Shown here: positions 1 through 64,000 of the stretch, one piece after another | How the letters are laid out: every line of letters begins with the position of its first letter | How positions within the stretch are numbered: position 1 is the first letter of the stretch | Source of the DNA: Nitrospirota bacterium | GTDB lineage: Bacteria; Nitrospirota; UBA9217 | Direction of reading: 5' to 3' | Assembly: GCA_963740085.1 (NCBI GenBank) | Contig: CAVUCU010000005.1 | Coordinates: 384,001-448,000, forward strand | Length of the DNA: 64,000 bases | The notes under the pieces: model-generated | The model's input: only the letters and a program-made list of their open reading frames with translations | Database searches by the model: none | Told to the model about the DNA's origin: nothing | Translations under genes and position numbers: made by a program

Positions 1-85
1 ATCGGGAATCCTTTGCCGCGAGGACACGAAGCATGAAGGCGAATTTTGACTTTGTGTCTTTGCCGTGGCCGAATGTGGTGTTATT

Positions 86-586
86 ATGCTGACTATTGCA
101 TATATCGGAATAGGCTCGAACATAGGAGACAAGACGGCCAATTGTCAGACGGCCGTCGAGGGTCTCGAAGAAGCGGGCCGGGTCATCGGCGTTTCCTCGT
201 TCTACTACACGGAGCCCGTGGGCTACAAAGAACAAGAGGATTTCATTAATGCCGTGGCTTCGCTGGAGACCACCCGCTCGCCCGCTGAGCTCCTGGCGAT
301 CTGCCATGCCATCGAAGACCGCTTGGGACGCAGGCGGACGGTGCGCTGGGGTCCGCGTACCGTTGATCTCGACATCCTGCTGTATGGAGATCTGGTGGTG
401 AACCGGCCGGACCTTGTCATTCCCCATCCTTTGATGGCAATGAGAAGGTTCGTGCTCGCGCCTCTTGTTGAGATCGCGCCCGAGGTCATTCATCCGGTCT
501 TGAACAAAACAATGTTCCAGCTTCTCTCTGCACTGCAGAGTTCGCACACGGTGATGAAATGCAAGTCCGTGAACAGGGCTCAATGA
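86..586 (+). CDS. folK: 2-amino-4-hydroxy-6-hydroxymethyldihydropteridine diphosphokinase
   Basis: AYIGIGSNIGD N-terminus, SSFYYTEP, RWGPRTVDLDILLY and PHP motifs; ATG at 86 chosen within ORF 65..586. Confidence 0.96.
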   Translation: MLTIAYIGIGSNIGDKTANCQTAVEGLEEAGRVIGVSSFYYTEPVGYKEQEDFINAVASLETTRSPAELLAICHAIEDRLGRRRTVRWGPRTVDLDILLYGDLVVNRPDLVIPHPLMAMRRFVLAPLVEIAPEVIHPVLNKTMFQLLSALQSSHTVMKCKSVNRAQ

Positions 587-1245
587 TCCCAAAACCTGAT
601 ATACGTCCCGCCCGCTACATTGTGACCGAGGGCCCCGTCGGTGTCGGCAAGACCAGCCTCACGTCGCTGCTCGCCGAAGAGCTCGGCGCACGCCTGATCC
701 TCGAGCAGGCGGAGGAAAACCCCTTTCTCAACAATTTCTACCGGGACCCCGCCCGGTATCGGTTCCAGACGCAGATGTTCTTCCTCCTGAGCCGGTTCAG
801 CCAGCAGCAGGAGATGGCGCAGCCGGACCTCTTTACCCGCATCACCATCAGCGACTATCTCTTTGACAAGGACCGGATCTTCGCCTACCTGAACCTTGAC
901 GACAACGAACTGGCGCTCTATGAGCAGTTTTATAAGATCCTTGAACCGAAGATCGTCCGGCCCGACCTGGTGATCTTTCTCCAGGCGGACACCGACACGC
1001 TGCTCCGACGCATTAAGCAGCGCGGCAGGTCCTTCGAAAAAGAGATCGGACTCGACTACATTACCGCCGTGAACGAGGCCTATAATCAGTTTTTCTTTCG
1101 TTATACCGACACCCCGCTCCTTGTGATCAACACCTCGGACATCGACTTTGTCCATCGCAGGGAAGACCTCGACGACCTGCTGAAGCAGATCCTGGGTATG
1201 AAACAGGGGACGCAGTACTACGTGCCGAGGACGAGGATAAAATAA
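583..1245 (+). CDS. deoxynucleoside kinase (dNK family)
   Basis: P-loop EGPVGVGKTS, FQTQMFFLLSR, DYLFDKDRIFA, RGRSFE lid; ATGA overlap with folK stop. Confidence 0.92.
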   Translation: MIPKPDIRPARYIVTEGPVGVGKTSLTSLLAEELGARLILEQAEENPFLNNFYRDPARYRFQTQMFFLLSRFSQQQEMAQPDLFTRITISDYLFDKDRIFAYLNLDDNELALYEQFYKILEPKIVRPDLVIFLQADTDTLLRRIKQRGRSFEKEIGLDYITAVNEAYNQFFFRYTDTPLLVINTSDIDFVHRREDLDDLLKQILGMKQGTQYYVPRTRIK

Positions 1246-1365
1246 TGTGAACCTGCCGCCGCAAGTGGCGACCTCTGTGGTTAAAATTCCTGTCCTGTTG
1301 CAAAGAAGTAGATTCTTTTTTCCGATTGCGGTTTATACCCTTTTTGTGTAAGATTGAGCCCATCC

Positions 1366-2301
1366 ATGGCGCTCTACATTCTGAAAAGGCTTTTTCTCTT
1401 CATCCCAACCCTTCTCGGCATCACGCTTATTACGTTCATTCTGATGCAGTCCCTGCCCGGCGACCCGGTGACGGCCATGGTCGGCGAGCGGGCTTCTCCC
1501 GAGACGATCGCGCGAATAAGGACCGAACTTGGCCTGGACAGGTCGCTCACCTATCAGTATTTCATGTATCTTAAACGGCTTGGGAGCGGTCAACTCGGAC
1601 AATCGCTGTACACCAATCGTCAGGTAACTGATGACCTGCTCCAAAAGTTCCCGAACACGGCAAGGCTCGCGCTCACGGCAATGCTCTTTGCGTCGGTCAT
1701 CGGCATCGGTATGGGAGTGTTCGCGGCCTCGAAACGTGGCACGAACTGGGACCGGTTCGTGACGCTCCTGTCCGTGGGCGGCATCTCCATCCCGGTCTTC
1801 TGGCTCGGCCTCGCGCTCATGCTCCTTTTTGCCTTCTATCTTCAATGGCTCCCTCCGTCGGGCATGGGCAATGGCGGCCTCATCCACATCATCCTTCCGG
1901 CGGTTACGCTCGGAACCTTCTCGCTCTCTTATATCGCGCGCGTGACGCGGTCCTCCATGCTCGAGACGCTTTCCCAGCCCTATGTCGCGGCCGCCCGCGC
2001 CAAAGGATTATCGGAATCCAGCGTGGTGTTCAAACATGCGCTCAAGAACGCGCTCATTCCTGTCGTAACGCTCATCGGACTGGACCTCGGTTCGTATTTG
2101 AACGGCGCGGTATTGACCGAGACGATCTTCGGATGGGACGGGCTCGGACGCTACGCGCTCGACGGAATTCTGAAAAGAGATTACCCCGTCATCATGGGTG
2201 TTGTGCTTTTCGGTGCAGTGATCTTTGTGACCATGAACCTTCTGGTCGACATCTCGTACCATTTCCTGGACCCGAGGGTGCGGGTGAGAACGGAAAAGTA
2301 G
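1366..2301 (+). CDS. peptide/nickel ABC transporter permease (DppB/OppB family)
   Basis: LPGDPV, ARVTRSSMLE, YVAAARAKGL, HALKNAL, DPRVR motifs; multiple TM helices. Confidence 0.93.
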   Translation: MALYILKRLFLFIPTLLGITLITFILMQSLPGDPVTAMVGERASPETIARIRTELGLDRSLTYQYFMYLKRLGSGQLGQSLYTNRQVTDDLLQKFPNTARLALTAMLFASVIGIGMGVFAASKRGTNWDRFVTLLSVGGISIPVFWLGLALMLLFAFYLQWLPPSGMGNGGLIHIILPAVTLGTFSLSYIARVTRSSMLETLSQPYVAAARAKGLSESSVVFKHALKNALIPVVTLIGLDLGSYLNGAVLTETIFGWDGLGRYALDGILKRDYPVIMGVVLFGAVIFVTMNLLVDISYHFLDPRVRVRTEK

Positions 2302-2440
2302 CAGTTTGGCCTAATAAAAGCTGAAAACCGGGACCGCGGGGAGAGCGGCAGTGGTTGCGAAGCCCGTATTGCCTTGTGGTGAAGGGTTAGGTAGCAAAGG
2401 ACGACAGACGAGGCCGAATTCCGAAACAGGCGTCAAAATT

Positions 2441-3277
2441 ATGCTCAATAACCTCACCATTAAAGACCTGACGAGCAATACCCCGGCTTTAATCGCAGTG
2501 ATTCTGCTCGTCCTGCTCGTGCTTACGGCAATAATCGGGCCGCATCTTGTCTCCTATGCACCTGATGCGATAAACCTCGACAGCCTGAAACAACCGCCGG
2601 GCAAAACGCATTTCCTGGGCACGGACAGTAAGGGTCGGGACATCCTCTCGCGCATTGTTTCAGGGGCGCGCATTTCTCTGAGCGTGGGGATCCTCGCATC
2701 CGCGCTCTCTCTCTGCATCGGCATCTTTTTCGGCCTGATCGCGGGTTACTTCGGCGGCAAGGTTGACGTATTCTTCTCGCAAATCTTCGATATTTTTCTC
2801 GCCTTCCCGAGTTTGTTGCTTGCCATCGGCATCAGCGCGGTCATGCCCCCGGGGCTGACCTCTGCTATGCTCGCGATCACCCTCGTCGGCTGGGCCGGAT
2901 TTGCCCGGCTCGTACGGGGGGTCACGCTGTCACTGAAAGAGCAGACCTATGTTGAGGCGTCACAAGCCCTCGGTGCTTCATCGGCGAGGATTCTGTACAG
3001 GCACATCCTTCCGAACGCGCTTCCGCTGATCCTCGTGGCAGGCAGTCTGCGCGTCGGCGGGTTCATCCTGCTCGAAGCCGCGCTCTCGTTCCTCGGCCTC
3101 GGCGTGCAGCCGCCCACCCCCACCTGGGGCTCGATGATCAGCCTGAACCGGGCGTATATAAACTCCGCCCCGTGGATGGTGATCTTCCCCGGCCTCGCCA
3201 TCAGCATCACGGTGATAAGCTTCAACATCCTTGGAGATTTTTTGCGGGACAAGCTCGACCCGCGGATGCAGGTGTAG
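2441..3277 (+). CDS. peptide/nickel ABC transporter permease (DppC/OppC family)
   Basis: HFLGTDSKGRDILSR, YVEASQALGAS, LSFLGLGVQPPTPTWG, GDFLRDKLDP motifs. Confidence 0.93.
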   Translation: MLNNLTIKDLTSNTPALIAVILLVLLVLTAIIGPHLVSYAPDAINLDSLKQPPGKTHFLGTDSKGRDILSRIVSGARISLSVGILASALSLCIGIFFGLIAGYFGGKVDVFFSQIFDIFLAFPSLLLAIGISAVMPPGLTSAMLAITLVGWAGFARLVRGVTLSLKEQTYVEASQALGASSARILYRHILPNALPLILVAGSLRVGGFILLEAALSFLGLGVQPPTPTWGSMISLNRAYINSAPWMVIFPGLAISITVISFNILGDFLRDKLDPRMQV

Positions 3278-3635
3278 CAGGCAGCGTAAATGAAGATCAG
3301 GCGAATAAAGCGGAATCACTAGCGCCTGGCTGAGAAATACCGCAATCAAAAATTGACTTCATGCATAGATAGTGCATATAAAGTCCTTCCTGTATCACGC
3401 AGAGTTTTCATTCTTCGTACCACATCGAGTTTTATTCTGTATCTGTTACCCTATGCCCGTCAAATATCTCTCATACCCATTCGATCTCGTTGACATCGTG
3501 GAAGAGAGGGCATATATTTGTTTCAACGAATGCTGGAAGAACGATCGGATATCAGGATTATCTAGCTAAGCACTCATTTATTGGCGTTGAGCAGGGTCCT
3601 TTCAATCACCGGTTCGCTAGCAATGGAGAAAAGAG

Positions 3636-3908
3636 ATGGGATGCCTAATTGCAGTTGTCGCCTTGGCTGTGCCCCGGGTACTGATAGTCTTCGCCTTTCT
3701 GTTGACTGACTGGTTCGGACGCGCATTTCAGACCAGCGTGTGGCCGATCTTGGGATTCGCGTTCATGCCCTATACGACGCTCGCTTATCTGGCGGCTATG
3801 CTTAACAACAATCACACGTTGTCTGGTGGCTGGCTGGTGCTTCTTGTTGTAGCCATTGTCGTCGACGCTGGTCATTGGGGTGGTGGAGCTACCTATCGTC
3901 GAAGGTGA
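3636..3908 (+). CDS. small hydrophobic membrane protein, unknown function
   Basis: GGAG RBS upstream; 90 aa with about 3 TM segments and a WPILGFAFMPYTTLAY motif. Confidence 0.7.
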   Translation: MGCLIAVVALAVPRVLIVFAFLLTDWFGRAFQTSVWPILGFAFMPYTTLAYLAAMLNNNHTLSGGWLVLLVVAIVVDAGHWGGGATYRRR

Positions 3909-4109
3909 CTCGGCAAGTGAGTCTCGGAATCTGCGAATTCTGAACCCTGCGGCAAACAACTGAGCGACGCGGAACGCAGCAAATGGCGAACAGGAGGTTC
4001 TTCCTCTACTCTTGGAAGTTTCATTTCTTTGGAACACTTCAATGTACATTCTGTATTTGTTGCTCAAAGAACCACCTCCAGGCTCTACGGAAAGTGGTTT
4101 GAAAGGCGT

Positions 4110-5609
4110 ATGAAGAAAGTCTGCACAACAGAATCACTATTAACGCGGCTGTTTTTCGCTTATGTGTTCTGCTTATTTGCGGCGACGGCACTGTTTCAAA
4201 ACGGCCTGTTCGAGCGAGATGGTTATTATCATGCGCGTCTCGCCCAACTGATGCCGGAGCGGTGGATTTCTCAAAGCTTTCCCTGGACGCAGCTCAGCAC
4301 CTGGAAGGATCGCTACTGCGATAAGGAGTTTCTGTATCACCTCGCAATGATGCCATTCGCCCAGCTGGGCACCGAGCCGATCCTCGGCGCACGGATCTTC
4401 GCCGTACTTCTCTCAGTAGCCGTCATTGGAGCGCTTTACTGGTTGCTTCGCGCGAACAAAGTCAGGTGGCCCCTGTTCTTTAGTGCTTTGCCCTTCGGCA
4501 TGGGCGGGTTATTCATCGCGCGGCTCGGCATGATCCGGTCTCATGTGCTGAGCATGCTGCTGCTCCTATTCGGCATTCATTTCTTGCTGCATCGACGATG
4601 GTTGGCCTTGTTCGTGTTAGGGTTTGTGTTCGCCTGGAGCTACACGGTCCCCTTTGTCCTGCTCATCACCGCCGTATCATTCGCTGTGGGGCAGTGGCTT
4701 GGCAGGGGCGGACTCGATTATCTGTCCGTTGCTGCTGCAGGGATAGGCTCGGTCCTGGGCCTCGCGGTGCACCCGTATTCTCCGATGACCCTCGAGACAT
4801 TCCTCACGTATGTGCAGATCTTCCGCATGGGGATGGAAGGCGTTGGCACGTCCGGATTCGAACTCGGCAACGAAATTTACCCGTATTCCCTGCCCGTGTT
4901 TTTTAACATCTATCCTCTGATCGTGATCCTCGTCCCCCTGCTCGTGTTGTTCGTGCTGCTTCGCAGAAAGCGCTTGGCACCGGAGACCTTCGGGGTCGTC
5001 CTGTCGGCGCTCTGTTGGTTCGGGATGACTATGGCTGCGGCGCGCTTTGTGGAGTATTTGGTGCCGCTCCTTGCTGTTGCCGTCGCTTTTGTTGCGCGAG
5101 ACTCGCTTTCAGCGCAGGATGTTGTTCTGCGTCTACCCGCGCTCAGCAAACGTATGCGCTGGTTTATTGCGACTGCGGCAATCGGCATGCTCCTGGCGTT
5201 TCACATCTATTCCATGAAATTCTATATAATCTATCAGACCACGGCCGCCCCGCCTCTTTTTTTTCAGGGGGCGTCGCGCTGGATGGAACAGCATCTGGCG
5301 CCGGACGAAACTGTGATCAATCTGTTCTGGGACGATTTCCCTGACTTGTTTTATGCCGCGCCGCGTCAACGGTATATCTGGGGCCTCGACCCCACCTACA
5401 CGATCCGTTACGACCGGAACAAGGCGGTCTTACTCGAGAACTTCCGGCGCCATCTGACGCGTCTAGACGGCCGCGTTTTAGCGGACATGCTGCAAGCCCA
5501 CTGGCTCATCCTTCGAGCGAGTCGAGTGGCTCGCTATCCTGAACTCCGCAGCACGCCATTCCGGGAAGTATACCGTGACGATGCGGCAGTTCTTTTTAAA
5601 ATAGAGTGA
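4110..5609 (+). CDS. polytopic membrane protein, GT-C-type glycosyltransferase-like
   Basis: About 11-12 hydrophobic segments, luminal DGYYH motif after the first TM, soluble C-terminal domain (WDDFPDLFY, GLDPTY); start uncertain. Confidence 0.6.
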   Translation: MKKVCTTESLLTRLFFAYVFCLFAATALFQNGLFERDGYYHARLAQLMPERWISQSFPWTQLSTWKDRYCDKEFLYHLAMMPFAQLGTEPILGARIFAVLLSVAVIGALYWLLRANKVRWPLFFSALPFGMGGLFIARLGMIRSHVLSMLLLLFGIHFLLHRRWLALFVLGFVFAWSYTVPFVLLITAVSFAVGQWLGRGGLDYLSVAAAGIGSVLGLAVHPYSPMTLETFLTYVQIFRMGMEGVGTSGFELGNEIYPYSLPVFFNIYPLIVILVPLLVLFVLLRRKRLAPETFGVVLSALCWFGMTMAAARFVEYLVPLLAVAVAFVARDSLSAQDVVLRLPALSKRMRWFIATAAIGMLLAFHIYSMKFYIIYQTTAAPPLFFQGASRWMEQHLAPDETVINLFWDDFPDLFYAAPRQRYIWGLDPTYTIRYDRNKAVLLENFRRHLTRLDGRVLADMLQAHWLILRASRVARYPELRSTPFREVYRDDAAVLFKIE

Positions 5610-6101
5610 GACGGATCCAGCCGCAGAACGGGCCAGACACCCCGTTTAGCGTATGACTGCTACGAGTTCAGGCGCAGTGTAAAAACGTAACGTCCACTGT
5701 AAATGTAGATGTCGCGGTATGTATGAATTAAAGGGGCCAGTTTTGTAGGTCTGTTAGGGCGACGCGAATCCCGACACCTCACTAACCTTTCGCTCCATGC
5801 CGACCGCTTCGAGGCGGATGAACTCATTGTCATGTGCAAGTTACGATCTGTATTTGATAATTATATCAGTATTTTAAAATTACACATTCGTAGGCGAACT
5901 AAATAACATGCCACCATTCATCATCTTCAGCTTACGCGAAATCTGCACGTAAATATCAGGTGTCATACTTACAAAATTTAGCACGCTCGTCACCTGTCGC
6001 AATTCCAGCTGATTTTCTGTTTTCAACCCTCATCATTTCCGTCCGGGCACCCCTGACAAAATCAACTTGTAAATTATTGTGTTCGTGTTAGTATAAAATT
6101 C

Positions 6102-6893
6102 ATGATCGAGAACATCCGCGCAATTAAATCCCTGGGCCAGAATTTTCTCAAGGACCCGCACTATCTCAACAGGATCGCGGACGCGGCGCAGGTCGGGCCC
6201 GAAGACCAGGTGCTGGAGATAGGGCCGGGGCTCGGTCATCTCACCGCGGTCCTTGCGCAGCGAGCGCGAAAGGTCCTGGCCGTCGAGGTGGATGACAGGC
6301 TTATCCCGCGCCTGCAAAGTGTGTTCAGCGCGTGTCCGAATTTTGAGCTTGTTCATGCAGATGCGCTCGAGTATGACTACGGATCGCTTAACGGGCAATG
6401 GAAGGTCGTGGCAAACCTTCCCTATTATATTTCAACGCCCATCATTCAAAGGCTTATCGTGCGGCGGGATAAGTTCATCAGCCTTACGCTCATGCTCCAA
6501 AAGGAAGTCGCGGAACGGATCGCTTCGCCGCCGGGGGGGAAGGAATACGGCTATCTCTCGGTGCTCGTGCAGTTCTACACCGTGCCGAGGATAGAGTTCA
6601 AGGTCCCGCCGGGCGCCTTTACGCCCTCCCCCGAGGTGGACTCATGCGTGACCACCCTGACCTTGCGCAGCCGACCCGCTGTCACGGTCAGGGACGAGGC
6701 CTTCTTCATCCGGGTGATCAAGGCTGCGTTCTCACAGCGCAGGAAGACGCTCCGAAATTCCCTCAAACAACTTGAGGCGCCGAAAGACAGGATGAACGCG
6801 GTTTTGAACAGCACCGGCATCGACCTCGGTCGCAGGGCTGAGACGCTGAGCGTGGAGGAGTTCGGCAAATTGTCGGATTTTCTCTTTTCCTGA
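6102..6893 (+). CDS. rsmA: 16S rRNA m6,6A1518/1519 dimethyltransferase
   Basis: KSLGQNFL, VLEIGPGLG, VANLPYYIS, MLQKEVAERI, FSQRRKTLRN motifs. Confidence 0.97.
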   Translation: MIENIRAIKSLGQNFLKDPHYLNRIADAAQVGPEDQVLEIGPGLGHLTAVLAQRARKVLAVEVDDRLIPRLQSVFSACPNFELVHADALEYDYGSLNGQWKVVANLPYYISTPIIQRLIVRRDKFISLTLMLQKEVAERIASPPGGKEYGYLSVLVQFYTVPRIEFKVPPGAFTPSPEVDSCVTTLTLRSRPAVTVRDEAFFIRVIKAAFSQRRKTLRNSLKQLEAPKDRMNAVLNSTGIDLGRRAETLSVEEFGKLSDFLFS

Positions 6894-7007
6894 TCCCGAC
6901 AATCTGCCGGATAAATTTCCGGTTTGCTCAGGTTGTGAGCACGAGAGAATAGTCCTGAGTTTTTTTACGTCGTGTTCCGTGGCGATCCATCGAACTTCCT
7001 TTTCGCC

Positions 7008-7035
7008 TTGACATTTACCCGTCTTGCCATATAAT
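7008..7035 (+). promoter_or_regulatory. sigma70-type promoter of gmhA
   Basis: Exact consensus boxes TTGACA-N16-TATAAT, 37 nt upstream of the gmhA ATG. Confidence 0.75.
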
Positions 7036-7072
7036 AAACCCTCGATCATTCTTGCCGCTCCGGGAGCACTTC

Positions 7073-7654
7073 ATGAAAGACGCAATCATAAAAACATTCG
7101 AGGAAAGCGCGAAGGTAAAGGTAAAATTTGCAGGCGAGAACGTTGAAAAAATCGAGGAAGTGGTCCAGCTTATCGCTCAGGCGTTCCGCGAAGGCAAGAA
7201 GGTCCTCCTCTTCGGCAACGGCGGGAGCGCCTCAGACGCCTCGCACATTGCCGCTGAGTTCGTGAACCGTTTTCTCATTGAACGGCCGCCCCTGCCCGCC
7301 ATCGCGCTGAACACCGACGTAGCAGTGCTCACCAGCATCAGCAACGATTACGACTATTCATACGTATTCTCGAAGCAGCTCGTCGCCCTCGGCAATGAAG
7401 GCGACGTGGTGATCGGGCTCAGCACGAGCGGCAACTCGTCGAACGTCGTCAGGGCGATCGACGTGGCTAAAAAGAACGGCATGAGGACCATCATGCTGAC
7501 CGGCGGCAATGGCGGCAAACTTGCGAACAAGGCAGACCATACATTCATTGTTCAATCGAAGGTCACGGCACGCATCCAGGAAACGCACATCACGCTCGGC
7601 CATGTCATCTGCCAGATGGTGGATGAGGAGCTTTTCGGCAACCATCGAAAATAG
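7073..7654 (+). CDS. gmhA: D-sedoheptulose 7-phosphate isomerase (SIS domain)
   Basis: FGNGGSASDASHIAAE, SNDY, STSGNS and TARIQETHITLGH motifs. Confidence 0.95.
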   Translation: MKDAIIKTFEESAKVKVKFAGENVEKIEEVVQLIAQAFREGKKVLLFGNGGSASDASHIAAEFVNRFLIERPPLPAIALNTDVAVLTSISNDYDYSYVFSKQLVALGNEGDVVIGLSTSGNSSNVVRAIDVAKKNGMRTIMLTGGNGGKLANKADHTFIVQSKVTARIQETHITLGHVICQMVDEELFGNHRK

Positions 7655-7659
7655 ACTGC

Positions 7660-8589
7660 ATGAAAAAGATCGACACCTCACGCATAAAGACCTATCCGCT
7701 CAGGGGCCGCGAAAGCAAGGTGCGGACCGGCGATTTCGCCAAACCACACAAGAAGGGGGCGAGCTTCCGGGATTTCTTTTTTTCCCTTCCGGACATTCTC
7801 GCCTCAAGGCATTACAGGGACGTCGTGGCCGCGGTCGTCCAGGCGCGACGGGACAAACGGCCGGTCATGCTCGGTATGGGCGCCCACGCGATCAAGGTTG
7901 GTTTGAATCCCGTGATCATCGACCTGATGGAGCGCGGGATATTCACGAGCCTCGCACTTAACGGCGCCGGCATCATCCACGACTTCGAGCTCGCCCTGGT
8001 CGGCCGGACGTCCGAGGACGTTGATAAGGAGATCCTGACCGGCGCCTTCGGCATGGCCGAGGAAACCGGCTGTATGCTGAACGGGGCGATCAAATCGGCA
8101 GGACCGGAGGAGGGCATCGGCGCCGCGGTCGGCAAGATGATCCAGAACGGCGATTTTCCTTACAAGGAGAATAGCCTGCTCGCCGCAGGTCACCGCCTTG
8201 AGGTCCCGGTGACGGTACATGTCGCGATCGGGACAGACATCATCCACATGCATCCCTCTTTCGACGGCAGGGCGACCGGCGAGGCCGCTCACCGGGACTT
8301 TCTGACATTCTGTTCCCTCGTGTCCGATATTGAAGGCGGCGTCTACATCAATCTCGGCTCGGCGGTGCTGCTGCCTGAGATCTTTCTGAAGGCCGTGACC
8401 CTCAGCAGGAACCTCGGACATTCACTCCATCACTTCACTACCGTAAACATGGATTTTGTCCAGCACTACCGCCCGAACACCAACGTCGTTCGACGCCCCA
8501 CCCAGGACGGCGGCAGAGGCTTCGCGCTCACCGGCCATCACGAGATCATGTTCCCCCTTCTTGCTGCAGCGATTATCGAAGAGATATGA
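7660..8589 (+). CDS. conserved hypothetical protein, possible deoxyhypusine-synthase-like NAD-binding fold
   Basis: GMGAHAIKVG, NGAGIIHDFE, GSAVLLPEIFLKA and GHHEIM motifs; 5 nt after gmhA; fold assignment is recalled, not verified. Confidence 0.6.
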   Translation: MKKIDTSRIKTYPLRGRESKVRTGDFAKPHKKGASFRDFFFSLPDILASRHYRDVVAAVVQARRDKRPVMLGMGAHAIKVGLNPVIIDLMERGIFTSLALNGAGIIHDFELALVGRTSEDVDKEILTGAFGMAEETGCMLNGAIKSAGPEEGIGAAVGKMIQNGDFPYKENSLLAAGHRLEVPVTVHVAIGTDIIHMHPSFDGRATGEAAHRDFLTFCSLVSDIEGGVYINLGSAVLLPEIFLKAVTLSRNLGHSLHHFTTVNMDFVQHYRPNTNVVRRPTQDGGRGFALTGHHEIMFPLLAAAIIEEI

Positions 8590-8836
8590 TGAACGTGCGA
8601 ACGTTGCCTCTATTAAGGTCGCCGGTTGCGCAGCCAATCGTACGACCAAGACTTCCTTTATCATAGTATGATCTCGGAAAAACCTTAGTTCACCACCGCG
8701 GAACCGGTAGAAAACCACTGAATTTTAATTTTTATTCCGTTTCTCGGTGGTTCCATGGTAGATTTTTTAACGCCATGCCGATGCATTCCATATATATGAT
8801 TATTAGGAAATTTTATGGTGTTTTCCGGGTTTTCTC

Positions 8837-8865
8837 TTGACAAAAAATGGAGGTTCCTGTAAATT
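8837..8865 (+). promoter_or_regulatory. sigma70-type promoter of atpB-atpE
   Basis: TTGACA-N17-TAAATT upstream of the AAGGAG RBS. Confidence 0.6.
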
Positions 8866-8901
8866 TTCCGTGTATTTTAGCGATTGTAAAGGAGCGTGCG
8901 C

Positions 8902-9597
8902 ATGAAAGAAGGACCGTTACTTCTACATTTCCCTGTCCCGGGCCTTACCGAGGCCGGACAGGTTGTAATTACATATTCATGGCTGGCCATGGCCATCCTG
9001 ATCGGACTTTCGCTGGTTGCGCGCTTCTCACTCAAGAAGACCGCGCCCACGGGCGTGCAGAATTTTCTGGAGACCATTGTCGACGGTCTTGAGGACTTCG
9101 TGGTGGATATCATGGGGCCTGAAGGCAAGCACTATCTGTCGCTCATCGGCTCTCTCTTCCTTTTCATCCTGGTGTGCAACCTCTTGGGACTCATCCCGGG
9201 ATTTGATTCACCGACAGCGAACATCAATACCACCCTGGCGCTCGCGCTCGTTTCTTTTACCGCAACCCATTACATCGGCATCAAGCGATATGGATTCAAG
9301 TATATCAAGCACTTCATGGGACCGATGTGGGCACTTGCTCCGCTCATGCTCCCCATCGAGATCATCAGTCATTTCGCGCGCGTCATGTCACTCACCTTTC
9401 GTCTTTTCGGCAATATGGTAGCAAAGCACAAACTGCTGCTGGTGCTGGCACTGCTGGCTCCGTACCTCGCCCCGGTGCCGATCCTTGGCTTGGGCCTTTT
9501 GGTGGCCTTTGTGCAAGCGCTCGTTTTCACCCTCCTGACCATGCTGTATCTGGCAGGCTCGATCGAAGCAGCTCACCTTGGCGGCGATCACCACTAA
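8902..9597 (+). CDS. atpB: F0F1 ATP synthase subunit a
   Basis: NLLGLIPG, SPTANINTTLALA, essential Arg in SLTFRLFGNM, and VQALVF. Confidence 0.96.
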   Translation: MKEGPLLLHFPVPGLTEAGQVVITYSWLAMAILIGLSLVARFSLKKTAPTGVQNFLETIVDGLEDFVVDIMGPEGKHYLSLIGSLFLFILVCNLLGLIPGFDSPTANINTTLALALVSFTATHYIGIKRYGFKYIKHFMGPMWALAPLMLPIEIISHFARVMSLTFRLFGNMVAKHKLLLVLALLAPYLAPVPILGLGLLVAFVQALVFTLLTMLYLAGSIEAAHLGGDHH

Positions 9598-10056
<459 letters not shown>

Positions 10057-10087
10057 GCGAAGCTGAACTTCACCGTGAATTCACAAC

Positions 10088-10123
10088 AAAAAAAGGGACG
10101 GTTCATTGAACCGTCCCTTTTTT
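10088..10123. terminator. bidirectional intrinsic terminator
   Basis: A-tract, GGGACGGTTCA / TGAACCGTCCC inverted repeat, T-tract; lies between convergent atpE and LbH genes. Confidence 0.9.
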
Positions 10124-10223
10124 ATTTTTTTGTGGGAAACATGGAGCCTACCCGGTAAATCGGCCATGCGGCGTGGTCATCATGCAGAGGGGAAGAACCA
10201 CAGATGATTTCACCCGAATATTC

Positions 10224-10667
10224 TTACGCCACTTTCTTTGCAGCGACCGCCTCGCCCAGGACCCTGGCTTCTCCGCCTATCCGGGCATTGTTGACATGGG
10301 CGTTCCCGCCGACCTCTGCCCTGTCACACACTTCGCCAAACCCGGTCACGACTGCATCTCCATAGATGCTGGAAAATCCGTAAACCTTTGCATCGCCGGT
10401 GACCTTGGCATTGCCGAAGACCTTGGAATTCCCGAAAACCTCCGCCCGGCCCGATACCTCGGCCTTGTCGAAGACCCACGCATTCCCGAAAATGAATGCC
10501 TCGCCGCTCAGCTTACACCTGCCGCAGATCTTGGCAAAAGGACCTACATACACAGTATCCGCGACCTGTGCATGCTCAGCAACCATGCCGCCTCCATATG
10601 GGTGATGATGATACTTGATTCCATCGATCTCCACTACCGGTGCAGTTGTCAATACCTTGATATCCAT
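10224..10667 (-). CDS. left-handed beta-helix (hexapeptide repeat) protein
   Basis: Tandem hexapeptides such as VFGNAK, VTGDAK, VSGRAE; GGAGG RBS upstream. Confidence 0.8.
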   Translation of the reverse strand: MDIKVLTTAPVVEIDGIKYHHHPYGGGMVAEHAQVADTVYVGPFAKICGRCKLSGEAFIFGNAWVFDKAEVSGRAEVFGNSKVFGNAKVTGDAKVYGFSSIYGDAVVTGFGEVCDRAEVGGNAHVNNARIGGEARVLGEAVAAKKVA

Positions 10668-11049
10668 AGTTCACCTCCAAAGATATAATAATTCCGCATC
10701 CGTCTTCTTTATCAATAGCGTGCAACCGAACTCCGAAGGCATCTCATGAACAACACCTCAAATTGTAATTTTACTTACTGTAATGATAGCCAATAAGGGT
10801 ATCTTTGTCAAATTCGCCTGGACTCAGGCCCAGGATAATACCTGGTTTGGAACTAAACCTGCTACGAACCCCGTGGAAGGGCGCATATTAAACTTCCATA
10901 CTTACAGTCGGTTATATAGTAGCTCCAAGTCGACCACCGTATCAAAGAGAAAACGAGAACCATTGAATTTCCTTTAGATTACGTCGATTATTTGCTATAA
11001 TATTGCCTCAACACAATTCATGCTCTCTGAAGAAGGAGTCCATTTTCTC

Positions 11050-12468
11050 ATGAGCACTATTCGAAATGTTCGAGTCCGTTTTGCACCAAGCCCGACCGGC
11101 GCCCTGCACATAGGTGGTGTGCGCACCGCGCTCTTCAACTGGCTCTTCGCGCGTCACCACAACGGGAAATTCATCCTCAGGATCGAGGACACGGACCAGA
11201 CCCGCTCCACCGATGAGTCCATCAAGATCATCCTCGACGGAATGATGTGGCTCGGCCTTGACTGGGACGAGGGCCCATTCCGCCAGACCGAGCGCATGGA
11301 CATTTATAAAGAACATGTGGATCGTTTGCTCAAAGCGGGCAAGGCATACTACTGCTACTGTACCCCGGAAGAGCTCGACGCGCGCAGGAAAGAGGCCATG
11401 GCCGCGGGCAAGCCGCCGAAGTACGATCGGAAGTGCCGATCGCTGGCTGCACCGGTAGAGGGCAGGACACCTGCTGTCCGGTTCCTCTCGTCCGACCAGG
11501 GCCAGACCATCGTGCGAGACATGATCCGAGGAGCGGTAACGTTCGAGAACCAGCAGCTTGACGATCTCATCATCCAGCGCTCTGACGGCTTCCCGACCTA
11601 CAACTTTGCCGTTGTCGTTGATGACGTGACCATGAGCATCACCCATGTCATACGAGGCGACGACCATTTGAACAATACGCCGCGCCAGATCCAGCTGTAT
11701 CAGGCCCTGGGGTATGATCCGCCGGAATTTGCCCACCTTCCCATGATCCTCGGCCCGGACAAGACCAAACTCTCAAAACGCCACGGCGCCACGGCCGTTA
11801 CGGAATATATCGACATGGGCTATCTGCCCGAGGCGCTCGTGAACTACCTCTCCCGTCTCGGCTGGTCGTCAGGAGACCAGGAGATCTTCTCGCGCCAGGA
11901 ACTGATCGACAAATTTTCCCTCGACAGCGTGGGAAAAGCACCGTCCGTCTTTAACCCCGAAAAGCTGCTCTGGCTGAACCATCATTACATCCAGCAGGCT
12001 GACGCGGGCAGAATCGCGGAACTGGTGCTCGACCTTCTGAAGAAGGACGGCGTCGTGAAGCAGGGAAACGAGCCGGACCCCGAGTGGTTCAAGAAACTGG
12101 TAACAATCCTCACCGAGCGCAGCCACACGCTCGTGGAAATGAAAACCGGCGCATTGCCTTTTATTCTGGACGAGATAACGATGGACGAGAAGGCGCGGAT
12201 GAAACACCTCACACCGGATGTTGCACCGCTCCTTTCCGAACTGACAGGACGGATGCAATTAGTGGAACCGTTTACGCACGATGAATTGGCAAAGGTCTTC
12301 AATTCGCTCGTCGCGGAAAAAGGCATTAAGCTCGGCAAGCTTGCACAGCCCGTGCGCGTAGCCTTGACCGGCGGCACGGTCAGCCCCGGCATCTTCGAGG
12401 TGCTTGAGGTAATGGGGAAAGAGAAGTCCCTGAAGAGGATCGAAGCGGCAATCGGGCTGGCGAAATAA
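11050..12468 (+). CDS. gltX: glutamate--tRNA ligase
   Basis: RFAPSPTG, HIGG, LRIEDTD, CYC zinc motif, KLSKR; AAGGAG RBS and TGCTATAAT extended -10 at 10993-11001. Confidence 0.97.
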   Translation: MSTIRNVRVRFAPSPTGALHIGGVRTALFNWLFARHHNGKFILRIEDTDQTRSTDESIKIILDGMMWLGLDWDEGPFRQTERMDIYKEHVDRLLKAGKAYYCYCTPEELDARRKEAMAAGKPPKYDRKCRSLAAPVEGRTPAVRFLSSDQGQTIVRDMIRGAVTFENQQLDDLIIQRSDGFPTYNFAVVVDDVTMSITHVIRGDDHLNNTPRQIQLYQALGYDPPEFAHLPMILGPDKTKLSKRHGATAVTEYIDMGYLPEALVNYLSRLGWSSGDQEIFSRQELIDKFSLDSVGKAPSVFNPEKLLWLNHHYIQQADAGRIAELVLDLLKKDGVVKQGNEPDPEWFKKLVTILTERSHTLVEMKTGALPFILDEITMDEKARMKHLTPDVAPLLSELTGRMQLVEPFTHDELAKVFNSLVAEKGIKLGKLAQPVRVALTGGTVSPGIFEVLEVMGKEKSLKRIEAAIGLAK

Positions 12469-12498
12469 CCGACTTCGGCGATTTCTCATGGTGCGGCA

Positions 12499-12951
12499 AT
12501 GGAAAGCTCATTATGCCTCATCAACACCTGGCACATCGATCGGGAGTATGTTGACCAGGGAATCAAGCTCCAGCCCCGCGATATCACCTACGCTCTTTAT
12601 TGGACCAACAGGCCGTACACGTTATATGTGTGGCATTTGACCGAAGACCGGGTCGTTCATTACTTCAACATAGCAGACAGGATCTCACTGCAACCGCGGG
12701 AATTTCTGTGGCGAGATCTTACGGTCGACATCCTGATCGCTGATGACCGCAGCGTTCATATCCTTGACGAGGACGAGCTGCCAGACGATCTGGACCCCGC
12801 ATTATCGAGCTACATTCAAAAGGCGAAAGCGGCCGTCATGCGGGAAGATTCATCAATAATACATGAAGCAAATAGCATTGTAAGCTCATTGTCTTCCCAT
12901 GCAGCATTACCGGAGCAGGGTAAGGTCAACAAACCCCATTCTGCCGGTTGA
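12499..12951 (+). CDS. DUF402-like protein
   Basis: YFNIA, DLTVDILI and ILDEDEL motifs; start uncertain. Confidence 0.65.
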   Translation: MESSLCLINTWHIDREYVDQGIKLQPRDITYALYWTNRPYTLYVWHLTEDRVVHYFNIADRISLQPREFLWRDLTVDILIADDRSVHILDEDELPDDLDPALSSYIQKAKAAVMREDSSIIHEANSIVSSLSSHAALPEQGKVNKPHSAG

Positions 12952-13101
12952 CCGGTTCATGCTTTTTCATCGGGTGCGTCGGCACATACGCCGCCTCCGC
13001 TTGACAATTCGGCAATTATGCACCATGATTGTGTATGTGCAATAAAGCTTCAATGCAGTGGCCGGGAGATGTTGCATTACAATCGTCAGAAGGAGGCAAC
13101 G

Positions 13102-13611
13102 ATGCAAGATAAAAGATTTTGGTCTCCCTATGTTGCCGGGGCCGTTCTTGGTGTTACCCTGTTGGCGACGTTCTATATCGCAGGAAGAGGTCTGGGCGCG
13201 TCGGGTGCGATAACCCTCGTAACGGCCGAGAGCACCTTTTCCATCATACCTGAGTTTATCGGCCGCCTGAATTATTTTGCCCGATATATCACCCCCAGAG
13301 CGCCGCTCATAAACTGGAACCTTTTTTTACTCATCGGTGTTTTTGTGGGTGCTCTTTCGAGCGCGTCGTTCACAGGGAATTTTAAAGTGCAGCTGGATAA
13401 GGCCAAAACCATGGGTTTAGGCACACGGTTGCTTACGTCGTTGATAGGCGGGATGCTCATCGGCTTTGCGTCGCGGCTTGCCCGCGGGTGTACCAGCGGG
13501 GTAGCGCTTACTGGAGGCGCCCAGCTTGCGTTGGCTGGATGGATCTTTGTGATCGCCATGTTCGCAGCCGGCTTCATTATTGCCGCCTTCCTCAGGAGAT
13601 TATGGTCGTGA
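13102..13611 (+). CDS. YeeE/YedE (TsuA-like) sulfur-compound transporter
   Basis: WSPYVAG and GFASRLARGCTSG motifs; AGGAGG RBS; TTGACA-N17-CATGAT promoter candidate at 13001-13029. Confidence 0.88.
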   Translation: MQDKRFWSPYVAGAVLGVTLLATFYIAGRGLGASGAITLVTAESTFSIIPEFIGRLNYFARYITPRAPLINWNLFLLIGVFVGALSSASFTGNFKVQLDKAKTMGLGTRLLTSLIGGMLIGFASRLARGCTSGVALTGGAQLALAGWIFVIAMFAAGFIIAAFLRRLWS

Positions 13612-14183
13612 TGGCCCCTTTTGAGATAAGTCAGTCCGCCAGTCTCGGATTGGCGGTCGTGTTCGGTCTTTTCTTTGGCTTATCCCTCGAACGGGGAGGA
13701 CTTGGAGACCCGCATAAGCTGACGGGTGTCTTCTACCTTCGTGATTTCACCGTGCCAAAGGTCATGTTCACCGCGATCATCGTCGCATCCGTTGGCCTCT
13801 ACCTGCTTGCTGATCTCAACCTGCTGGACATGGAGCGGGTCTATATCATACCGACGTTCTTCTGGCCGCAGCTCGTGGGCGGGGCGCTGTTCGGCGTCGG
13901 CTATGTCATAAGCGGATACTGTCCCGGAACGGCCATGGTCGGCCTGGCATCGGGAAGGCTTGATGCCCTTGTAATGATATTCGGGGTTGGCGCGGGCACT
14001 CTTCTGTTTGCCATCCTCTTTCCTTACCTTGAAGGATTTTACCTGTCCACGGACATGGGAACGCCGACGCTTCCAGGGCTCACCGGATTGAACCACTGGA
14101 TCATTATCATTTTGCTCGGTGCCGTCGCAGGGATGATGTTCTTTGTGATGGAGAAGTACGAGAGGAAAGAAAGCAAGCACTAG
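13611..14183 (+). CDS. YeeE/YedE sulfur-compound transporter, second half-size subunit
   Basis: FGLSLERGG and GGALFGVGYVISGYCPGT motifs; TGATG overlap with the upstream gene. Confidence 0.88.
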   Translation: MAPFEISQSASLGLAVVFGLFFGLSLERGGLGDPHKLTGVFYLRDFTVPKVMFTAIIVASVGLYLLADLNLLDMERVYIIPTFFWPQLVGGALFGVGYVISGYCPGTAMVGLASGRLDALVMIFGVGAGTLLFAILFPYLEGFYLSTDMGTPTLPGLTGLNHWIIIILLGAVAGMMFFVMEKYERKESKH

Positions 14184-14471
14184 TTCTCAACTTTATCGCG
14201 TTGAAGACAGACGCTACTGCTAAAATTGGTTTTCGTGGTTCAGAGGGGAAGGTCCTCCTAGACACCGGAGCTTCAAATCCTGAAGGTCATTTTTTATATC
14301 CGTTCATTTCCTCAAGTGGTCGCTGTTCATCCGAATGATAGATGCTGACTGGGTGCTCATATCATGCGAATGCTTCTGTTCGCCGGCAGGTTTCCCTCTT
14401 GCTTTGTCTTGATTTGAATCGCGATCGCAATTGTGATTGTCAAACCACTCTGGTTGCGATACAATGTTTGC

Positions 14472-14747
14472 GTGCGTCTTGACCTGTTCCTGAAAACAAG
14501 CCGGCTCGTGAAGCGCAGGACCGTTGCGCAGGAGTTGTGCGTCGCCGGCAGGGTGCTGGTGAACAGCCATGAAGCAAAACCCTCAAAAGAAGTGAAGCAG
14601 GGTGATATCATAACCCTGAAGTTTTCTTCACGCATTGTTGATCTGGAGATCGTCGGCGTGCTCGATGCATCCTCCCGGAAGAGATCTTCCGAAGAACTGT
14701 ACCGCGTAAAATCAGAGACGCGATTGCCGAAGGAACTGTTGAACTGA
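14472..14747 (+). CDS. S4-domain RNA-binding protein (HslR/YabO-like)
   Basis: RLDLFLKTSRLVKRRTVAQELC and AKPSKEVKQGD; GTG start. Confidence 0.9.
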   Translation: MRLDLFLKTSRLVKRRTVAQELCVAGRVLVNSHEAKPSKEVKQGDIITLKFSSRIVDLEIVGVLDASSRKRSSEELYRVKSETRLPKELLN

Positions 14748-14836
14748 CCTAAAATAATGACATCTATTCCCCCTCATCCCGGTCCCCTCCTCGGGCGGAA
14801 GAGGAAACGAACAACCTTGTCGAGAGAGAAGCCGTT

Positions 14837-15856
14837 ATGCAGCAAAAACCCCTGATCGTTATAACCATGGGTGATCCGGCCGGGATCGGCCCGGAGATCA
14901 TCGCCAAGGTCATTGACAACGCCGAGATCCTTCTGCTCTGCAGACCGGTGGTGATCGGCGATGCCGGCGTAATGAAAAAACTGATCGAAGAGATGCGGCT
15001 GTCGGTAACGGTGAACAGCATTGCATCGCTCGACCAGGCGGATCCGGCCGAAGGCCGACTCGACGTGCTTGACCTCAAGAACGTCGATCCCACTGCTCAC
15101 CATTGGGGCAAACCGAACGCCTCATCAGGCAATGCGGTCGTTGCGTACATAAAGAAGGCCGTTGAGCTGACCATGAGGGATGAGGCTGATGCCATGGTGA
15201 CAGCACCGATCAGCAAGGAAATGATGAACGCGGCCGGACATCATTACGCCGGCCACACAGAGCTCCTTGCCGATCTTACAAAAACCAAAGAGTATGGCAT
15301 GATGTTCGTGGGCGGAGGACTGCGTCTTATCCTGACCACGATCCATGTGGCACTGAAGGACGTCCACCGCCACGTAACGCAAGAGAATGTTCTTAAAACC
15401 CTGCGCCTTGCTCATCAGGCGACGAAATTCCTCGGGATCAATAAACCGCGCATCGGGGTGGCGGCCCTGAACCCCCACGCCGGAGAGGGAGGACTTTTCG
15501 GGTCTGAAGAGTGGGATGCGATCATGCCCGCGGTCATCGAGGCGCGAGGCGAGGGAATTGACGCAAGCGATCCGATCCCCGCCGACACCTTGTTTTACAA
15601 GGCGCGGAACAACCATTTCGACATCCTTGTCGCCATGTACCACGATCAGGGCCTTGCGCCGCTCAAAATGGTCGCCTTCGGAAATGCGGTGAATGTCACC
15701 GTGGGACTCCCGATCATCCGCACCTCCGTTGACCACGGAACCGCCTACGATATAGCCGGCAAAGGCTGCGCCGACCCCGCAAGCCTGCTTGAGGCGATAA
15801 GGCTTGCCGTAAAAATGTCGACATTCCGGAATACAGGATCGAGGAAACACTCATGA
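14837..15856 (+). CDS. pdxA: 4-hydroxythreonine-4-phosphate dehydrogenase
   Basis: ITMGDPAGIGPEI, GHTE, LNPHAGE, MYHDQG and RTSVDHGTA motifs. Confidence 0.95.
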   Translation: MQQKPLIVITMGDPAGIGPEIIAKVIDNAEILLLCRPVVIGDAGVMKKLIEEMRLSVTVNSIASLDQADPAEGRLDVLDLKNVDPTAHHWGKPNASSGNAVVAYIKKAVELTMRDEADAMVTAPISKEMMNAAGHHYAGHTELLADLTKTKEYGMMFVGGGLRLILTTIHVALKDVHRHVTQENVLKTLRLAHQATKFLGINKPRIGVAALNPHAGEGGLFGSEEWDAIMPAVIEARGEGIDASDPIPADTLFYKARNNHFDILVAMYHDQGLAPLKMVAFGNAVNVTVGLPIIRTSVDHGTAYDIAGKGCADPASLLEAIRLAVKMSTFRNTGSRKHS

Positions 15857-16923
15857 CCGGCCATCAGCCGACATTCATAACGCGTGCTCAACTCTTTGCG
15901 CTCGCATTCTTTGCAGTCTTTATCTTTCTTCTCTACCAGATGGGCCGTCTTCTTGCCCCGTTCTCGGCGGCTTTGCTCTGGGCTGTTGTTATCACGCTTG
16001 CCCTGTACCCCCTTCACCAGCGTGTGCTCCGCCTGCTCAAGGGGAGCCCCGGATTTGCCGCCGCAATCATGACGATCATCACCCTGCTGGCGGTGATCGG
16101 TCCCGCCATTGCCGTGCTGGTCGTCTTCGCAGGACAAGCCGTTGATCTCTACCAATCGGCATCGCAAGGCATTCAGTCCGGAAAGTTTCTTGAACTCTGG
16201 AACAGGGCCTCCACCTCCCTTACCGAGACCCTGCGAAGACTTCCGCTCCTGTCCGGGATCGATATACCGGGGTTGGCCATGAAAGGCCTCGGGGAAGTCT
16301 CGAGAGGCCTTGCAGGACAGATCGGTTTTTTGCTCAATCAGATCATGGTCCTGATGATCGATCTTGCGGTCATGCTCGTCGCGCTCTTTTTCTTTTTCCG
16401 GGATGGCGAGTCCTACTACCGGACGGTCATGGATATGCTTCCCTTCTCTCCTGACCATAAACAGTCCATCTCACGGCAAGTGAAGGCTACCTTCACCGCG
16501 GTCATTAACGGGGTGTTCCTGGTCGCGCTGCTCCAGGGGATCATGACCTGCATCGGGTTTGCCCTGTTCGGCATCCCTTTTTCGGTATTCTGGGGCCTGA
16601 TCGCAGCAGTCGTGGCCCTCCTGCCCATCGGAGGAGCGGCGCTCGTATGGGTTCCGGGGGCGCTCTTTCTGTTCTTTACCGGGTCGAAGGTCAGCAGTGT
16701 CCTTTTGTTTGTCTGGGGGCTCATCTTCGTGTCCCTGCCGGACAACTTTTTGAAACCTCTGCTCATCGGGAAAAAAGCGAAACTCCCTGCGTTCTTTCTG
16801 TTCATCGGAATCCTCGGCGGGCTGAAGGTATACGGCTTATTGGGTATTCTTTTCGGCCCTCTCTTGGTCACCCTCCTCTTCGCCTTTCTGCAGATCTATC
16901 GAGCGGAGTATGGCGAAGAATGA
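15853..16923 (+). CDS. AI-2E family transporter
   Basis: Multi-TM protein with FFFFRDG, DNFLKPLLIG and GLLGILFGP motifs; ATGA overlap with pdxA. Confidence 0.88.
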   Translation: MTGHQPTFITRAQLFALAFFAVFIFLLYQMGRLLAPFSAALLWAVVITLALYPLHQRVLRLLKGSPGFAAAIMTIITLLAVIGPAIAVLVVFAGQAVDLYQSASQGIQSGKFLELWNRASTSLTETLRRLPLLSGIDIPGLAMKGLGEVSRGLAGQIGFLLNQIMVLMIDLAVMLVALFFFFRDGESYYRTVMDMLPFSPDHKQSISRQVKATFTAVINGVFLVALLQGIMTCIGFALFGIPFSVFWGLIAAVVALLPIGGAALVWVPGALFLFFTGSKVSSVLLFVWGLIFVSLPDNFLKPLLIGKKAKLPAFFLFIGILGGLKVYGLLGILFGPLLVTLLFAFLQIYRAEYGEE

Positions 16924-17022
16924 AGAACCCTTCTCGATTTTACCACACAGGCTCTGTTGCCGCACCGATCGTTTCCGGTGTCTGTTTCATACACTATTGC
17001 CCTAACAGGGGGAGCTAAAAAC

Positions 17023-17706
17023 ATGGAAGATCTGGCGAAATCAGATACCTGGCGGGTGTTCCGCATCATGGCTGAACTGGTGGAAGGCTTTGAAGCCTTG
17101 AGCAACATCGGCCCTGCGGTGACCGTCTTCGGGAGCGCGCGGCTCGAACCCGGTTCTCCCTACTACAACAAGTGCCTCAGGGTCGCCGAGAGCCTGGCAA
17201 AGGACGGCTTTGCCGTGATCTCAGGAGGCGGGCCCGGCATCATGGAAGCCGCGAACAAGGGTGCACAGAACGCGAACGGCACGTCGGTGGGCCTGAACAT
17301 CGCGCTTCCCCTGGAGCAAACGCAGAACCAGTTCCAGGACGTACGAATTGAATTCCGCTACTTCTTCGTCCGCAAGCTCATGTTCGTGAAATATGCAGTC
17401 GCGTATGTGATCTTCCCGGGCGGCTTCGGCACCATGGACGAGCTGTTCGAGGCCCTCACGCTCATTCAGACAAAAAAGATCCGGGGATTCCCCGTAGTGC
17501 TCGTGGGTAAGGAATACTGGTCGGGGTTGTTCGACTGGATGAAGAAGACCGTTCTCGCGGCGAACAGCATCAACCAGGAGGACCTCGACCTCATGCATAT
17601 CGTGGACGAGCCTGAAGAGGTCTGCGCGATCATCAATAAAAGATATAGCGACCGCCTGAGCGGTGTCCACAAGGACCGGCGGGACAAGACCAAGAAGGGT
17701 ATTTAG
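17023..17706 (+). CDS. LOG family (TIGR00730-type) Rossmann-fold nucleotide phosphoribohydrolase
   Basis: VTVFGSAR, SGGGPGIMEAANKGA, FFVRKLMF and PGGFGTMDELFE motifs. Confidence 0.92.
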   Translation: MEDLAKSDTWRVFRIMAELVEGFEALSNIGPAVTVFGSARLEPGSPYYNKCLRVAESLAKDGFAVISGGGPGIMEAANKGAQNANGTSVGLNIALPLEQTQNQFQDVRIEFRYFFVRKLMFVKYAVAYVIFPGGFGTMDELFEALTLIQTKKIRGFPVVLVGKEYWSGLFDWMKKTVLAANSINQEDLDLMHIVDEPEEVCAIINKRYSDRLSGVHKDRRDKTKKGI

Positions 17707-18440
17707 TCGTTGTTGCCTTTTTTCAGCTTCGCGCGTTCAGCTCGGCGCTTGAGATGCTGAGCGGCCCGCAGCCTGCGAAACCACCGCTCGATGGTCTCGC
17801 GATAGATCATCGTAAGCAGAATGAGAAAAAGGCTGATCCCGAAAAGCGTGAACAGCGCTCCATACCGTCTGTCACGGAAGAGCGTCCCTCCAAGGGTGAG
17901 CAGCGTTGTTCCAAGCAGTCGGCCCGTCGTAGACACGAGCAGAAAATCTCGTTGCCGCATGTGTCCCAATCCCAGAAGGTAGCAGAGAATGTCCTTGGGA
18001 AAGCCGGGGACAAGGAACATGAGAAATGCGAGGAACAGGCCCTTGTGTTTCATCACGTAGTCGTAGCGTTTGATCGTCTCGGGTTTCACGATCATCTCTA
18101 CCAGGGGTCTTCCGGCAAGACGAGCAAGCATGAACGCGATCCACGACCCGAGGGTGAGGCCGATCGTTGAATAGAGCATGCCCCACCCTGTGCCGAAGAA
18201 TACGCCGCCAACGAAACCCGTCGCCTCACCGGGAACCGGTGCCGCAACAACCTGCAGGACCTGAAGCCCGATGAAAATAATGGCGGCGTTCGCCCGATGA
18301 TCGTTGATGAGCGTTAATAGACGCTGGCGATCGGTAAAGAATTCGATGAGACCGTACTCATGCAGCAAATAAATAAGACCGGCGAGAACAAGGCAGGTCA
18401 CAGCAAACCCGGCGATGGTTTTCTTTTTAAGTTTTATCAT
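17703..18440 (-). CDS. TVP38/TMEM64 (DedA/SNARE-associated) membrane protein
   Basis: QVVAAPVPGE and FLVPGFPKDILCYLLG motifs. Confidence 0.88.
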   Translation of the reverse strand: MIKLKKKTIAGFAVTCLVLAGLIYLLHEYGLIEFFTDRQRLLTLINDHRANAAIIFIGLQVLQVVAAPVPGEATGFVGGVFFGTGWGMLYSTIGLTLGSWIAFMLARLAGRPLVEMIVKPETIKRYDYVMKHKGLFLAFLMFLVPGFPKDILCYLLGLGHMRQRDFLLVSTTGRLLGTTLLTLGGTLFRDRRYGALFTLFGISLFLILLTMIYRETIERWFRRLRAAQHLKRRAERAKLKKGNND

Positions 18441-18457
18441 ACGAGCATCCGGACCGG

Positions 18458-18742
18458 TTATTTTTTAAACAAATCATCCAGCGCCTTGCGCACCTGTGCG
18501 CTCCCGTCATCCGCAGCGGCAATTCGGTCTTCCGCGAACACAAAATAATCGCAGAAATTGGATTTTTCTTTCTCTCTCACCAGTTCGGATACCGTCTCCC
18601 GGCACTGTTTCGAAACCGCACAATCATAAAATACACAGTTGAGACAGCATCGCAGATCCGCGCCGCAGGAAGGGCATCCATCCTTACGGCCGACCTTCAG
18701 AACTCCAGAGAGTTCCTTATTACAGGCATGACAGGTCTTCAT
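18458..18742 (-). CDS. small cysteine-rich (probable metal-binding) protein
   Basis: CHAC, CPSC, CLNC, C and NFCDYF cysteine pattern in about 94 aa. Confidence 0.75.
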   Translation of the reverse strand: MKTCHACNKELSGVLKVGRKDGCPSCGADLRCCLNCVFYDCAVSKQCRETVSELVREKEKSNFCDYFVFAEDRIAAADDGSAQVRKALDDLFKK

Positions 18743-19004
18743 TACGTGCAATCATAGCTTATCGGTCGTGATTAGACAAGCCAAAAGAAAGTGCTCGCAC
18801 CTTGAACCGAGCCGGCACCCGGGCGCGCTATGTATCGCGGGACGGCATTCCTGACAATTTGTGATTATTAGTCCCGGATGACCGCACTCTGTGCAGGACC
18901 GGATATTTTTGCTGCCGCTTCCACAAAGCATAAATCTCTGCTATAGTAACTATAGGTATCCGGCGCACGATGAGATACATAATCAAAAAAGGGGATGAAA
19001 GACG

Positions 19005-19355
19005 ATGAAAATCAGCGTGGAAAATTTACCAGCCGACATCACCGAGGAAGGACTGAAAGACGTATTTGGCCAAATAGGAGATGTCCAGTCAGTCAAACTG
19101 AAGACCGACCTGCTCACCTGGCAGCCGAACGGTCAGGGAATCGTGGACATGACGCTGGAGGTGGACGCCTACCGGGCGATCAACTGCTTTGAAGGTGCGA
19201 CCTTCAAGGACAGAAAGATACATGTCAGGGAAACCCATCCGCTGCTCGAAAAGGCAAAAAACATGTTCGAGCACTTCACCGATGGTCACTCACTGTCGAA
19301 CTTTAAACCGCTGGCCAGCTTCGGGCGCTGGAGAGAACAGCACAAGGACCTTTGA
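19005..19355 (+). CDS. RRM-domain RNA-binding protein
   Basis: RNP2-like KISVENLP, RNP1-like GQGIVDM, and GATFKDRKIHV. Confidence 0.85.
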   Translation: MKISVENLPADITEEGLKDVFGQIGDVQSVKLKTDLLTWQPNGQGIVDMTLEVDAYRAINCFEGATFKDRKIHVRETHPLLEKAKNMFEHFTDGHSLSNFKPLASFGRWREQHKDL

Positions 19356-19437
19356 TCCTGCATGCGAGTGATGGGTCCGCCTATTCAAATTCCCACTTGT
19401 GGCAAAGAAGCAAGGTATTCCCTACTGAGCGCCCGAA

Positions 19438-20859
19438 TCACTCCCAATCAAGCAGTCGTTTTTGTCCTTCTAGCTTCCTGATCGCCGTAACATCCTGGCT
19501 CACCTCAAGACAGCCGCGGTACTTGCCTGCAGCATCGCGGACCGCGAAATACCTGATGAGGAGAAACTTCCCCTGCATCTGGATCCAGAAATCGGCCTTG
19601 TCTTTTTTCCCTGCGCGGAACTCGTCCAGGATCCTCTGGACCGTGCCCATGCTCTTGGGCGGATGACAGTTCTGCACCTTCCTCCCGATCACGCCGGGGC
19701 TGCGCGGAAAGATGCGCTCCGGGGAAGCCGAATAGTAAGCAACTTCGTCCTTTTCATCGACGAATGAGATGTCGATCGGCAGATGCGTCAGCATCAAGTT
19801 TACCTGGTCCGGCGTGAGCTGGCCGGTGTCAAGGTTCAGGCTGCCGACCTTCTCCGCCAGGAGCGCCTGCGGTATGGATTCCTCAGAAGCCTTCCACTTT
19901 GTCTCGGGCTTGATCCAGGCATACCCGATCTCTTCTTCGCCCTTCCCTACCTTTGCCCAGTCCTCCTCGCCCAGGGTCTCGAGCGCCATGGGGAACAGGA
20001 TGTGTTCTTCCTTGTAGATCATGTCACCGACCATCTTGACCAGGGCTGTAATGGCCACCTGCTCCATCTTATCGTCCATCGCCCTCTTCCGCACGTCCTT
20101 GATGAATCCCCTGATATCATCATGGAGCGCCCACATGACCTTGGAAGGCCCGGTGATCCCTTTTGCCTCGAGGATCGGGAAGAGCTGGTTCTCTTTCCGA
20201 AGATAGTGCTTATCAACCTGGCCAAGACGGTCAAGTATCTCGAGCAGCCTGGTCTTCTCCTTTGAGAAGTCCTTTATTGCCGCTGCCTCTTTTAAAATAC
20301 CCTCGCAGGCCCGGTTCTCGAGCATCAGCGTATGCACGGGATGGCCTGCAGGCAGTCCGGGCACGGTCTTGTGCTCCAGTGCATCCTGGAACACCTTTAC
20401 GTGGACGTCACAGAGGCTCTTGATCTCCGTTTCCGGCATCCCCTCGGCAATGAGGCGCTGCTCCATCTGCGCGATCTCCCAGGGCGCCACGTCCTTGATC
20501 AGTTCTCCAAATTTCTTTTTCTGGGATTCAACGTCCTTCCCCGCATGGAGCTCCTTGATGATATCCTTCATCGTATCGATCCGAACATCCTGTTCACCCC
20601 TGCCTGCCTCTTCGGTGGATACGGAAACGGCCTCCCCGGTCTGCTTTTTGATCTCTCCGGAGATATCATCGAGAAGCTTTTTCACGTCCATCCCGCTGAT
20701 CATCGCGGCTTTTCCCAGCGTCGCGAGTTTTCCAACGGTCTTTCGCAGGAACGCGTTGTCCAGCATCTTAAATTCCGGATTCAATCTGATCAGAAAATCT
20801 TTTAGAAAGGGGTAAACGGCAAGAAGGTCATTTACTTTAGTTTTAGGGCTCAGGTCCAT
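19438..20859 (-). CDS. DUF1858-DUF438-hemerythrin-PAS domain protein
   Basis: LCDVH, GHPVHTLMLEN, HYLRKENQLFP, MIYKEEHILFP and GRKVQNCHPPKS motifs. Confidence 0.88.
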   Translation of the reverse strand: MDLSPKTKVNDLLAVYPFLKDFLIRLNPEFKMLDNAFLRKTVGKLATLGKAAMISGMDVKKLLDDISGEIKKQTGEAVSVSTEEAGRGEQDVRIDTMKDIIKELHAGKDVESQKKKFGELIKDVAPWEIAQMEQRLIAEGMPETEIKSLCDVHVKVFQDALEHKTVPGLPAGHPVHTLMLENRACEGILKEAAAIKDFSKEKTRLLEILDRLGQVDKHYLRKENQLFPILEAKGITGPSKVMWALHDDIRGFIKDVRKRAMDDKMEQVAITALVKMVGDMIYKEEHILFPMALETLGEEDWAKVGKGEEEIGYAWIKPETKWKASEESIPQALLAEKVGSLNLDTGQLTPDQVNLMLTHLPIDISFVDEKDEVAYYSASPERIFPRSPGVIGRKVQNCHPPKSMGTVQRILDEFRAGKKDKADFWIQMQGKFLLIRYFAVRDAAGKYRGCLEVSQDVTAIRKLEGQKRLLDWE

Positions 20860-20880
20860 GGCCAGTCTCCTTTGTAGATG

Positions 20881-20922
20881 AGTATATCGTTCCTTTCAAG
20901 TAAAGCATATGATCTGCATCAT
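20881..20922 (-). promoter_or_regulatory. class II Crp/Fnr-type promoter of the DUF438 gene
   Basis: Palindrome ATGAT-CTGC-ATCAT (20909-20922) centred about -41.5 from the start site implied by -10 TATACT (20881-20886). Confidence 0.7.
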
Positions 20923-21049
20923 GACAACTGCTGCTTTCTTCTGCCGATATTCCCTGGCCGGTCAGAACGCCGGGTCAGATGGGTATTAAAAAACCACCAG
21001 AGAAACGCCAACAGGGGGCAAAATGACTGCTATACTAAAACAATAAAAC

Positions 21050-21081
21050 AAAAAGAGGAGGGGAATAGCCCTTCCCCTCCT
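21050..21081 (-). terminator. hairpin with U-tract on the minus strand
   Basis: AGGAGGGGAA-loop-TTCCCCTCCT 10-bp stem preceded by an A-tract. Confidence 0.5.
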
Positions 21082-21117
21082 TGCTGCGGATTGATATGTC
21101 TTGTCACCTTATATACC

Positions 21118-22563
21118 ATGGCAGACAAAATTCTGTTGATAAGCATTAACCAGTGCGATGAACCCTACCCTGTCTTCCCTCTCGGCCTGGCGTACGTTGC
21201 GTCAGCCTTGCGCCGGGCCGGCCATCGCACCAGGTTGATGGATTTGCACATGGACCGACCGGCGGTCGCCGGAACGATCGCAGAATTTCAACCTGATTTT
21301 GTCGGGATCTCACTGCGCAACATTGACGATGTCCTCATAAGGAAACGTCACACCTTTTTCGACGGCCTGAGCGAACTCTGTGCTGAGATCAGACGACGCT
21401 CGTCCTGCCCTATTATCCTGGGTGGAAGCGGTTTTTCGATTTTCCCGAAAGAGCTGCTGGCCTTATCGGGCGCTGATTTCGGAATTCAGGGAGAAGGAGA
21501 AAACAGCGTGGTTTCGCTGGTTTCCGCCCTTGAACATAAAACGGATTACTCCGATATTTCCGGCCTTGTCTTTCGGAATGCCGGCCGAATTATCATGAAT
21601 CTTCGGCATGATCACGTTCGCTTGGGCCACCTGGCAATGCCTCAACGCCCCGACCGCCTCGTTGACTTCTACCTTCAGAAGAGCGCGATGCTTAACATCC
21701 AGACCCAGCGCGGCTGCGCCTTTCACTGTTGTTATTGCACATATCCGGTCATTGAGGGGCGGCATTATCAGCGGCGCGCTCCTGAAGCTGTGGCGGAAGA
21801 ATTTGAAGCAATCGAGCACCTCGGCGCAAAATATCTCTTCATCGTTGACGCTGTTTTTAATTCATCCAACGAGCACGTCGCGGGAGTTTGCGAAGCGATA
21901 TTACAAAAGAACCTGAAGATCAAATGGGGCTGCTTCCTGCACCCTAAAAATCTAACGCCTGAATTAATGCGGTTGATGGCCCGCGCCGGCCTGAGTCATA
22001 TTGAATTCGGGTCTGATAGCTTCTGCGATCCGGTGCTGGAAGCTTACGGCAAGAACTTTACCTTCGAGGACATTTATGGATCAAGCGTACTGGCGCTTCG
22101 CGAAAATGTGGATTACTGCCATTTCCTGATCTTCGGCGGGCCTGGTGAAACGCGGGAGACGATGAAGCGGGGCTTTGAGAATTCACGCCGATTGAAACGC
22201 GAGGTGGTCTTGGCGGTGGTCGGCATGCGCATGTATCCGGGCACGCCGCTGCATAAGCGTGCCATTCACGAGGGCCGCGCCTGGATTGGAGCAGATCTGC
22301 TGAAACCGCGGTATTATCTTTCCCCTGCCCTGACGGAGGATGAGGTGTTCGGGCATTTGCATGAATTCGCGCGCTTGTCGCCCGCCTGGATCGTCGGCGA
22401 TCCAACGCCCCTTTACCGGAAATTGACCGAACGTCTGCGCACGAAAGGCGTCGTGGGACCTCTCTGGAGTTACTTCGCGATGATGCAGCGACTGGCCGCG
22501 TCTCCCGGCGCTGAAATGAACCGCCAGGATGGAGCAGTGAGAAACCCGGCAACTCCGGCATGA
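21118..22563 (+). CDS. cobalamin-dependent radical SAM protein
   Basis: N-terminal B12-binding domain (PVFPLGLAYV, GISLRNID, ILGGSGFS) and QRGCAFHCCYC CxxxCxxC motif. Confidence 0.9.
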   Translation: MADKILLISINQCDEPYPVFPLGLAYVASALRRAGHRTRLMDLHMDRPAVAGTIAEFQPDFVGISLRNIDDVLIRKRHTFFDGLSELCAEIRRRSSCPIILGGSGFSIFPKELLALSGADFGIQGEGENSVVSLVSALEHKTDYSDISGLVFRNAGRIIMNLRHDHVRLGHLAMPQRPDRLVDFYLQKSAMLNIQTQRGCAFHCCYCTYPVIEGRHYQRRAPEAVAEEFEAIEHLGAKYLFIVDAVFNSSNEHVAGVCEAILQKNLKIKWGCFLHPKNLTPELMRLMARAGLSHIEFGSDSFCDPVLEAYGKNFTFEDIYGSSVLALRENVDYCHFLIFGGPGETRETMKRGFENSRRLKREVVLAVVGMRMYPGTPLHKRAIHEGRAWIGADLLKPRYYLSPALTEDEVFGHLHEFARLSPAWIVGDPTPLYRKLTERLRTKGVVGPLWSYFAMMQRLAASPGAEMNRQDGAVRNPATPA

Positions 22564-22684
22564 CGCTGAGCAATATCACGGCGGCCGGAATACCGTCTTT
22601 AAGAAATTGCGGGGCCATCTGAGCTTTTCCGTGTATTCGACAACTCGAGATTTCACATCATGATCAAGAACAGGCCATCGCCAC

Positions 22685-22719
22685 AAAAAAGCCCATGCTG
22701 ATTTCACAGCATGGGCTTT
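22685..22719 (-). terminator. intrinsic terminator at the end of the C1 cluster (after fhs)
   Basis: AAAAAAGCCCATGCTG-ATTTCA-CAGCATGGGCTTT inverted repeat. Confidence 0.88.
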
Positions 22720-22750
22720 GTAAATGTTGAACAGCGAATTTCGAACCCTT

Positions 22751-24514
22751 TTAAAACAACCCTGAGACCTTGCCGGTGTTTACATCCACATCCACGCGAC
22801 GGAATGCCGGGTTGGAACTCGTTCCGGGCATAAGGCTGATCGCCCCCGCGCACGGGCACAGGAACTTGGCCCCCGAGTAGATCAATACGTCCCTGATGGG
22901 CAGCGTCCAGCCCTTCGGCACCCCCTTGAGGGTCGGGTCGTGGGTGAGGCTCAGATGGGTCTTGACCATCATGGTGGCGTAGTCGGCGTACTTGGGATCG
23001 TCTTCCAGCATCTTGGCCTTGGCCTCAGCTTCGGGAAGCCAGGTAACACCATCCGCCCCGTACACCTCTTTGGCAATTTTCGCCACCCGGTCACGCAACT
23101 TCATCTCAAGCGGGTAGAGGAACTTGAAGTCGTTCTTCTCGTTGCAGGCGTCAATGACCGCATCTGCCAGTTCCAGCGCACCCTCGCCGCCTTTGAGCCA
23201 GTGCTGTGATTCCGCGCAGCGGGCGCCTGCTGCCTCGGCTGCCTTCTTGACTGCGGCCACTTCGGCGTTCGTATCGGTGTAAAAACGGTTGATGCAGACC
23301 ACCGGGTTGATGCCGGACTTGCGGATAACGTTGATCATGTGGACCATGTTGGCGCAGCCCTTCTCAACCAGACCCACATTCTCCTTGGTGTACTCATCTG
23401 GCAGGGCCTTGCCGGCCACCACCTTGGGGCCGCCGCCATGCATCTTCAGGGCGCGGACAGTGGTGGTGAGCACCGAAACGTGCGGTTTCAATCCGCTGAA
23501 ACGGGATTTGACGTTCCAGAATTTTTCAAAGCCGATGTCAGCGGCGAACCCGGACTCGGTCACATGATAGTCGAACAGCTTCAGGCCGACCCGGTCGGCG
23601 ATGATGGATGACTGGCCGACGGCGATATTGGCAAACGGTCCTGCATGGACGAAGCAGGGATTGTATTCGGCCGTGCACATGAGCGTGGGGTTAATGGTAT
23701 TGCGCATAAAGGCGGCCATGGCATTGCCGACCTCCAGATCACCCGTGGTAACGGGTTTGCCGCTCTTGTCGAAGGCAACGGTTATATGGTTCAGTCTCTC
23801 TTTCAGGTCGGCAAGGTCTTTGGCTATGGACAGGATGGCCATGCACTCGGACCCGACGGCGATGCCGAACTTGGACTGCATCATGAAGCCGTCCGTCCTG
23901 CCGCCCATGCCGATGATGATATTACGGAGGCTCTGGGCGCAGAAATCCATGATCCACCCCATCTCCACGCGGGTGGGGTCGATGTTGAGACGCCTCATCT
24001 TCGTGAGACGGTCCAGCTGCTCGTCGTTATAGTTGCGCTCGTGCTGCATGCGGGAGGTCATCGCCACCATCGCAAGGTTGTGCGCGTTCATGATGTCGTT
24101 GATGTCGCCGGTGAGGCCCAGGGAGAACTCGGTCATGGGGATCAGCAGGGAGTTGCCGCCGCCGGCCGCGGTGCCCTTCACGTTCATGGTGGGACCGCCT
24201 GAAGGCTGACGCAGCGCGCCGCCCACGTTCACACCGCGCTTGCCCAGGCCTTCCATCAGCCCGCACGAGGTTGTGCTTTTGCCTTCGCCCAGAGGGGTCG
24301 GCGTGATGGCGGTCACCTCGATGTACTTCCCGTCAGACTTGTCCTTCAGGCGTTTGATGACCTTGAGAAAGTCGATCTTGGACAGGCGGCCCATAGGCAG
24401 CATCTCGTCCTTCTGCAGGCCCAGTTTTTCGCGCCAGGCCTCCGGCGTCGGCATATTCTTTTCCGCTTCCTCGGAAATCTGCCAGTCGGCTAACTTCGTT
24501 GCATCATAGGGCAT
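22751..24514 (-). CDS. fhs: formate--tetrahydrofolate ligase
   Basis: [46 protein letters not shown] and MPG motifs; AGGAGG RBS. Confidence 0.97.
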
Positions 24515-24601
24515 AACAATTCCTCCTTTTTCTTTCTTTTGATATGAGAGCCTCTCATGGCTCACATTGAAATACTTTCCTTGACACCCCAACTCCCAAC
24601 G

Positions 24602-27271
24602 TCATGCCTTTTCAATCCGTACCGCACACACCTTGAACTCGGGGATCTTGACAACAGGATCGAGCGCGTCGTTGGTGATCACGTTCGCTGCGGCCTCCCG
24701 ATAATGCATGGGGATGAAGACCGTGCCTGCGGGAACGCGGCCCGATATCCTGACCTTGATATCCACCTCTCCCCGGCGTGAACGAACCCTGATCAGATCG
24801 CCGTTCTGAACCCCGAGTTTCCGCCCGTCAATGGCATTCAATTCCACATACGCTTCACCCGCATGTTTTTCGATGGGTTCAACCCGCCTTGTCATCGAAC
24901 CTGAATGGTACTGAAACAGGTTTCTCCCCGTGGTCAGCACATAGGGATATTCACTATTGGTGACCTCCGCGGGCGGATTGTAAGGAACCGTAACAAAGGG
25001 CACTTTCCCTTTGGGGAATCCATCCTTATAGAGATACTCGGTGCCGGGGTGGTCCCTTGTAGGACAAGGCCAGGGGATGCCGTTGACCGCGATGCGGTCA
25101 TAGGTTATCCCTGCCATGGCAGGCCAGAGCTTGCCGTACTCCTCGAGCACCTTCGCCGGAGAATCATAGATCATGGGATAGCCCAGGTTTTTCGAGAGGT
25201 CCATGATGATGGAGAGATCTTCCCTTGCCTCGCCTGGAGGCTCCACCGCTTTTCGCACGCGCTGGACCTTTCTCTCGGTGTTGCTGAACGTGCCGTCCTT
25301 CTCGTATGCGCACGCGGCGGGCAGCACGATGTCCGCGAGTTTCGCGGTTTCAGTCAGAAAGATGTCCTGCACGATCAAAAAGTCGAGACGATCCAGCGCC
25401 TTGACCGTATGGTGCATGTGGGGATCGGTAATTATCGGGTTCTCTCCCATGATATACATGGCCTTAAGCTTCCCGTCCGCCGCCGCGTTGATCATTTCCG
25501 TGGCGGTAAGACCGGGTTTGGGCGAGAGCTGGACGCCCCATGCTTGTTCGAACTTCACCCTCATCTCCGGAGTATCCACTTTTTGATATCCGGGGTAAAC
25601 GTCCGGAAGGCACGCCGCATCGGAAGCGCCCTGCACATTGTTCTGCCCCCGCAACGGGTTGACGCCGGTAAATTCGCGCCCGATATTTCCCGTAAGCGTC
25701 GCAAGGTTTGCGATCGCCCTGACATTATCGGTGCCGCATGTATGCTGCGTGATCCCCATGGTATAGAAGATGCCCGCTCTGCGGGATTTACCGTAGAGCC
25801 GGGCGGCCTTGACAAGGCTGTCCTTCGGGACACCGGTGATCCGCTCCACCTTCTCCGGAGTGAATTCCTCGAGGGAGTGTTTCCAGGCGTCAAATCCATC
25901 GGTCTTGTCCCTGATGAACTCGTCGTTCTGAAGGCCTTCGCTCACGATCACCCGGGCGATGCCGTTCAGCAGGGCGACATCGGTGCCCGGCCTCATCTGC
26001 AGAAAGATGTCGGCGAACTTGACCATGGGAACGCTCCGCGGGTCAGCGATGATGATCTTCGCTCCCTTGCGGAAGGCCTTGATCATCCTGTTCGCGATGA
26101 CGGGATGGGTCTCCTTGGTGTTCGAGCCGATGATGAAGATGATTTCCATGCCCTCGATCTCCCGTATCGAGTTTGTCATGGCCCCGGAACCGAAGATGGC
26201 GGCCAGCCCGGCCACCGTTGGAGAATGTCAGAGACGCGCGCAGTGATCGACATTGTTCGTGCCGATTCCCGCGCGCATGAATTTTTGGAACAGATAGTTT
26301 TCTTCGTTCGTACAGCGCGCGGAGGAAAGCCCGCCGATCGCATCGGCGCCGTACTCCTCCTTGATCTTCTTGAGCCAGGTCGCGGTGTATGCCAGTGCGG
26401 CTGTCCAAGACGTCTCCTCGAACCTGCCGTCCGACCGCCTGATGAGGGGCTTGGTGAGGCGTTCGGGGCTGTTCACGAACCTGTACCCGAACCTGCCCTT
26501 GACGCAGAGCCATCCCTCGTTCCAGGTGTTCTGCTTCGAGGTGACCCGGATGATCTCGTTCTCCTTCACATGAGCCGTGATGTTGCAGCCGGTGCCGCAA
26601 TAGGCACAGACCGTGTCAACCTGCTTGATGTCCTGGTAACGTCCTTTGTGGGACCACTGTTTCCCGGTCAGCGCGCCCGTGGGACATACGGAAACACACT
26701 GTCCGCAGAACTCGCAGTCAAGGTCGTCTTCATAGGTGGTGCAGATCTTGGACTTGAATCCGCGGTACCCATAATCGATCGCCTCAACGCCCTGGATCTC
26801 GTCGCAAACCTTGACGCACCTTCCGCAAAGGATGCATTTCTCCATGTCCCGTTCAATGAAGGGATTGCCGTCCCGCTTGGGGTAAATACGCCGTTCGCCC
26901 GGATAGTCCGCCCCGCGCACGTCGTACGCGTAGGCAAGCTCCTGCAGTGCGCAATTGCCCGTCGCCTCGCAGACCATACAGTCATTGGGATGGTCCGAGA
27001 TGATCAGTTCCAATACCAGCTTTCTTAGTTCTTCGAGATGCGGGGTAGAGGTGGTGATCTCCATCCCTTCCGTGACGGGCGTTGTGCATGAGGCCACCGG
27101 TTTGGGTATCCCTTTTATCTCCACGATGCACAGGCGGCAGCCGCCGGACGGGGTGAGCTTGGGGTGATTGCAGAGCGTCGGTATAAAGATGCCGTGCATT
27201 CGCGCCGATTCGAGGACCGTACTGTTTGCGGGGACGGCAAGCACTTTACCGTTTATGGTTATCCGGACCAT
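24602..27271 (-). CDS. fdhA: selenocysteine formate dehydrogenase alpha subunit, downstream copy; joins ORFs 26228..27271 and 24602..26215
   Basis: In-frame TGA at 26228-26230 in DHCARL-U-HSPTVAGL; NuoG-like Fe-S N-terminus, CAYCGTGC, LCVKG, LRGQNNVQG and Mo/W-bisPGD C-terminus; 889 aa with read-through. Confidence 0.93.
26195..26230 (-). promoter_or_regulatory. bacterial SECIS-like element
   Basis: UGA CAU UCU CCA AC GGUGGCC GGGCU GGCCGCC; 7-bp stem with G-rich loop at the same position as the E. coli fdhF SECIS. Confidence 0.8.
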
Positions 27272-27273
27272 TG

Positions 27274-29052
27274 CTAATCCCTCTCTACGGAATTGAACTT
27301 ACAGACCTCAAAACAGGCGCCGCACCTGATACATTTTGCCGGATCGATCTTATGGGGCGTCTTCTTCGCCCCGGTGATCGCGCCTGAAGGACAGGCCTTC
27401 AGGCAGGCGCCGCAGGCCTTGCAGCGGTCCTGGCTGATGGAATAGGTCAGGAGATGTTTGCAAACCTTGGCCGGGCACTTCTTGTCCCTGATATGCGTTT
27501 CATATTCTTCGCGGAAATATTTGATCGTGCTCAGGATGGGATTTGGCGCAGTCTGGCCGAGACCGCAGAGGGACGTTGCCTTGATGCCGGCGCTTAATTT
27601 CTCAAGACGCTCGATATCACCGGTCCTGCCGTGTCCCTTGGTGATCCGGTCAAGGATCTCGAGGAGCCTCTTGGTGCCTACCCTGCAGGGGACGCATTTA
27701 CCGCATGATTCCGCCTGGGTGAACTGGATAAAGTAATGCGCCATATTCACCATGCAGTCGTCCTCATCGAGGACGATCATGCCGCCCGATCCGACGATGG
27801 AACCGACCTTGGCGAGGGACTCATAATCGACGGGCAGGTCGAGCATACTTGCCGGGATGCAGCCTCCGGAAGGGCCGCCGGTCTGGACGGCCTTCAGCGG
27901 CTTGCCGCTTTCAATACCGCCGCCGATGTCCTTGATGATCTCCCCAAGGGTGATGCCCATGGGGACCTCGATAAGGCCGGGGTTCTTGATCTTGCCGGTA
28001 AGCGCAAAGACCTTGGTCCCGCGCGACTTCTCAGTGCCGTACGCAGCGTACCATGCACACCCACGCCTGATGATAGCGGGTATGTTTGCCAGGGTTTCTA
28101 CGTTGTTGATGACCGTGGGCTGCTGCCACAGCCCTTTGTGCACCGGGAAGGGAGGTTTCGGCCTCGGCATGCCCCGCAGGCCTTCGATGGACGCGATGAG
28201 CGCTGTTTCCTCGCCGCATACGAACGCCCCGGCGCCGAGTTTGATCGTGATATCAAAATCGAAATCCGTTCCAAAAATGTTTTTTCCAAGATATCCCCGG
28301 GCCGTCGCCTGCTCCAGGCCCCGCTTCAGCCGCTCAACGGCAAGAGGGTATTCGGCCCGGATATAAACATACCCGTGGTGTGCGCCGAAAGCGTATGCGC
28401 CGATGATCATACCTTCAATGACAGCATGAGGATTTCCCTCGATCACGGCCCGGTCCATGAAGGCGCCTGGATCGCCTTCATCGGCGTTGCAGACAATATA
28501 CTTGTTTACGCCGGAAGCTTTTCTCCCCAGTTCCCACTTGAGGCCGGTGGGGAAACCCGCGCCGCCCCTGCCGCGCAGGCCCGATGATTTTATTTCTTCA
28601 ATAACATCTTCCGGGGTCCATGAGCGCAGCACCTCGTGGGCGGCTTCATAGCCTTCCACTGCACGATATGCGTCGATGTCCTCGGGATCAATCCGGCCGC
28701 AGTCGGAAAGGACCACTTTGATCTGTTTTTTGTAGAAGTCGTCATATGTGTCGTCAACCAGCCATTCCTTGACCGGCGTTCCGGCGATGATATGCTCATC
28801 CACGATCCTCTGGACCATATCGGGCTTGACGTATTGATAGACGATCTTTGCCCCGCCCCGGTGTACTTCCACCAGAACGTCGCGTGCGCAGAGACCCAGG
28901 CAGCCCACCTGGTGGGAAGAGCAGTTTTCCTTGAGCGATGCCGTTGCGCCGGATCGCGCGAGGGATTCCTTGAAGGACTCGATGACCATCCTTCCTCCCG
29001 CAGCGATCCCTGCCGGGCCCAAGCAGACGCGTATGACCGTTCCGTTATCCAA
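27274..29052 (-). CDS. NuoF/HydB-like flavin-Fe-S diaphorase subunit, downstream copy
   Basis: GLRGRGGAGFPTG, CNADEGDPGAFMDR, GEETAL, ESCGKCVPCRVG; N-terminal thioredoxin-like [2Fe-2S] domain and C-terminal 2x[4Fe-4S] domain. Confidence 0.93.
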   Translation of the reverse strand: MDNGTVIRVCLGPAGIAAGGRMVIESFKESLARSGATASLKENCSSHQVGCLGLCARDVLVEVHRGGAKIVYQYVKPDMVQRIVDEHIIAGTPVKEWLVDDTYDDFYKKQIKVVLSDCGRIDPEDIDAYRAVEGYEAAHEVLRSWTPEDVIEEIKSSGLRGRGGAGFPTGLKWELGRKASGVNKYIVCNADEGDPGAFMDRAVIEGNPHAVIEGMIIGAYAFGAHHGYVYIRAEYPLAVERLKRGLEQATARGYLGKNIFGTDFDFDITIKLGAGAFVCGEETALIASIEGLRGMPRPKPPFPVHKGLWQQPTVINNVETLANIPAIIRRGCAWYAAYGTEKSRGTKVFALTGKIKNPGLIEVPMGITLGEIIKDIGGGIESGKPLKAVQTGGPSGGCIPASMLDLPVDYESLAKVGSIVGSGGMIVLDEDDCMVNMAHYFIQFTQAESCGKCVPCRVGTKRLLEILDRITKGHGRTGDIERLEKLSAGIKATSLCGLGQTAPNPILSTIKYFREEYETHIRDKKCPAKVCKHLLTYSISQDRCKACGACLKACPSGAITGAKKTPHKIDPAKCIRCGACFEVCKFNSVERD

Positions 29053-29512
29053 GTTCTTTTTTCCTCAGCGCCTTGATCTCTTTGATCAAGGGGTCGGCGC
29101 TCGTTTTCCCGTATACCGCGCCGTTAATAAGAACGACGGGCGCAAAACTGCAAAATCCGAGACAGGCGACCTTTTCGACCGTGAACTCCCGGTCCTGAGT
29201 GGTGTCCTCTTCCTCGGCGAGTTTCAACTCCCGCTTGAGGCTGTTCAGGATCCGCTCTGCCCCGCGAACATGGCATGCAGTGCCGCAACAGGCCGTAATT
29301 TTATTTTTCCCCGTCGGGGTCAGGCGGAACTGCGCATAAAAGGTGGCAACACCATAGAAACGGCTCGGAGCTATCGAAAGGTGTTCCGAAAAGTAATCGA
29401 CTGCTTCTCGGGGGACATACCCGAAGGCTTCCTGCGTATCCTGGAGAAGGGTGATGACGTTTCCACTCGACTGGTGGTAATGAAGGATGATTTTTTCAAG
29501 GATAGGATTCAT
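29045..29512 (-). CDS. NuoE/HydC-like [2Fe-2S] subunit, downstream copy
   Basis: GVATFYAQF, CCGTACHVRG and VACLGFCSFAP motifs. Confidence 0.93.
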   Translation of the reverse strand: MNPILEKIILHYHQSSGNVITLLQDTQEAFGYVPREAVDYFSEHLSIAPSRFYGVATFYAQFRLTPTGKNKITACCGTACHVRGAERILNSLKRELKLAEEEDTTQDREFTVEKVACLGFCSFAPVVLINGAVYGKTSADPLIKEIKALRKKELG

Positions 29513-29633
29513 AAGAAATATTTACCATTTATGCCTTATCATAGGCTAAGAGATCGAGCGGGGGATGTCGGTTTTTATCCATGCCCGCTTTATTCGATAA
29601 GGATCGGATTGTTCGGATGGCTGGAACGGTTTC

Positions 29634-30065
29634 CTAATACCCGGTAATGTAATCTTTCAGGTAATGAATCTCGGAAGTGAGCTTTTTGACCTGGACCTGA
29701 ATGATATCACGGATCGACAGCATTCCCACGATCTTGTTGTTCTCCAGTACGGGCAGATGTCTGATGTTTTTTTCGACCATTACTTTAGAAATATCGTCAA
29801 GATCGTCATCCGGAACGGCAACAATGAGATCGGCGACCATGGCATCCCTGACCTTGACATCCTTAAAGATCTTTCCACCAGAAGACAAATAACACCGTAC
29901 GACGTCCCGTTCGGTGAAAATGCCGACTGTCCTTCCTTCTTCGGTGACCATGATTGCGCTGATTTTCCGGCTGTGCATTGACCGGATGGCATCCTCAACA
30001 GAACTGCCGGCATCAATGGATACGACTTTGTGCCCCTTGGTATCCAACAACGTCTGCACTTTCAT
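29634..30065 (-). CDS. stand-alone CBS-pair protein
   Basis: VGIFTERD, IRHLPV and GMLSIRD motifs; GGAGG RBS 8 nt upstream of the ATG at 30065. Confidence 0.9.
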   Translation of the reverse strand: MKVQTLLDTKGHKVVSIDAGSSVEDAIRSMHSRKISAIMVTEEGRTVGIFTERDVVRCYLSSGGKIFKDVKVRDAMVADLIVAVPDDDLDDISKVMVEKNIRHLPVLENNKIVGMLSIRDIIQVQVKKLTSEIHYLKDYITGY

Positions 30066-30122
30066 GGTCTTCACCTCCGCTGGTTTTTATACCATTTTGA
30101 ATCGACCGCATCTCCGAGGTCA

Positions 30123-30581
30123 TCAGTAGCTGATCAGCGCCTTCATGAGCTTCTCGTTCATCGAGTGCACGTTCTTGCTCGCGCTCCGCGCGATGGTTTT
30201 CATGATCTTATACATCATCATCGTGTCGCTTTTCTCCAACGCCTTGAAGTCATCGGTCTTGAAGCAGAAGACCTCCGTGCCCTCGATCGCCGTGGCGTTC
30301 GCGCCGTGCACTTTTTTATCCTCGATCACGGACAGCTCGCCCAAAATATGGTTTTCCGCGAGGATGGCGAGCGTCTGTTTCCAGCCATCGGGCGTGTTCT
30401 TTGAAATCTCCACCTTCCCTGCCTTCACGAGGTAGATGCCCTTGGTGGGCTCTCCCTCTTTGAAGATCGGCTTCCCTTTCGGGTAGCTTTCAACGGTGAT
30501 CTTCTTCGCCATTGTTTCGAGCTCGGCATCGGTCAAATCGCTGAACAGGATCTGTTTTTTAAGTTCGGCTTTGTCAGGCAT
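30123..30581 (-). CDS. stand-alone cyclic-nucleotide-binding (cNMP) domain protein, no HTH
   Basis: IFKEGE, IYLVKAGKVEI and ILGELS motifs; 152 aa; GAGGAGG RBS. Confidence 0.88.
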   Translation of the reverse strand: MPDKAELKKQILFSDLTDAELETMAKKITVESYPKGKPIFKEGEPTKGIYLVKAGKVEISKNTPDGWKQTLAILAENHILGELSVIEDKKVHGANATAIEGTEVFCFKTDDFKALEKSDTMMMYKIMKTIARSASKNVHSMNEKLMKALISY

Positions 30582-30617
30582 TGTTACCTCCTCGATGAAT
30601 GCTACTGAATTAAAAAC

Positions 30618-30713
30618 CGAGGGACGAGGATGACCGTTCACTCCGTTCATTCGGACGAGGGGCGCACTCATTCTTGCCCTTTTTGTCCTTCATCCCTCAT
30701 CCATCATCCCTCG
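30618..30713. repeat. heptamer-based palindromic repeat, GGACGAG/CATCCCT family
   Basis: CGAGGGACGAGGATGA left arm and TCATCCCTCATCCATCATCCCTCG right arm; related to 52776-52867. Confidence 0.7.
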
Positions 30714-30717
30714 GATT

Positions 30718-33390
30718 TTATGCCTTTTCTATCCGCACCGTCGAAACTTTGAACGACGGGATCTTGGCCACCGGATCAAGCGTGGTGCTGCTCGTGAGCA
30801 CATTGGCCGCCGCTTCCTTGAAATGGAAGGGGATGAACACCACTCCCTTTGCCGGACGCTTTGATACGAGCGCTTTCACGGTTATGGAACCCCTGCGCGA
30901 GCTGACCTTCACCTTCATTCCGTTGTCGATCGACAGGTCCTTGGCATCGCCGGGGTTGATCTCGATAAAGGCCTCGGACGATATCTTGTCTATCTGCTTG
31001 ACCCGTCTCGTCATGCTTCCGGTATGGTATTGGAAAAGCAATCTGCCGGTGGTGAGAATGAATGGATAGTCTTTATCGGTCTGCTCTGCGGACGGTTTAT
31101 AGGTTACGGTGGTGAACCGGCCTTTGCCGCGCGGGAATCCGCCCTTGAACAGGAACGGTGTGCCCGGATGGTCCGTTGTGGGACAGGGCCACTGGAGACC
31201 GCCGTCTTCGAGCCTGGCATAGCTCATGCCCGCCATAGCGGGCCAGGCCTGACCGATCTCACGGAATATTTCATCGGTATGATTATAAAGCATGTCGTAG
31301 CCCATGCGTTTCGAAAGCTCCATGATGACGAGCGAGTCTTTCATCGCCATTCCCGGGGAGTTTACCGCCCTCCTGACGCGCTGCACCCGGCGCTCGGTAT
31401 TGGTGAACGTACCCACCTTTTCTGCAAAAGATGAGCCAGGCAGGACCACGTGTGCGAGCTCGGCTGTCTCGGTCATAAAGATATCCTGGACCACGAGCAG
31501 GTCGAGCGCCTTGAGCGCCTTGAGCGTATGCGTAGTGTTGGGATCCGAAACCGCGGGGTTCTCGCCCATGATGTACAGGGCCTTGAGCAGGCCCTTTTCA
31601 GCGGCCGGCAGCATCTCGGTGGCGGTCAAGCCCTCCTTGTCGGAGAGCTTCGCCTTCCAAAGGGCCTCGAATTTCTCTTTGATCGCCGGGATGTTTACCC
31701 TCTGGTACCCCGGGTACAGGTTCGGGATGCAGCCCATGTCAGTGGCGCCCTGGACATTGTTCTGGCCACGGAGCGGGTTCACGCCCGCGCCTTCCTTGCC
31801 GAGATTCCCGGTCATGAGTGCGAGGTTGGCAATGGAGAACACGTTCTCCGTACCGTGAGCATGCTGCGTGATACCCATGGTGTAATAGATGCCGGCTTTA
31901 TCCGATGATCCGTACATGCGGGCGGCCCTGATGATCGTGTCTTCCGGAACGCCCGTGATCTTCGATACAGCCTCGGGCGTGTACTCTTCCAGGTTCTTCC
32001 TGAACGCGTCATCAAAACCCTCGGTCAGGGACAGAATGAAGTCCTTCTTCACGAGGCCTTCTTTTATGATCACGTGCATCATGCCGTTCAGAAGCGCCAC
32101 GTCCGTACCGGGTTTGTGCTGAATCCAGATGTCCGCAAACCGGACGAGCGGCACCCGCCGCGGGTCGGCGATGATGATCTTTGCGCCTTTCCGCTTGGCC
32201 TTGATCATCCTGAGCGCAATGATGGGGTGGTTCTCCTTGGTGTTCGAACCGATGACGAACAGCACCTCGTTGTTCTCGATCTCCTGCATGGAGTTCGTCA
32301 TTGCCCCGGAACCGAATACCGTAGCCAGACCGGCCACCGTCGAGCTATGTCAGAGACGCGCGCAGTGATCAACATTGTTCGTGCCGATGACCGCGCGGAT
32401 GAATTTCTGGAACAGGTAGTTCTCTTCATTGGTACAGCGTGCCGAGGCAAGGCCGCCGATAGCATCGGGACCGTGCTTCTGCTTTATGGCGATGAGTTTT
32501 TCTGCGATGTAATCGAACGCCTCGTCCCAGGAGGCGGGAACGAATGTTCCGTCTTTTTTGATAAGCGGCGTCGTGAGGCGGTCGGGACTATTGATAAAAC
32601 TTTGTCCATACCGACCCTTGACGCAGAGCCATCCTTCGTTGATGGTATCCGGCCTCGAGGTGACGCGCACGACTTCGTTCCTGCTCACGTGCAAGGTGAG
32701 GTTGCAGCCGCAGCCGCAGTAGCCGCATACGGTCTCAACCTCCTTCACATCCTTCTGTCTGCCCTTGCCAAGAGACTGTTTGCCGATCAGCGCGCCGGTG
32801 GGACAGAGGCTCACGCACTGGCCGCAGAACTCGCAATCCAGGTCCTTTTCAAAGGGCGGCGCTACTTTGGCGGTGAATCCGCGGCCGGCCACATCGATGG
32901 CACCGAGGCCCTGGATCTCTTCGCACACGCGCACACACTTGCCGCAAAGAATGCATTTTTCCATGTCCCGTTCAATGAACGGGTTCATGTCCTTCTTGGT
33001 GTACTGCCGCCGTTCACCGTAGAACCGGTTCGACCGGAGGTCGTAGAAATAGGCCAGTTCCTGCAGTGTGCAGTCGCCGGCCCGCTCGCAGACCATGCAG
33101 TCATTCGGATGGTCGGACAGGAGGAGTTCGACGATGGTCCGTCGCTGTCGCTCGATCTGCTCGTTCGAGGTCTCCACCTCTATTCCTTCGGTTGCGGGCG
33201 TGGTACATGCGGAAACCAGCCGCGGCATGCCTTTTACCTGGACCAGGCAAAGTCTGCATCCGCCATGGGGCTCGAGCCGCGGATCATCGCAGAGTGTGGG
33301 GATGTAAATATCGTTCCGACGCGCCGCATCAAGGATGGTGACATTGTCGGGAACGGATATTTGCCTGCCATTTATGGTGAGCTTAATCAT
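30718..33390 (-). CDS. fdhA: selenocysteine formate dehydrogenase alpha subunit, upstream copy; joins ORFs 32350..33390 and 30718..32337
   Basis: In-frame TGA at 32350-32352 in DHCARL-U-HSSTVAGL; same domain set as the other copy; 890 aa with read-through. Confidence 0.93.
32317..32352 (-). promoter_or_regulatory. bacterial SECIS-like element
   Basis: UGA CAU AGC UCG ACG GUGGCC GGUCU GGCUAC; stem-loop with a GGU-containing loop, as in fdhF. Confidence 0.82.
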
Positions 33391-33393
33391 ATG

Positions 33394-35172
33394 CTACCCT
33401 TTTTTTATTGACTTGAACTTGCACTTGTCGTAACAGGCGCCGCACTTGATGCAGAGGTCCTGATTGATCACGTGCGGTTTCTTTTTCTCTCCCGTAATGG
33501 CTCCCGAAGGACATACCCGAGCGCATGCGGTACAGCCCGTGCAGGTCGCCTCGATTATGCTGTACGTCAGGAGGTCCTTGCACACGCCGGCAGGACAGCG
33601 CTTCTCGTTGATATGCGCCTCGTACTCGTCCCGGAAATATTTGATCGTGCTCAGGATGGGGTTCGGCGCTGTCTGGCCCAGTCCGCAGAGGGACGACGTC
33701 TTGACGTCGCTGCTCAGGGTTTCGAGCAGATCGATGTCGCCCTTCCGGCCCTTGCCTTCGGTGATCCTCGTCAGGATTTCCAGCAGCCGCTTGGTGCCGA
33801 CCCTGCAGGGCACGCACTTGCCGCAGGACTCGGACTTGGTGAACTCGAGAAAGTACTTGGCCATGTTCACCATGCAGTCGGTCTCGTCCAGGACCACCAT
33901 GCCGCCGGAGCCCATGATGGACCCGACCTTGCCGAGCGATTCATAATCGACAGGCGTGTCAACCATGCTGGCCGGGATGCAGCCTCCGGAAGGACCGCCG
34001 GTCTGGACCGCCTTGAGTTTCCTGCCTCCCTCGATGCCGCCGCCGATGTCGTAGATGATCTCTTTGAGCGGGATGCCCATGGGCACTTCGATAAGGCCCG
34101 AGTTCAGGATCTTGCCGGTGAGCGCAAAGACCTTGGTCCCCTTGCTCTTCTCCGTGCCCATGTCTGCATACCACGCGGCGCCATTGCGCATGATGTATGG
34201 CACGTTCGCGAGTGTTTCCACATTATTAATGATGGTAGGATAGCCCCAGAGTCCCTTCTGGACCGGAAAGGGCGGCTTGGCACGCGGCTGGCCGCGTTTG
34301 CCTTCGATGGACGCGATGAGCGCCGTCTCTTCGCCGCAGACGAAAGCGCCCGCGCCGAGCTTTACCTTGATCGTAAAATCGAACCCTTTTCCCAGGATGT
34401 TCTTGCCGAGGAATCCCCGCTCCTTTGCCCGTTTGATCGCAAGGTGGAGGCGTTCCACCGCAAGCGGGTACTCCGCCCTGATATAAACGTAGCCGTACGG
34501 CGCGCCGATGGCATAGGCGCCGATGATCATCCCCTCGATCACGGCGTGAGGATTTCCTTCGACAACGGAGCGATCCATGAACGCCCCGGGGTCTCCTTCG
34601 TCGGCGTTGCAGATAAGGTACTTGATGGGGCCGGGGGCCTTGATCGCCATGTCCCACTTCACCGCGGTCGGGAAGCCGGCCCCGCCGCGGCCGCGGAGCC
34701 CTGACGCCTTGATCACGTCGATCGTCTCCTGAGGGGTCATGGTAGTGAGGACCTTCTTCGTTGCCTCGTATCCGTTCCGGCTGATGTAGGAGTCGATATC
34801 TTCGGGGTCCACCTCTCCGCAATCCAAGAGCACGACCTTCACCTGCTTGTCGTGGAACGTGTGGTAATCGTCCGACACGAGCCAGTCCGCGACCGGGGCT
34901 CCTCCCACGATGTGCTCGTTCACGATCCGCTCGACCATGTCCGGTTTGATGTACTGATACGTGGATTTGCTTCCGTTGATGGACACGTCCACGAGAACAT
35001 CACGGGCGCAGAATCCCCGGCAGCCGACCTTGTGCATCGAGCAGTTCTTCGCGACAGTCGCCTGGAGGCCGGCATCCGCAAGCGCTTTTTCGAAGGTGGA
35101 CATCACCTCCACGCCGCCGGCCGCGATCCCGCCCGTGCCCATGCAAACCTTTATCGATATGTCTTTCTTCAT
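33394..35172 (-). CDS. NuoF/HydB-like flavin-Fe-S diaphorase subunit, upstream copy
   Basis: GLRGRGGAGFP, CNADEGDPGAFMDR, KPPFP and ESCGKCVPCRVG motifs; C-terminal 2x[4Fe-4S]. Confidence 0.93.
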   Translation of the reverse strand: MKKDISIKVCMGTGGIAAGGVEVMSTFEKALADAGLQATVAKNCSMHKVGCRGFCARDVLVDVSINGSKSTYQYIKPDMVERIVNEHIVGGAPVADWLVSDDYHTFHDKQVKVVLLDCGEVDPEDIDSYISRNGYEATKKVLTTMTPQETIDVIKASGLRGRGGAGFPTAVKWDMAIKAPGPIKYLICNADEGDPGAFMDRSVVEGNPHAVIEGMIIGAYAIGAPYGYVYIRAEYPLAVERLHLAIKRAKERGFLGKNILGKGFDFTIKVKLGAGAFVCGEETALIASIEGKRGQPRAKPPFPVQKGLWGYPTIINNVETLANVPYIMRNGAAWYADMGTEKSKGTKVFALTGKILNSGLIEVPMGIPLKEIIYDIGGGIEGGRKLKAVQTGGPSGGCIPASMVDTPVDYESLGKVGSIMGSGGMVVLDETDCMVNMAKYFLEFTKSESCGKCVPCRVGTKRLLEILTRITEGKGRKGDIDLLETLSSDVKTSSLCGLGQTAPNPILSTIKYFRDEYEAHINEKRCPAGVCKDLLTYSIIEATCTGCTACARVCPSGAITGEKKKPHVINQDLCIKCGACYDKCKFKSIKKG

Positions 35173-35201
35173 GAATGCTCCAGCACCGATCTAAAATAAA
35201 G

Positions 35202-35293
35202 GCAAAATGAATAACTCAAAATGCAAAGTGCGAAATTAAGGACCTCGCCTCGCTCAAAAAACTTTTGCATTTTTCATTTTGAATTTTGCACTT
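35202..35293. repeat. heptamer-based palindromic repeat, CAAAATG family
   Basis: CAAAATGCAAAGTGCGAAATT left arm and TTTTGCATTTTTCATTTTGAATTTTGCAC right arm; overlaps the nuoE stop. Confidence 0.75.
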
Positions 35294-35762
35294 GCGGTTG
35301 CTCTCCTGCCTTCAATGTTTTCATTTCTTTTACGAGCTTGTCCGGCGTCATCTTGCCGTGTACTGTCTTATTAACGATGATAACCGGAGCGATGCTGCAC
35401 GCGCCGACACAGTTTACCTTTTCAACCGTGAACTTGAGATCTTCCGACGTGTCTTCGCCCGCGGGGATGGCCAGTTCTTTTACCAGGCTGTTGATCAGCC
35501 GATCGGAGCCCTTGACGTGACACGCGGTGCCGCAGCATGCCGTGATCACGTTCCTGCCCCTCGGTTTCAGATGAAACTGCGCATAGAACGTCGCGACGCC
35601 GTAGAACCTCGCAAGCGGTATGTCGAGCTGCTCGGAGATCCAGGTGACCGCGTCTTCACGCAGATAACCGAATTCGCTTTCAAGGTCCTGCAGGATCGAG
35701 ATCAGGTTCCCTTCGTTCTCGCGGTACCGCGAAAGTACGCCTTCCAGTTTTTCTTCCATCAT
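35274..35762 (-). CDS. NuoE/HydC-like [2Fe-2S] subunit, upstream copy
   Basis: GVATFYAQF, CCGTACHVKG and VNCVGACSIAP motifs. Confidence 0.93.
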   Translation of the reverse strand: MMEEKLEGVLSRYRENEGNLISILQDLESEFGYLREDAVTWISEQLDIPLARFYGVATFYAQFHLKPRGRNVITACCGTACHVKGSDRLINSLVKELAIPAGEDTSEDLKFTVEKVNCVGACSIAPVIIVNKTVHGKMTPDKLVKEMKTLKAGEQPQVQNSK

Positions 35763-35779
35763 TCTCTTCCTCGTGAGAC

Positions 35780-35812
35780 AAAAAGGGCCGCCTCAATTAT
35801 CCCGGCAGCCCT
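35780..35812 (-). terminator. putative intrinsic terminator between acsB and the FDH genes
   Basis: Minus strand AGGGCTGCC-loop-GGCGGCCCT followed by a short T-run. Confidence 0.55.
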
Positions 35813-35930
35813 GTGAAAACGCAGGTCGTGAGGCGAAGGTCATGAAACCCGAAGAGCGAGCGAAGAAGGTGAACGCTATATTATACACCCCCGCGGCCTC
35901 CGGTCGCCACACGCTCACACCTCAGTCCTC

Positions 35931-38132
35931 TTAGAACATCGGGTCCATGGTAAGCGCCGGATGGCCTTTGGCGGTCAGGAACTCCATCATCTTGTCCGAA
36001 TCCTCCGCCACGGTCTCATCGGCGATCCTGTCCATCAGATCAGGGATCCCCTCTTCTTCGGCGCGTTGCTTGAATTGTTCGGCAAAGGACTCTTTCAGGT
36101 TCTTGGTCATCCAGACGATGCGTTTGAATCCGCCGTCTGCCGAAAGGAACTTCTTGCTCGTGAGAAAGAATCTTCCGATGCCCATAAAGCCCGGGGTCTG
36201 GGCCCCGCCGCCCACGGTGCCGGCAAGGGTCGAGAACTTCATCCCGATGGGGGTCATGCCTGTATAGCCGCGGTTCACGATCATCACGCCGTTTGCCTCG
36301 GGCACGATGGCCATGATGCATTCAAAGCAGCCACAGGAGGTCATGGGTGCGTCCATGATCGTGTAGGCATTGAAATACTCGAGCGCCTGGTGCGAGTTCG
36401 TATACACAAACTCGTCCACGCCCTTCCAGCGCCCCTTGACCGCATCGAGGACTTCGCCTTTCAGCACCGGCTGGTTCGCTCCATTCGGGTCGATCTCATA
36501 GGCGGCCTTGGCATCGAGCCAGTTGTAGGCGCCGCACAGGCCGAGCCGCTCGGGAGACACCACGCATACGTGGTTCGGCGCGAAGCTCTGGCAGAGAAGG
36601 CAGGAATAGAAGGTGTCAACGGACTCGTCGGTCATCGTGGCAAGACGTACATCGCGTTCGAGGTAGGCCTTTCGCGCTTCCTCAACCTTAGCCTTCACGT
36701 CGGCTTCGTCCACATAGAGGGTCACCTGGACCTTGTCCACGATATTGTTGAACTTGTGCTTGAGCTGGGTCGTGAGGATGTCACCGAAGTGTCTGAGAAC
36801 GTATCCTTCAGCGAGCGCGGCCTTACTCACGCGGAACCAATCCTGGTCGCGCTGGCCCATGTGCCAGATACCCTGTGCCTCGTTGATGAAGTGATGGATC
36901 TTGCGCTCAAGCACGGGTTCAAAGTCCTTCTGCATCTTGCGGCCTGCCACTTCGATTATAACGGCGAGCGGCATCTGGCCGCCCTTCTTGTATCGTTCAT
37001 CGGCATCCTTGCCAACGATTGTAACTTTTCCGTCCTCGACCTTGTCCAGGTCCGTCATGTGCAGCCATTCGAACGCCGGCGTGCGCTGTCCGCCCATCTC
37101 GATGTGCATGTCTTCCTTCCGGATGCGCTCTCCTTCGAACGCCGGGCCAAAGGCAACCGGAATCGGCGGCTTCGATACCGTAATCTTGAGACCGCGCACC
37201 TCGATGCACTTTTGTACGAGCTTGGCGGGATCGAGCTCCTTGGCCACTTCTTCGTAGATCGTTACGCCGGTGACCTCGATGGTCGGGATGTCCGTATTCG
37301 CGATCGCCGGGAAGCCCATGTCGATCGCGCCGGCGCCCGTTGTCCATATGCGGTCGTTCAGGGGGCCAAGCACCATGACGAAGGCGAACACCTTGTCCTT
37401 GGAATATTTGAGTATCTTCTTGTAGTCGCCGCCCTTCATGCCGCCGAACGTGATGCCCGCCCGTGCGGCCCAGTTCACCGCATAGATCGCATGCTCCACT
37501 TCGGGTCCAAGCGGGACAAGACGAGTGTCCCAGCCGAGCTGTACGCCCTTCCGGAGGAGTTGTTTGGTCATGCTGTCCCCGTTCACGTTGCCGCACAGGA
37601 GCGTAAGAATGTTCTTCTGCTGAAGGTCCCGGGCGATCTCGAATGCCTGTTCATCGCTGTCCGCCGCTCCGACGATCACCACGTAGCCCGGCATGGAACC
37701 GTCCACCAGCTGCACGCCGAGGTTCCGGAGAATGGTGTCCGAGATGAACCCGTTGTAGGTAAGGCCGATGGCGTCGTCCTTCACGGGCTCCTCTCCGTAG
37801 ATGTACCGGACGGCCATGATCATTTCCTGGGCAAACAGCGTCACCATGCCTGCGTCGAGCGCCTCTCCCAGATACGGTCTGTAAAGATGGTCGTCAGGCG
37901 CGTTCGAAACCAGCGGTTTCACCTTCTGCTCAAGCGCGGTCTTCATGTCGCCCAGGGTGCGGACCTCAAAACCCGTCATGGCGAACATCTGCGGCAGAAA
38001 GTACGCCGTATCAGGGAACTCGAACTTGAAATCCGCTCCTTTTTCGGTAATGGCCTTTTCGACAAGCGCCTCGGCCTGCTTTACGTAGTAGTGGGATCCC
38101 AAAATAGCCCCGGTGGCAATGACTTTTGACAT
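35931..38132 (-). CDS. acsB: acetyl-CoA synthase (A-cluster subunit)
   Basis: FPDTAYFLP, FGPAFEGERIR, CLLCQSFAPNHVC, ERLGLCGA and MTSCGCFE A-cluster ligands; full bacterial N-terminal domain. Confidence 0.97.
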   Translation of the reverse strand: MSKVIATGAILGSHYYVKQAEALVEKAITEKGADFKFEFPDTAYFLPQMFAMTGFEVRTLGDMKTALEQKVKPLVSNAPDDHLYRPYLGEALDAGMVTLFAQEMIMAVRYIYGEEPVKDDAIGLTYNGFISDTILRNLGVQLVDGSMPGYVVIVGAADSDEQAFEIARDLQQKNILTLLCGNVNGDSMTKQLLRKGVQLGWDTRLVPLGPEVEHAIYAVNWAARAGITFGGMKGGDYKKILKYSKDKVFAFVMVLGPLNDRIWTTGAGAIDMGFPAIANTDIPTIEVTGVTIYEEVAKELDPAKLVQKCIEVRGLKITVSKPPIPVAFGPAFEGERIRKEDMHIEMGGQRTPAFEWLHMTDLDKVEDGKVTIVGKDADERYKKGGQMPLAVIIEVAGRKMQKDFEPVLERKIHHFINEAQGIWHMGQRDQDWFRVSKAALAEGYVLRHFGDILTTQLKHKFNNIVDKVQVTLYVDEADVKAKVEEARKAYLERDVRLATMTDESVDTFYSCLLCQSFAPNHVCVVSPERLGLCGAYNWLDAKAAYEIDPNGANQPVLKGEVLDAVKGRWKGVDEFVYTNSHQALEYFNAYTIMDAPMTSCGCFECIMAIVPEANGVMIVNRGYTGMTPIGMKFSTLAGTVGGGAQTPGFMGIGRFFLTSKKFLSADGGFKRIVWMTKNLKESFAEQFKQRAEEEGIPDLMDRIADETVAEDSDKMMEFLTAKGHPALTMDPMF

Positions 38133-38149
38133 GGCAAACTCCTTCTTGA

Positions 38150-38238
38150 GAAATCCTAAATTATAATCTCTAAATCCGAAATAGTCTCAAAATCCAAAAT
38201 ACCATTGGTTAGAGTTTAGGGGTTCGGATTTCGTGCTT
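38150..38238. repeat. heptamer-based palindromic repeat, AAATCCGAAA family
   Basis: Shares AAATCCTAAATT, AAATCCGAAATA and ATTTCGTGCTT with 49986-50100. Confidence 0.75.
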
Positions 38239-38246
38239 GCTTCTCC

Positions 38247-39587
38247 CTACGCTCTCGCCTTCAGAAAGGTCGGGAGCTGGTTGGCCTCTCGCGGCCCCAC
38301 GGTAATCTTCCAGCCCGGCAGTTTCTCTTCCAGAGATCCGGAAAGCACAGCCACATAACCGGGGATGATGAGCTCCTTATGGTTGATGTTCTTCTCTACG
38401 CCGCTCTCGGTAACGAACTGGGCGATCTTGCTGGCGGTAAACTTGCCTGCGGCCCAGGCCGTGAGAACGGAAAGGCCTTCGTTGTCCATGACCGCGAGCC
38501 ACGCCGGCACCTTGCTGTTTTCCACCTCGCCGCGTACGATAAAGTACGATAACGAGAAGTTCGTCGTGATCATGAGCGGCGAGCCCTCTTTTGCATCGCC
38601 GACCTTGTAAACGTTCTGGGCAACCTGCATAGGCACCTGCGGGTCGGTGTAGATGTTCTGGCGAAGCGACAGCAGAGCGAGCATCTTCCATTTTTCGACG
38701 TTGTTCAAAATGATGATGGAAGCGTACTTCATCGTACCGACGGCGGCGGTCATGGCCTCGGCGACGGTATCGTCGCGGTTCGCAAAAGCGATCACCGGGT
38801 ATCCAAGGGGTTTGAAGTTCTTCTTGATCGCTGCCCGGCGGATGATAGTGTAATGCTCGATCATGTCCTTGGCCTTGCGCGCGCCGGAGTCGAGCACGAG
38901 GTCGTCAACACCGAGGGCCTTGACCTTCTCGGACAGCGAGGTGAGCGCATCGAGTCCTTCTGCTGAGACCGCAAGAGAGGCCTTCTTCTCTTTCGCTATC
39001 TTGGCCATTGCCTCCGCGTTCTCGGCAGTCGCAGCGTAGATCAGCGGCTTCTTGTCCGCGCAGTGTGCAATGCCCGCTTCAATGATCGCGGGGTTCTTGC
39101 TCACCAGGATCAGCGGCACACCCGGCGCTCCGTCCACGACCTGTTTCACAACCGAGGCGAACTTCGCCGCATCGCCGCCCTCGTCGGTCACGGCAATGGC
39201 GTCAACCCGGAGCTTCTGTCCGACCCGGTCGATCTCGGAGGTCTTGACCATCTCTATCTTCTTTGCCGCAGCGTCGCCGGCCTCGGAGGCCTTTATCGCG
39301 ACCGCGAAAAGGTTGGGGTTGAAGAATTTCTTTTCATGACGGAACAGGCAGATCTCGCCGCCCACCTTCACAGCCTTGTCTCCGACGCCGAGCGTGATGT
39401 CCCGGATCGGCGGTGCAGCCGACTCGCCCAGGATCTTTTTGGCGTCGTCAGACGCATCCGGGCAGGCATCGAGGCTCGCCTGCTTTGCCGCGAGCTTCAT
39501 GGCAAAGGCCAGGCAGGTCGGGTGGCCGCACTTCTTGCAGTTTGTCTTTGGAAGATGTTTGAATATTTCAACTCCGGAGAGTGCCAT
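38247..39587 (-). CDS. acsC: corrinoid iron-sulfur protein large subunit
   Basis: LPKTNCKKCGHPTCLAFA, RQNIYTDPQ, TTNFSLSYF, GLSVLTAWAAGKF and VGPREA motifs. Confidence 0.97.
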   Translation of the reverse strand: MALSGVEIFKHLPKTNCKKCGHPTCLAFAMKLAAKQASLDACPDASDDAKKILGESAAPPIRDITLGVGDKAVKVGGEICLFRHEKKFFNPNLFAVAIKASEAGDAAAKKIEMVKTSEIDRVGQKLRVDAIAVTDEGGDAAKFASVVKQVVDGAPGVPLILVSKNPAIIEAGIAHCADKKPLIYAATAENAEAMAKIAKEKKASLAVSAEGLDALTSLSEKVKALGVDDLVLDSGARKAKDMIEHYTIIRRAAIKKNFKPLGYPVIAFANRDDTVAEAMTAAVGTMKYASIIILNNVEKWKMLALLSLRQNIYTDPQVPMQVAQNVYKVGDAKEGSPLMITTNFSLSYFIVRGEVENSKVPAWLAVMDNEGLSVLTAWAAGKFTASKIAQFVTESGVEKNINHKELIIPGYVAVLSGSLEEKLPGWKITVGPREANQLPTFLKARA

Positions 39588-39606
39588 TAGTGACTCCTTT
39601 CAGGTC

Positions 39607-39680
39607 TTAACCATGGAGAGCACAGAGCAAATCTTGAATCTCAACCGCATGAATATCTTCTCTGTGACCTCTGTGGTGAA
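39607..39680. repeat. palindromic intergenic repeat, CCACAGAG/CTCTGTGG family
   Basis: 39661-39680 is the exact 20-nt reverse complement of 43405-43424. Confidence 0.8.
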
Positions 39681-39688
39681 ATTATTGA

Positions 39689-40627
39689 TTACATCAACTC
39701 GGCTATGAATTCCTTTGCCCTTGCCACAGCTCCGGGATGGCGCATGATCAGCATATCCGCGCCTGCCGTGATCATGGCCGAGGCAGTGACGGCTTCCCAT
39801 GCAAGCGCCCGATCTTCCAGCTTGCCCCACTCCGGCACCTCGGAATCGGGCGCCATGGTCTCCTTGACCTTCCAGACATTAGCGCCGATATCACAGATGA
39901 TCGGGGTCTGCATCATGGGATCATTCTGCAGGAGTGCGGCCAGACGGATCCGCTCCATCACACTATAGGTATATTCAAGGCCGTATCCCAAGGCTGAGGA
40001 CATGGGGTCCATGATGATCTTCTCTTTGTCGAAACCCATCTGGGAAAGCAGGATGTTGAGCTGCTTGGCAAGGTTCACGTCCAGCTGGCTCATGGCGATG
40101 AGCTTGTGTTCGTTCGCCATTGCGGCCGCCGCGACGGTCTTGTAGTTCTCCTCCACGGCCTTGCCGATCGCGCAGTTCTTCCCGCGCGTGGCCGCCGCCG
40201 CTGCCTGGAGCACCTGGGTGTCTTTCTCAGCAGCGCCGCTTCCGAGAATGATAAGCGGGATGTCGATCGCCGCCGCGACCTCCGCCGCGACCTTGCCCGC
40301 CTCTTCAGGGCTCTTGTTCTGCTGGTCCGGGTGCGTTCCCATGAGCCGGAGCGCAATAATGTCCGCGCCGTTCTGCTGGCAGAATTTCGCCCAGGCAACG
40401 GGGCTGGCTCCCGCACCGCCGATGGCCTTCTTCAGGGTCTCAGGCCAATCATCCGGAGCAATGTCCATAACCTCCATCGCGACAGCCGGCCTGTTCGGGA
40501 ACGTTCCCTCGAATCCCAGAAAGGGCAGGGCGCTCGCCCCTCCGATCGTCACCGCTTTTGCGCCGGAACCGATCTTTACGTTGTAGATCTTGCCGCTATA
40601 CGTCTCTTTCGGTATTACGAGTGCCAT
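39689..40627 (-). CDS. acsD: corrinoid iron-sulfur protein small subunit
   Basis: DVNLAKQLN, ALGYGLEYTYSVMERIRLAAL and MRHP motifs. Confidence 0.96.
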   Translation of the reverse strand: MALVIPKETYSGKIYNVKIGSGAKAVTIGGASALPFLGFEGTFPNRPAVAMEVMDIAPDDWPETLKKAIGGAGASPVAWAKFCQQNGADIIALRLMGTHPDQQNKSPEEAGKVAAEVAAAIDIPLIILGSGAAEKDTQVLQAAAAATRGKNCAIGKAVEENYKTVAAAAMANEHKLIAMSQLDVNLAKQLNILLSQMGFDKEKIIMDPMSSALGYGLEYTYSVMERIRLAALLQNDPMMQTPIICDIGANVWKVKETMAPDSEVPEWGKLEDRALAWEAVTASAMITAGADMLIMRHPGAVARAKEFIAELM

Positions 40628-40654
40628 AAAAGCCTCCTCGAAAAAATATTACGT

Positions 40655-40683
40655 ATATTATCAGATTTATTTTCTTCGGACAA
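40655..40683 (-). promoter_or_regulatory. internal sigma70-type promoter for acsD-acsC-acsB
   Basis: TTGTCC-N17-TAATAT with TG extension in an AT-rich gap; repeated TTGTTA/TTGTTG boxes just upstream. Confidence 0.55.
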
Positions 40684-40753
40684 CAAAAAACATAACAAAT
40701 TGTAACAAAAAACCGGGTGGTAAATAAGTATCACGCTGAAAATCAAGGAATAC

Positions 40754-41542
40754 TTACATATCGAGATATGAATGGGCATACATCTTTTTGCCCATGATCA
40801 TCTCCGTGGTCTTGACCGTGTCCATCATGTCCTTGTCGAGCGGATCGATGATGGCAGCCGTCAACCCCTCGTAGATGAGCATGGTGAGAAAGTTCCGGTT
40901 GATGATCGGGCGAACATGCTTCGGGGCACCGTTCGAAATGTTCGAAAGCCCGACCACGGTCTGCATCGGGGGATCGTTCAACTGCTGGAACATCTTAACG
41001 GCACGGATGGCCTGTAGACCCTGGTCCTGCATCGTTGCGAGCTGGAGAATGAGCGGATCAAGGAAGAGATTCTCTAAAGGCACGTCATGCTCCATGGCCC
41101 GGGCCATGATCTCGGCCGCGATTCCGCAGCGGTCCTCGGCATCCGCCGGGATGCTGCCCTTGCCCAGGGTAAGCGCGATGATCTTCGCGTTGTACTTGCC
41201 GGCCAGCTCCATCATCGGAAAACGCTCCGGTTCATTGGACGTGGAGTTGATGATGGGCGCTCCCCACGCGTTGTTGTGCGCCTTGAGTCCTGCTTCCATG
41301 GCCTTTATGTTCGTCGTGTCGAGGCAAAGCGGCTTTTCCACGACTTCCTGCAGGACCTTCACCGCCCAATCCATGAGTTTGGGGCCGTTATCTTCGGCCG
41401 GACCGATGGAAATGTCGATGAAATGCGCGCCCGCCTTGTCCTGTGCCACGGCGAGGTCCTGGAGAGGCTTCGGATCGAACTTCGTGAGGGCCTCACGCAC
41501 CTTCTTGGCGATTACACTGATCTTTTCTCCGATTATTATCAT
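40754..41542 (-). CDS. acsE: methyl-THF:corrinoid Fe-S protein methyltransferase
   Basis: MIIIGEKI, LCLDT, IINST, FLDPL and GLSNISNG pterin-binding TIM-barrel motifs; acs context. Confidence 0.92.
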   Translation of the reverse strand: MIIIGEKISVIAKKVREALTKFDPKPLQDLAVAQDKAGAHFIDISIGPAEDNGPKLMDWAVKVLQEVVEKPLCLDTTNIKAMEAGLKAHNNAWGAPIINSTSNEPERFPMMELAGKYNAKIIALTLGKGSIPADAEDRCGIAAEIMARAMEHDVPLENLFLDPLILQLATMQDQGLQAIRAVKMFQQLNDPPMQTVVGLSNISNGAPKHVRPIINRNFLTMLIYEGLTAAIIDPLDKDMMDTVKTTEMIMGKKMYAHSYLDM

Positions 41543-41655
41543 CGTCAGAAATTTCTCCTTTCAAAATAAGCAAATAGCCATTAAGACACGAGCTGTTTAA
41601 AAACGATCCTAACCACTGGGGTATTTTATTCAGCAACGCAATCTCTTTTTTCTAT

Positions 41656-42546
41656 TTATGTACCGGCAACAAGTCTCAGGAGTTCCTCGGCGGTTTCCTG
41701 ATTGATGCTGCCCTGGTCTCTTGCCACCGAAACTGTTTGTCTGGCCAGTTCTCTATAGAGGCTCGCCAGCTCCGGCGTCCTCTTTTGCATGGCATGCAGG
41801 TGATCACGCACGGTCTGCGCGTCTCCCCGCATGATCGGCCCGGTGAGCGCATCCGGTATCCCGAGGGTCTCAATATTATGAAGCGTCCCCCGGATGAGCG
41901 GCAGCACGGCCTTGAGCGCCTCATTTTTTTCAGCTCCCAGTGCCTGATAGAACTTCAGTCCGTAGTCAACAAGCGCCACAAAGTAGTTCGAGACCGCTAC
42001 CGCGCCCGCGTGGTAGAGTGCCGCTGAATCTTTATCCGGGCTCCACTTCGGCATCACGAGCTCGATACCGCCCAATGCTGCTACGACCTCTCTGGCAAGG
42101 ACCTGCGCTTCAGGGTCCGTTTCGATCCGGAAGTATGAACCGGGTAAGGTTTTAATGCCCTGCTCCCTGCTTGCGAGCGACTGGAGCGGATGGAGCACTG
42201 CCCGATGCGCCCCGGCAAGGCGTGCCGCATCCAGGAGATCAAGCGAATGGGCTCCGGACATATGTACGGCGAGCGAACCGGGCTTTAGACCGCCTCCTGA
42301 TGAGATCTTGTCGCAGGCATTCTTTATCGCCCCATCCGGTGTTGTGATGAAAACGATATCGGCCTTTGACGCTGCCTTCACCACATCCGTTGCCGGCTCT
42401 CCCGCCCCGATAAAGGTTGAGGCCTTTTCCGCCGATACCAGGGAACGCGCTGCGACCGCGGTCACCGTATACCCCGCCCGTTTGAGCAGAAAGCCCACAG
42501 CACTGCCGACACGACCGGCGCCTATGATGGCGATGGATCTTTTCAT
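41656..42546 (-). CDS. Rossmann-like DUF2520 protein, probable PanG-type ketopantoate reductase
   Basis: IIGAGRVG, VHMSGA, HPLQS, YHAGAVAVSNY and LTGPIMRGD motifs; panB nearby. Confidence 0.8.
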   Translation of the reverse strand: MKRSIAIIGAGRVGSAVGFLLKRAGYTVTAVAARSLVSAEKASTFIGAGEPATDVVKAASKADIVFITTPDGAIKNACDKISSGGGLKPGSLAVHMSGAHSLDLLDAARLAGAHRAVLHPLQSLASREQGIKTLPGSYFRIETDPEAQVLAREVVAALGGIELVMPKWSPDKDSAALYHAGAVAVSNYFVALVDYGLKFYQALGAEKNEALKAVLPLIRGTLHNIETLGIPDALTGPIMRGDAQTVRDHLHAMQKRTPELASLYRELARQTVSVARDQGSINQETAEELLRLVAGT

Positions 42547-42551
42547 CCGAA

Positions 42552-42626
42552 CCCCCTCGCCCCGGCCCTCTTCCACTCAGGGCGGAGGTTTCCCCCCTCC
42601 CAGCGGGAAGGGATTCAGTGAGTGGG
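42552..42626. repeat. CCCTCACC-CTCTCCC-GGGAGAGG family, degenerate copy
   Basis: CCCCCTCGCCCCGGCCCTCTTCC and CCCCCTCCCAGCGGGAAGGGATTCAGTGAGTGGG. Confidence 0.65.
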
Positions 42627-42628
42627 CC

Positions 42629-43396
42629 TTACGGTATCAGCTTGTCCAGCACGGCAAAAAAGCTGGTAAGCGCCTTTGAATCAGACGGAAGCTGGATCAG
42701 CGGTTTGCCGTTCAGATCATATTGAAAGATCAGATCATCGGCCGGGACAAATCCCGCAAACTCCACACCCTGTTCGTCAATGACCTGCTGAAGCGTGTTG
42801 TCCTGATCACGCTCCTGGGTGCGGTTCACGATCAGGACCGAGCGTTTGACATTCAGGTTCAGCTCTTTTACCAGCTCGCCGATCCTGCCCGCGGTCATGA
42901 TGCCGCGCACAGAGGAGTCGCTGATGATGAGCAGCAGGTCCGTGTCCTGCGTCGTGCGGCGGGACAGATGCTCGAGACCGGCCTCATTGTCCATGACGGT
43001 AAAGGGATACGAATCGGCCAGCTTGTCCATGTACTTGCGGATGATGTTGTTCGCAGCGCAGTAGCAGCCGGAACCCTCGGGCCTTCCCATTACGAGCAGG
43101 TCGAAGCCCTTCGCCTCGATCAAGGCCTGCTGGATCTGGTAATCGAAGAGCTGCTCCATGCTCATTCCGCCCGGACGGGGCGCCGTGGACTTGATCGCTT
43201 CGAGAGAGGTCTCGCGAAGTTTGCCGACCGTGGCGTGGACCTTCACGCCGAGCACATCGTTCAGGTTCGCGTTTGCATCAGCGTCGACAGCCAGGATCGC
43301 GCCGCGCTTTTTTTCTTTCAAATATCGTATCGTCAAACCGCAGAGGCTTGTCTTGCCAGTGCCGCCCTTGCCTGCAACTGCTATGGTAAAACCCAT
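42629..43396 (-). CDS. cooC: CooC/AcsF-type nickel-insertion ATPase (ACS-associated type)
   Basis: GKGGTGKT, DADANANL, GRPEGSGCYC and DNEAGLEHLSR motifs. Confidence 0.92.
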   Translation of the reverse strand: MGFTIAVAGKGGTGKTSLCGLTIRYLKEKKRGAILAVDADANANLNDVLGVKVHATVGKLRETSLEAIKSTAPRPGGMSMEQLFDYQIQQALIEAKGFDLLVMGRPEGSGCYCAANNIIRKYMDKLADSYPFTVMDNEAGLEHLSRRTTQDTDLLLIISDSSVRGIMTAGRIGELVKELNLNVKRSVLIVNRTQERDQDNTLQQVIDEQGVEFAGFVPADDLIFQYDLNGKPLIQLPSDSKALTSFFAVLDKLIP

Positions 43397-43404
43397 AAAA
43401 CACC

Positions 43405-43481
43405 TTCACCACAGAGGTCACAGAAAAAACTTGATAGAAAAATAGGTGCCGGCGACGTTACTCTGTGTTCTCTCTGGTTAA
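43405..43481. repeat. palindromic intergenic repeat, CCACAGAG/CTCTGTGG family
   Basis: TTCACCACAGAGGTCACAGA left arm and CTCTGTGTTCTCTCTGGTTAA right arm. Confidence 0.8.
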
Positions 43482-44212
43482 TTATTCTTTTTCACTCCAA
43501 ACTTCTTCCTGACCTCTTCGATCTTGCCGCAGGACATCTTACCCTCGGGGCACGGCGCGTACAGACAGCCGGGACCGGATTTCCCGAAGATCGTCGGCGC
43601 CGCTTTTTTTACGTGGGCCAGCATGCGGTCCGCCATTTCCCGGATCTCCCACTGCGCCCGGTTGCAGCACCTGACGCGGAAGAAGTGCAGCAGCTCCCGC
43701 GCGTTCATCGTGACCACGATCTTCGTCTCAGCCGCGTTCGGCAGCAGATACCGCGCATCCTGCTGTCCGGCCTCACCCTTGTACCCGAGTTCCTCAAGCC
43801 GCGTGAGGACTTTCGTATAGTTCTCCTGGGCCTCGGCCATGCATTTTTTAAACTCTTGAACGAGCGCCGGATCCTGTTTGATGCTTGGCGGGATGAGGTA
43901 ATCGAACTGCTCTGCCTTCACATAGCGCTGGCTCTGCTGTGAGTATGAGGCCACGCGGTGGCGAACAAGCTGGTGAGAGCACGCCCGGGAGATGCCTTCG
44001 ATCCCGAAGGTAAACGAAACGTGCTCAATGGGAGAGAGGTGCCCGATTGACGCCAGCTTCTCCACAAAGGCCGCCTGGTCCCTGGCCTCGATCTTGTCTT
44101 TGAGCTCTTCAACACCTGACGGGCTATAGCACAACTTCGCTGCCATGGCCACGACTTCTTCGGGTCCCGGTGTATGCCGAAGGAGAACAACGTTCAATGA
44201 TGCTTCTGGCAT
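43478..44212 (-). CDS. thyX: FAD-dependent thymidylate synthase
   Basis: GHLSPIEH, HQLVRHRVASYSQQSQRY, ARYLLPNA and AQWEIR motifs. Confidence 0.96.
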   Translation of the reverse strand: MPEASLNVVLLRHTPGPEEVVAMAAKLCYSPSGVEELKDKIEARDQAAFVEKLASIGHLSPIEHVSFTFGIEGISRACSHQLVRHRVASYSQQSQRYVKAEQFDYLIPPSIKQDPALVQEFKKCMAEAQENYTKVLTRLEELGYKGEAGQQDARYLLPNAAETKIVVTMNARELLHFFRVRCCNRAQWEIREMADRMLAHVKKAAPTIFGKSGPGCLYAPCPEGKMSCGKIEEVRKKFGVKKNN

Positions 44213-44292
44213 GCTGTCCCCTCCTTTCAGGAGCACCCTCGGGCACCCCATGCAATGAAAAAAAAGGGGGGACCGGATGCCAAGGGATGGTT

Positions 44293-44322
44293 ATTATAAC
44301 GAACAGCTATCTCACGAGTCAA
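44293..44322 (-). promoter_or_regulatory. sigma70-type promoter upstream of thyX
   Basis: TTGACT-N18-TATAAT on the minus strand. Confidence 0.6.
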
Positions 44323-44377
44323 GAAAAATGGAGTGGTTACGAGAAATATTTTTTATTAACTTATAATATTCATTGAT

Positions 44378-44405
44378 AAAAAAACTGCCTCAATCAACAA
44401 GGCAG
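44378..44405 (-). terminator. intrinsic terminator after panB
   Basis: CTGCCT-loop-AGGCAG followed by a 7-T run on the minus strand. Confidence 0.65.
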
Positions 44406-44451
44406 CCGGACCTCTCCGCACAAAAGGTCTATTGGCAATTTCTTTGTTCTA

Positions 44452-45252
44452 TTATTTAAAACTATGTTCTTCTGAAGGGAATTTTCCGCTTTCAACATCC
44501 TGTTTATACTCTGTAACCGCTTTCAGCGCCAGGTCCTTCAGATTAGCGTACTTTTTGACGAACTTGGGCGTGAACCGGTCGAAGAGTCCTAAAAGATCAT
44601 GGAGAACAAGCACTTGACCATCGCAATCCACACCCGCGCCTATCCCAATGGTAGAAATATGGAGCATCTCATGGATTTCCTTTGCCAGGGAGGCAGGCAA
44701 GGCCTCAAGTACGATGGCGAAGGCGCCGGCGTCCTGCACTGCCCAGGCATCAGCAAGCACCTTTAACCGGGCAGCCTCATCCTTGCCTTGGACCTTAAAA
44801 CCGCCGAGGGCGTGCATGTATTGCGGGGTCAGGCCGATATGCGCCACGACCGGGATGCCCGCGGATACGATCGCCCTGATCACATCGGCCATCTGTGACC
44901 CGCCTTCCAGCTTCACGGCCTCCGCACCCGCCTCCTTCAAGAACCTGCCGGCATTCCTGACCGCCTCTTCACGGCTTGTTTGATAGGAAAGGAACGGCAT
45001 ATCACCGACGACCATTGCGGAAACGGTCCCCCGGCTGACCATCTTCGTATGATAGATCATCTCGTCCATGGTGACCGGCAGCGTGCTCGACACGCCCTGC
45101 ACCACCATGCCGAGAGAGTCCCCAACGAGGATCATGTCAATCCCCGCCTGGTCCACGATCTGGGCCGTGGGATAGTCATAGGCCGTAAGCATGGTGATCT
45201 TCTTTCCTTCGGCCTTTTTCTTATAGATGTCGAGAACGGTTGTTTTTGGCAT
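44452..45252 (-). CDS. panB: 3-methyl-2-oxobutanoate hydroxymethyltransferase
   Basis: MLTAYD, LVGDSLG, VKLEGG, HIGLTPQ and [14 protein letters not shown] motifs. Confidence 0.97.
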
Positions 45253-45262
45253 AGTTTTAGCT

Positions 45263-45345
45263 CCCCCTCACCTTCATCCTCTCCCCTTGGGAGAGGAAAA
45301 TTAAATAATCACCCTCTACCCTCCGGGAGAGGCCGGGGTGAGGGG
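45263..45345. repeat. CCCTCACC-CTCTCCC-GGGAGAGG palindromic repeat
   Basis: CCCCCTCACCTTCATCCTCTCCCCTTGGGAGAGG and CCCTCCGGGAGAGGCCGGGGTGAGGGG; related copies at 14769-14804 and 42552-42626. Confidence 0.78.
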
Positions 45346-45380
45346 CAATTCCGCACTCCGCACTCGCCAATCCGCACTTG

Positions 45381-46352
45381 CTACACTGCCGGCCTGGGAT
45401 ACAGCCCGGCTGCCTTCACGATCCCTTCGATAGCGCTTTCCCATTCGATAGCCTGGATATGTACGCCCCTGACACCCGGTGTTTCGAGGGCCTGGTGAAT
45501 AAGTTCGATCGTGATCTTGATGCCCTCCTGCTCCTGAAGTTCCCGGGCCTTCTTTTTATCCTCGCCGGCGGCTTCCTTGGCCTTGTTCATCCGGTCGATC
45601 AGGGCCTTCGGCACGGACACCCCGGCAACCGAGGCATCCATGTACTTCAGCATCATGGCGCTCTTCGGCACGATGATCCCGGCAAGGATCGCCGTGCGCT
45701 CGTGGAGACCCATGTTCCGGATCTTTGCCATCTGCCCGCGGAAAAGCTCCATATCATAAATGCCCTGGGTCTGGATGAAATCCGCGCCGGCATTCACTTT
45801 TTTCATGAGATTGATCGGCCTGAAGTCGATGGGGTCGGCCATCGGCGTCCAGGAAGCCCCGATAAAGAACTTCGGCGCCACTTCTATGGGATCGCCGCCA
45901 TCCTGCTTGCTCTCGTCGCGCATCTTCTTCATAATGCCGACAAGCTGGCACGTATCCACGTCGTAGACGTTCTTTGCGCCCGGGTGGCCCTTGAGCCTGC
46001 CTGCGGCGCTGAACTTCTGGTGATCGCCGGCGATGCAAAGACAGTTCTTAAGCCCGAGCGCAGCGCCCCCGAGAAGGTCGGCCTGAATGGCAATGCGGTT
46101 CCGGTCCCTGCAGGTCATCTGCATGACCGGCTCCAGACCTTGCTGGAAAGCGATGGCCGCTGCAGCGATGCTCGAGATGCGGACGACCGCGGTCTGGCAA
46201 TCCGTGATGTTCGCTGCGTCGCAGAAGCCCTTCAGCTGCTGCGCTTTTTTGATGACTTCATGGGGATCGGCGCTCATCGGAGGGCCAAGTTCCGCCGTCA
46301 CCGCAGGGTTGCCGCTGGCAAGTACTTTTTCAAGTGTGCTTCCGCTTTTCAT
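45381..46352 (-). CDS. metF: methylenetetrahydrofolate reductase, flavin subunit
   Basis: VTAELGPP, NITD, QMTCRDRNRIAIQ, GDH and AGADFIQTQ motifs. Confidence 0.95.
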   Translation of the reverse strand: MKSGSTLEKVLASGNPAVTAELGPPMSADPHEVIKKAQQLKGFCDAANITDCQTAVVRISSIAAAAIAFQQGLEPVMQMTCRDRNRIAIQADLLGGAALGLKNCLCIAGDHQKFSAAGRLKGHPGAKNVYDVDTCQLVGIMKKMRDESKQDGGDPIEVAPKFFIGASWTPMADPIDFRPINLMKKVNAGADFIQTQGIYDMELFRGQMAKIRNMGLHERTAILAGIIVPKSAMMLKYMDASVAGVSVPKALIDRMNKAKEAAGEDKKKARELQEQEGIKITIELIHQALETPGVRGVHIQAIEWESAIEGIVKAAGLYPRPAV

Positions 46353-46389
46353 TCTCCATGCCTCCTAAAGACAAAGGTCAAAATTTTTT

Positions 46390-46469
46390 TACCACAGAAT
46401 CGCGGAGGTCGCGGAGAACTGCTTAAAGCCTTGGAGCTTCTCTCCGTGTCTCTGTGTCTCCGTGGCGAA
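46390..46469. repeat. palindromic intergenic repeat, CCACAGAG/CTCTGTGG family variant
   Basis: ACCACAGAATCGCGGAGGTCGCGGAGA left arm and TCTCCGTGTCTCTGTGTCTCCGTGG right arm. Confidence 0.7.
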
Positions 46470-46471
46470 TA

Positions 46472-47173
46472 TTACTTCCCTGCCTTCGCCTCTTCCTTTT
46501 CCTCGTACGCCCGTATGTGCTCCATTGATATCCTGCGCGGTCCGCCGTCTCGCGACGTGGACCAGTTGCGCGGAGGTATGACCGCAGAAAGTTTCTCAAG
46601 GGTGCCAAGCATCTTCATCCGTTCAACGATCAGGTACCAGGCGCAGTCCACGTCCTTGCTGATCTCGCACTTGCCTTTGTTCGTGCCGCCGCAGGGTCCG
46701 TTCATAAGCGTCTTGGCGCAGCGTGCGACAGGACAGATGCCGCCGGTCATGTGTACAATGCAGTCTCCGCATCCCGCACAAAGTTCCTTGAAAACGCCCG
46801 GCGCTTCGACAGCACCGTAGAAGGAGGTGTTGATGCCGGGATATACGGGGATCGTTCCGGTCCGGTCGGACAGGAAGTTCACGCCCACACCGCAGGCAGT
46901 GGAGAGCACGAGGTCGTACTTCTTCACCTCGTCCATCACCGGGTCAAAATACTCCGGCTCGCAGTGGCGCATCACGCCGAGGTGATTCACCGTCATCTGC
47001 TTTCCCTCCTGTGATGCCTTCATCCTGATGAGGGAAGCGATGGTCTCGGCCTCCTTCTCGCCGCCCGCATGGCAGATGGCCACGCAGGTGTTGCAGCCGA
47101 ACACCAGGACCTTTTTGAAGTCCTTCACCATGTCCCATATTTCTTCGATTGGTTTTTGCGATCCAACGATCAT
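46472..47173 (-). CDS. metV: methylenetetrahydrofolate reductase Fe-S/Zn subunit
   Basis: GCNTCVAIC, CAGCGDC, CPVARCAKTLMNGPCGG, CE and CAW cysteine motifs; directly upstream of metF. Confidence 0.92.
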   Translation of the reverse strand: MIVGSQKPIEEIWDMVKDFKKVLVFGCNTCVAICHAGGEKEAETIASLIRMKASQEGKQMTVNHLGVMRHCEPEYFDPVMDEVKKYDLVLSTACGVGVNFLSDRTGTIPVYPGINTSFYGAVEAPGVFKELCAGCGDCIVHMTGGICPVARCAKTLMNGPCGGTNKGKCEISKDVDCAWYLIVERMKMLGTLEKLSAVIPPRNWSTSRDGGPRRISMEHIRAYEEKEEAKAGK

Positions 47174-47213
47174 AGGTAATACTCCTTTATGAAAAGCTCA
47201 TTTGCATAAGCCG

Positions 47214-49310
47214 TTATTTACCGGCCCTCATGCCTATCTTCTTCACCCTCTCCGAAAACTCCGCGCACACCGCCCGGTAAGGATTACCTCCGTTGGTCAA
47301 GACCGCGGAGAGGATCTCCACCCGGCCGGGCTCGATCTTGAGCATGCCGAGCAGGTCCTGAACGCGCTTCACCCGAGCGTTCACGCGCGGAGCGATGTCC
47401 TTATACTTGCAGGTCCCGTCGTTGCAGCGCACTACCGCAACGCCGTCGGCACCGGACTCAAATGCCTTCAGCATGTCCAGGATATCGATCCTGCTCGTGC
47501 AGTGCACCGGTATGGTGCGCACGTTCTTTGGAAGATCGAGGCCGAGAATGCCTGCATGGTGCGTACACATAAGGGCGACAACAACCGGTTCCTGTCGTCC
47601 GGGGTCGACCGTGCCGATGAGAGCGGGCATCGTGTTTCTGATCTCCCGGACATCGTAGCTCACCATGCTGATGGCCTGGGCAGGACATTCCGGCGCGCAG
47701 AGGCCGCAGGCCTGGCAGTACTCGGGCCTGATCTCGGACACCGACGTCACGACCGGCGCGTCGTAGGGACAGATGCGCAGACAGGTGAGGCAAGCCATAC
47801 ATTTCTTCTGGTCCACCACCGCGCCGCCGCCGCAACTACGGCACCTGCCAGCTTCCTCGAGCGCCTCTTTCTCGGTAAAACCCTCTTCGAAATGCTCCAT
47901 GGTCTTGACGCGGACCTCGGGGGCAAGATGCCTGATCTTCATGCGCGGCTGTTTGGCGATCTTATCAACGACCTCCGACGGCATCTGCGCGATCTTTTCC
48001 TTTTCCTGCACGGGCAGCCTGCCCTCGATGGTCTCCCCTTGAATGAAGAGATGCATTGCCAGGGCGGCCCGGCGTCCATTCGCGACAGCGGCGATCGCCG
48101 AGCCGGGGCCGGTCACGACCTCGCCTGCGACGAAGATGTTTCTGCCCGTGCTCATCTGGGTCGCCTGGTTCCAGGTGACACGGCCTTTGTCCATCTTCAC
48201 CGAACTGTCATTGAACAGATCGTTCTTAGACATCTGACCGATCGTTATGATGATCGTCTCAGCCTTCAGCACGGTAGTCACGCTGTTGTCGAATGTCGGT
48301 GCAAAGCGCTTGTTCGAGTCGAAAACGGACAGGACCTTCGTGACTTCGAGGCCCACGACCTTGCCGTTCTCGCGGACAACTGCCTTTGGTCCCCAGCGGT
48401 AATTGATCTTGATCGCCTCTTCAACAGCCTCGTCAACTTCCCATTTCCAGGCAGGGATCTCCTCTTCATTCTCAAGACAGACCATCTCGACGTTCTGAAC
48501 GCCAAGCCTGCGGGCCGAGCGGGCAACGTCCATGGCTACATTGCCGCCGCCGATCACCAGCACTTTTTTGCCGAGCGCCGGCTTGCGGCCGAATGCGACA
48601 TCTTCCAAATAAGGAATAGCAAGCAGCACGCCGGGTCCTTCCACGCCGGGAATATTCAGCGAGCGGCTGAGGGAAAGGCCGATGGCCACGAGCACGGCAT
48701 CGTGCTTCTTGGCGAGATCATCGAGCCTCGCGTCTTTGCCGACTTCGAAGTTCGTCTTGACCTCAACGCCTTTGGAAATAACGTCATCGATATCTTCTTT
48801 CAGCACTTCTCTGGGCAAACGGTAGGGAGGGATCGCGGCCGCGAGCATGCCTCCGAGGACCGGATGCTTCTCATAAAGCGTGACGTTGTAGCCGAGGTCC
48901 GCGAGGTCCCGTGCCGCGGTCAGGCCCGAAGGGCCGGAGCCGATAATGCCGATGCTCTTGCCCCTGGTCTTCTGGACAAGTTTTCGCCTGGCGCGCCGAT
49001 AGTCCTTGGACTTCTCAATGGCAAACCGCTTCAAATGCCGGACCGCCAGCGGCTCGTCCACCCCGCAGCGCCTGCACGACTGCTCGCAGGGATGATGACA
49101 GATCATGGAGCAGACCGACGCGATCGGGTTCACCGACGTGATGACCTCGAAGGCCTCGGTATATTTGCCCTGGGCGATCAGACCCACATAGGCCTGAACG
49201 TCAGTATGCGCCGGGCATGCGGCACGGCACGGAGAATAGGGCCTTGTTTCCTTGATCGCAGCGCCGTAGGGCTGGTACGCTGTCGGTGCGCAGTTCGTTT
49301 CCGTTGCCAT
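47214..49310 (-). CDS. GltD/NfnB-like FAD oxidoreductase fused to a 2x[4Fe-4S] ferredoxin and an MvhD-like domain
   Basis: PCRAACP and CSMICHHPCEQSC, GSGPSG, GGGNVAMD, EAGRCRSC, CMACLTCLRICP, CQACGLCAPECP; then C, CTSRID, GADGV, CNDGTCKY of MvhD. Confidence 0.88.
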   Translation of the reverse strand: MATETNCAPTAYQPYGAAIKETRPYSPCRAACPAHTDVQAYVGLIAQGKYTEAFEVITSVNPIASVCSMICHHPCEQSCRRCGVDEPLAVRHLKRFAIEKSKDYRRARRKLVQKTRGKSIGIIGSGPSGLTAARDLADLGYNVTLYEKHPVLGGMLAAAIPPYRLPREVLKEDIDDVISKGVEVKTNFEVGKDARLDDLAKKHDAVLVAIGLSLSRSLNIPGVEGPGVLLAIPYLEDVAFGRKPALGKKVLVIGGGNVAMDVARSARRLGVQNVEMVCLENEEEIPAWKWEVDEAVEEAIKINYRWGPKAVVRENGKVVGLEVTKVLSVFDSNKRFAPTFDNSVTTVLKAETIIITIGQMSKNDLFNDSSVKMDKGRVTWNQATQMSTGRNIFVAGEVVTGPGSAIAAVANGRRAALAMHLFIQGETIEGRLPVQEKEKIAQMPSEVVDKIAKQPRMKIRHLAPEVRVKTMEHFEEGFTEKEALEEAGRCRSCGGGAVVDQKKCMACLTCLRICPYDAPVVTSVSEIRPEYCQACGLCAPECPAQAISMVSYDVREIRNTMPALIGTVDPGRQEPVVVALMCTHHAGILGLDLPKNVRTIPVHCTSRIDILDMLKAFESGADGVAVVRCNDGTCKYKDIAPRVNARVKRVQDLLGMLKIEPGRVEILSAVLTNGGNPYRAVCAEFSERVKKIGMRAGK

Positions 49311-49340
49311 TGGTCACTCCTAATAAAACGGATATGAGTC

Positions 49341-49413
49341 GATGCGTGAAAGCGTCGCTGCGAAACACCTCCCTGCGTGCACGCATACACGCATTTTCGC
49401 ATTCACGCGCTCA
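49341..49413. repeat. octamer-based palindromic repeat (ATGCGTGA/CACGCAT)
   Basis: GATGCGTGAAAGCGTC left arm and CACGCATACACGCATTTTCGCATTCACGC right arm, adjoining the folE stop. Confidence 0.65.
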
Positions 49414-49974
49414 CTCTTTCTTCGTCAACAGCTCGAGCATCTCCATGCGGGTGGATTCCTTGGTCCGGAAGGTGCCCCGCACCGCGGACGTGACCACCCT
49501 GGAGCCGGGCTTCTTCACTCCGCGCATGCTCATGCAGAGGTGCTCGGCATCGATAACCACCATCGCGCCCTTGGGCTTCAGGTGGCTCACGATCAGATCG
49601 ATGAACTGGGCCGTGAGCCGCTCCTGCACCTGGGGCCGTTTGGCAAAGACCTCCAGCGCCTTGGCAAGCGCGCTTATTCCCACGATCTTTCCAGCGCCCG
49701 GGATGTATGCGATGTGGGCCCTGCCGAAGAACGGCAGGAGATGATGCTCACAGACGGAATAAAAGGGGATATCGCGGATCATCACCATCTCATCATGGTT
49801 CTCGCCGGCCATGGGAGTAAGGAGTTTCTCGGTGTCCATGGAGATGCCCGTGAAGATCTCCCCATACATCTCAGCTACCCGCTTGGGTGTATCCTTGAGT
49901 CCCGGCCGGTCGGGGTTCTCGCCGATACCCTCGATGATGAGGCGAACGCCTTTTTCTATTTTTTTAGTATCCAT
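49411..49974 (-). CDS. folE: GTP cyclohydrolase I
   Basis: [25 protein letters not shown] and HLCMSMRG motifs. Confidence 0.96.
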
Positions 49975-49985
49975 GCGTTTTAGAC

Positions 49986-50100
49986 AAATCCTAAATTCGA
50001 ATATCGAAATCCGAAATAAATCCAAGGCAGCGATATCTCAGGCTTTGAATTTTGGTCATTTGATATTGTTTAGAATTTCGTGCTTCGAATTCAGGATTTC
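49986..50100. repeat. heptamer-based palindromic repeat, AAATCCGAAA family
   Basis: AAATCCTAAATTCGAATATCGAAATCCGAAA left arm and TTTAGAATTTCGTGCTTCGAATTCAGGATTT right arm. Confidence 0.8.
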
Positions 50101-50645
50101 GCGTCTATGACCCTTTTCTCCGTCACGATCTTTATCACCGGCACGTCATGCGGATCCGTCGGGACCAGCGGAACGATCTGTGTGTCGAATGCCAGCGCCA
50201 CGGTCGTCTTCGTAAAAGAGCTCAGCAGCTTGTCGTAAAATCCGGCGCCATATCCCAACCGGTTGCCCCGCCCGTCAAAAGCCGCACCGGGCACAAGGAT
50301 GAGATCGATCTCGTCAAGTTCGACCGGGCTGTTCTCATGGGGCTCGGGAATGCCCCACGCTCCGGGAGCAACGTCATTGTCCCAGTCCGCGATCTCGTAC
50401 AGTGCAAGTTTGGCGCCGGTTACCTTCGGAAGGGCGACTCTCTTGCCAAAGGTCAATGCGCGCCGGATCATGGAACCCGTGTCCACTTCGCTCCGGAATG
50501 ATGCAAAGAACAGAACAATGCGCGCTGCCTTGAATTCAGGAAGAGAAAAGAGCCTTTCTTCGATCTCCAGGCTTTTCGCCGTTCGTTGTGCCGGCAGGAG
50601 GCTGTCCCTTGCGGCGAGCACCTTTTTTCTGATCTCTTTTTTCAA
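50091..50645 (-). CDS. 5-formyltetrahydrofolate cyclo-ligase
   Basis: SEVDT, WGIPEP, VPGAAFD, RLGYGAGFYD and HD motifs; TTG start. Confidence 0.93.
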   Translation of the reverse strand: MKKEIRKKVLAARDSLLPAQRTAKSLEIEERLFSLPEFKAARIVLFFASFRSEVDTGSMIRRALTFGKRVALPKVTGAKLALYEIADWDNDVAPGAWGIPEPHENSPVELDEIDLILVPGAAFDGRGNRLGYGAGFYDKLLSSFTKTTVALAFDTQIVPLVPTDPHDVPVIKIVTEKRVIDAKS

Positions 50646-50654
50646 GTGAAGGAA

Positions 50655-51434
50655 TTACTTCTTCATCAACTGGTCGAGCGCGGTCTTGATGACCTTCGCT
50701 TCATCCACGGCGCGAGGTGAGGCATCGTATGGCGATCTGCCGTCAAGGTCCGCCTTGACCGTGTCGTCGGCGTAGCTCATGAACCCGAGTACCTTCATGC
50801 CGGAGAGGTGCTTCGCGATGAATTCCTTGTCCGACTCCTGTTTGATCTTGTTGCCGACGATGAAGACATCTTTGATGCCGAGTCCCATTGCCAGGCTCTC
50901 CACGTGCCGCGCGGTCTGAAGGCTCCGCTGACCGGGTTCCACGACAACAATGAAGGCATTTACGCCGCTTGCCGTGCCGCGGGTCAGGTGCTCGATGCCC
51001 GCCTCCATATCAAGGATGACCACCTCGTCCCGGCGCAGGATGAGGTGACTGATAAGACGGCGCAGCAGTACGTGTTCCGGACAATAACAGCCTGCCGCAG
51101 CTTCTTTCGATTTTCCCATGACCAGAAGCCGTACGCCCTCATGCTGGATCCCGTACGCCTCCGGGATATCGTCCACCCTGGGATTGATGCTGAACATGCC
51201 GCCAGGGGTGCCGGGCCGGGATCCGGTTCGCTCCTCGATCATGTCCGACTGCTCGGCGAGCGGCAGGGCCTTTGATGCGATCTCAGGCGAGATCCCGAGC
51301 GCAGAGGCCAGATTCGCGTCCGGATCAGCGTCTACAGCCAGCACCTTTTTGCCGTCGGCTGCATAGAGCCGCGCCAAAAGACCTGCCAGCGTGGTTTTCC
51401 CTACACCGCCCTTGCCGGTAATAGCTATTTTCAA
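50655..51434 (-). CDS. cooC: CooC nickel-insertion ATPase (CODH-maturation-like type)
   Basis: KIAITGKGGVGKTT, DADPDANLA, NPRVDDIP, GCYCPE and DMEAGIEHL motifs; TTG start 6 nt from GAGGAG (ATG at 51440 is an alternative). Confidence 0.92.
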   Translation of the reverse strand: MKIAITGKGGVGKTTLAGLLARLYAADGKKVLAVDADPDANLASALGISPEIASKALPLAEQSDMIEERTGSRPGTPGGMFSINPRVDDIPEAYGIQHEGVRLLVMGKSKEAAAGCYCPEHVLLRRLISHLILRRDEVVILDMEAGIEHLTRGTASGVNAFIVVVEPGQRSLQTARHVESLAMGLGIKDVFIVGNKIKQESDKEFIAKHLSGMKVLGFMSYADDTVKADLDGRSPYDASPRAVDEAKVIKTALDQLMKK

Positions 51435-51460
51435 ACGCATCTCCTCTGGGTTAGAGAGAC

Positions 51461-51490
51461 AAAATAACATCTATGATGCTGAAGTGTCAA
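51461..51490 (-). promoter_or_regulatory. sigma70-type promoter at the head of the C1 cluster
   Basis: TTGACA-N18-TATTTT with TG extension on the minus strand. Confidence 0.6.
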
Positions 51491-51730
51491 GGCTTTTTTG
51501 ATGCGCCCGACAGGCCTTTTTCAGCTGCAGCGTGATTAAATACCTTTTAAAAATAGGGAGAATACGCTTGTCCTTGTTGACGAGGGAACACCGGGTATCG
51601 AGTAAGAAGCAGGGGATAAGAAGGCATCTCGCTCGGCGGCCTCACCGGGCCATGGGTCAATTTGAGCTCTCCCAAGCTTGCTTTTAAAAAACAAAGATGT
51701 TACATTCCCTGCAGTTGAGGACGCTCTTGC

Positions 51731-52813
51731 ATGAACATTCCAAAGATCAACATTAAATCCATGGGCCGGGACGAGCTCCAGGCCGACCTCGTCAACAGGG
51801 GGCTTAAAAAATTTCGCGCCGGCCAGATCCTTACCTGGGTATACACGCATTGCGTCCGCTCCTTTGAGGAGATGACAAATATTCCGAAAATGGAGCGCGC
51901 CCTCCTTTCGTCAATCTTCTTTATCTCGACGCCAAACATCGTCAGGACAGAGATCTCCAAGGATGGAACGAGAAAATTTCTTTTTGCGCTTGAGGATACG
52001 CACACCGTCGAGAGCGTCCTGATCCCTGACGAAGACCGGCAGACGCTCTGCATCTCTTCGCAGGTAGGATGTCAACAGGCGTGTCGTTTCTGTCTTACCG
52101 GGAGCAGGGGCTTTACAAGAGATCTCAGGGCCTTCGAGATCGTTGATCAGGTGCTGGAAATATCGTGCATCCTGCGCCGGGAGGAAAAACGCGGTATTAC
52201 GAACATCGTGCTCATGGGCATGGGCGAGCCGCTGTCGAACTTCGATGAAGTGTTGAAAGCGCTGCAGGTGATCGCCTCGGACAAGGGATTGGGATTTGCC
52301 ACGCGACGCGTGACCGTATCAACGAACGGCCTCGTGCCGGAGATCGAAAAACTGGGAAGGTCGGGAGTGAAGGTAAATCTCGCGATCTCGCTCAATGCCA
52401 CGACCGACGAGGTGCGGGACAGGATCATGCCCGTGAACCGGCGCTACCCTATCAAGGACCTCCTTGCAGCCTGCCGGCGCTATCCGCTTGAACCGCGGCG
52501 AAGGATCACTTTTGAATATGTGATGTTACAGGGGGTGAATGACTCGGCGGAAGACGCCCGACGGCTTGCCAGACTGCTCAGAGGGATCAAGTGCAAGGTG
52601 AACCTTATTCCCTTTAATCCTTTTCCCGGGAGCGTGTTTAACAGGCCTGGCGACACGACCGTGCTTAGCTTTCAAAAGGTCCTTCTGGACAACCGCTATA
52701 TAACACCGGTGCGCGAGTCGCGCGGCAGGGACATCTCGGCGGCATGCGGACAGTTACGGGAAAGAGTGGATCTCACGAAGGAAATGATGGACGATGAACG
52801 ATCGCTTCGCTAG
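51731..52813 (+). CDS. rlmN: 23S rRNA m2A2503 / tRNA methyltransferase
   Basis: CISSQVGCQQACRFC, MGMGEP, NLIPFN and DISAACGQL motifs. Confidence 0.97.
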   Translation: MNIPKINIKSMGRDELQADLVNRGLKKFRAGQILTWVYTHCVRSFEEMTNIPKMERALLSSIFFISTPNIVRTEISKDGTRKFLFALEDTHTVESVLIPDEDRQTLCISSQVGCQQACRFCLTGSRGFTRDLRAFEIVDQVLEISCILRREEKRGITNIVLMGMGEPLSNFDEVLKALQVIASDKGLGFATRRVTVSTNGLVPEIEKLGRSGVKVNLAISLNATTDEVRDRIMPVNRRYPIKDLLAACRRYPLEPRRRITFEYVMLQGVNDSAEDARRLARLLRGIKCKVNLIPFNPFPGSVFNRPGDTTVLSFQKVLLDNRYITPVRESRGRDISAACGQLRERVDLTKEMMDDERSLR

Positions 52814-52867
52814 GACGAGAGAGGATATTGACTTATTCGTCCCTCGTCCGACGTCTTTCGTCCCTCA
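52776..52867. repeat. heptamer-based palindromic repeat, GGACGAG/CGTCCCT family
   Basis: GATGGACGATGAACGATCGCTTCGCTAGGACGAG left arm and TCGTCCCTCGTCCGACGTCTTTCGTCCCTC right arm; overlaps the rlmN stop. Confidence 0.7.
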
Positions 52868-52885
52868 CACTTCATGGTGCCTCCG

Positions 52886-53266
52886 TCAGCTTTTGCCCCC
52901 CAGGATCCCGTTGACAACGCTCAGGAGTTCCGCCGTCTGGATAGGCTTGGGGATGTAAGCATTGGCGCCCAGGGCGAGTCCGCGTTTGCGGTCCTCATCC
53001 GCGCCTTCTGTGGTAATAATGATGATGGGAATGACCTTGTGCGACGGATCGTTCCGCACCATGGAGACAAGCTTGAGTCCGTCCATGATCGGCATGTTGA
53101 TGTCAGTCAGGATAATATCGAACTTATGGGTCGAAAGCTTCTTGAGCGCGTCAATGCCGTCGTTGGCTTCGACGATCTTGCTGCCCGGGATGCGCTTCAG
53201 GGCAAAGGAGATCAATTGCCGCATTGTCGGAGAATCTTCCACCACCAAAAAATTATACTCGGGCAT
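52886..53266 (-). CDS. cheY: single-domain response regulator (CheY-like)
   Basis: VVEDS, TDINMP, ITTEG and YIPKP receiver motifs; che context. Confidence 0.88.
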   Translation of the reverse strand: MPEYNFLVVEDSPTMRQLISFALKRIPGSKIVEANDGIDALKKLSTHKFDIILTDINMPIMDGLKLVSMVRNDPSHKVIPIIIITTEGADEDRKRGLALGANAYIPKPIQTAELLSVVNGILGGKS

Positions 53267-53280
53267 TTTCTAACCTCCGT

Positions 53281-54108
53281 TTATTTTTCCTTAAGCAGAT
53301 CGAGAAAGCTCTGGATCGTCGTGAGCTTGCGTTCTGACTGCGAATAGAGCTTTGATGAAAAGAGCGCTGTGGCCGCGTGGCCCGCAAGCATGGTGAACAG
53401 CTCGTAGTCAACCGGCGTGAACGCTTCCTTCTGGACCAGGAGTTTGTAGATGACGATCACGCCGATCACATGCTCCTTGATCTTGAGCGGGATAACGACC
53501 AGGGGGTTGAGATAGTCGACGCTCTTCAGGTCCTTGGGATCTCCTTCGCGGTAGAACGATTCGCCCGCTTTCGCCGCCCCGCCGATGGTCCCGTCGCCCA
53601 GCTTGACGCTTGCCCGTGCTTCCGGCCCCATGCCTTCCTGTGCCACGATCGTCATTTCGTTCGTCTTTTCGTCGAGCATCATGATCGAGAACTCCTCTGC
53701 GCCGATCAGGTTCATGACGATCTCGAGGATGATCTTGAGGCATTCGCTGAAATCAAGGGTGGAATGAAGCTGATAGCTTGCCACGTACAGGTTTGCCAGG
53801 TTGTTGTTCTCCGCCTCCACCTCGATGTAGCGGTTCGCGAAGTCCTTGTTCTCCTCTTCCACCACGCGGTAGCGGTCGATCAGTTGTTTATTTTCTTCCT
53901 CAAGGAACTTGATCCTCTCTTCCATGCTATGCGTCAGGAAACTGCCTTCCCTGCCCGAGAATTTGGTCACTTCTTCAAACTGGGCGACCCGGTATCTGAG
54001 CTTCTCGTTCTCCTTCAAGAGCGCCTGGGTAAACTCCTCGCCCTTTTTGAATACCTGGAGAAACTCTTCAACCTTTTTCGTGATCGATGCAGAGTCCTTT
54101 TCCATCAT
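53281..54108 (-). CDS. coiled-coil plus GAF domain protein
   Basis: N-terminal coiled coil, NLYVASYQLHSTLD, C-terminal GAF (VIPLKIKEHVIGVI, LAGHAATAL). Confidence 0.82.
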   Translation of the reverse strand: MMEKDSASITKKVEEFLQVFKKGEEFTQALLKENEKLRYRVAQFEEVTKFSGREGSFLTHSMEERIKFLEEENKQLIDRYRVVEEENKDFANRYIEVEAENNNLANLYVASYQLHSTLDFSECLKIILEIVMNLIGAEEFSIMMLDEKTNEMTIVAQEGMGPEARASVKLGDGTIGGAAKAGESFYREGDPKDLKSVDYLNPLVVIPLKIKEHVIGVIVIYKLLVQKEAFTPVDYELFTMLAGHAATALFSSKLYSQSERKLTTIQSFLDLLKEK

Positions 54109-54170
54109 GCCCTCCTGTTATGGCCGCTCAGGAACCGAAGCTGCTGAAGCAAACAACGCGCAGCACCGTA

Positions 54171-54201
54171 ATTATAGTTGAGTCTTGAAAAATTATCAAG
54201 A
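54171..54201 (-). promoter_or_regulatory. internal promoter for GAF-cheY with overlapping palindrome
   Basis: TTGATA-N17-TATAAT; TCTTGA-N7-TCAAGA inverted repeat over the -35 box. Confidence 0.6.
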
Positions 54202-54236
54202 AGGAATTGCAGCAAGAATTATCGCGACACGCATCA

Positions 54237-55316
54237 CTATGACGCCGCCCGTTTAGGGTTGCACCTCGCCTCAATCTCCGTTGCCATCTTGCCCAGCGTC
54301 AGCACCTTGTCCACGAGTCCCGTGCGGATGGCCTCCTGCGGCATGCCGAAGACAACGGCGCTCTCTTCGCTCTCAGCGAGGCACTGGCCCTGCTTGCCCT
54401 TGATGGCGATCACTCCTTCGACGCCGTCGTTACCCATCCCGGTAAGAACGACGCCGAGGGCGGCCGGGCCGCAGGCCTCGGCAACGGACACCATCATGCG
54501 GTCGGCGGAGGGAATGTACTTGTCCGACGGGTTCCGCGGAGCAAGCTCGATCACCAGCCCGCTGCGGGTCTTCTTGACGATGAGGTGATGCCCGCCGGGG
54601 GCAATGTGCACCGTCCCCGCCTTCACCCGGTCTCCGGCAGCGGCCTCGCTCACGATAAGCGGCGAGAGCTTGTTCAGCCGCTGGGCGAAGCTCCGGGTGA
54701 ATCCGGCCGGCATGTGCTGGGAGATCACGATGCCGGCGTTGAATTCGGCGGGAAGTGTGGTCAGGATAGCCTGGATCGCCGGCGGCCCGCCGGTGGACGA
54801 AGCGATCGCCACCACGTCGACCGGCCCGTGCTCCCGCGGCATCTCATCCTCTTTCCTCGCCGGGAGCGGAACGTGCTCACGGGCGAGAAGGTCGATCGTG
54901 GACTTCACCTTGGTCATCTCAAGGTTCAATACCGAATGGACCTTGGACACAAGGCTGTCCCTGACGCTTTCGATGCTCTTCGAGATGCGGGCCTCGGGCT
55001 TGGGCAGAAAATCGATGGCACCCAGTTCCAGTGCGCGAAAAACGCTGTGGCTGTCGGAAAGTGACGAGATGACGAGCACGGGCGTCGGTCGCTCTTTCAT
55101 GAGCCACCGCAGGAAGGAAAATCCGTCCATGTTCGGCATCTCAAGGTCAAGGGTTATCACATCGGGCTTGAAGCGCAGTGTCTTGGCGATGGCGTCCACG
55201 CCGTCCGTGGCGCTCCCCGCCACCTCGATCCCCGGGTCGCTCGCGAGCATCTCCCCGATCACCGTGCGATTATACGCCGAATCGTCGACAACAAGGGCCC
55301 TGATCTTCTTGGTCAT
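54237..55316 (-). CDS. cheB: chemotaxis methylesterase with receiver domain
   Basis: TLDLEMP, ASSTGG, QHMP and LTGMGNDG motifs. Confidence 0.95.
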   Translation of the reverse strand: MTKKIRALVVDDSAYNRTVIGEMLASDPGIEVAGSATDGVDAIAKTLRFKPDVITLDLEMPNMDGFSFLRWLMKERPTPVLVISSLSDSHSVFRALELGAIDFLPKPEARISKSIESVRDSLVSKVHSVLNLEMTKVKSTIDLLAREHVPLPARKEDEMPREHGPVDVVAIASSTGGPPAIQAILTTLPAEFNAGIVISQHMPAGFTRSFAQRLNKLSPLIVSEAAAGDRVKAGTVHIAPGGHHLIVKKTRSGLVIELAPRNPSDKYIPSADRMMVSVAEACGPAALGVVLTGMGNDGVEGVIAIKGKQGQCLAESEESAVVFGMPQEAIRTGLVDKVLTLGKMATEIEARCNPKRAAS

Positions 55317-55347
55317 AGCGATCTTCCTTTTCCGGTCTGCGCGCTCC

Positions 55348-56214
55348 TCACGACCCCGACCTTGTCCGGAGCGGCTTCTGGTAAACCATATCGTTTTTAA
55401 GCGTGCGAAGCACGAACGCGTTCGAGATGTTGATCAGCGATTCAGAGTGTCCGAGAAGCAGGTAGCCGCCTTCGCGGAGCTTGCCCGAGAAGCTCTCGAT
55501 CACTTTTTTCTTGGCTTCTTTGTCGAAATAGATGATCACGTTCCGGCAGAATATGATGTCCATGTTGCTGATCAAGTTGGCCTTGAGCGGATCCAGCAGG
55601 TTCAGGGAGCTGAACGAAACGAGTTCTTTGACCTTATCAACGATCCGGTAATTGCCCTTGTCCTCTTCGATGAAATACTTCGCGAGCATTTCGGGGCTCG
55701 TCACGCGGTGAGCGCTCGTCTTGTACACCCCCTTGCGCGCCGTGTGCAGGACCCGCTGATTGATGTCGCTGCCGAGGATCTCCACCTGCCAGTTGCGCCA
55801 CCAGTCCCCGGATTCGAACAGCAGCATGGCGATGGTGTAGGGTTCCTCTCCCGTGGAGCAGCCGGCGCTCCAGATCCGAAGGGCCTTCCGGTCGGAAAGT
55901 CGTTCGCGCAGTTCAGGGAGGATCTCCTCTGAAAATGCACGGAGTTGCGGACTTTCCCGGAAAAAGTAGGTCTCATTCGTGGTGAGATTGTCCACGAGAA
56001 TGGTGAGCTCTTCCTCCCGCTTCCGGTCATAGCGGAGGAAGTGGTAGTACTCCTCAAAGGTCTTGAGATGATGCTGCTCAAGCCTGCGCGAAAGCCGGCG
56101 TTCAAGAAGGAACTTGGACGCATCGTCAAAAAATATCCCGCAGTAGCCGTGGATAAAATCCCGAAGGAGCCTGAACACATCGTCCGGCAGCGGAATGGTC
56201 TGCTCTTCAAACAT
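55348..56214 (-). CDS. cheR: chemotaxis methyltransferase
   Basis: TTNETYFFRE, WSAGCSTGEEPY, IFCRNVIIYF and LGHSE motifs. Confidence 0.96.
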   Translation of the reverse strand: MFEEQTIPLPDDVFRLLRDFIHGYCGIFFDDASKFLLERRLSRRLEQHHLKTFEEYYHFLRYDRKREEELTILVDNLTTNETYFFRESPQLRAFSEEILPELRERLSDRKALRIWSAGCSTGEEPYTIAMLLFESGDWWRNWQVEILGSDINQRVLHTARKGVYKTSAHRVTSPEMLAKYFIEEDKGNYRIVDKVKELVSFSSLNLLDPLKANLISNMDIIFCRNVIIYFDKEAKKKVIESFSGKLREGGYLLLGHSESLINISNAFVLRTLKNDMVYQKPLRTRSGS

Positions 56215-58209
56215 TTATCTCCCCAACGCCTCGTTCGCAGCCTGCCGTACCGCCGTATCCGGATCTCCGTCGGCAATCTTCGCGAGAAGCGCTTCGACCG
56301 CCGCATCGCGCCGGTGTTTGAGCACCTCGACCGCTGTCTTCCTTACACTCCAGTGCGGGTCCGACAATCTTGCAAGTACGGCCCACAGCACATCGTTCCC
56401 CTCGTATCCGTCCAGGGCGGCCAGCACTGTTTTACGCACCTCCGGGTCCTTGTGGTCCGCCAGTCTCAGGAGAGGATCGCATGCCGGCGCGTAGCGAAGC
56501 CTGCCCAATACCTCCACGAGCGCAAGAAGAAAAATATCGGTCGCCGTGCCAAGGCAAGCGGTGAGCACCTCGCCGGCCTTTGCGCCGCCGGTCCTGCCCA
56601 GACCCCGCGCAGCGGTTGCCCGGACCCAGAGGTCGGTGTCCGCCAGCAGGGCAATCAGGGCCTCACGCGCCTCAGGCGCGTCCATGGCACCAAGCGCCTC
56701 CGCGGCGGGCATTCGGACCTCGGGATCATCATCGGTGACCGCCAGCAGAAGAGGCCGGAGCGCCTTGCCGGCGGGCGCGTTGGCGAGCGCATTGACCACG
56801 GCCTTCCGGACGGCCGGTTCCTCGTCCTTGAGCGCGAAGGCAAGGGCATCAACAGCCTTTTCCGTAGAAAATTTTCCGAGCAGCAGCACGATATTCCTGC
56901 GCATAAACGCGTCGCGGGAAGAGAAGTCCTTCGTGAGTCCGTCGAGCACGGACTCATCGCCGATCGCGGCCAGGGCATGGATCGCCTCTTCCTGCACGTT
57001 CTCGTAGTCATCGTCGAGGAGGTCAAGAAGCGGCGTCATCGCCTGCCTGCTCCGCAGGCGTCCGAGCGCGGTCGCGGCGGCGCTCCGCACGTGACCGTTC
57101 TCATCCTGCAGGAGCAGTATCAGGCGCCCCTCGGCCTCCGCACAGGCGACCTCCCCCAGCACCTCAGCTATCGTACGCCGGACCAGGGCATTGTCACTGG
57201 CGAGGTAGGGAAGCAGAAAAACTGCCTTGTCCTTGTCAATGTGCGAGAGTGAGTGCGCCACGGGCTCTCGGAGTTCTTCTTCGTTCAAAAGAGAGAGCAG
57301 CTTCCGGATCGAGCTTTCCCGCCCGATCCAGCCGAGGAGGGCAATGGTCGCCATTTGAAGATCGCCGGCACTCGAGACAAGGGTCTCTTCCAGAAGATCC
57401 ACGGCCCGCTCGATCACCCGTGCGCGCACCGACTCGATGACCTTAAGCCGTTCCGTCGCGGTGCTCTTGCGGTAGATCGCAGCCATCGCTACGATCGAAA
57501 CTTCTCGCACGATCCTGAGTTCATCAGCAAGGCTTACAATGAGCGGATCGATGGTGTTCGCATTGCCTATCTTGCCGAGCGATTCGAGGACCGGCTCGCG
57601 AAGACTGCTCCGGTCGAGTGCCGCGAGAAGCGGTCCGAGCGCCCGCTGGTCGCCGATCTCGCCGAGCGCTTCGGCTGCGGCGTAGTCAAGCCAGCCCAGA
57701 TTGGGGCGGTTCAGGCATGTCAACAGGGCATCTACGGCCCGGACGTCGCGGATCTTTCCCAGGGCCTCGGCAGCGGCCACGCGGATATTCTCGTCATCGT
57801 CCTCGAGAAGCCTGGTGATCATCGCGGGCACGGCCCGGGAATCCTTGGTGTCGCCAAGTATATCGATGGCGAACTTCCGGACATCCGGGTCCGGTGTTGT
57901 GAGAAGAGGAAGCAGGTATTCCAGCGCAGGTCCTCCGATCTGAACAAGGGCCTCGATGGCCGAGTTCCTGGCTCCGGCGTTATCCTCGGCCTTCAGCGCC
58001 TCGATCAGACCGGTGATAACATCCTCCCCTTCGATCGCCACCAGCGCCTCGACCGCTGTTTTCCGGACCCGCCAGTCCTTGTCCGCCATGGCGCGCAAGA
58101 GGAAGGGAACGGCCTGACCGCCCGCACGACCGAGATCAACTACGGCCTCCCGTCGTTCTTCCGCGTCAGCGCTCTGGAGCTTATTGCCTAAGGCCTCAAT
58201 ATCCTGCAT
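56215..58209 (-). CDS. HEAT/PBS-lyase repeat protein
   Basis: Many repeats of the type D-D-x-x-VR-x-A-A-x-AL-G. Confidence 0.9.
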   Translation of the reverse strand: MQDIEALGNKLQSADAEERREAVVDLGRAGGQAVPFLLRAMADKDWRVRKTAVEALVAIEGEDVITGLIEALKAEDNAGARNSAIEALVQIGGPALEYLLPLLTTPDPDVRKFAIDILGDTKDSRAVPAMITRLLEDDDENIRVAAAEALGKIRDVRAVDALLTCLNRPNLGWLDYAAAEALGEIGDQRALGPLLAALDRSSLREPVLESLGKIGNANTIDPLIVSLADELRIVREVSIVAMAAIYRKSTATERLKVIESVRARVIERAVDLLEETLVSSAGDLQMATIALLGWIGRESSIRKLLSLLNEEELREPVAHSLSHIDKDKAVFLLPYLASDNALVRRTIAEVLGEVACAEAEGRLILLLQDENGHVRSAAATALGRLRSRQAMTPLLDLLDDDYENVQEEAIHALAAIGDESVLDGLTKDFSSRDAFMRRNIVLLLGKFSTEKAVDALAFALKDEEPAVRKAVVNALANAPAGKALRPLLLAVTDDDPEVRMPAAEALGAMDAPEAREALIALLADTDLWVRATAARGLGRTGGAKAGEVLTACLGTATDIFLLALVEVLGRLRYAPACDPLLRLADHKDPEVRKTVLAALDGYEGNDVLWAVLARLSDPHWSVRKTAVEVLKHRRDAAVEALLAKIADGDPDTAVRQAANEALGR

Positions 58210-58723
58210 GACCCGCCTCCGCCAACGCTGAGCGCTCCTGCTGGCTCAGGATCTTCGTGATGTCGATGAGGATGATGAGCCGGTCTCCCACCTTGCCCAT
58301 GCCGGTTATAAACCCGGCAGACTGACCCTTCGCGGCCTCCGGCGCCGGCTCAATGTCTTTCCCGGGAACATGGAGCACTTCCTGCACACCGTCCACCACC
58401 AGCCCGAGCAGCGCCCCCGGCGTTTTTCCCGATGCCCCAGGAATGGCTCCCTTCGTGATCAGCATGCGCATTTTCCTCGGATCATCGACTATCTGGGAAA
58501 GGGCAAAACGCTTACGCAGGTCTACGATCGGGATGATAACGCCGCGAAGATTGACTACGCCCTCTATAAACTCCGGCATTCGAGGAAGCGGAGTGATCTT
58601 GAGCGGACGGACCGCCTCGGTGATGAACCTGATTCCCACGCCATACTCCTCACTGCCGACCCTGAACGTGACGAGCTGGACCGTGTCGTCGACCAAGGCT
58701 ATCTTTTTCTCTTTTGACCACAT
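58196..58723 (-). CDS. cheW: chemotaxis coupling protein
   Basis: QLVTFRVG, GVVNLRGVIIPIVDLR and GLVVDGVQEV motifs. Confidence 0.93.
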   Translation of the reverse strand: MWSKEKKIALVDDTVQLVTFRVGSEEYGVGIRFITEAVRPLKITPLPRMPEFIEGVVNLRGVIIPIVDLRKRFALSQIVDDPRKMRMLITKGAIPGASGKTPGALLGLVVDGVQEVLHVPGKDIEPAPEAAKGQSAGFITGMGKVGDRLIILIDITKILSQQERSALAEAGHAGY

Positions 58724-58867
58724 GCTTTTCACAACCCTTGCCCCCTGACCATGATGAGCCGGGACCCCTGTGAGAGATAACACCCACAGCCATAGAGGTA
58801 CGTGCTCACAGACCCGTCAACCGATTGCTCAGCCATCCCGAACGACCACCCGTACCCCTCGCTCCCC

Positions 58868-61003
58868 TCACACATGCTCAGTCCTGAACTTCGATATTTC
58901 CTTATTGAGCGATTCCGACTGTTTGGCCATCACATCCATGGCCACGTTCAGGCTCGCCGCCAGGTCTGCGTTCGATCTTGCGATTTCCTTGATGCGCTCG
59001 ATCGACTTTACAATGAGGTCGCTTCCGGCCTGTACTTCGCCGGCGGCCCTGTTCACCATGCCGATCTTCGCGCTCATGTTCTCGACCGCAGCGGAAATAT
59101 CCTTGCTTCCCCTTGCCTGTTCATCCGTTGAGGTCCTGATAAAGCGCGTGAGCTCGCGCATTTTTTCCGATGACCTCGTGATCTGCTCGCTGCCGACCTT
59201 CTGCTCATTCACGGCCTGGCTTATCTGATGCGTCATCTCATTTATCTTGTCGACAGCATCGCTTACCTGCCTGACGCCCCGGACCTGCTCTGTCGCTGCC
59301 TTGTTGATGCTCCTGCTCATGTCCCGAGACTGGTCAGCGCGTTCAACGATCTTCTCAAGAGCGCCGCTGGCATCTCGGGCAAGCCGCACCCCCTCCTCCA
59401 CCAGCGAAACCTCTTCCCGCATAGCCCCGACCGACTCGCGGGACTCCTCCTGCACCGAGGTGATCAGCATTCCGATCTCCTTCGTCGAAGCGGCGGTACG
59501 ATTCGCCAGTTCGCGGATCTCGGCCGCAACCACCGCGAACCCCTTGCCATGCTCGCCTGCCTGTGCCGCGAGGATGGCCGCATTCAGCGCAAGAAGCCCG
59601 GTCTGGTCGGTAATGTCCTCGATGACGGTCAGGATGCTGCCGATGTTCTCCGCGCGCTCTCCAAGGCGGTTCACCACATCCGCGGTTCGGCGCGCCGTGG
59701 ATTCGATCCTGCTCATGCCTTCAATGGTCTTCTCGATGGAACGCATTCCAAGCAGTTTGGCGTCCGAAGCAACGGCTTCGGCCAGCGAGGTGGACTCCTT
59801 CGCATTAGATTCCACCTCTTTCACGGATGCGCTGATCTCGGTCGCCGTGGCCGCCGTATCTTCCGCGGCCGATGAAAGCACTTCAAGGTTCTCCGCGATC
59901 TGGCGGACCGCGGCGGACATCTGAATGATGGCGGTGGACGTGTCTTCAATGGCGGTGGACAGTTGCACGATGGTTTTTGCGACCTCATCGCTCGATGCCG
60001 CCATCTCGATCACCGATGAGGAGGTCGTCTCCGAGTGCGCGTACAGGTCTTTGACATTGTTTGCCATCTCTTTAAGCGAGAAGTGCATTTCATTCACCGA
60101 GGACGCCACCTCTTCCACTGCCTCAGCCTGGCCTTTGCTCCCGCCGGTGATCTCCTGGGAGGTCCCCTTCACCTCTCCCCATATTGCGGCTGTTTTGTGG
60201 GCCGCCTCCCGCACGCTCTCGATCATGCCCTTGAGCCCAATGATCATGCGGTTAAGGCCGCGCCCGAGCATCCCGAGCTCGTCGATCGACCGCACGTGCA
60301 CTCTCTGCGAGAGGTCCCCTGCAGCGATGTTCGAGGCCACATCCATCGCCTCCTTTGTAGGCAGAACGATCATCCTCCGTATCATAAGGTAGACCATCAA
60401 GGCGAGGGCGCTTACGATCAGCGCGCTGGTTCCGAGAAGCAGCCAAACCACATCCCTTGCTTCCTTCCGGACCGCTGCACGTGAAAATCCAATCCTGACC
60501 ATGCCGATGCGAGCGTCGCCGTTCTTGACATCAACCTGCACCTCAACGGGATCGAGCTTCTCTTTCGCCTTCGCCGCGAGCGTTGCCGCGTCTTCGATTT
60601 TTCCCGGCGCGAGGAGTTCCTTCATTTCGGGATGGCCGAGGTTGAAGCTGACGGGGACAGTATTCAGGATCACATTCGACGAGTCCGCCATATAGGCGTA
60701 AAGGATGTCCGGGGCCTTCGCTGTTTCCGCGACAAGACCGTCGAGCGCTGGGATGTCCCGGTGCAGAAGTGCATCGGCGCCGGCCCTGCCGAGAAGCTGA
60801 CCCACTTCACGGCCCCGCGTTTCCAACGCCCGATACTGCTCGTCCATCAGCGTGCGCGCGACAAAAAAAGTACCCGCCACCATGAGCACGATAACAGCGA
60901 CCATCAGCGCGAACATGATCTTAAGCCCAATCTGGGTGTCAATACGGTCCTTAAGCGCCTTTCCCTTCCCTTCCTGAAAGAACCTTCTTATCATGCTTAG
61001 CAT
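58868..61003 (-). CDS. methyl-accepting chemotaxis protein (2 TM, HAMP, long signalling domain)
   Basis: DELGMLG HAMP motif; [27 protein letters not shown] hairpin tip. Confidence 0.93.
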
Positions 61004-61010
61004 ATTTTCA

Positions 61011-63041
61011 TCACCTCGCCCCCTCAATTCCGGCGCTCTCCTTCGCCTCGGACGTATTCATCGCGCCAATCTCCCGGTCGAGTAGTTCCGCCTGCTCTCC
61101 AAGGGTCTTGAGCGCGACGGACATACCATCGACGCGAGTCACGTTCTGGCGCGGAAGGTCCTGGATCCGCGCCATGGACTCCAGAATCTGACCGATGGCC
61201 TGCCGCTGCTCACGGCCGCCCGCAGCGATCTTGCCGGCCCTCATGGTGACGTTATCGGCTGCCACCGCGATCTGCTTGCCACCCCGGCCCTGCTCAGCCA
61301 TGGCGGTCCGCACCTGACGCGCGATGGTGCGCATTTCCTCGGCAGCGCTCAGGATATTCTCCGTACCCCTGGTCTGGGCCTGGGTCGCCCCGGCTATCTG
61401 TTCCATCATCTGCTTGACGTTCATGACGGCCTCGCTTACCTGTTTGATGCCCCGGTGCTGCTCGTTCATGGCCCGTTCTATCATGGTGGCCATCTCCGCC
61501 GAGCGGTTCGAGCTCGCAAGGATCTTGTCCAGCGCAGCGCCGGCCTCCTGAGAACGCCGCACGCCTTCTTCCACGGCGGTGAGACTGCCCGACGTGGCGG
61601 TCACGGCCTCTTTGGCCTCGCGCTGCACCGAGGCGATGAGCTTCCCGATATCCTGGGCTGAGCCGGCGGTGCGGTCGGCCAGCGCCTTGATCTGCTCGGC
61701 CACGACGGCGAATCCCTTGCCGTGCTCGCCTGCCTGGGCCGCGAGGATGGATGCATTCAACGCAAGCAGGTTCGTGCGCTCCGTCACCTCGACGATCACG
61801 CCGAGGATCTTGCCGATCTCTTCCGAGCGCTTCCCGAGACTCGTGACCGTGTCGGCATACTTCCCGACCGTTTCTTTGATCGCATCAATGGCGCTGATGG
61901 TCGCATGAATGGACTTCACGCCGATGTCCTGCGCCTCCCGGGACACCTGCTGCGACAATCCGGTCGACTCCTTGGCAGCCCGCTCCACCTCCCGCACCGT
62001 GGCCTCGATCTGGACCGCCGAAGCCGAGGTCTCCTCGGCCGCCGAGGAAAGGCTCTCGACATGGCCGGCCACTTCGCGGATCGAAGCGATCATCTCGGCG
62101 ACCGACGTGGTCACGTCCTCGACCGACGAGGCGAGTTCGGACGTGTGGCTGGCGACCTCTTGATTGGAGGCGTTCATTTCGAGAATAGCTGATGACGTTT
62201 CTTCCGCCGAAACCGACAGGCTCTCAGCGCTTTCAGCAATGGACTGGATGGATGAAGACATCTCCGTAACCGATGAAGATACGCTCATCGTGGCCACGGA
62301 CTCAATTTCGGCATTTTTTTTGATCTCCAGCGCGTCCGACGTGATCGTCGGGCTCAACTCGCTGATCCGCGTGGAAATGGCGCTCATTGCAACGACGAAC
62401 TGCTCGAGATGCGCCATCAGGTCGTTTACGCTGTTCGCCAGGCCTCCAATCTCATCACGTCCCTGCATATCCACACGAAGGGTAAAGTCCTTTCGGTCGA
62501 TCACCTCTTTCAGCGCTTTGCTGAGTTCTCTGGCCGGCGTTGTAATGGTACGGGACACGGAGACGAACAGGATCCCCGCAAGAAAAACGAAGATAAAGAG
62601 ATATTCGTAGAGCGTTCCCGGGATAACGGCGCCGAGCCTGCCTTCCGGTGCCACTGGATATACGGCAAGGCGGACCTCGCCGAGCTTCATGGTGTCCTTG
62701 AGGACCGGCTGTGACCTTATGACGATCCGGTCCTTCTCCAAAACCGGCCTGGCGATGTGGATGAGCTCTCGTCCCTCGCCGTCGACAATGGTTATTTCCT
62801 GAGCAGTGGGCGCGTGGATGAAAGGTTCAGCCATGGTCTGGAGTCCGCTGAGATCCGACCTCAGCAGATAGGGCGCAGCCAGCTCAGCCATAAGCTTGCC
62901 GGACTGCTCGCCCTGGACGCGGACATCGGCAATGATGTCGCGCTTCTCAATAAAATACCGGGTCGTCCCTATCAACCCCATGATCACGAATAACCCCGAA
63001 AATACCAGAAAGATAAGTCTCTGTCTTATGCCACTACCCAC
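61011..63041 (-). CDS. methyl-accepting chemotaxis protein (2 TM, HAMP, long signalling domain)
   Basis: DEIGGLA HAMP motif; [27 protein letters not shown] hairpin tip. Confidence 0.93.
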
Positions 63042-63216
63042 AATTCCTCCTCTGTTCGATCAGAGCTCCGCGACAAACGAACGGAGATGATGCCGAGTCA
63101 CAATTTTTTGTCTGTTGTCTGCCTCTCGGATGCCCTGCCTGTTTGATCGCCTGCTCTTTGACCGTCTGTTGTCCTGAAGGCCTGAAGTCTGATCGGCAGT
63201 CATCAGCCCTCAGAGC

Positions 63217-63372
63217 TTAAAGCCATCCAGTTCCGGATGGAGCCTCTGCGTGCTGCTTGAATGTCTTCACGGCCTTCTCCTTTTCGATGGGTACATCCAC
63301 CGTGTCCCCGGTGATCCTCTGAATGCGGGTCATGGCATCGCTGAGATTCTTTACGGACTCTCGCAGATTCAT
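63217..63372 (-). pseudogene. 51-aa fragment resembling an MCP C-terminus
   Basis: MNLRESVKNLSDAMTRIQRITGDTVDVPIEKEKAVKTFKQHAEA aligns by eye with the C-termini of both neighbouring MCPs; ATGA overlap with the SBP stop. Confidence 0.45.
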
Positions 63373-64000
63373 TTGATGACCTTCGTTGCATCTGTGATCA
63401 GATCAAACGGCACCTTGATTCCGAGCGCTCCCGCCTCCCTGAGGTTCAGCACCAGTTCCACCTGTTTCGGGAACTCCACCGGCATGCCCTTGGGGTTCTC
63501 ACCCCTCAGTATCCGCGCGGCGATCTGCGCCGCCGCCGCCCCCTGCTCCGTCGCGCTCGGCGCAAGGCTGAGGATCACCCCGTGTTCTGCCGTGCCGCCG
63601 GTCTGGCTGATCGTAAGGACCTTTGCGTCGTGCGCGGTTTTCACCATAACGTCAATCGCCTCATTCACCACCGCGCTTACCGAGATAAACACCGCGTCCA
63701 CCTTTCCCGTGAACACCAGCTTCCTGGCATCTTCCGCCCTCTTGACCGGCATTTTGACCGTCTGGAACCCGTACTGGCCCTCAAGCCGCGTCAGTTCGTT
63801 CGCCTGCAGCACCGAACCGGGCTCCGGCTCACTGTAAACGACGGCAAGCCTGGTAAAGGGCGTGATCTTCCTTGCATACTTCAGCAGGCTTGCCATCGGC
63901 ACAGCGGAGCTGATACCGGTGACATTCTTGGCCGAGACGCCCACTGCGTTCGGATCGTAGACTCCGGCGAAGACGATCGGAATGCCTTTCGCCTCCCTGA
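63369..64000 (-). CDS. ABC-type substrate-binding protein (ABC_sub_bind-like), 5'-truncated by the window edge
   Basis: IPIVFAGVYDP, NVTGIS, QGAAAAQIAARILRGENP and LVLNLREAGALGIKVP motifs. Confidence 0.85.
   Translation of the reverse strand, partial: REAKGIPIVFAGVYDPNAVGVSAKNVTGISSAVPMASLLKYARKITPFTRLAVVYSEPEPGSVLQANELTRLEGQYGFQTVKMPVKRAEDARKLVFTGKVDAVFISVSAVVNEAIDVMVKTAHDAKVLTISQTGGTAEHGVILSLAPSATEQGAAAAQIAARILRGENPKGMPVEFPKQVELVLNLREAGALGIKVPFDLITDATKVIK

Follow-up and report, generated by a model that had tools for sequence, protein, structure and literature searches.

Methylene-THF reductases (MTHFRs) have been classified into four types, and how the partner of type IV works chemically has yet to be established (PMC8760232). 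In type III, the RnfC2-MetVF enzyme of Acetobacterium woodii, RnfC2 supplies the NADH site that is missing from MetF and MetV (PMC8760232). In type IV, the HdrCBA-MvhD-MetVF enzyme of Moorella thermoacetica and Sporomusa ovata, NAD(P)H is predicted, for the M. thermoacetica complex, to bind at a GltD-type insert (PMC9430772). How electrons are supplied to methylene-THF reduction, the most exergonic Wood-Ljungdahl step, and whether energy is conserved in it, have been open questions since the 1970s.

Our analysis of a 64,000-nt stretch of contig from a Nitrospirota sulfate reducer (the window) bears on this question. Within a Wood-Ljungdahl supercluster, a single gene encoding a GltD-ferredoxin-MvhD fusion lies directly upstream of metV-metF. 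We consider its product likely to be the subunit through which a MetVF-type methylene-THF reductase binds pyridine nucleotide and takes in electrons, with NADH as the donor. Since the fusion stands where sister genomes have a four-gene Hdr-MvhD partner, it is probably a compact NADH feed into this step, a key one in the fixation of CO2.

The fusion gene and its genome

The fusion gene has a TAGGAG ribosome-binding site 6-7 nt 5' of its ATG (other features are given in Table 1). The initial annotation described a three-part protein that retains four MvhD cysteines, and Pfam bears this out, giving Fer4_20, Pyr_redox_2, a Fer4 pair and FlpD in the 698-aa ORF. The Fer4_20 domain is nearest to that of the Stn/Nfn-type chains 9bov_A, 8oh5_C and 9n5u_A; its C28, C32, C71, C75, E76 and C79 are invariant and C67 is at least 90% conserved. 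The best PDB matches of the NfnB/StnA/GltD-type part have E values of 3e-91 to 1e-56, and NCBIfam NF009410 (PRK12771, NAD(P)-binding protein) matches residues 24-551 with 457.3 bits, below its curated cut-off of 516. Two Fer4/Fer4_21 stretches follow at residues 497-549, with all cysteines invariant (C504, C507, C510, C514; C532, C535, C538, C542), in a domain similar to the ferredoxin domain at the HdrA C-terminus; residues 487-695 are matched by NCBIfam HdrA2. The FlpD (MvhD, PF02662) match covers residues 584-693 with 83.9 bits against a cut-off of 22.3. Its four cysteines, C582, C604 (HCTSR), and C629 and C634 (CNDGTC), align with those of solved MvhD chains and show conservation of 90% or more across 65 members of the family.

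Table 1. Features of the fusion-metVF locus, in window positions
Feature	Position	Strand	Match
Upstream flank: cooC-like (50655-51470), 5-formyl-THF cyclo-ligase (50091-50645), folE (49411-50025)	49411..51470	-	
Fusion gene, 698 aa: GltD/NfnB-like part, 2x[4Fe-4S] ferredoxin domain, MvhD domain	47214..49310	-	
N-terminal Fe-S domain, Fer4_20, residues 26-102	49005..49235	-	Pfam E 1.1e-14
FAD/NAD(P) domain, Pyr_redox_2, residues 120-412	48075..48953	-	Pfam E 3e-29
C278-L279-E280, end of strand beta2 of the nucleotide Rossmann fold	48471..48479	-	
C490/C493 pair and 2x[4Fe-4S] ferredoxin domain	47664..47843	-	
MvhD/FlpD domain, residues 582-693, four Cys, presumed [2Fe-2S] site and docking adaptor	47232..47567	-	
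Fusion-metV spacer, 40 nt, holds the metV ribosome-binding site	47174..47213	-	
metV, 233 aa, Fe-S/Zn subunit of MetVF-type MTHFR	46472..47173	-	DUF5981/MetV C-terminal domain E 1.7e-35
metF, 323 aa	45381..46352	-	MTHFR E 3.6e-34
Downstream flank: panB, thyX, cooC-like, DUF2520, acsE	40754..45252	-	

The adjacent metV and metF encode, respectively, a subunit with the Cys-rich DUF5981 domain and the product of the only MTHFR gene of the genome. As first annotated, metV starts 40 nt past the fusion stop codon; it has its own ribosome-binding site, AAAGGAG. No terminator-like site was found in the spacer, and one lies at 44407-44383, 3' of panB. The neighbours of the fusion are folE and metV, with no NfnA or GltB partner gene beside it. 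A domain search of the cluster found neither hdrABC nor an rnfC-like gene, in line with the absence of hdrABC and rnfC2 noted at first.

The genome is 98.5% complete. A canonical hdrABC-mvhD elsewhere in it had been named as one finding that would refute the proposal; no hdrABC was found anywhere in this genome, nor any HdrB or HdrC orthologue, and blastp with Nitrospirota HdrA matched only QmoA and QmoB. Its FlpD domains are confined to the fusion and QmoB, and its CCG proteins to two lone HdrD-like proteins and DsrK. A single RnfC_N match exceeds the cut-off, inside the rnf operon on another contig, and no rnfC2 was found in the genome. No Mvh-type hydrogenase was found in it either; the cytoplasmic hydrogenase resembles group 3b and comes with a dedicated NAD(P) subunit, and both formate dehydrogenases (Sec-FdhA genes) have adjacent NuoE/NuoF-like partners.

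Linkage to metVF and exchange with hdrCBA-mvhD

Of 80 fusion loci on genome contigs, 69 have metV downstream and on the same strand, five are uninformative and six are unlinked. A survey of this kind had been proposed in the initial annotation, with unlinked homologues as the outcome that would speak against it, and metV followed the fusion in 69/75 informative loci. The distance is at most 1 kb in 65 of the linked loci and 1.1-3.6 kb in the other four. The C-terminal part of the fusion occurs in 54/301 Nitrospirota genomes, and by coordinates 47 of these adjoin metV, three are unlinked and four are undetermined. Diverged fusions of the same Pfam architecture (35-51% identity) also precede metV-metF, in four other Nitrospirota genomes and in 5/7 Thermodesulfobacteriota loci. 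The fusion is not beside metVF in a clade of six orthologues (63-66% identity, SH-aLRT 100). In three genomes of this clade metVF sits after a canonical hdrCBA-mvhD, suggesting that the fusion there has another role or acts in trans. No MetVF was seen in two further members; ACS is present in one of them, a probably incomplete genome, and absent from the other.

The module also occurs apart from MetVF. In two metagenome loci (L151, L161) a split GltD-Fd and MvhD lie beside [NiFe]-hydrogenase genes, indicating that it is not specific to MetVF. Locus L128 has the order mvhA-mvhD-fusion-metV. Together with a lone Fer4_8+2xCCG protein in the genome and the name formate dehydrogenase (NADP+) beta subunit that JGI gives to several homologues, these loci could suggest that the fusion serves another enzyme in trans, such as a formate dehydrogenase (as an FdhB-like subunit), a hydrogenase or a component of the Hdr-like or Qmo/Dsr kind. 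However, both Sec-FdhA genes already have adjacent partners, NAD(P) binding in the cytoplasmic hydrogenase falls to a subunit of its own, and the Mvh type is absent. Linkage of the fusion is conserved to metVF and to none of these other genes, and we regard service in trans as very improbable.

Closely related genomes give further evidence for a partnership with MetVF. In the 57 genomes of the family, the one studied here included, we counted the fusion in 34, a close HdrB (at least 58% identity, marking hdrCBA-mvhD) in 20, both in none and neither in three; for 16/20 of the close HdrB genes, metV is found on the same contig 4-6 kb downstream. Both states are found within two genera. A genome of the same genus (G010) has the order cooC-5FCL-folE-[hdrC-hdrB-hdrA-mvhD]-metV-metF-panB-thyX-cooC-DUF2520-acsE, so that both flanks of the fusion locus are syntenic with it, at 62-90% identity. 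In the MetV tree, five Hdr-linked sequences form one clade (support 0.968) and 44 fusion-linked sequences another (0.941), and the clades follow partner type whatever the host genus. Synteny, the either/or distribution and this in-situ replacement strongly support the earlier proposal that, as the partner of MetVF, the fusion substitutes for Hdr. The HdrA of these Nitrospirota Hdr-type clusters has no GltD insert, and the two cassettes may therefore use different donors rather than being strictly equivalent. Sister genomes that differ at this locus only in fusion versus hdrCBA-mvhD amount to a natural swap experiment.

It could be argued that the fusion and MetVF share only a pathway and an operon, the fusion being an NADH-dependent oxidoreductase that works on its own, with ferredoxin or a similar carrier as acceptor, and MetVF a ferredoxin-dependent, type-II-like enzyme with which it forms no stable complex. 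Purified MetVF of several acetogens is active with reduced ferredoxin alone (PMC8760232) and some orthologues lie away from metVF. Furthermore, the fusion-metV spacer of about a dozen relatives is an insertion hot spot containing unrelated small ORFs, which means that tight translational coupling is not required. Yet MvhD is known from solved Mvh-Hdr complexes as an inter-subunit electron adaptor, not as a carrier-binding domain, and the fusion alternates one for one with hdrCBA-mvhD, a gene set whose S. ovata products interact with MetVF (PMC9430772). MetV clades track partner type, and electron transfer from NADH to ferredoxin would be uphill without coupling. Based upon these observations, we think a free-standing enzyme improbable.

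Electron donor and mechanism

The motif that follows beta2 of a Rossmann fold is read as a determinant of nucleotide specificity. The Y-R-R-(S/T) of the NfnB/GltD type, the site for the 2'-phosphate of NADPH, was ruled out for the fusion, which has C-L-E at this position. Y-R-R stands there in 8oh5_C, 9bov_A, 9n5u_A, 4ylf_B and 5jca_L and in the 472-aa GltD paralogue of the same genome. The GltD domain of the fusion is 39-42% identical to the GltD insert of long HdrA proteins (1470-1530 aa) encoded upstream of mvhD-metV-metF in metagenome loci, proteins that we call Moorella-type by their architecture and length; C-L-E is common to these inserts and the fusion. On this motif we predict that the nucleotide donor is NADH rather than NADPH, which narrows the "NAD(P)H-linked" of the initial annotation to its NADH half. 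C-L-E versus Y-R-R may thereby serve as a marker for NADH-linked GltD modules now named "glutamate synthase beta" or "formate dehydrogenase beta".

For the fusion as the input subunit of MetVF, we infer physical binding to MetV, NADH specificity and the following order of the electron wire. NADH would give hydride to the FAD of the GltD-like domain, and electrons would pass from the N-terminal [4Fe-4S] clusters through the 2x[4Fe-4S] ferredoxin domain to the [2Fe-2S] cluster of the fused MvhD. This domain would dock on MetV, for which no solved structure was found, and the MetV clusters would pass the electrons to the MetF flavin and hence to methylene-THF. The reverse direction would be possible during acetyl-CoA oxidation.

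The same complex, with the same partner and donor, might differ in mechanism only, its GltD/NfnB-type FAD bifurcating electrons. Two NADH would then feed a high-potential branch, in which electrons reach methylene-THF by way of the ferredoxin domain, MvhD and MetV, and a low-potential branch, in which the N-terminal [4Fe-4S] clusters reduce ferredoxin. The fusion with MetVF would reversibly catalyse 2 NADH + methylene-THF + oxidised ferredoxin -> 2 NAD+ + methyl-THF + reduced ferredoxin. Among solved structures, the N-terminal half is closest to chains of bifurcating Nfn/Stn-type enzymes (9n5u_A, 9bov_A, 8oh5_C, 4ylf_B, 5jca_L), the Cys-Glu pair of its Fe-S domain aligns with that of NfnB, and two Fe-S arms leave the one flavin; the replaced Hdr module has also been proposed, not demonstrated, to bifurcate (PMC8760232). 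However, the same fold and clusters occur in glutamate synthase and dihydropyrimidine dehydrogenase, both non-bifurcating, the nucleotide motif is unlike that of NADPH-bifurcating NfnB, and the NADH module added in A. woodii does not bifurcate (PMC8760232). Rnf could use the ferredoxin, but it is present in 54/57 family genomes irrespective of cassette and hence does not discriminate. We therefore treat bifurcation as a tentative and rather unlikely possibility and, for a fusion that works with MetVF, lean somewhat towards a linear, non-bifurcating wire. If bifurcation were true, the fusion with MetVF would be the smallest natural means of the energy coupling long sought for the methylene-THF step, in a cassette exchanged with hdrCBA-mvhD among closely related sulfate reducers.

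Comparison with described systems

Three of the published MTHFR types were considered for this locus and rejected: type II (MetVF alone), given the conserved redox gene directly upstream in 69/75 informative loci; type III, as no RnfC/NuoF-like FMN-NADH subunit gene lies beside metVF; and full type IV, with HdrA, HdrB and HdrC absent from the genome. The usual place of MvhD between Mvh hydrogenase (or Fdh) and HdrA was likewise rejected, the genome having neither an Mvh-type hydrogenase nor HdrA. We found no description of the fusion in the literature searched, and propose fusion-MetVF as a candidate fifth type, widespread in uncultured Nitrospirota and Thermodesulfobacteriota. With only three genes, it is suited to heterologous expression and structure work.

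Type III is the closest functional analogy, with one extra subunit beside metVF, but RnfC2 is an FMN protein of the NuoF/RnfC type whereas the fusion belongs to the FAD proteins of the GltD/NfnB type and has an MvhD adaptor. The NfnB/StnA/GltD small-subunit family shares Fer4_20 and the two-Rossmann FAD/NAD(P)H domain; in contrast to its members, the fusion extends at its C-terminus into ferredoxin and MvhD domains, has C-L-E in place of Y-R-R and no NfnA/GltB partner. HdrA2/QmoB-type proteins are similar in following a flavoprotein with a 2x[4Fe-4S] domain and a fused MvhD, and QmoB of the same genome matches fusion residues 503-693 at 26% identity. However, their flavin domain is of the HdrA thioredoxin-reductase type rather than GltD, and their partners are HdrBC or QmoC/AprAB, not MetVF.

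Type IV shares the MetV-MetF core with MvhD directly 5' of metV, a GltD-type FAD/NAD(P)H domain as the predicted nucleotide site (in Moorella HdrA; PMC9430772), and an HdrA-like C-terminal 2x[4Fe-4S] domain before MvhD. C-L-E is common to both, and fusion residues 494-693 are collinear with "HdrA C-terminus | MvhD" of Hdr-type clusters. Unlike type IV, the fusion is one polypeptide and not four, and it is without the thioredoxin-reductase-like HdrA flavin domains, HdrB (CCG) and HdrC, which are absent genome-wide. Taken together, these comparisons partly support the interpretation in the initial annotation: its "distinct MTHFR architecture" does differ from the four published types as PMC8760232 sets them out, but it appears to be derived from a Moorella-type HdrA(GltD insert)-MvhD rather than unrelated to it. 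As to its origin, the fusion looks like a Moorella-type HdrA-MvhD from which the thioredoxin-reductase-like HdrA core and HdrBC are gone, and the GltD insert, C-terminal ferredoxin domain and MvhD that are left suggest how little of the large HdrA of the Moorella type may be needed for function.

Domain anatomy and genomic setting

Our domain search with Pfam bore out the initial annotation of a protein in three parts: a GltD/NfnB-like region, a ferredoxin and an MvhD-like domain (Table). Its distance of 40 nt from metV was likewise recovered from the ORF coordinates. A comparison with solved structures paired the N-terminal half with Nfn/Stn-type and NfnB chains (E 3e-91 to 1e-56) and residues 585-697 with MvhD chains from Mvh-Hdr complexes; MetV found no match among them. 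The nearest NCBIfam family for residues 24-551 was PRK12771, with a score under its cut-off, and residues 487-695 match the HdrA2 C-terminus, i.e. the HdrA ferredoxin domain plus fused MvhD. In an alignment of 65 sequences of the fusion family, C28, C32, C71, C75, E76, C79, C490, C493 and the eight ferredoxin cysteines were invariant, and C67, C582, C604, C629 and C634 were at least 90% conserved. The four cysteines previously assigned to the MvhD domain aligned with those of solved MvhD chains. Shine-Dalgarno-like sites precede the fusion, metV and metF; promoters and terminators of the window were scanned by consensus only.

Features of the fusion locus and of related loci (L, scanned locus; G, scanned genome; C, its contig; G000, the organism's own genome)
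Feature	Location	Strand	Remarks
Fusion ORF, 698 aa	47214-49310	(-)	ORF call
Fer4_20	fusion residues 26-102		Pfam
Pyr_redox_2	fusion residues 120-412		Pfam
Two 4Fe-4S motifs	fusion residues 497-549		Pfam
FlpD/MvhD	fusion residues 584-693		Pfam, 83.9 bits vs cut-off 22.3
metV ORF, 233 aa	46472-47173	(-)	40 nt after fusion; DUF5981, E 1.7e-35
metF ORF, 323 aa	45381-46352	(-)	after metV; MTHFR, E 3.6e-34
FDH module: nuoE-like; nuoF-like with 2x[4Fe-4S]; fdhA	35274-35762; 33394-35172; 30718-33390	(-)
FDH module: nuoE-like; nuoF-like with 2x[4Fe-4S]; fdhA	29045-29512; 27274-29052; 24602-27271	(-)
fhs	22751-24592		after FDH modules
rlmN	51731-52813	plus
Group-3b-like cytoplasmic [NiFe]-hydrogenase operon	G000:C1:1372764-1376744		outside window
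mvhD of hdrCBA-mvhD-metVF clusters	G001:C33:17837-18205; G003:C38:2105-2473; G005:C32:4878-5246		one in-frame TGA in FlpD match

The fusion, metV and metF belong to a minus-strand Wood-Ljungdahl supercluster, whose upstream part runs cooC, 5-formyl-THF cyclo-ligase (5FCL), folE, fusion, metV, metF. After metF come panB, thyX, cooC, DUF2520, acsE, acsD, acsC and acsB, followed by two tandem sets of nuoE-like, nuoF-like and Sec-fdhA genes and then fhs. Each FdhA is 890 aa long with one in-frame TGA, probably selenocysteine, and genes with cNMP-binding and CBS domains lie between the two modules (whole stretch 24602-35762, minus strand). The DUF2520 gene, Rossmann-like (F420_oxidored-like) and adjoining acsE (41656-42576, minus strand), is kept inside the Wood-Ljungdahl cluster, and in another Nitrospirota genome it stands between metV and metF (L184:3824-4720). 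A GAF-domain protein and the chemotaxis genes cheB and cheR are encoded upstream of the C1 cluster (53281-56214, minus strand).

The organism's own genome (3.46 Mb, 7 contigs, 98.5% complete) carries sat-aprBA-qmoABC and dsrMKJOP-like genes as well as an Rnf complex, and the fusion's nearest relatives are titled Nitrospirota or Thermodesulfovibrionia MAGs; based on these genes and relatives, the organism is a sulfate-reducing member of the Nitrospirota that has the Wood-Ljungdahl pathway. It has one MTHFR gene, and its FlpD domains are confined to the fusion and QmoB. The reported lack of hdrABC and rnfC2 in the cluster extends to the genome: no hdrABC was found in the 98.5% complete assembly, its CCG proteins are two lone ones and DsrK, Nitrospirota HdrA/B/C queries returned Qmo subunits only, and RnfC is confined to the rnf operon. 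A canonical hdrABC-mvhD elsewhere, the rival partner of MetFV, was thus looked for in this genome and not found. Of its hydrogenases, one is periplasmic-type and one group-3b-like; none is Mvh-type. The group-3b-like operon encodes a Fer4_22 protein, an NAD_binding_1/DHODB Fe-S protein and the small and large subunits, and another [NiFe] large-subunit gene (C1:175531-177087) has two in-frame TGA codons. For this genome, a role as FdhB was rejected because both FDHs already have NuoEF-like partners, and a role as hydrogenase partner because an Mvh-type enzyme is absent.

Linkage to metV and alternation with hdrCBA-mvhD

A scan of one genome per species yielded 80 loci with fusion homologues 62-95% identical to the query. 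In 65 of them metV lies downstream on the same strand within 1 kb, and in four at 1.1-3.6 kb; five were uninformative, with less than 1.5 kb of sequence remaining, and six had no metVF despite at least 1.5 kb of room. The expected linkage of homologues to metVF therefore held in this survey, with metV downstream in 69 loci and metVF absent in six. In about a dozen relatives, the fusion-metV spacer measures 0.4-3.6 kb instead of 40 nt and contains unrelated small ORFs (62-256 aa) that differ from locus to locus (L012, L015, L017, L022, L029, L034, L042, L051 and L065). The spacer is an insertion hot spot in which gene order is kept.

The six unlinked homologues are 63-66% identical to the query, adjoin rubrerythrin, racemase or tRNA synthetase genes, and form one clade nested among linked ones (SH-aLRT 100, quick IQ-TREE). 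Three of their genomes carry metVF elsewhere, behind hdrC-hdrB-hdrA (about 1010 aa)-mvhD. Two further genomes of the clade yielded no MetVF; the one with ACS is probably incomplete, and the other is without ACS. That the hdrCBA-metVF clusters borrow the fusion's MvhD was ruled out, since they have their own mvhD with one in-frame TGA (Table), which may encode selenocysteine as in VhuD. The chief arguments against a strictly dedicated MetVF role are this clade, which keeps the fusion apart from Hdr-linked metVF, and a split form of the module that occurs beside hydrogenase genes. That the fusion has a different partner seems to us highly improbable.

Three queries, namely the MetV family, fusion residues 441-698 and a Nitrospirota HdrB, were also run against 301 Nitrospirota genomes of at least 80% completeness. 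MetV was present in 219 and the fusion part in 54, as cross-tabulated by eye from printed coordinates, with relatives counting as non-independent samples. Among the matches listed, the fusion adjoins metV in at least 47 of the 54; it is unlinked in three, all of one genus, and of the other four, two have MetV matches outside the 150 listed and two have the fusion at a contig end with no MetV found. The organism's own family is represented by 57 genomes, its own included: 34 have the fusion, 20 have a close HdrB (at least 58% identity), none has both, and three have neither, two of these also being without MetV. In 16 of the 20, the close HdrB and metV share a contig, with HdrB 4-6 kb upstream; in the other four the two genes are on different contigs of fragmented assemblies. 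Distant HdrB-like genes (26-35% identity) are located elsewhere in two fusion genomes. Both states occur within the organism's own genus (six genomes plus its own with the fusion, one with Hdr) and within another (nine fusion vs five Hdr). Rnf, present in 54 of 57, does not discriminate between them.

Only one genome of the own genus, G010 (100% complete), is of the Hdr type. It shares synteny with the window and reads cooC, 5FCL, folE, then hdrC, hdrB, hdrA and mvhD, then metV, metF, panB, thyX, cooC, DUF2520 and acsE. Flanking proteins are 62-90% identical, MetF 86% and MetV 72%, and the Fer4_20/GltD insert is absent from G010 HdrA. In a quick FastTree phylogeny of MetV, five Hdr-linked MetVs, G010 included, form one clade (support 0.968) and 44 fusion-linked MetVs a separate one (0.941), with one linked sequence (L062) outside both. 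Only one genus of another family (three genomes) and G257 showed the two cassettes in close coexistence. In the latter (L185, G257:C64:12001-30000), 5 kb separates hdrC-hdrB-hdrA-mvhD-metV-metF from a 645-aa fusion with metV-metF behind it, and each cassette has metVF genes of its own. Taken together, the either/or distribution and the G010 synteny strongly favour the proposal that the fusion replaces Hdr, while the unlinked clade, with Hdr-linked metVF in three genomes, speaks against a strictly dedicated role.

Proposed electron input and predicted nucleotide specificity

NfnB (4ylf_B, 5jca_L) carries Y-R-R-(S/T) where strand beta2 of the nucleotide Rossmann fold ends, as do the Stn-type chains 8oh5_C, 9bov_A and 9n5u_A and the own genome's 472-aa GltD paralogue. 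In the fusion this position reads C-L-E-(S/N/T/G). The fusion family keeps C278, L279 and E280 at 90% conservation or more, and C-L-E recurs in three other GltD-Fd-MvhD proteins and five long HdrA with GltD inserts. Specificity for NAD and not NADP is usually marked by an acidic residue here. Of the NAD(P)H linkage initially suggested, the NADH part is thus favoured by the C-L-E motif and the NADPH part disfavoured, Y-R-R being missing.

We consider it likely that the fusion is the NADH-linked electron-input subunit of MetVF; its MvhD domain would dock on MetV, and electrons would be wired from its FAD to MetF. An independent NADH:carrier oxidoreductase that serves a ferredoxin-dependent MetVF seems to us unlikely. 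Nested within the preferred reading, the NfnB-like flavin might also pass electrons to ferredoxin. Such bifurcation would be compatible with the fold and with the two Fe-S arms, and its reverse, confurcation, would solve the uphill oxidation of methyl-THF in an acetate-oxidising sulfate reducer; however, the fold is common to non-bifurcating enzymes and bifurcation is not a property of the A. woodii NADH module, and we regard this extension as possible but doubtful.

Related designs and known reductase types

Four other Nitrospirota genomes have a protein of the same Pfam architecture (35-51% identity) encoded ahead of metV(-metF), and coordinates indicate the same arrangement in five more. 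Matches in 32 of 301 sampled Thermodesulfobacteriota genomes were mostly hdrA-mvhD-metVF clusters; at true fusion-like loci metV-metF follows in five of the seven examined and not in two, and there is one further candidate outside the seven. About 35 clusters (50% clustering), with lengths of 640-705 aa and identities of 35-46%, have this architecture, their named members being Spirochaetota, Bacillota and Chloroflexota MAGs.

A metagenome scan with generic Rossmann patterns gave at least 80 loci, only a handful of those listed being full-length relatives, which serve as examples and not as frequencies. One encodes mvhA, mvhD, a 762-aa fusion and metV (L128:1-4338), and two encode a long HdrA with GltD insert, then mvhD, metV and metF (L112, L126). 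At L151:2005-6676 and L161:5956-9865, a split GltD-Fd (597-598 aa) and MvhD (131-136 aa), without metVF, adjoin [NiFe]-hydrogenase small- and large-subunit genes, an arrangement that suggests an NADH-linked Mvh-type hydrogenase without HdrA. Two others (L107:3826-9102, L110:10-4669) have a nuoE-like gene and a NuoF::GltD fusion (1035-1041 aa; Complex1_51K, NADH_4Fe-4S, Fer4_20 and Pyr_redox_2) directly upstream of metV-metF.

Four acetogen MTHFR types are distinguished in passages of the review PMC8760232: MetF alone, MetVF, RnfC2-MetVF and HdrCBA-MvhD-MetVF. The NuoF::GltD design is not among these. In excerpts of genome papers on Actinobacteria, Chloroflexi, ANME archaea and Desulfobacterium, the clusters are Hdr-type or plain, or there are NfnB inserts in ANME HdrA. 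No description of a GltD-ferredoxin-MvhD protein beside metVF was found in the main texts of freely accessible papers, and we therefore rate fusion-MetVF, from its genes, as a candidate fifth type.

For M. thermoacetica HdrA, the inserted GltD domain is described as the FAD/NAD(P)H-binding part in the S. ovata enzyme paper (PMC9430772), and NADH oxidation in the M. thermoacetica complex is placed at HdrA in PMC8760232. The HdrA C-terminal ferredoxin domain and MvhD of Hdr-type clusters are collinear with fusion residues 494-693. On the simplest reading of these sequences, the fusion would consist of the GltD insert, the C-terminal ferredoxin domain and the MvhD of a Moorella-type module but, unlike that module, it dispenses with the HdrA flavin cores and with HdrBC.
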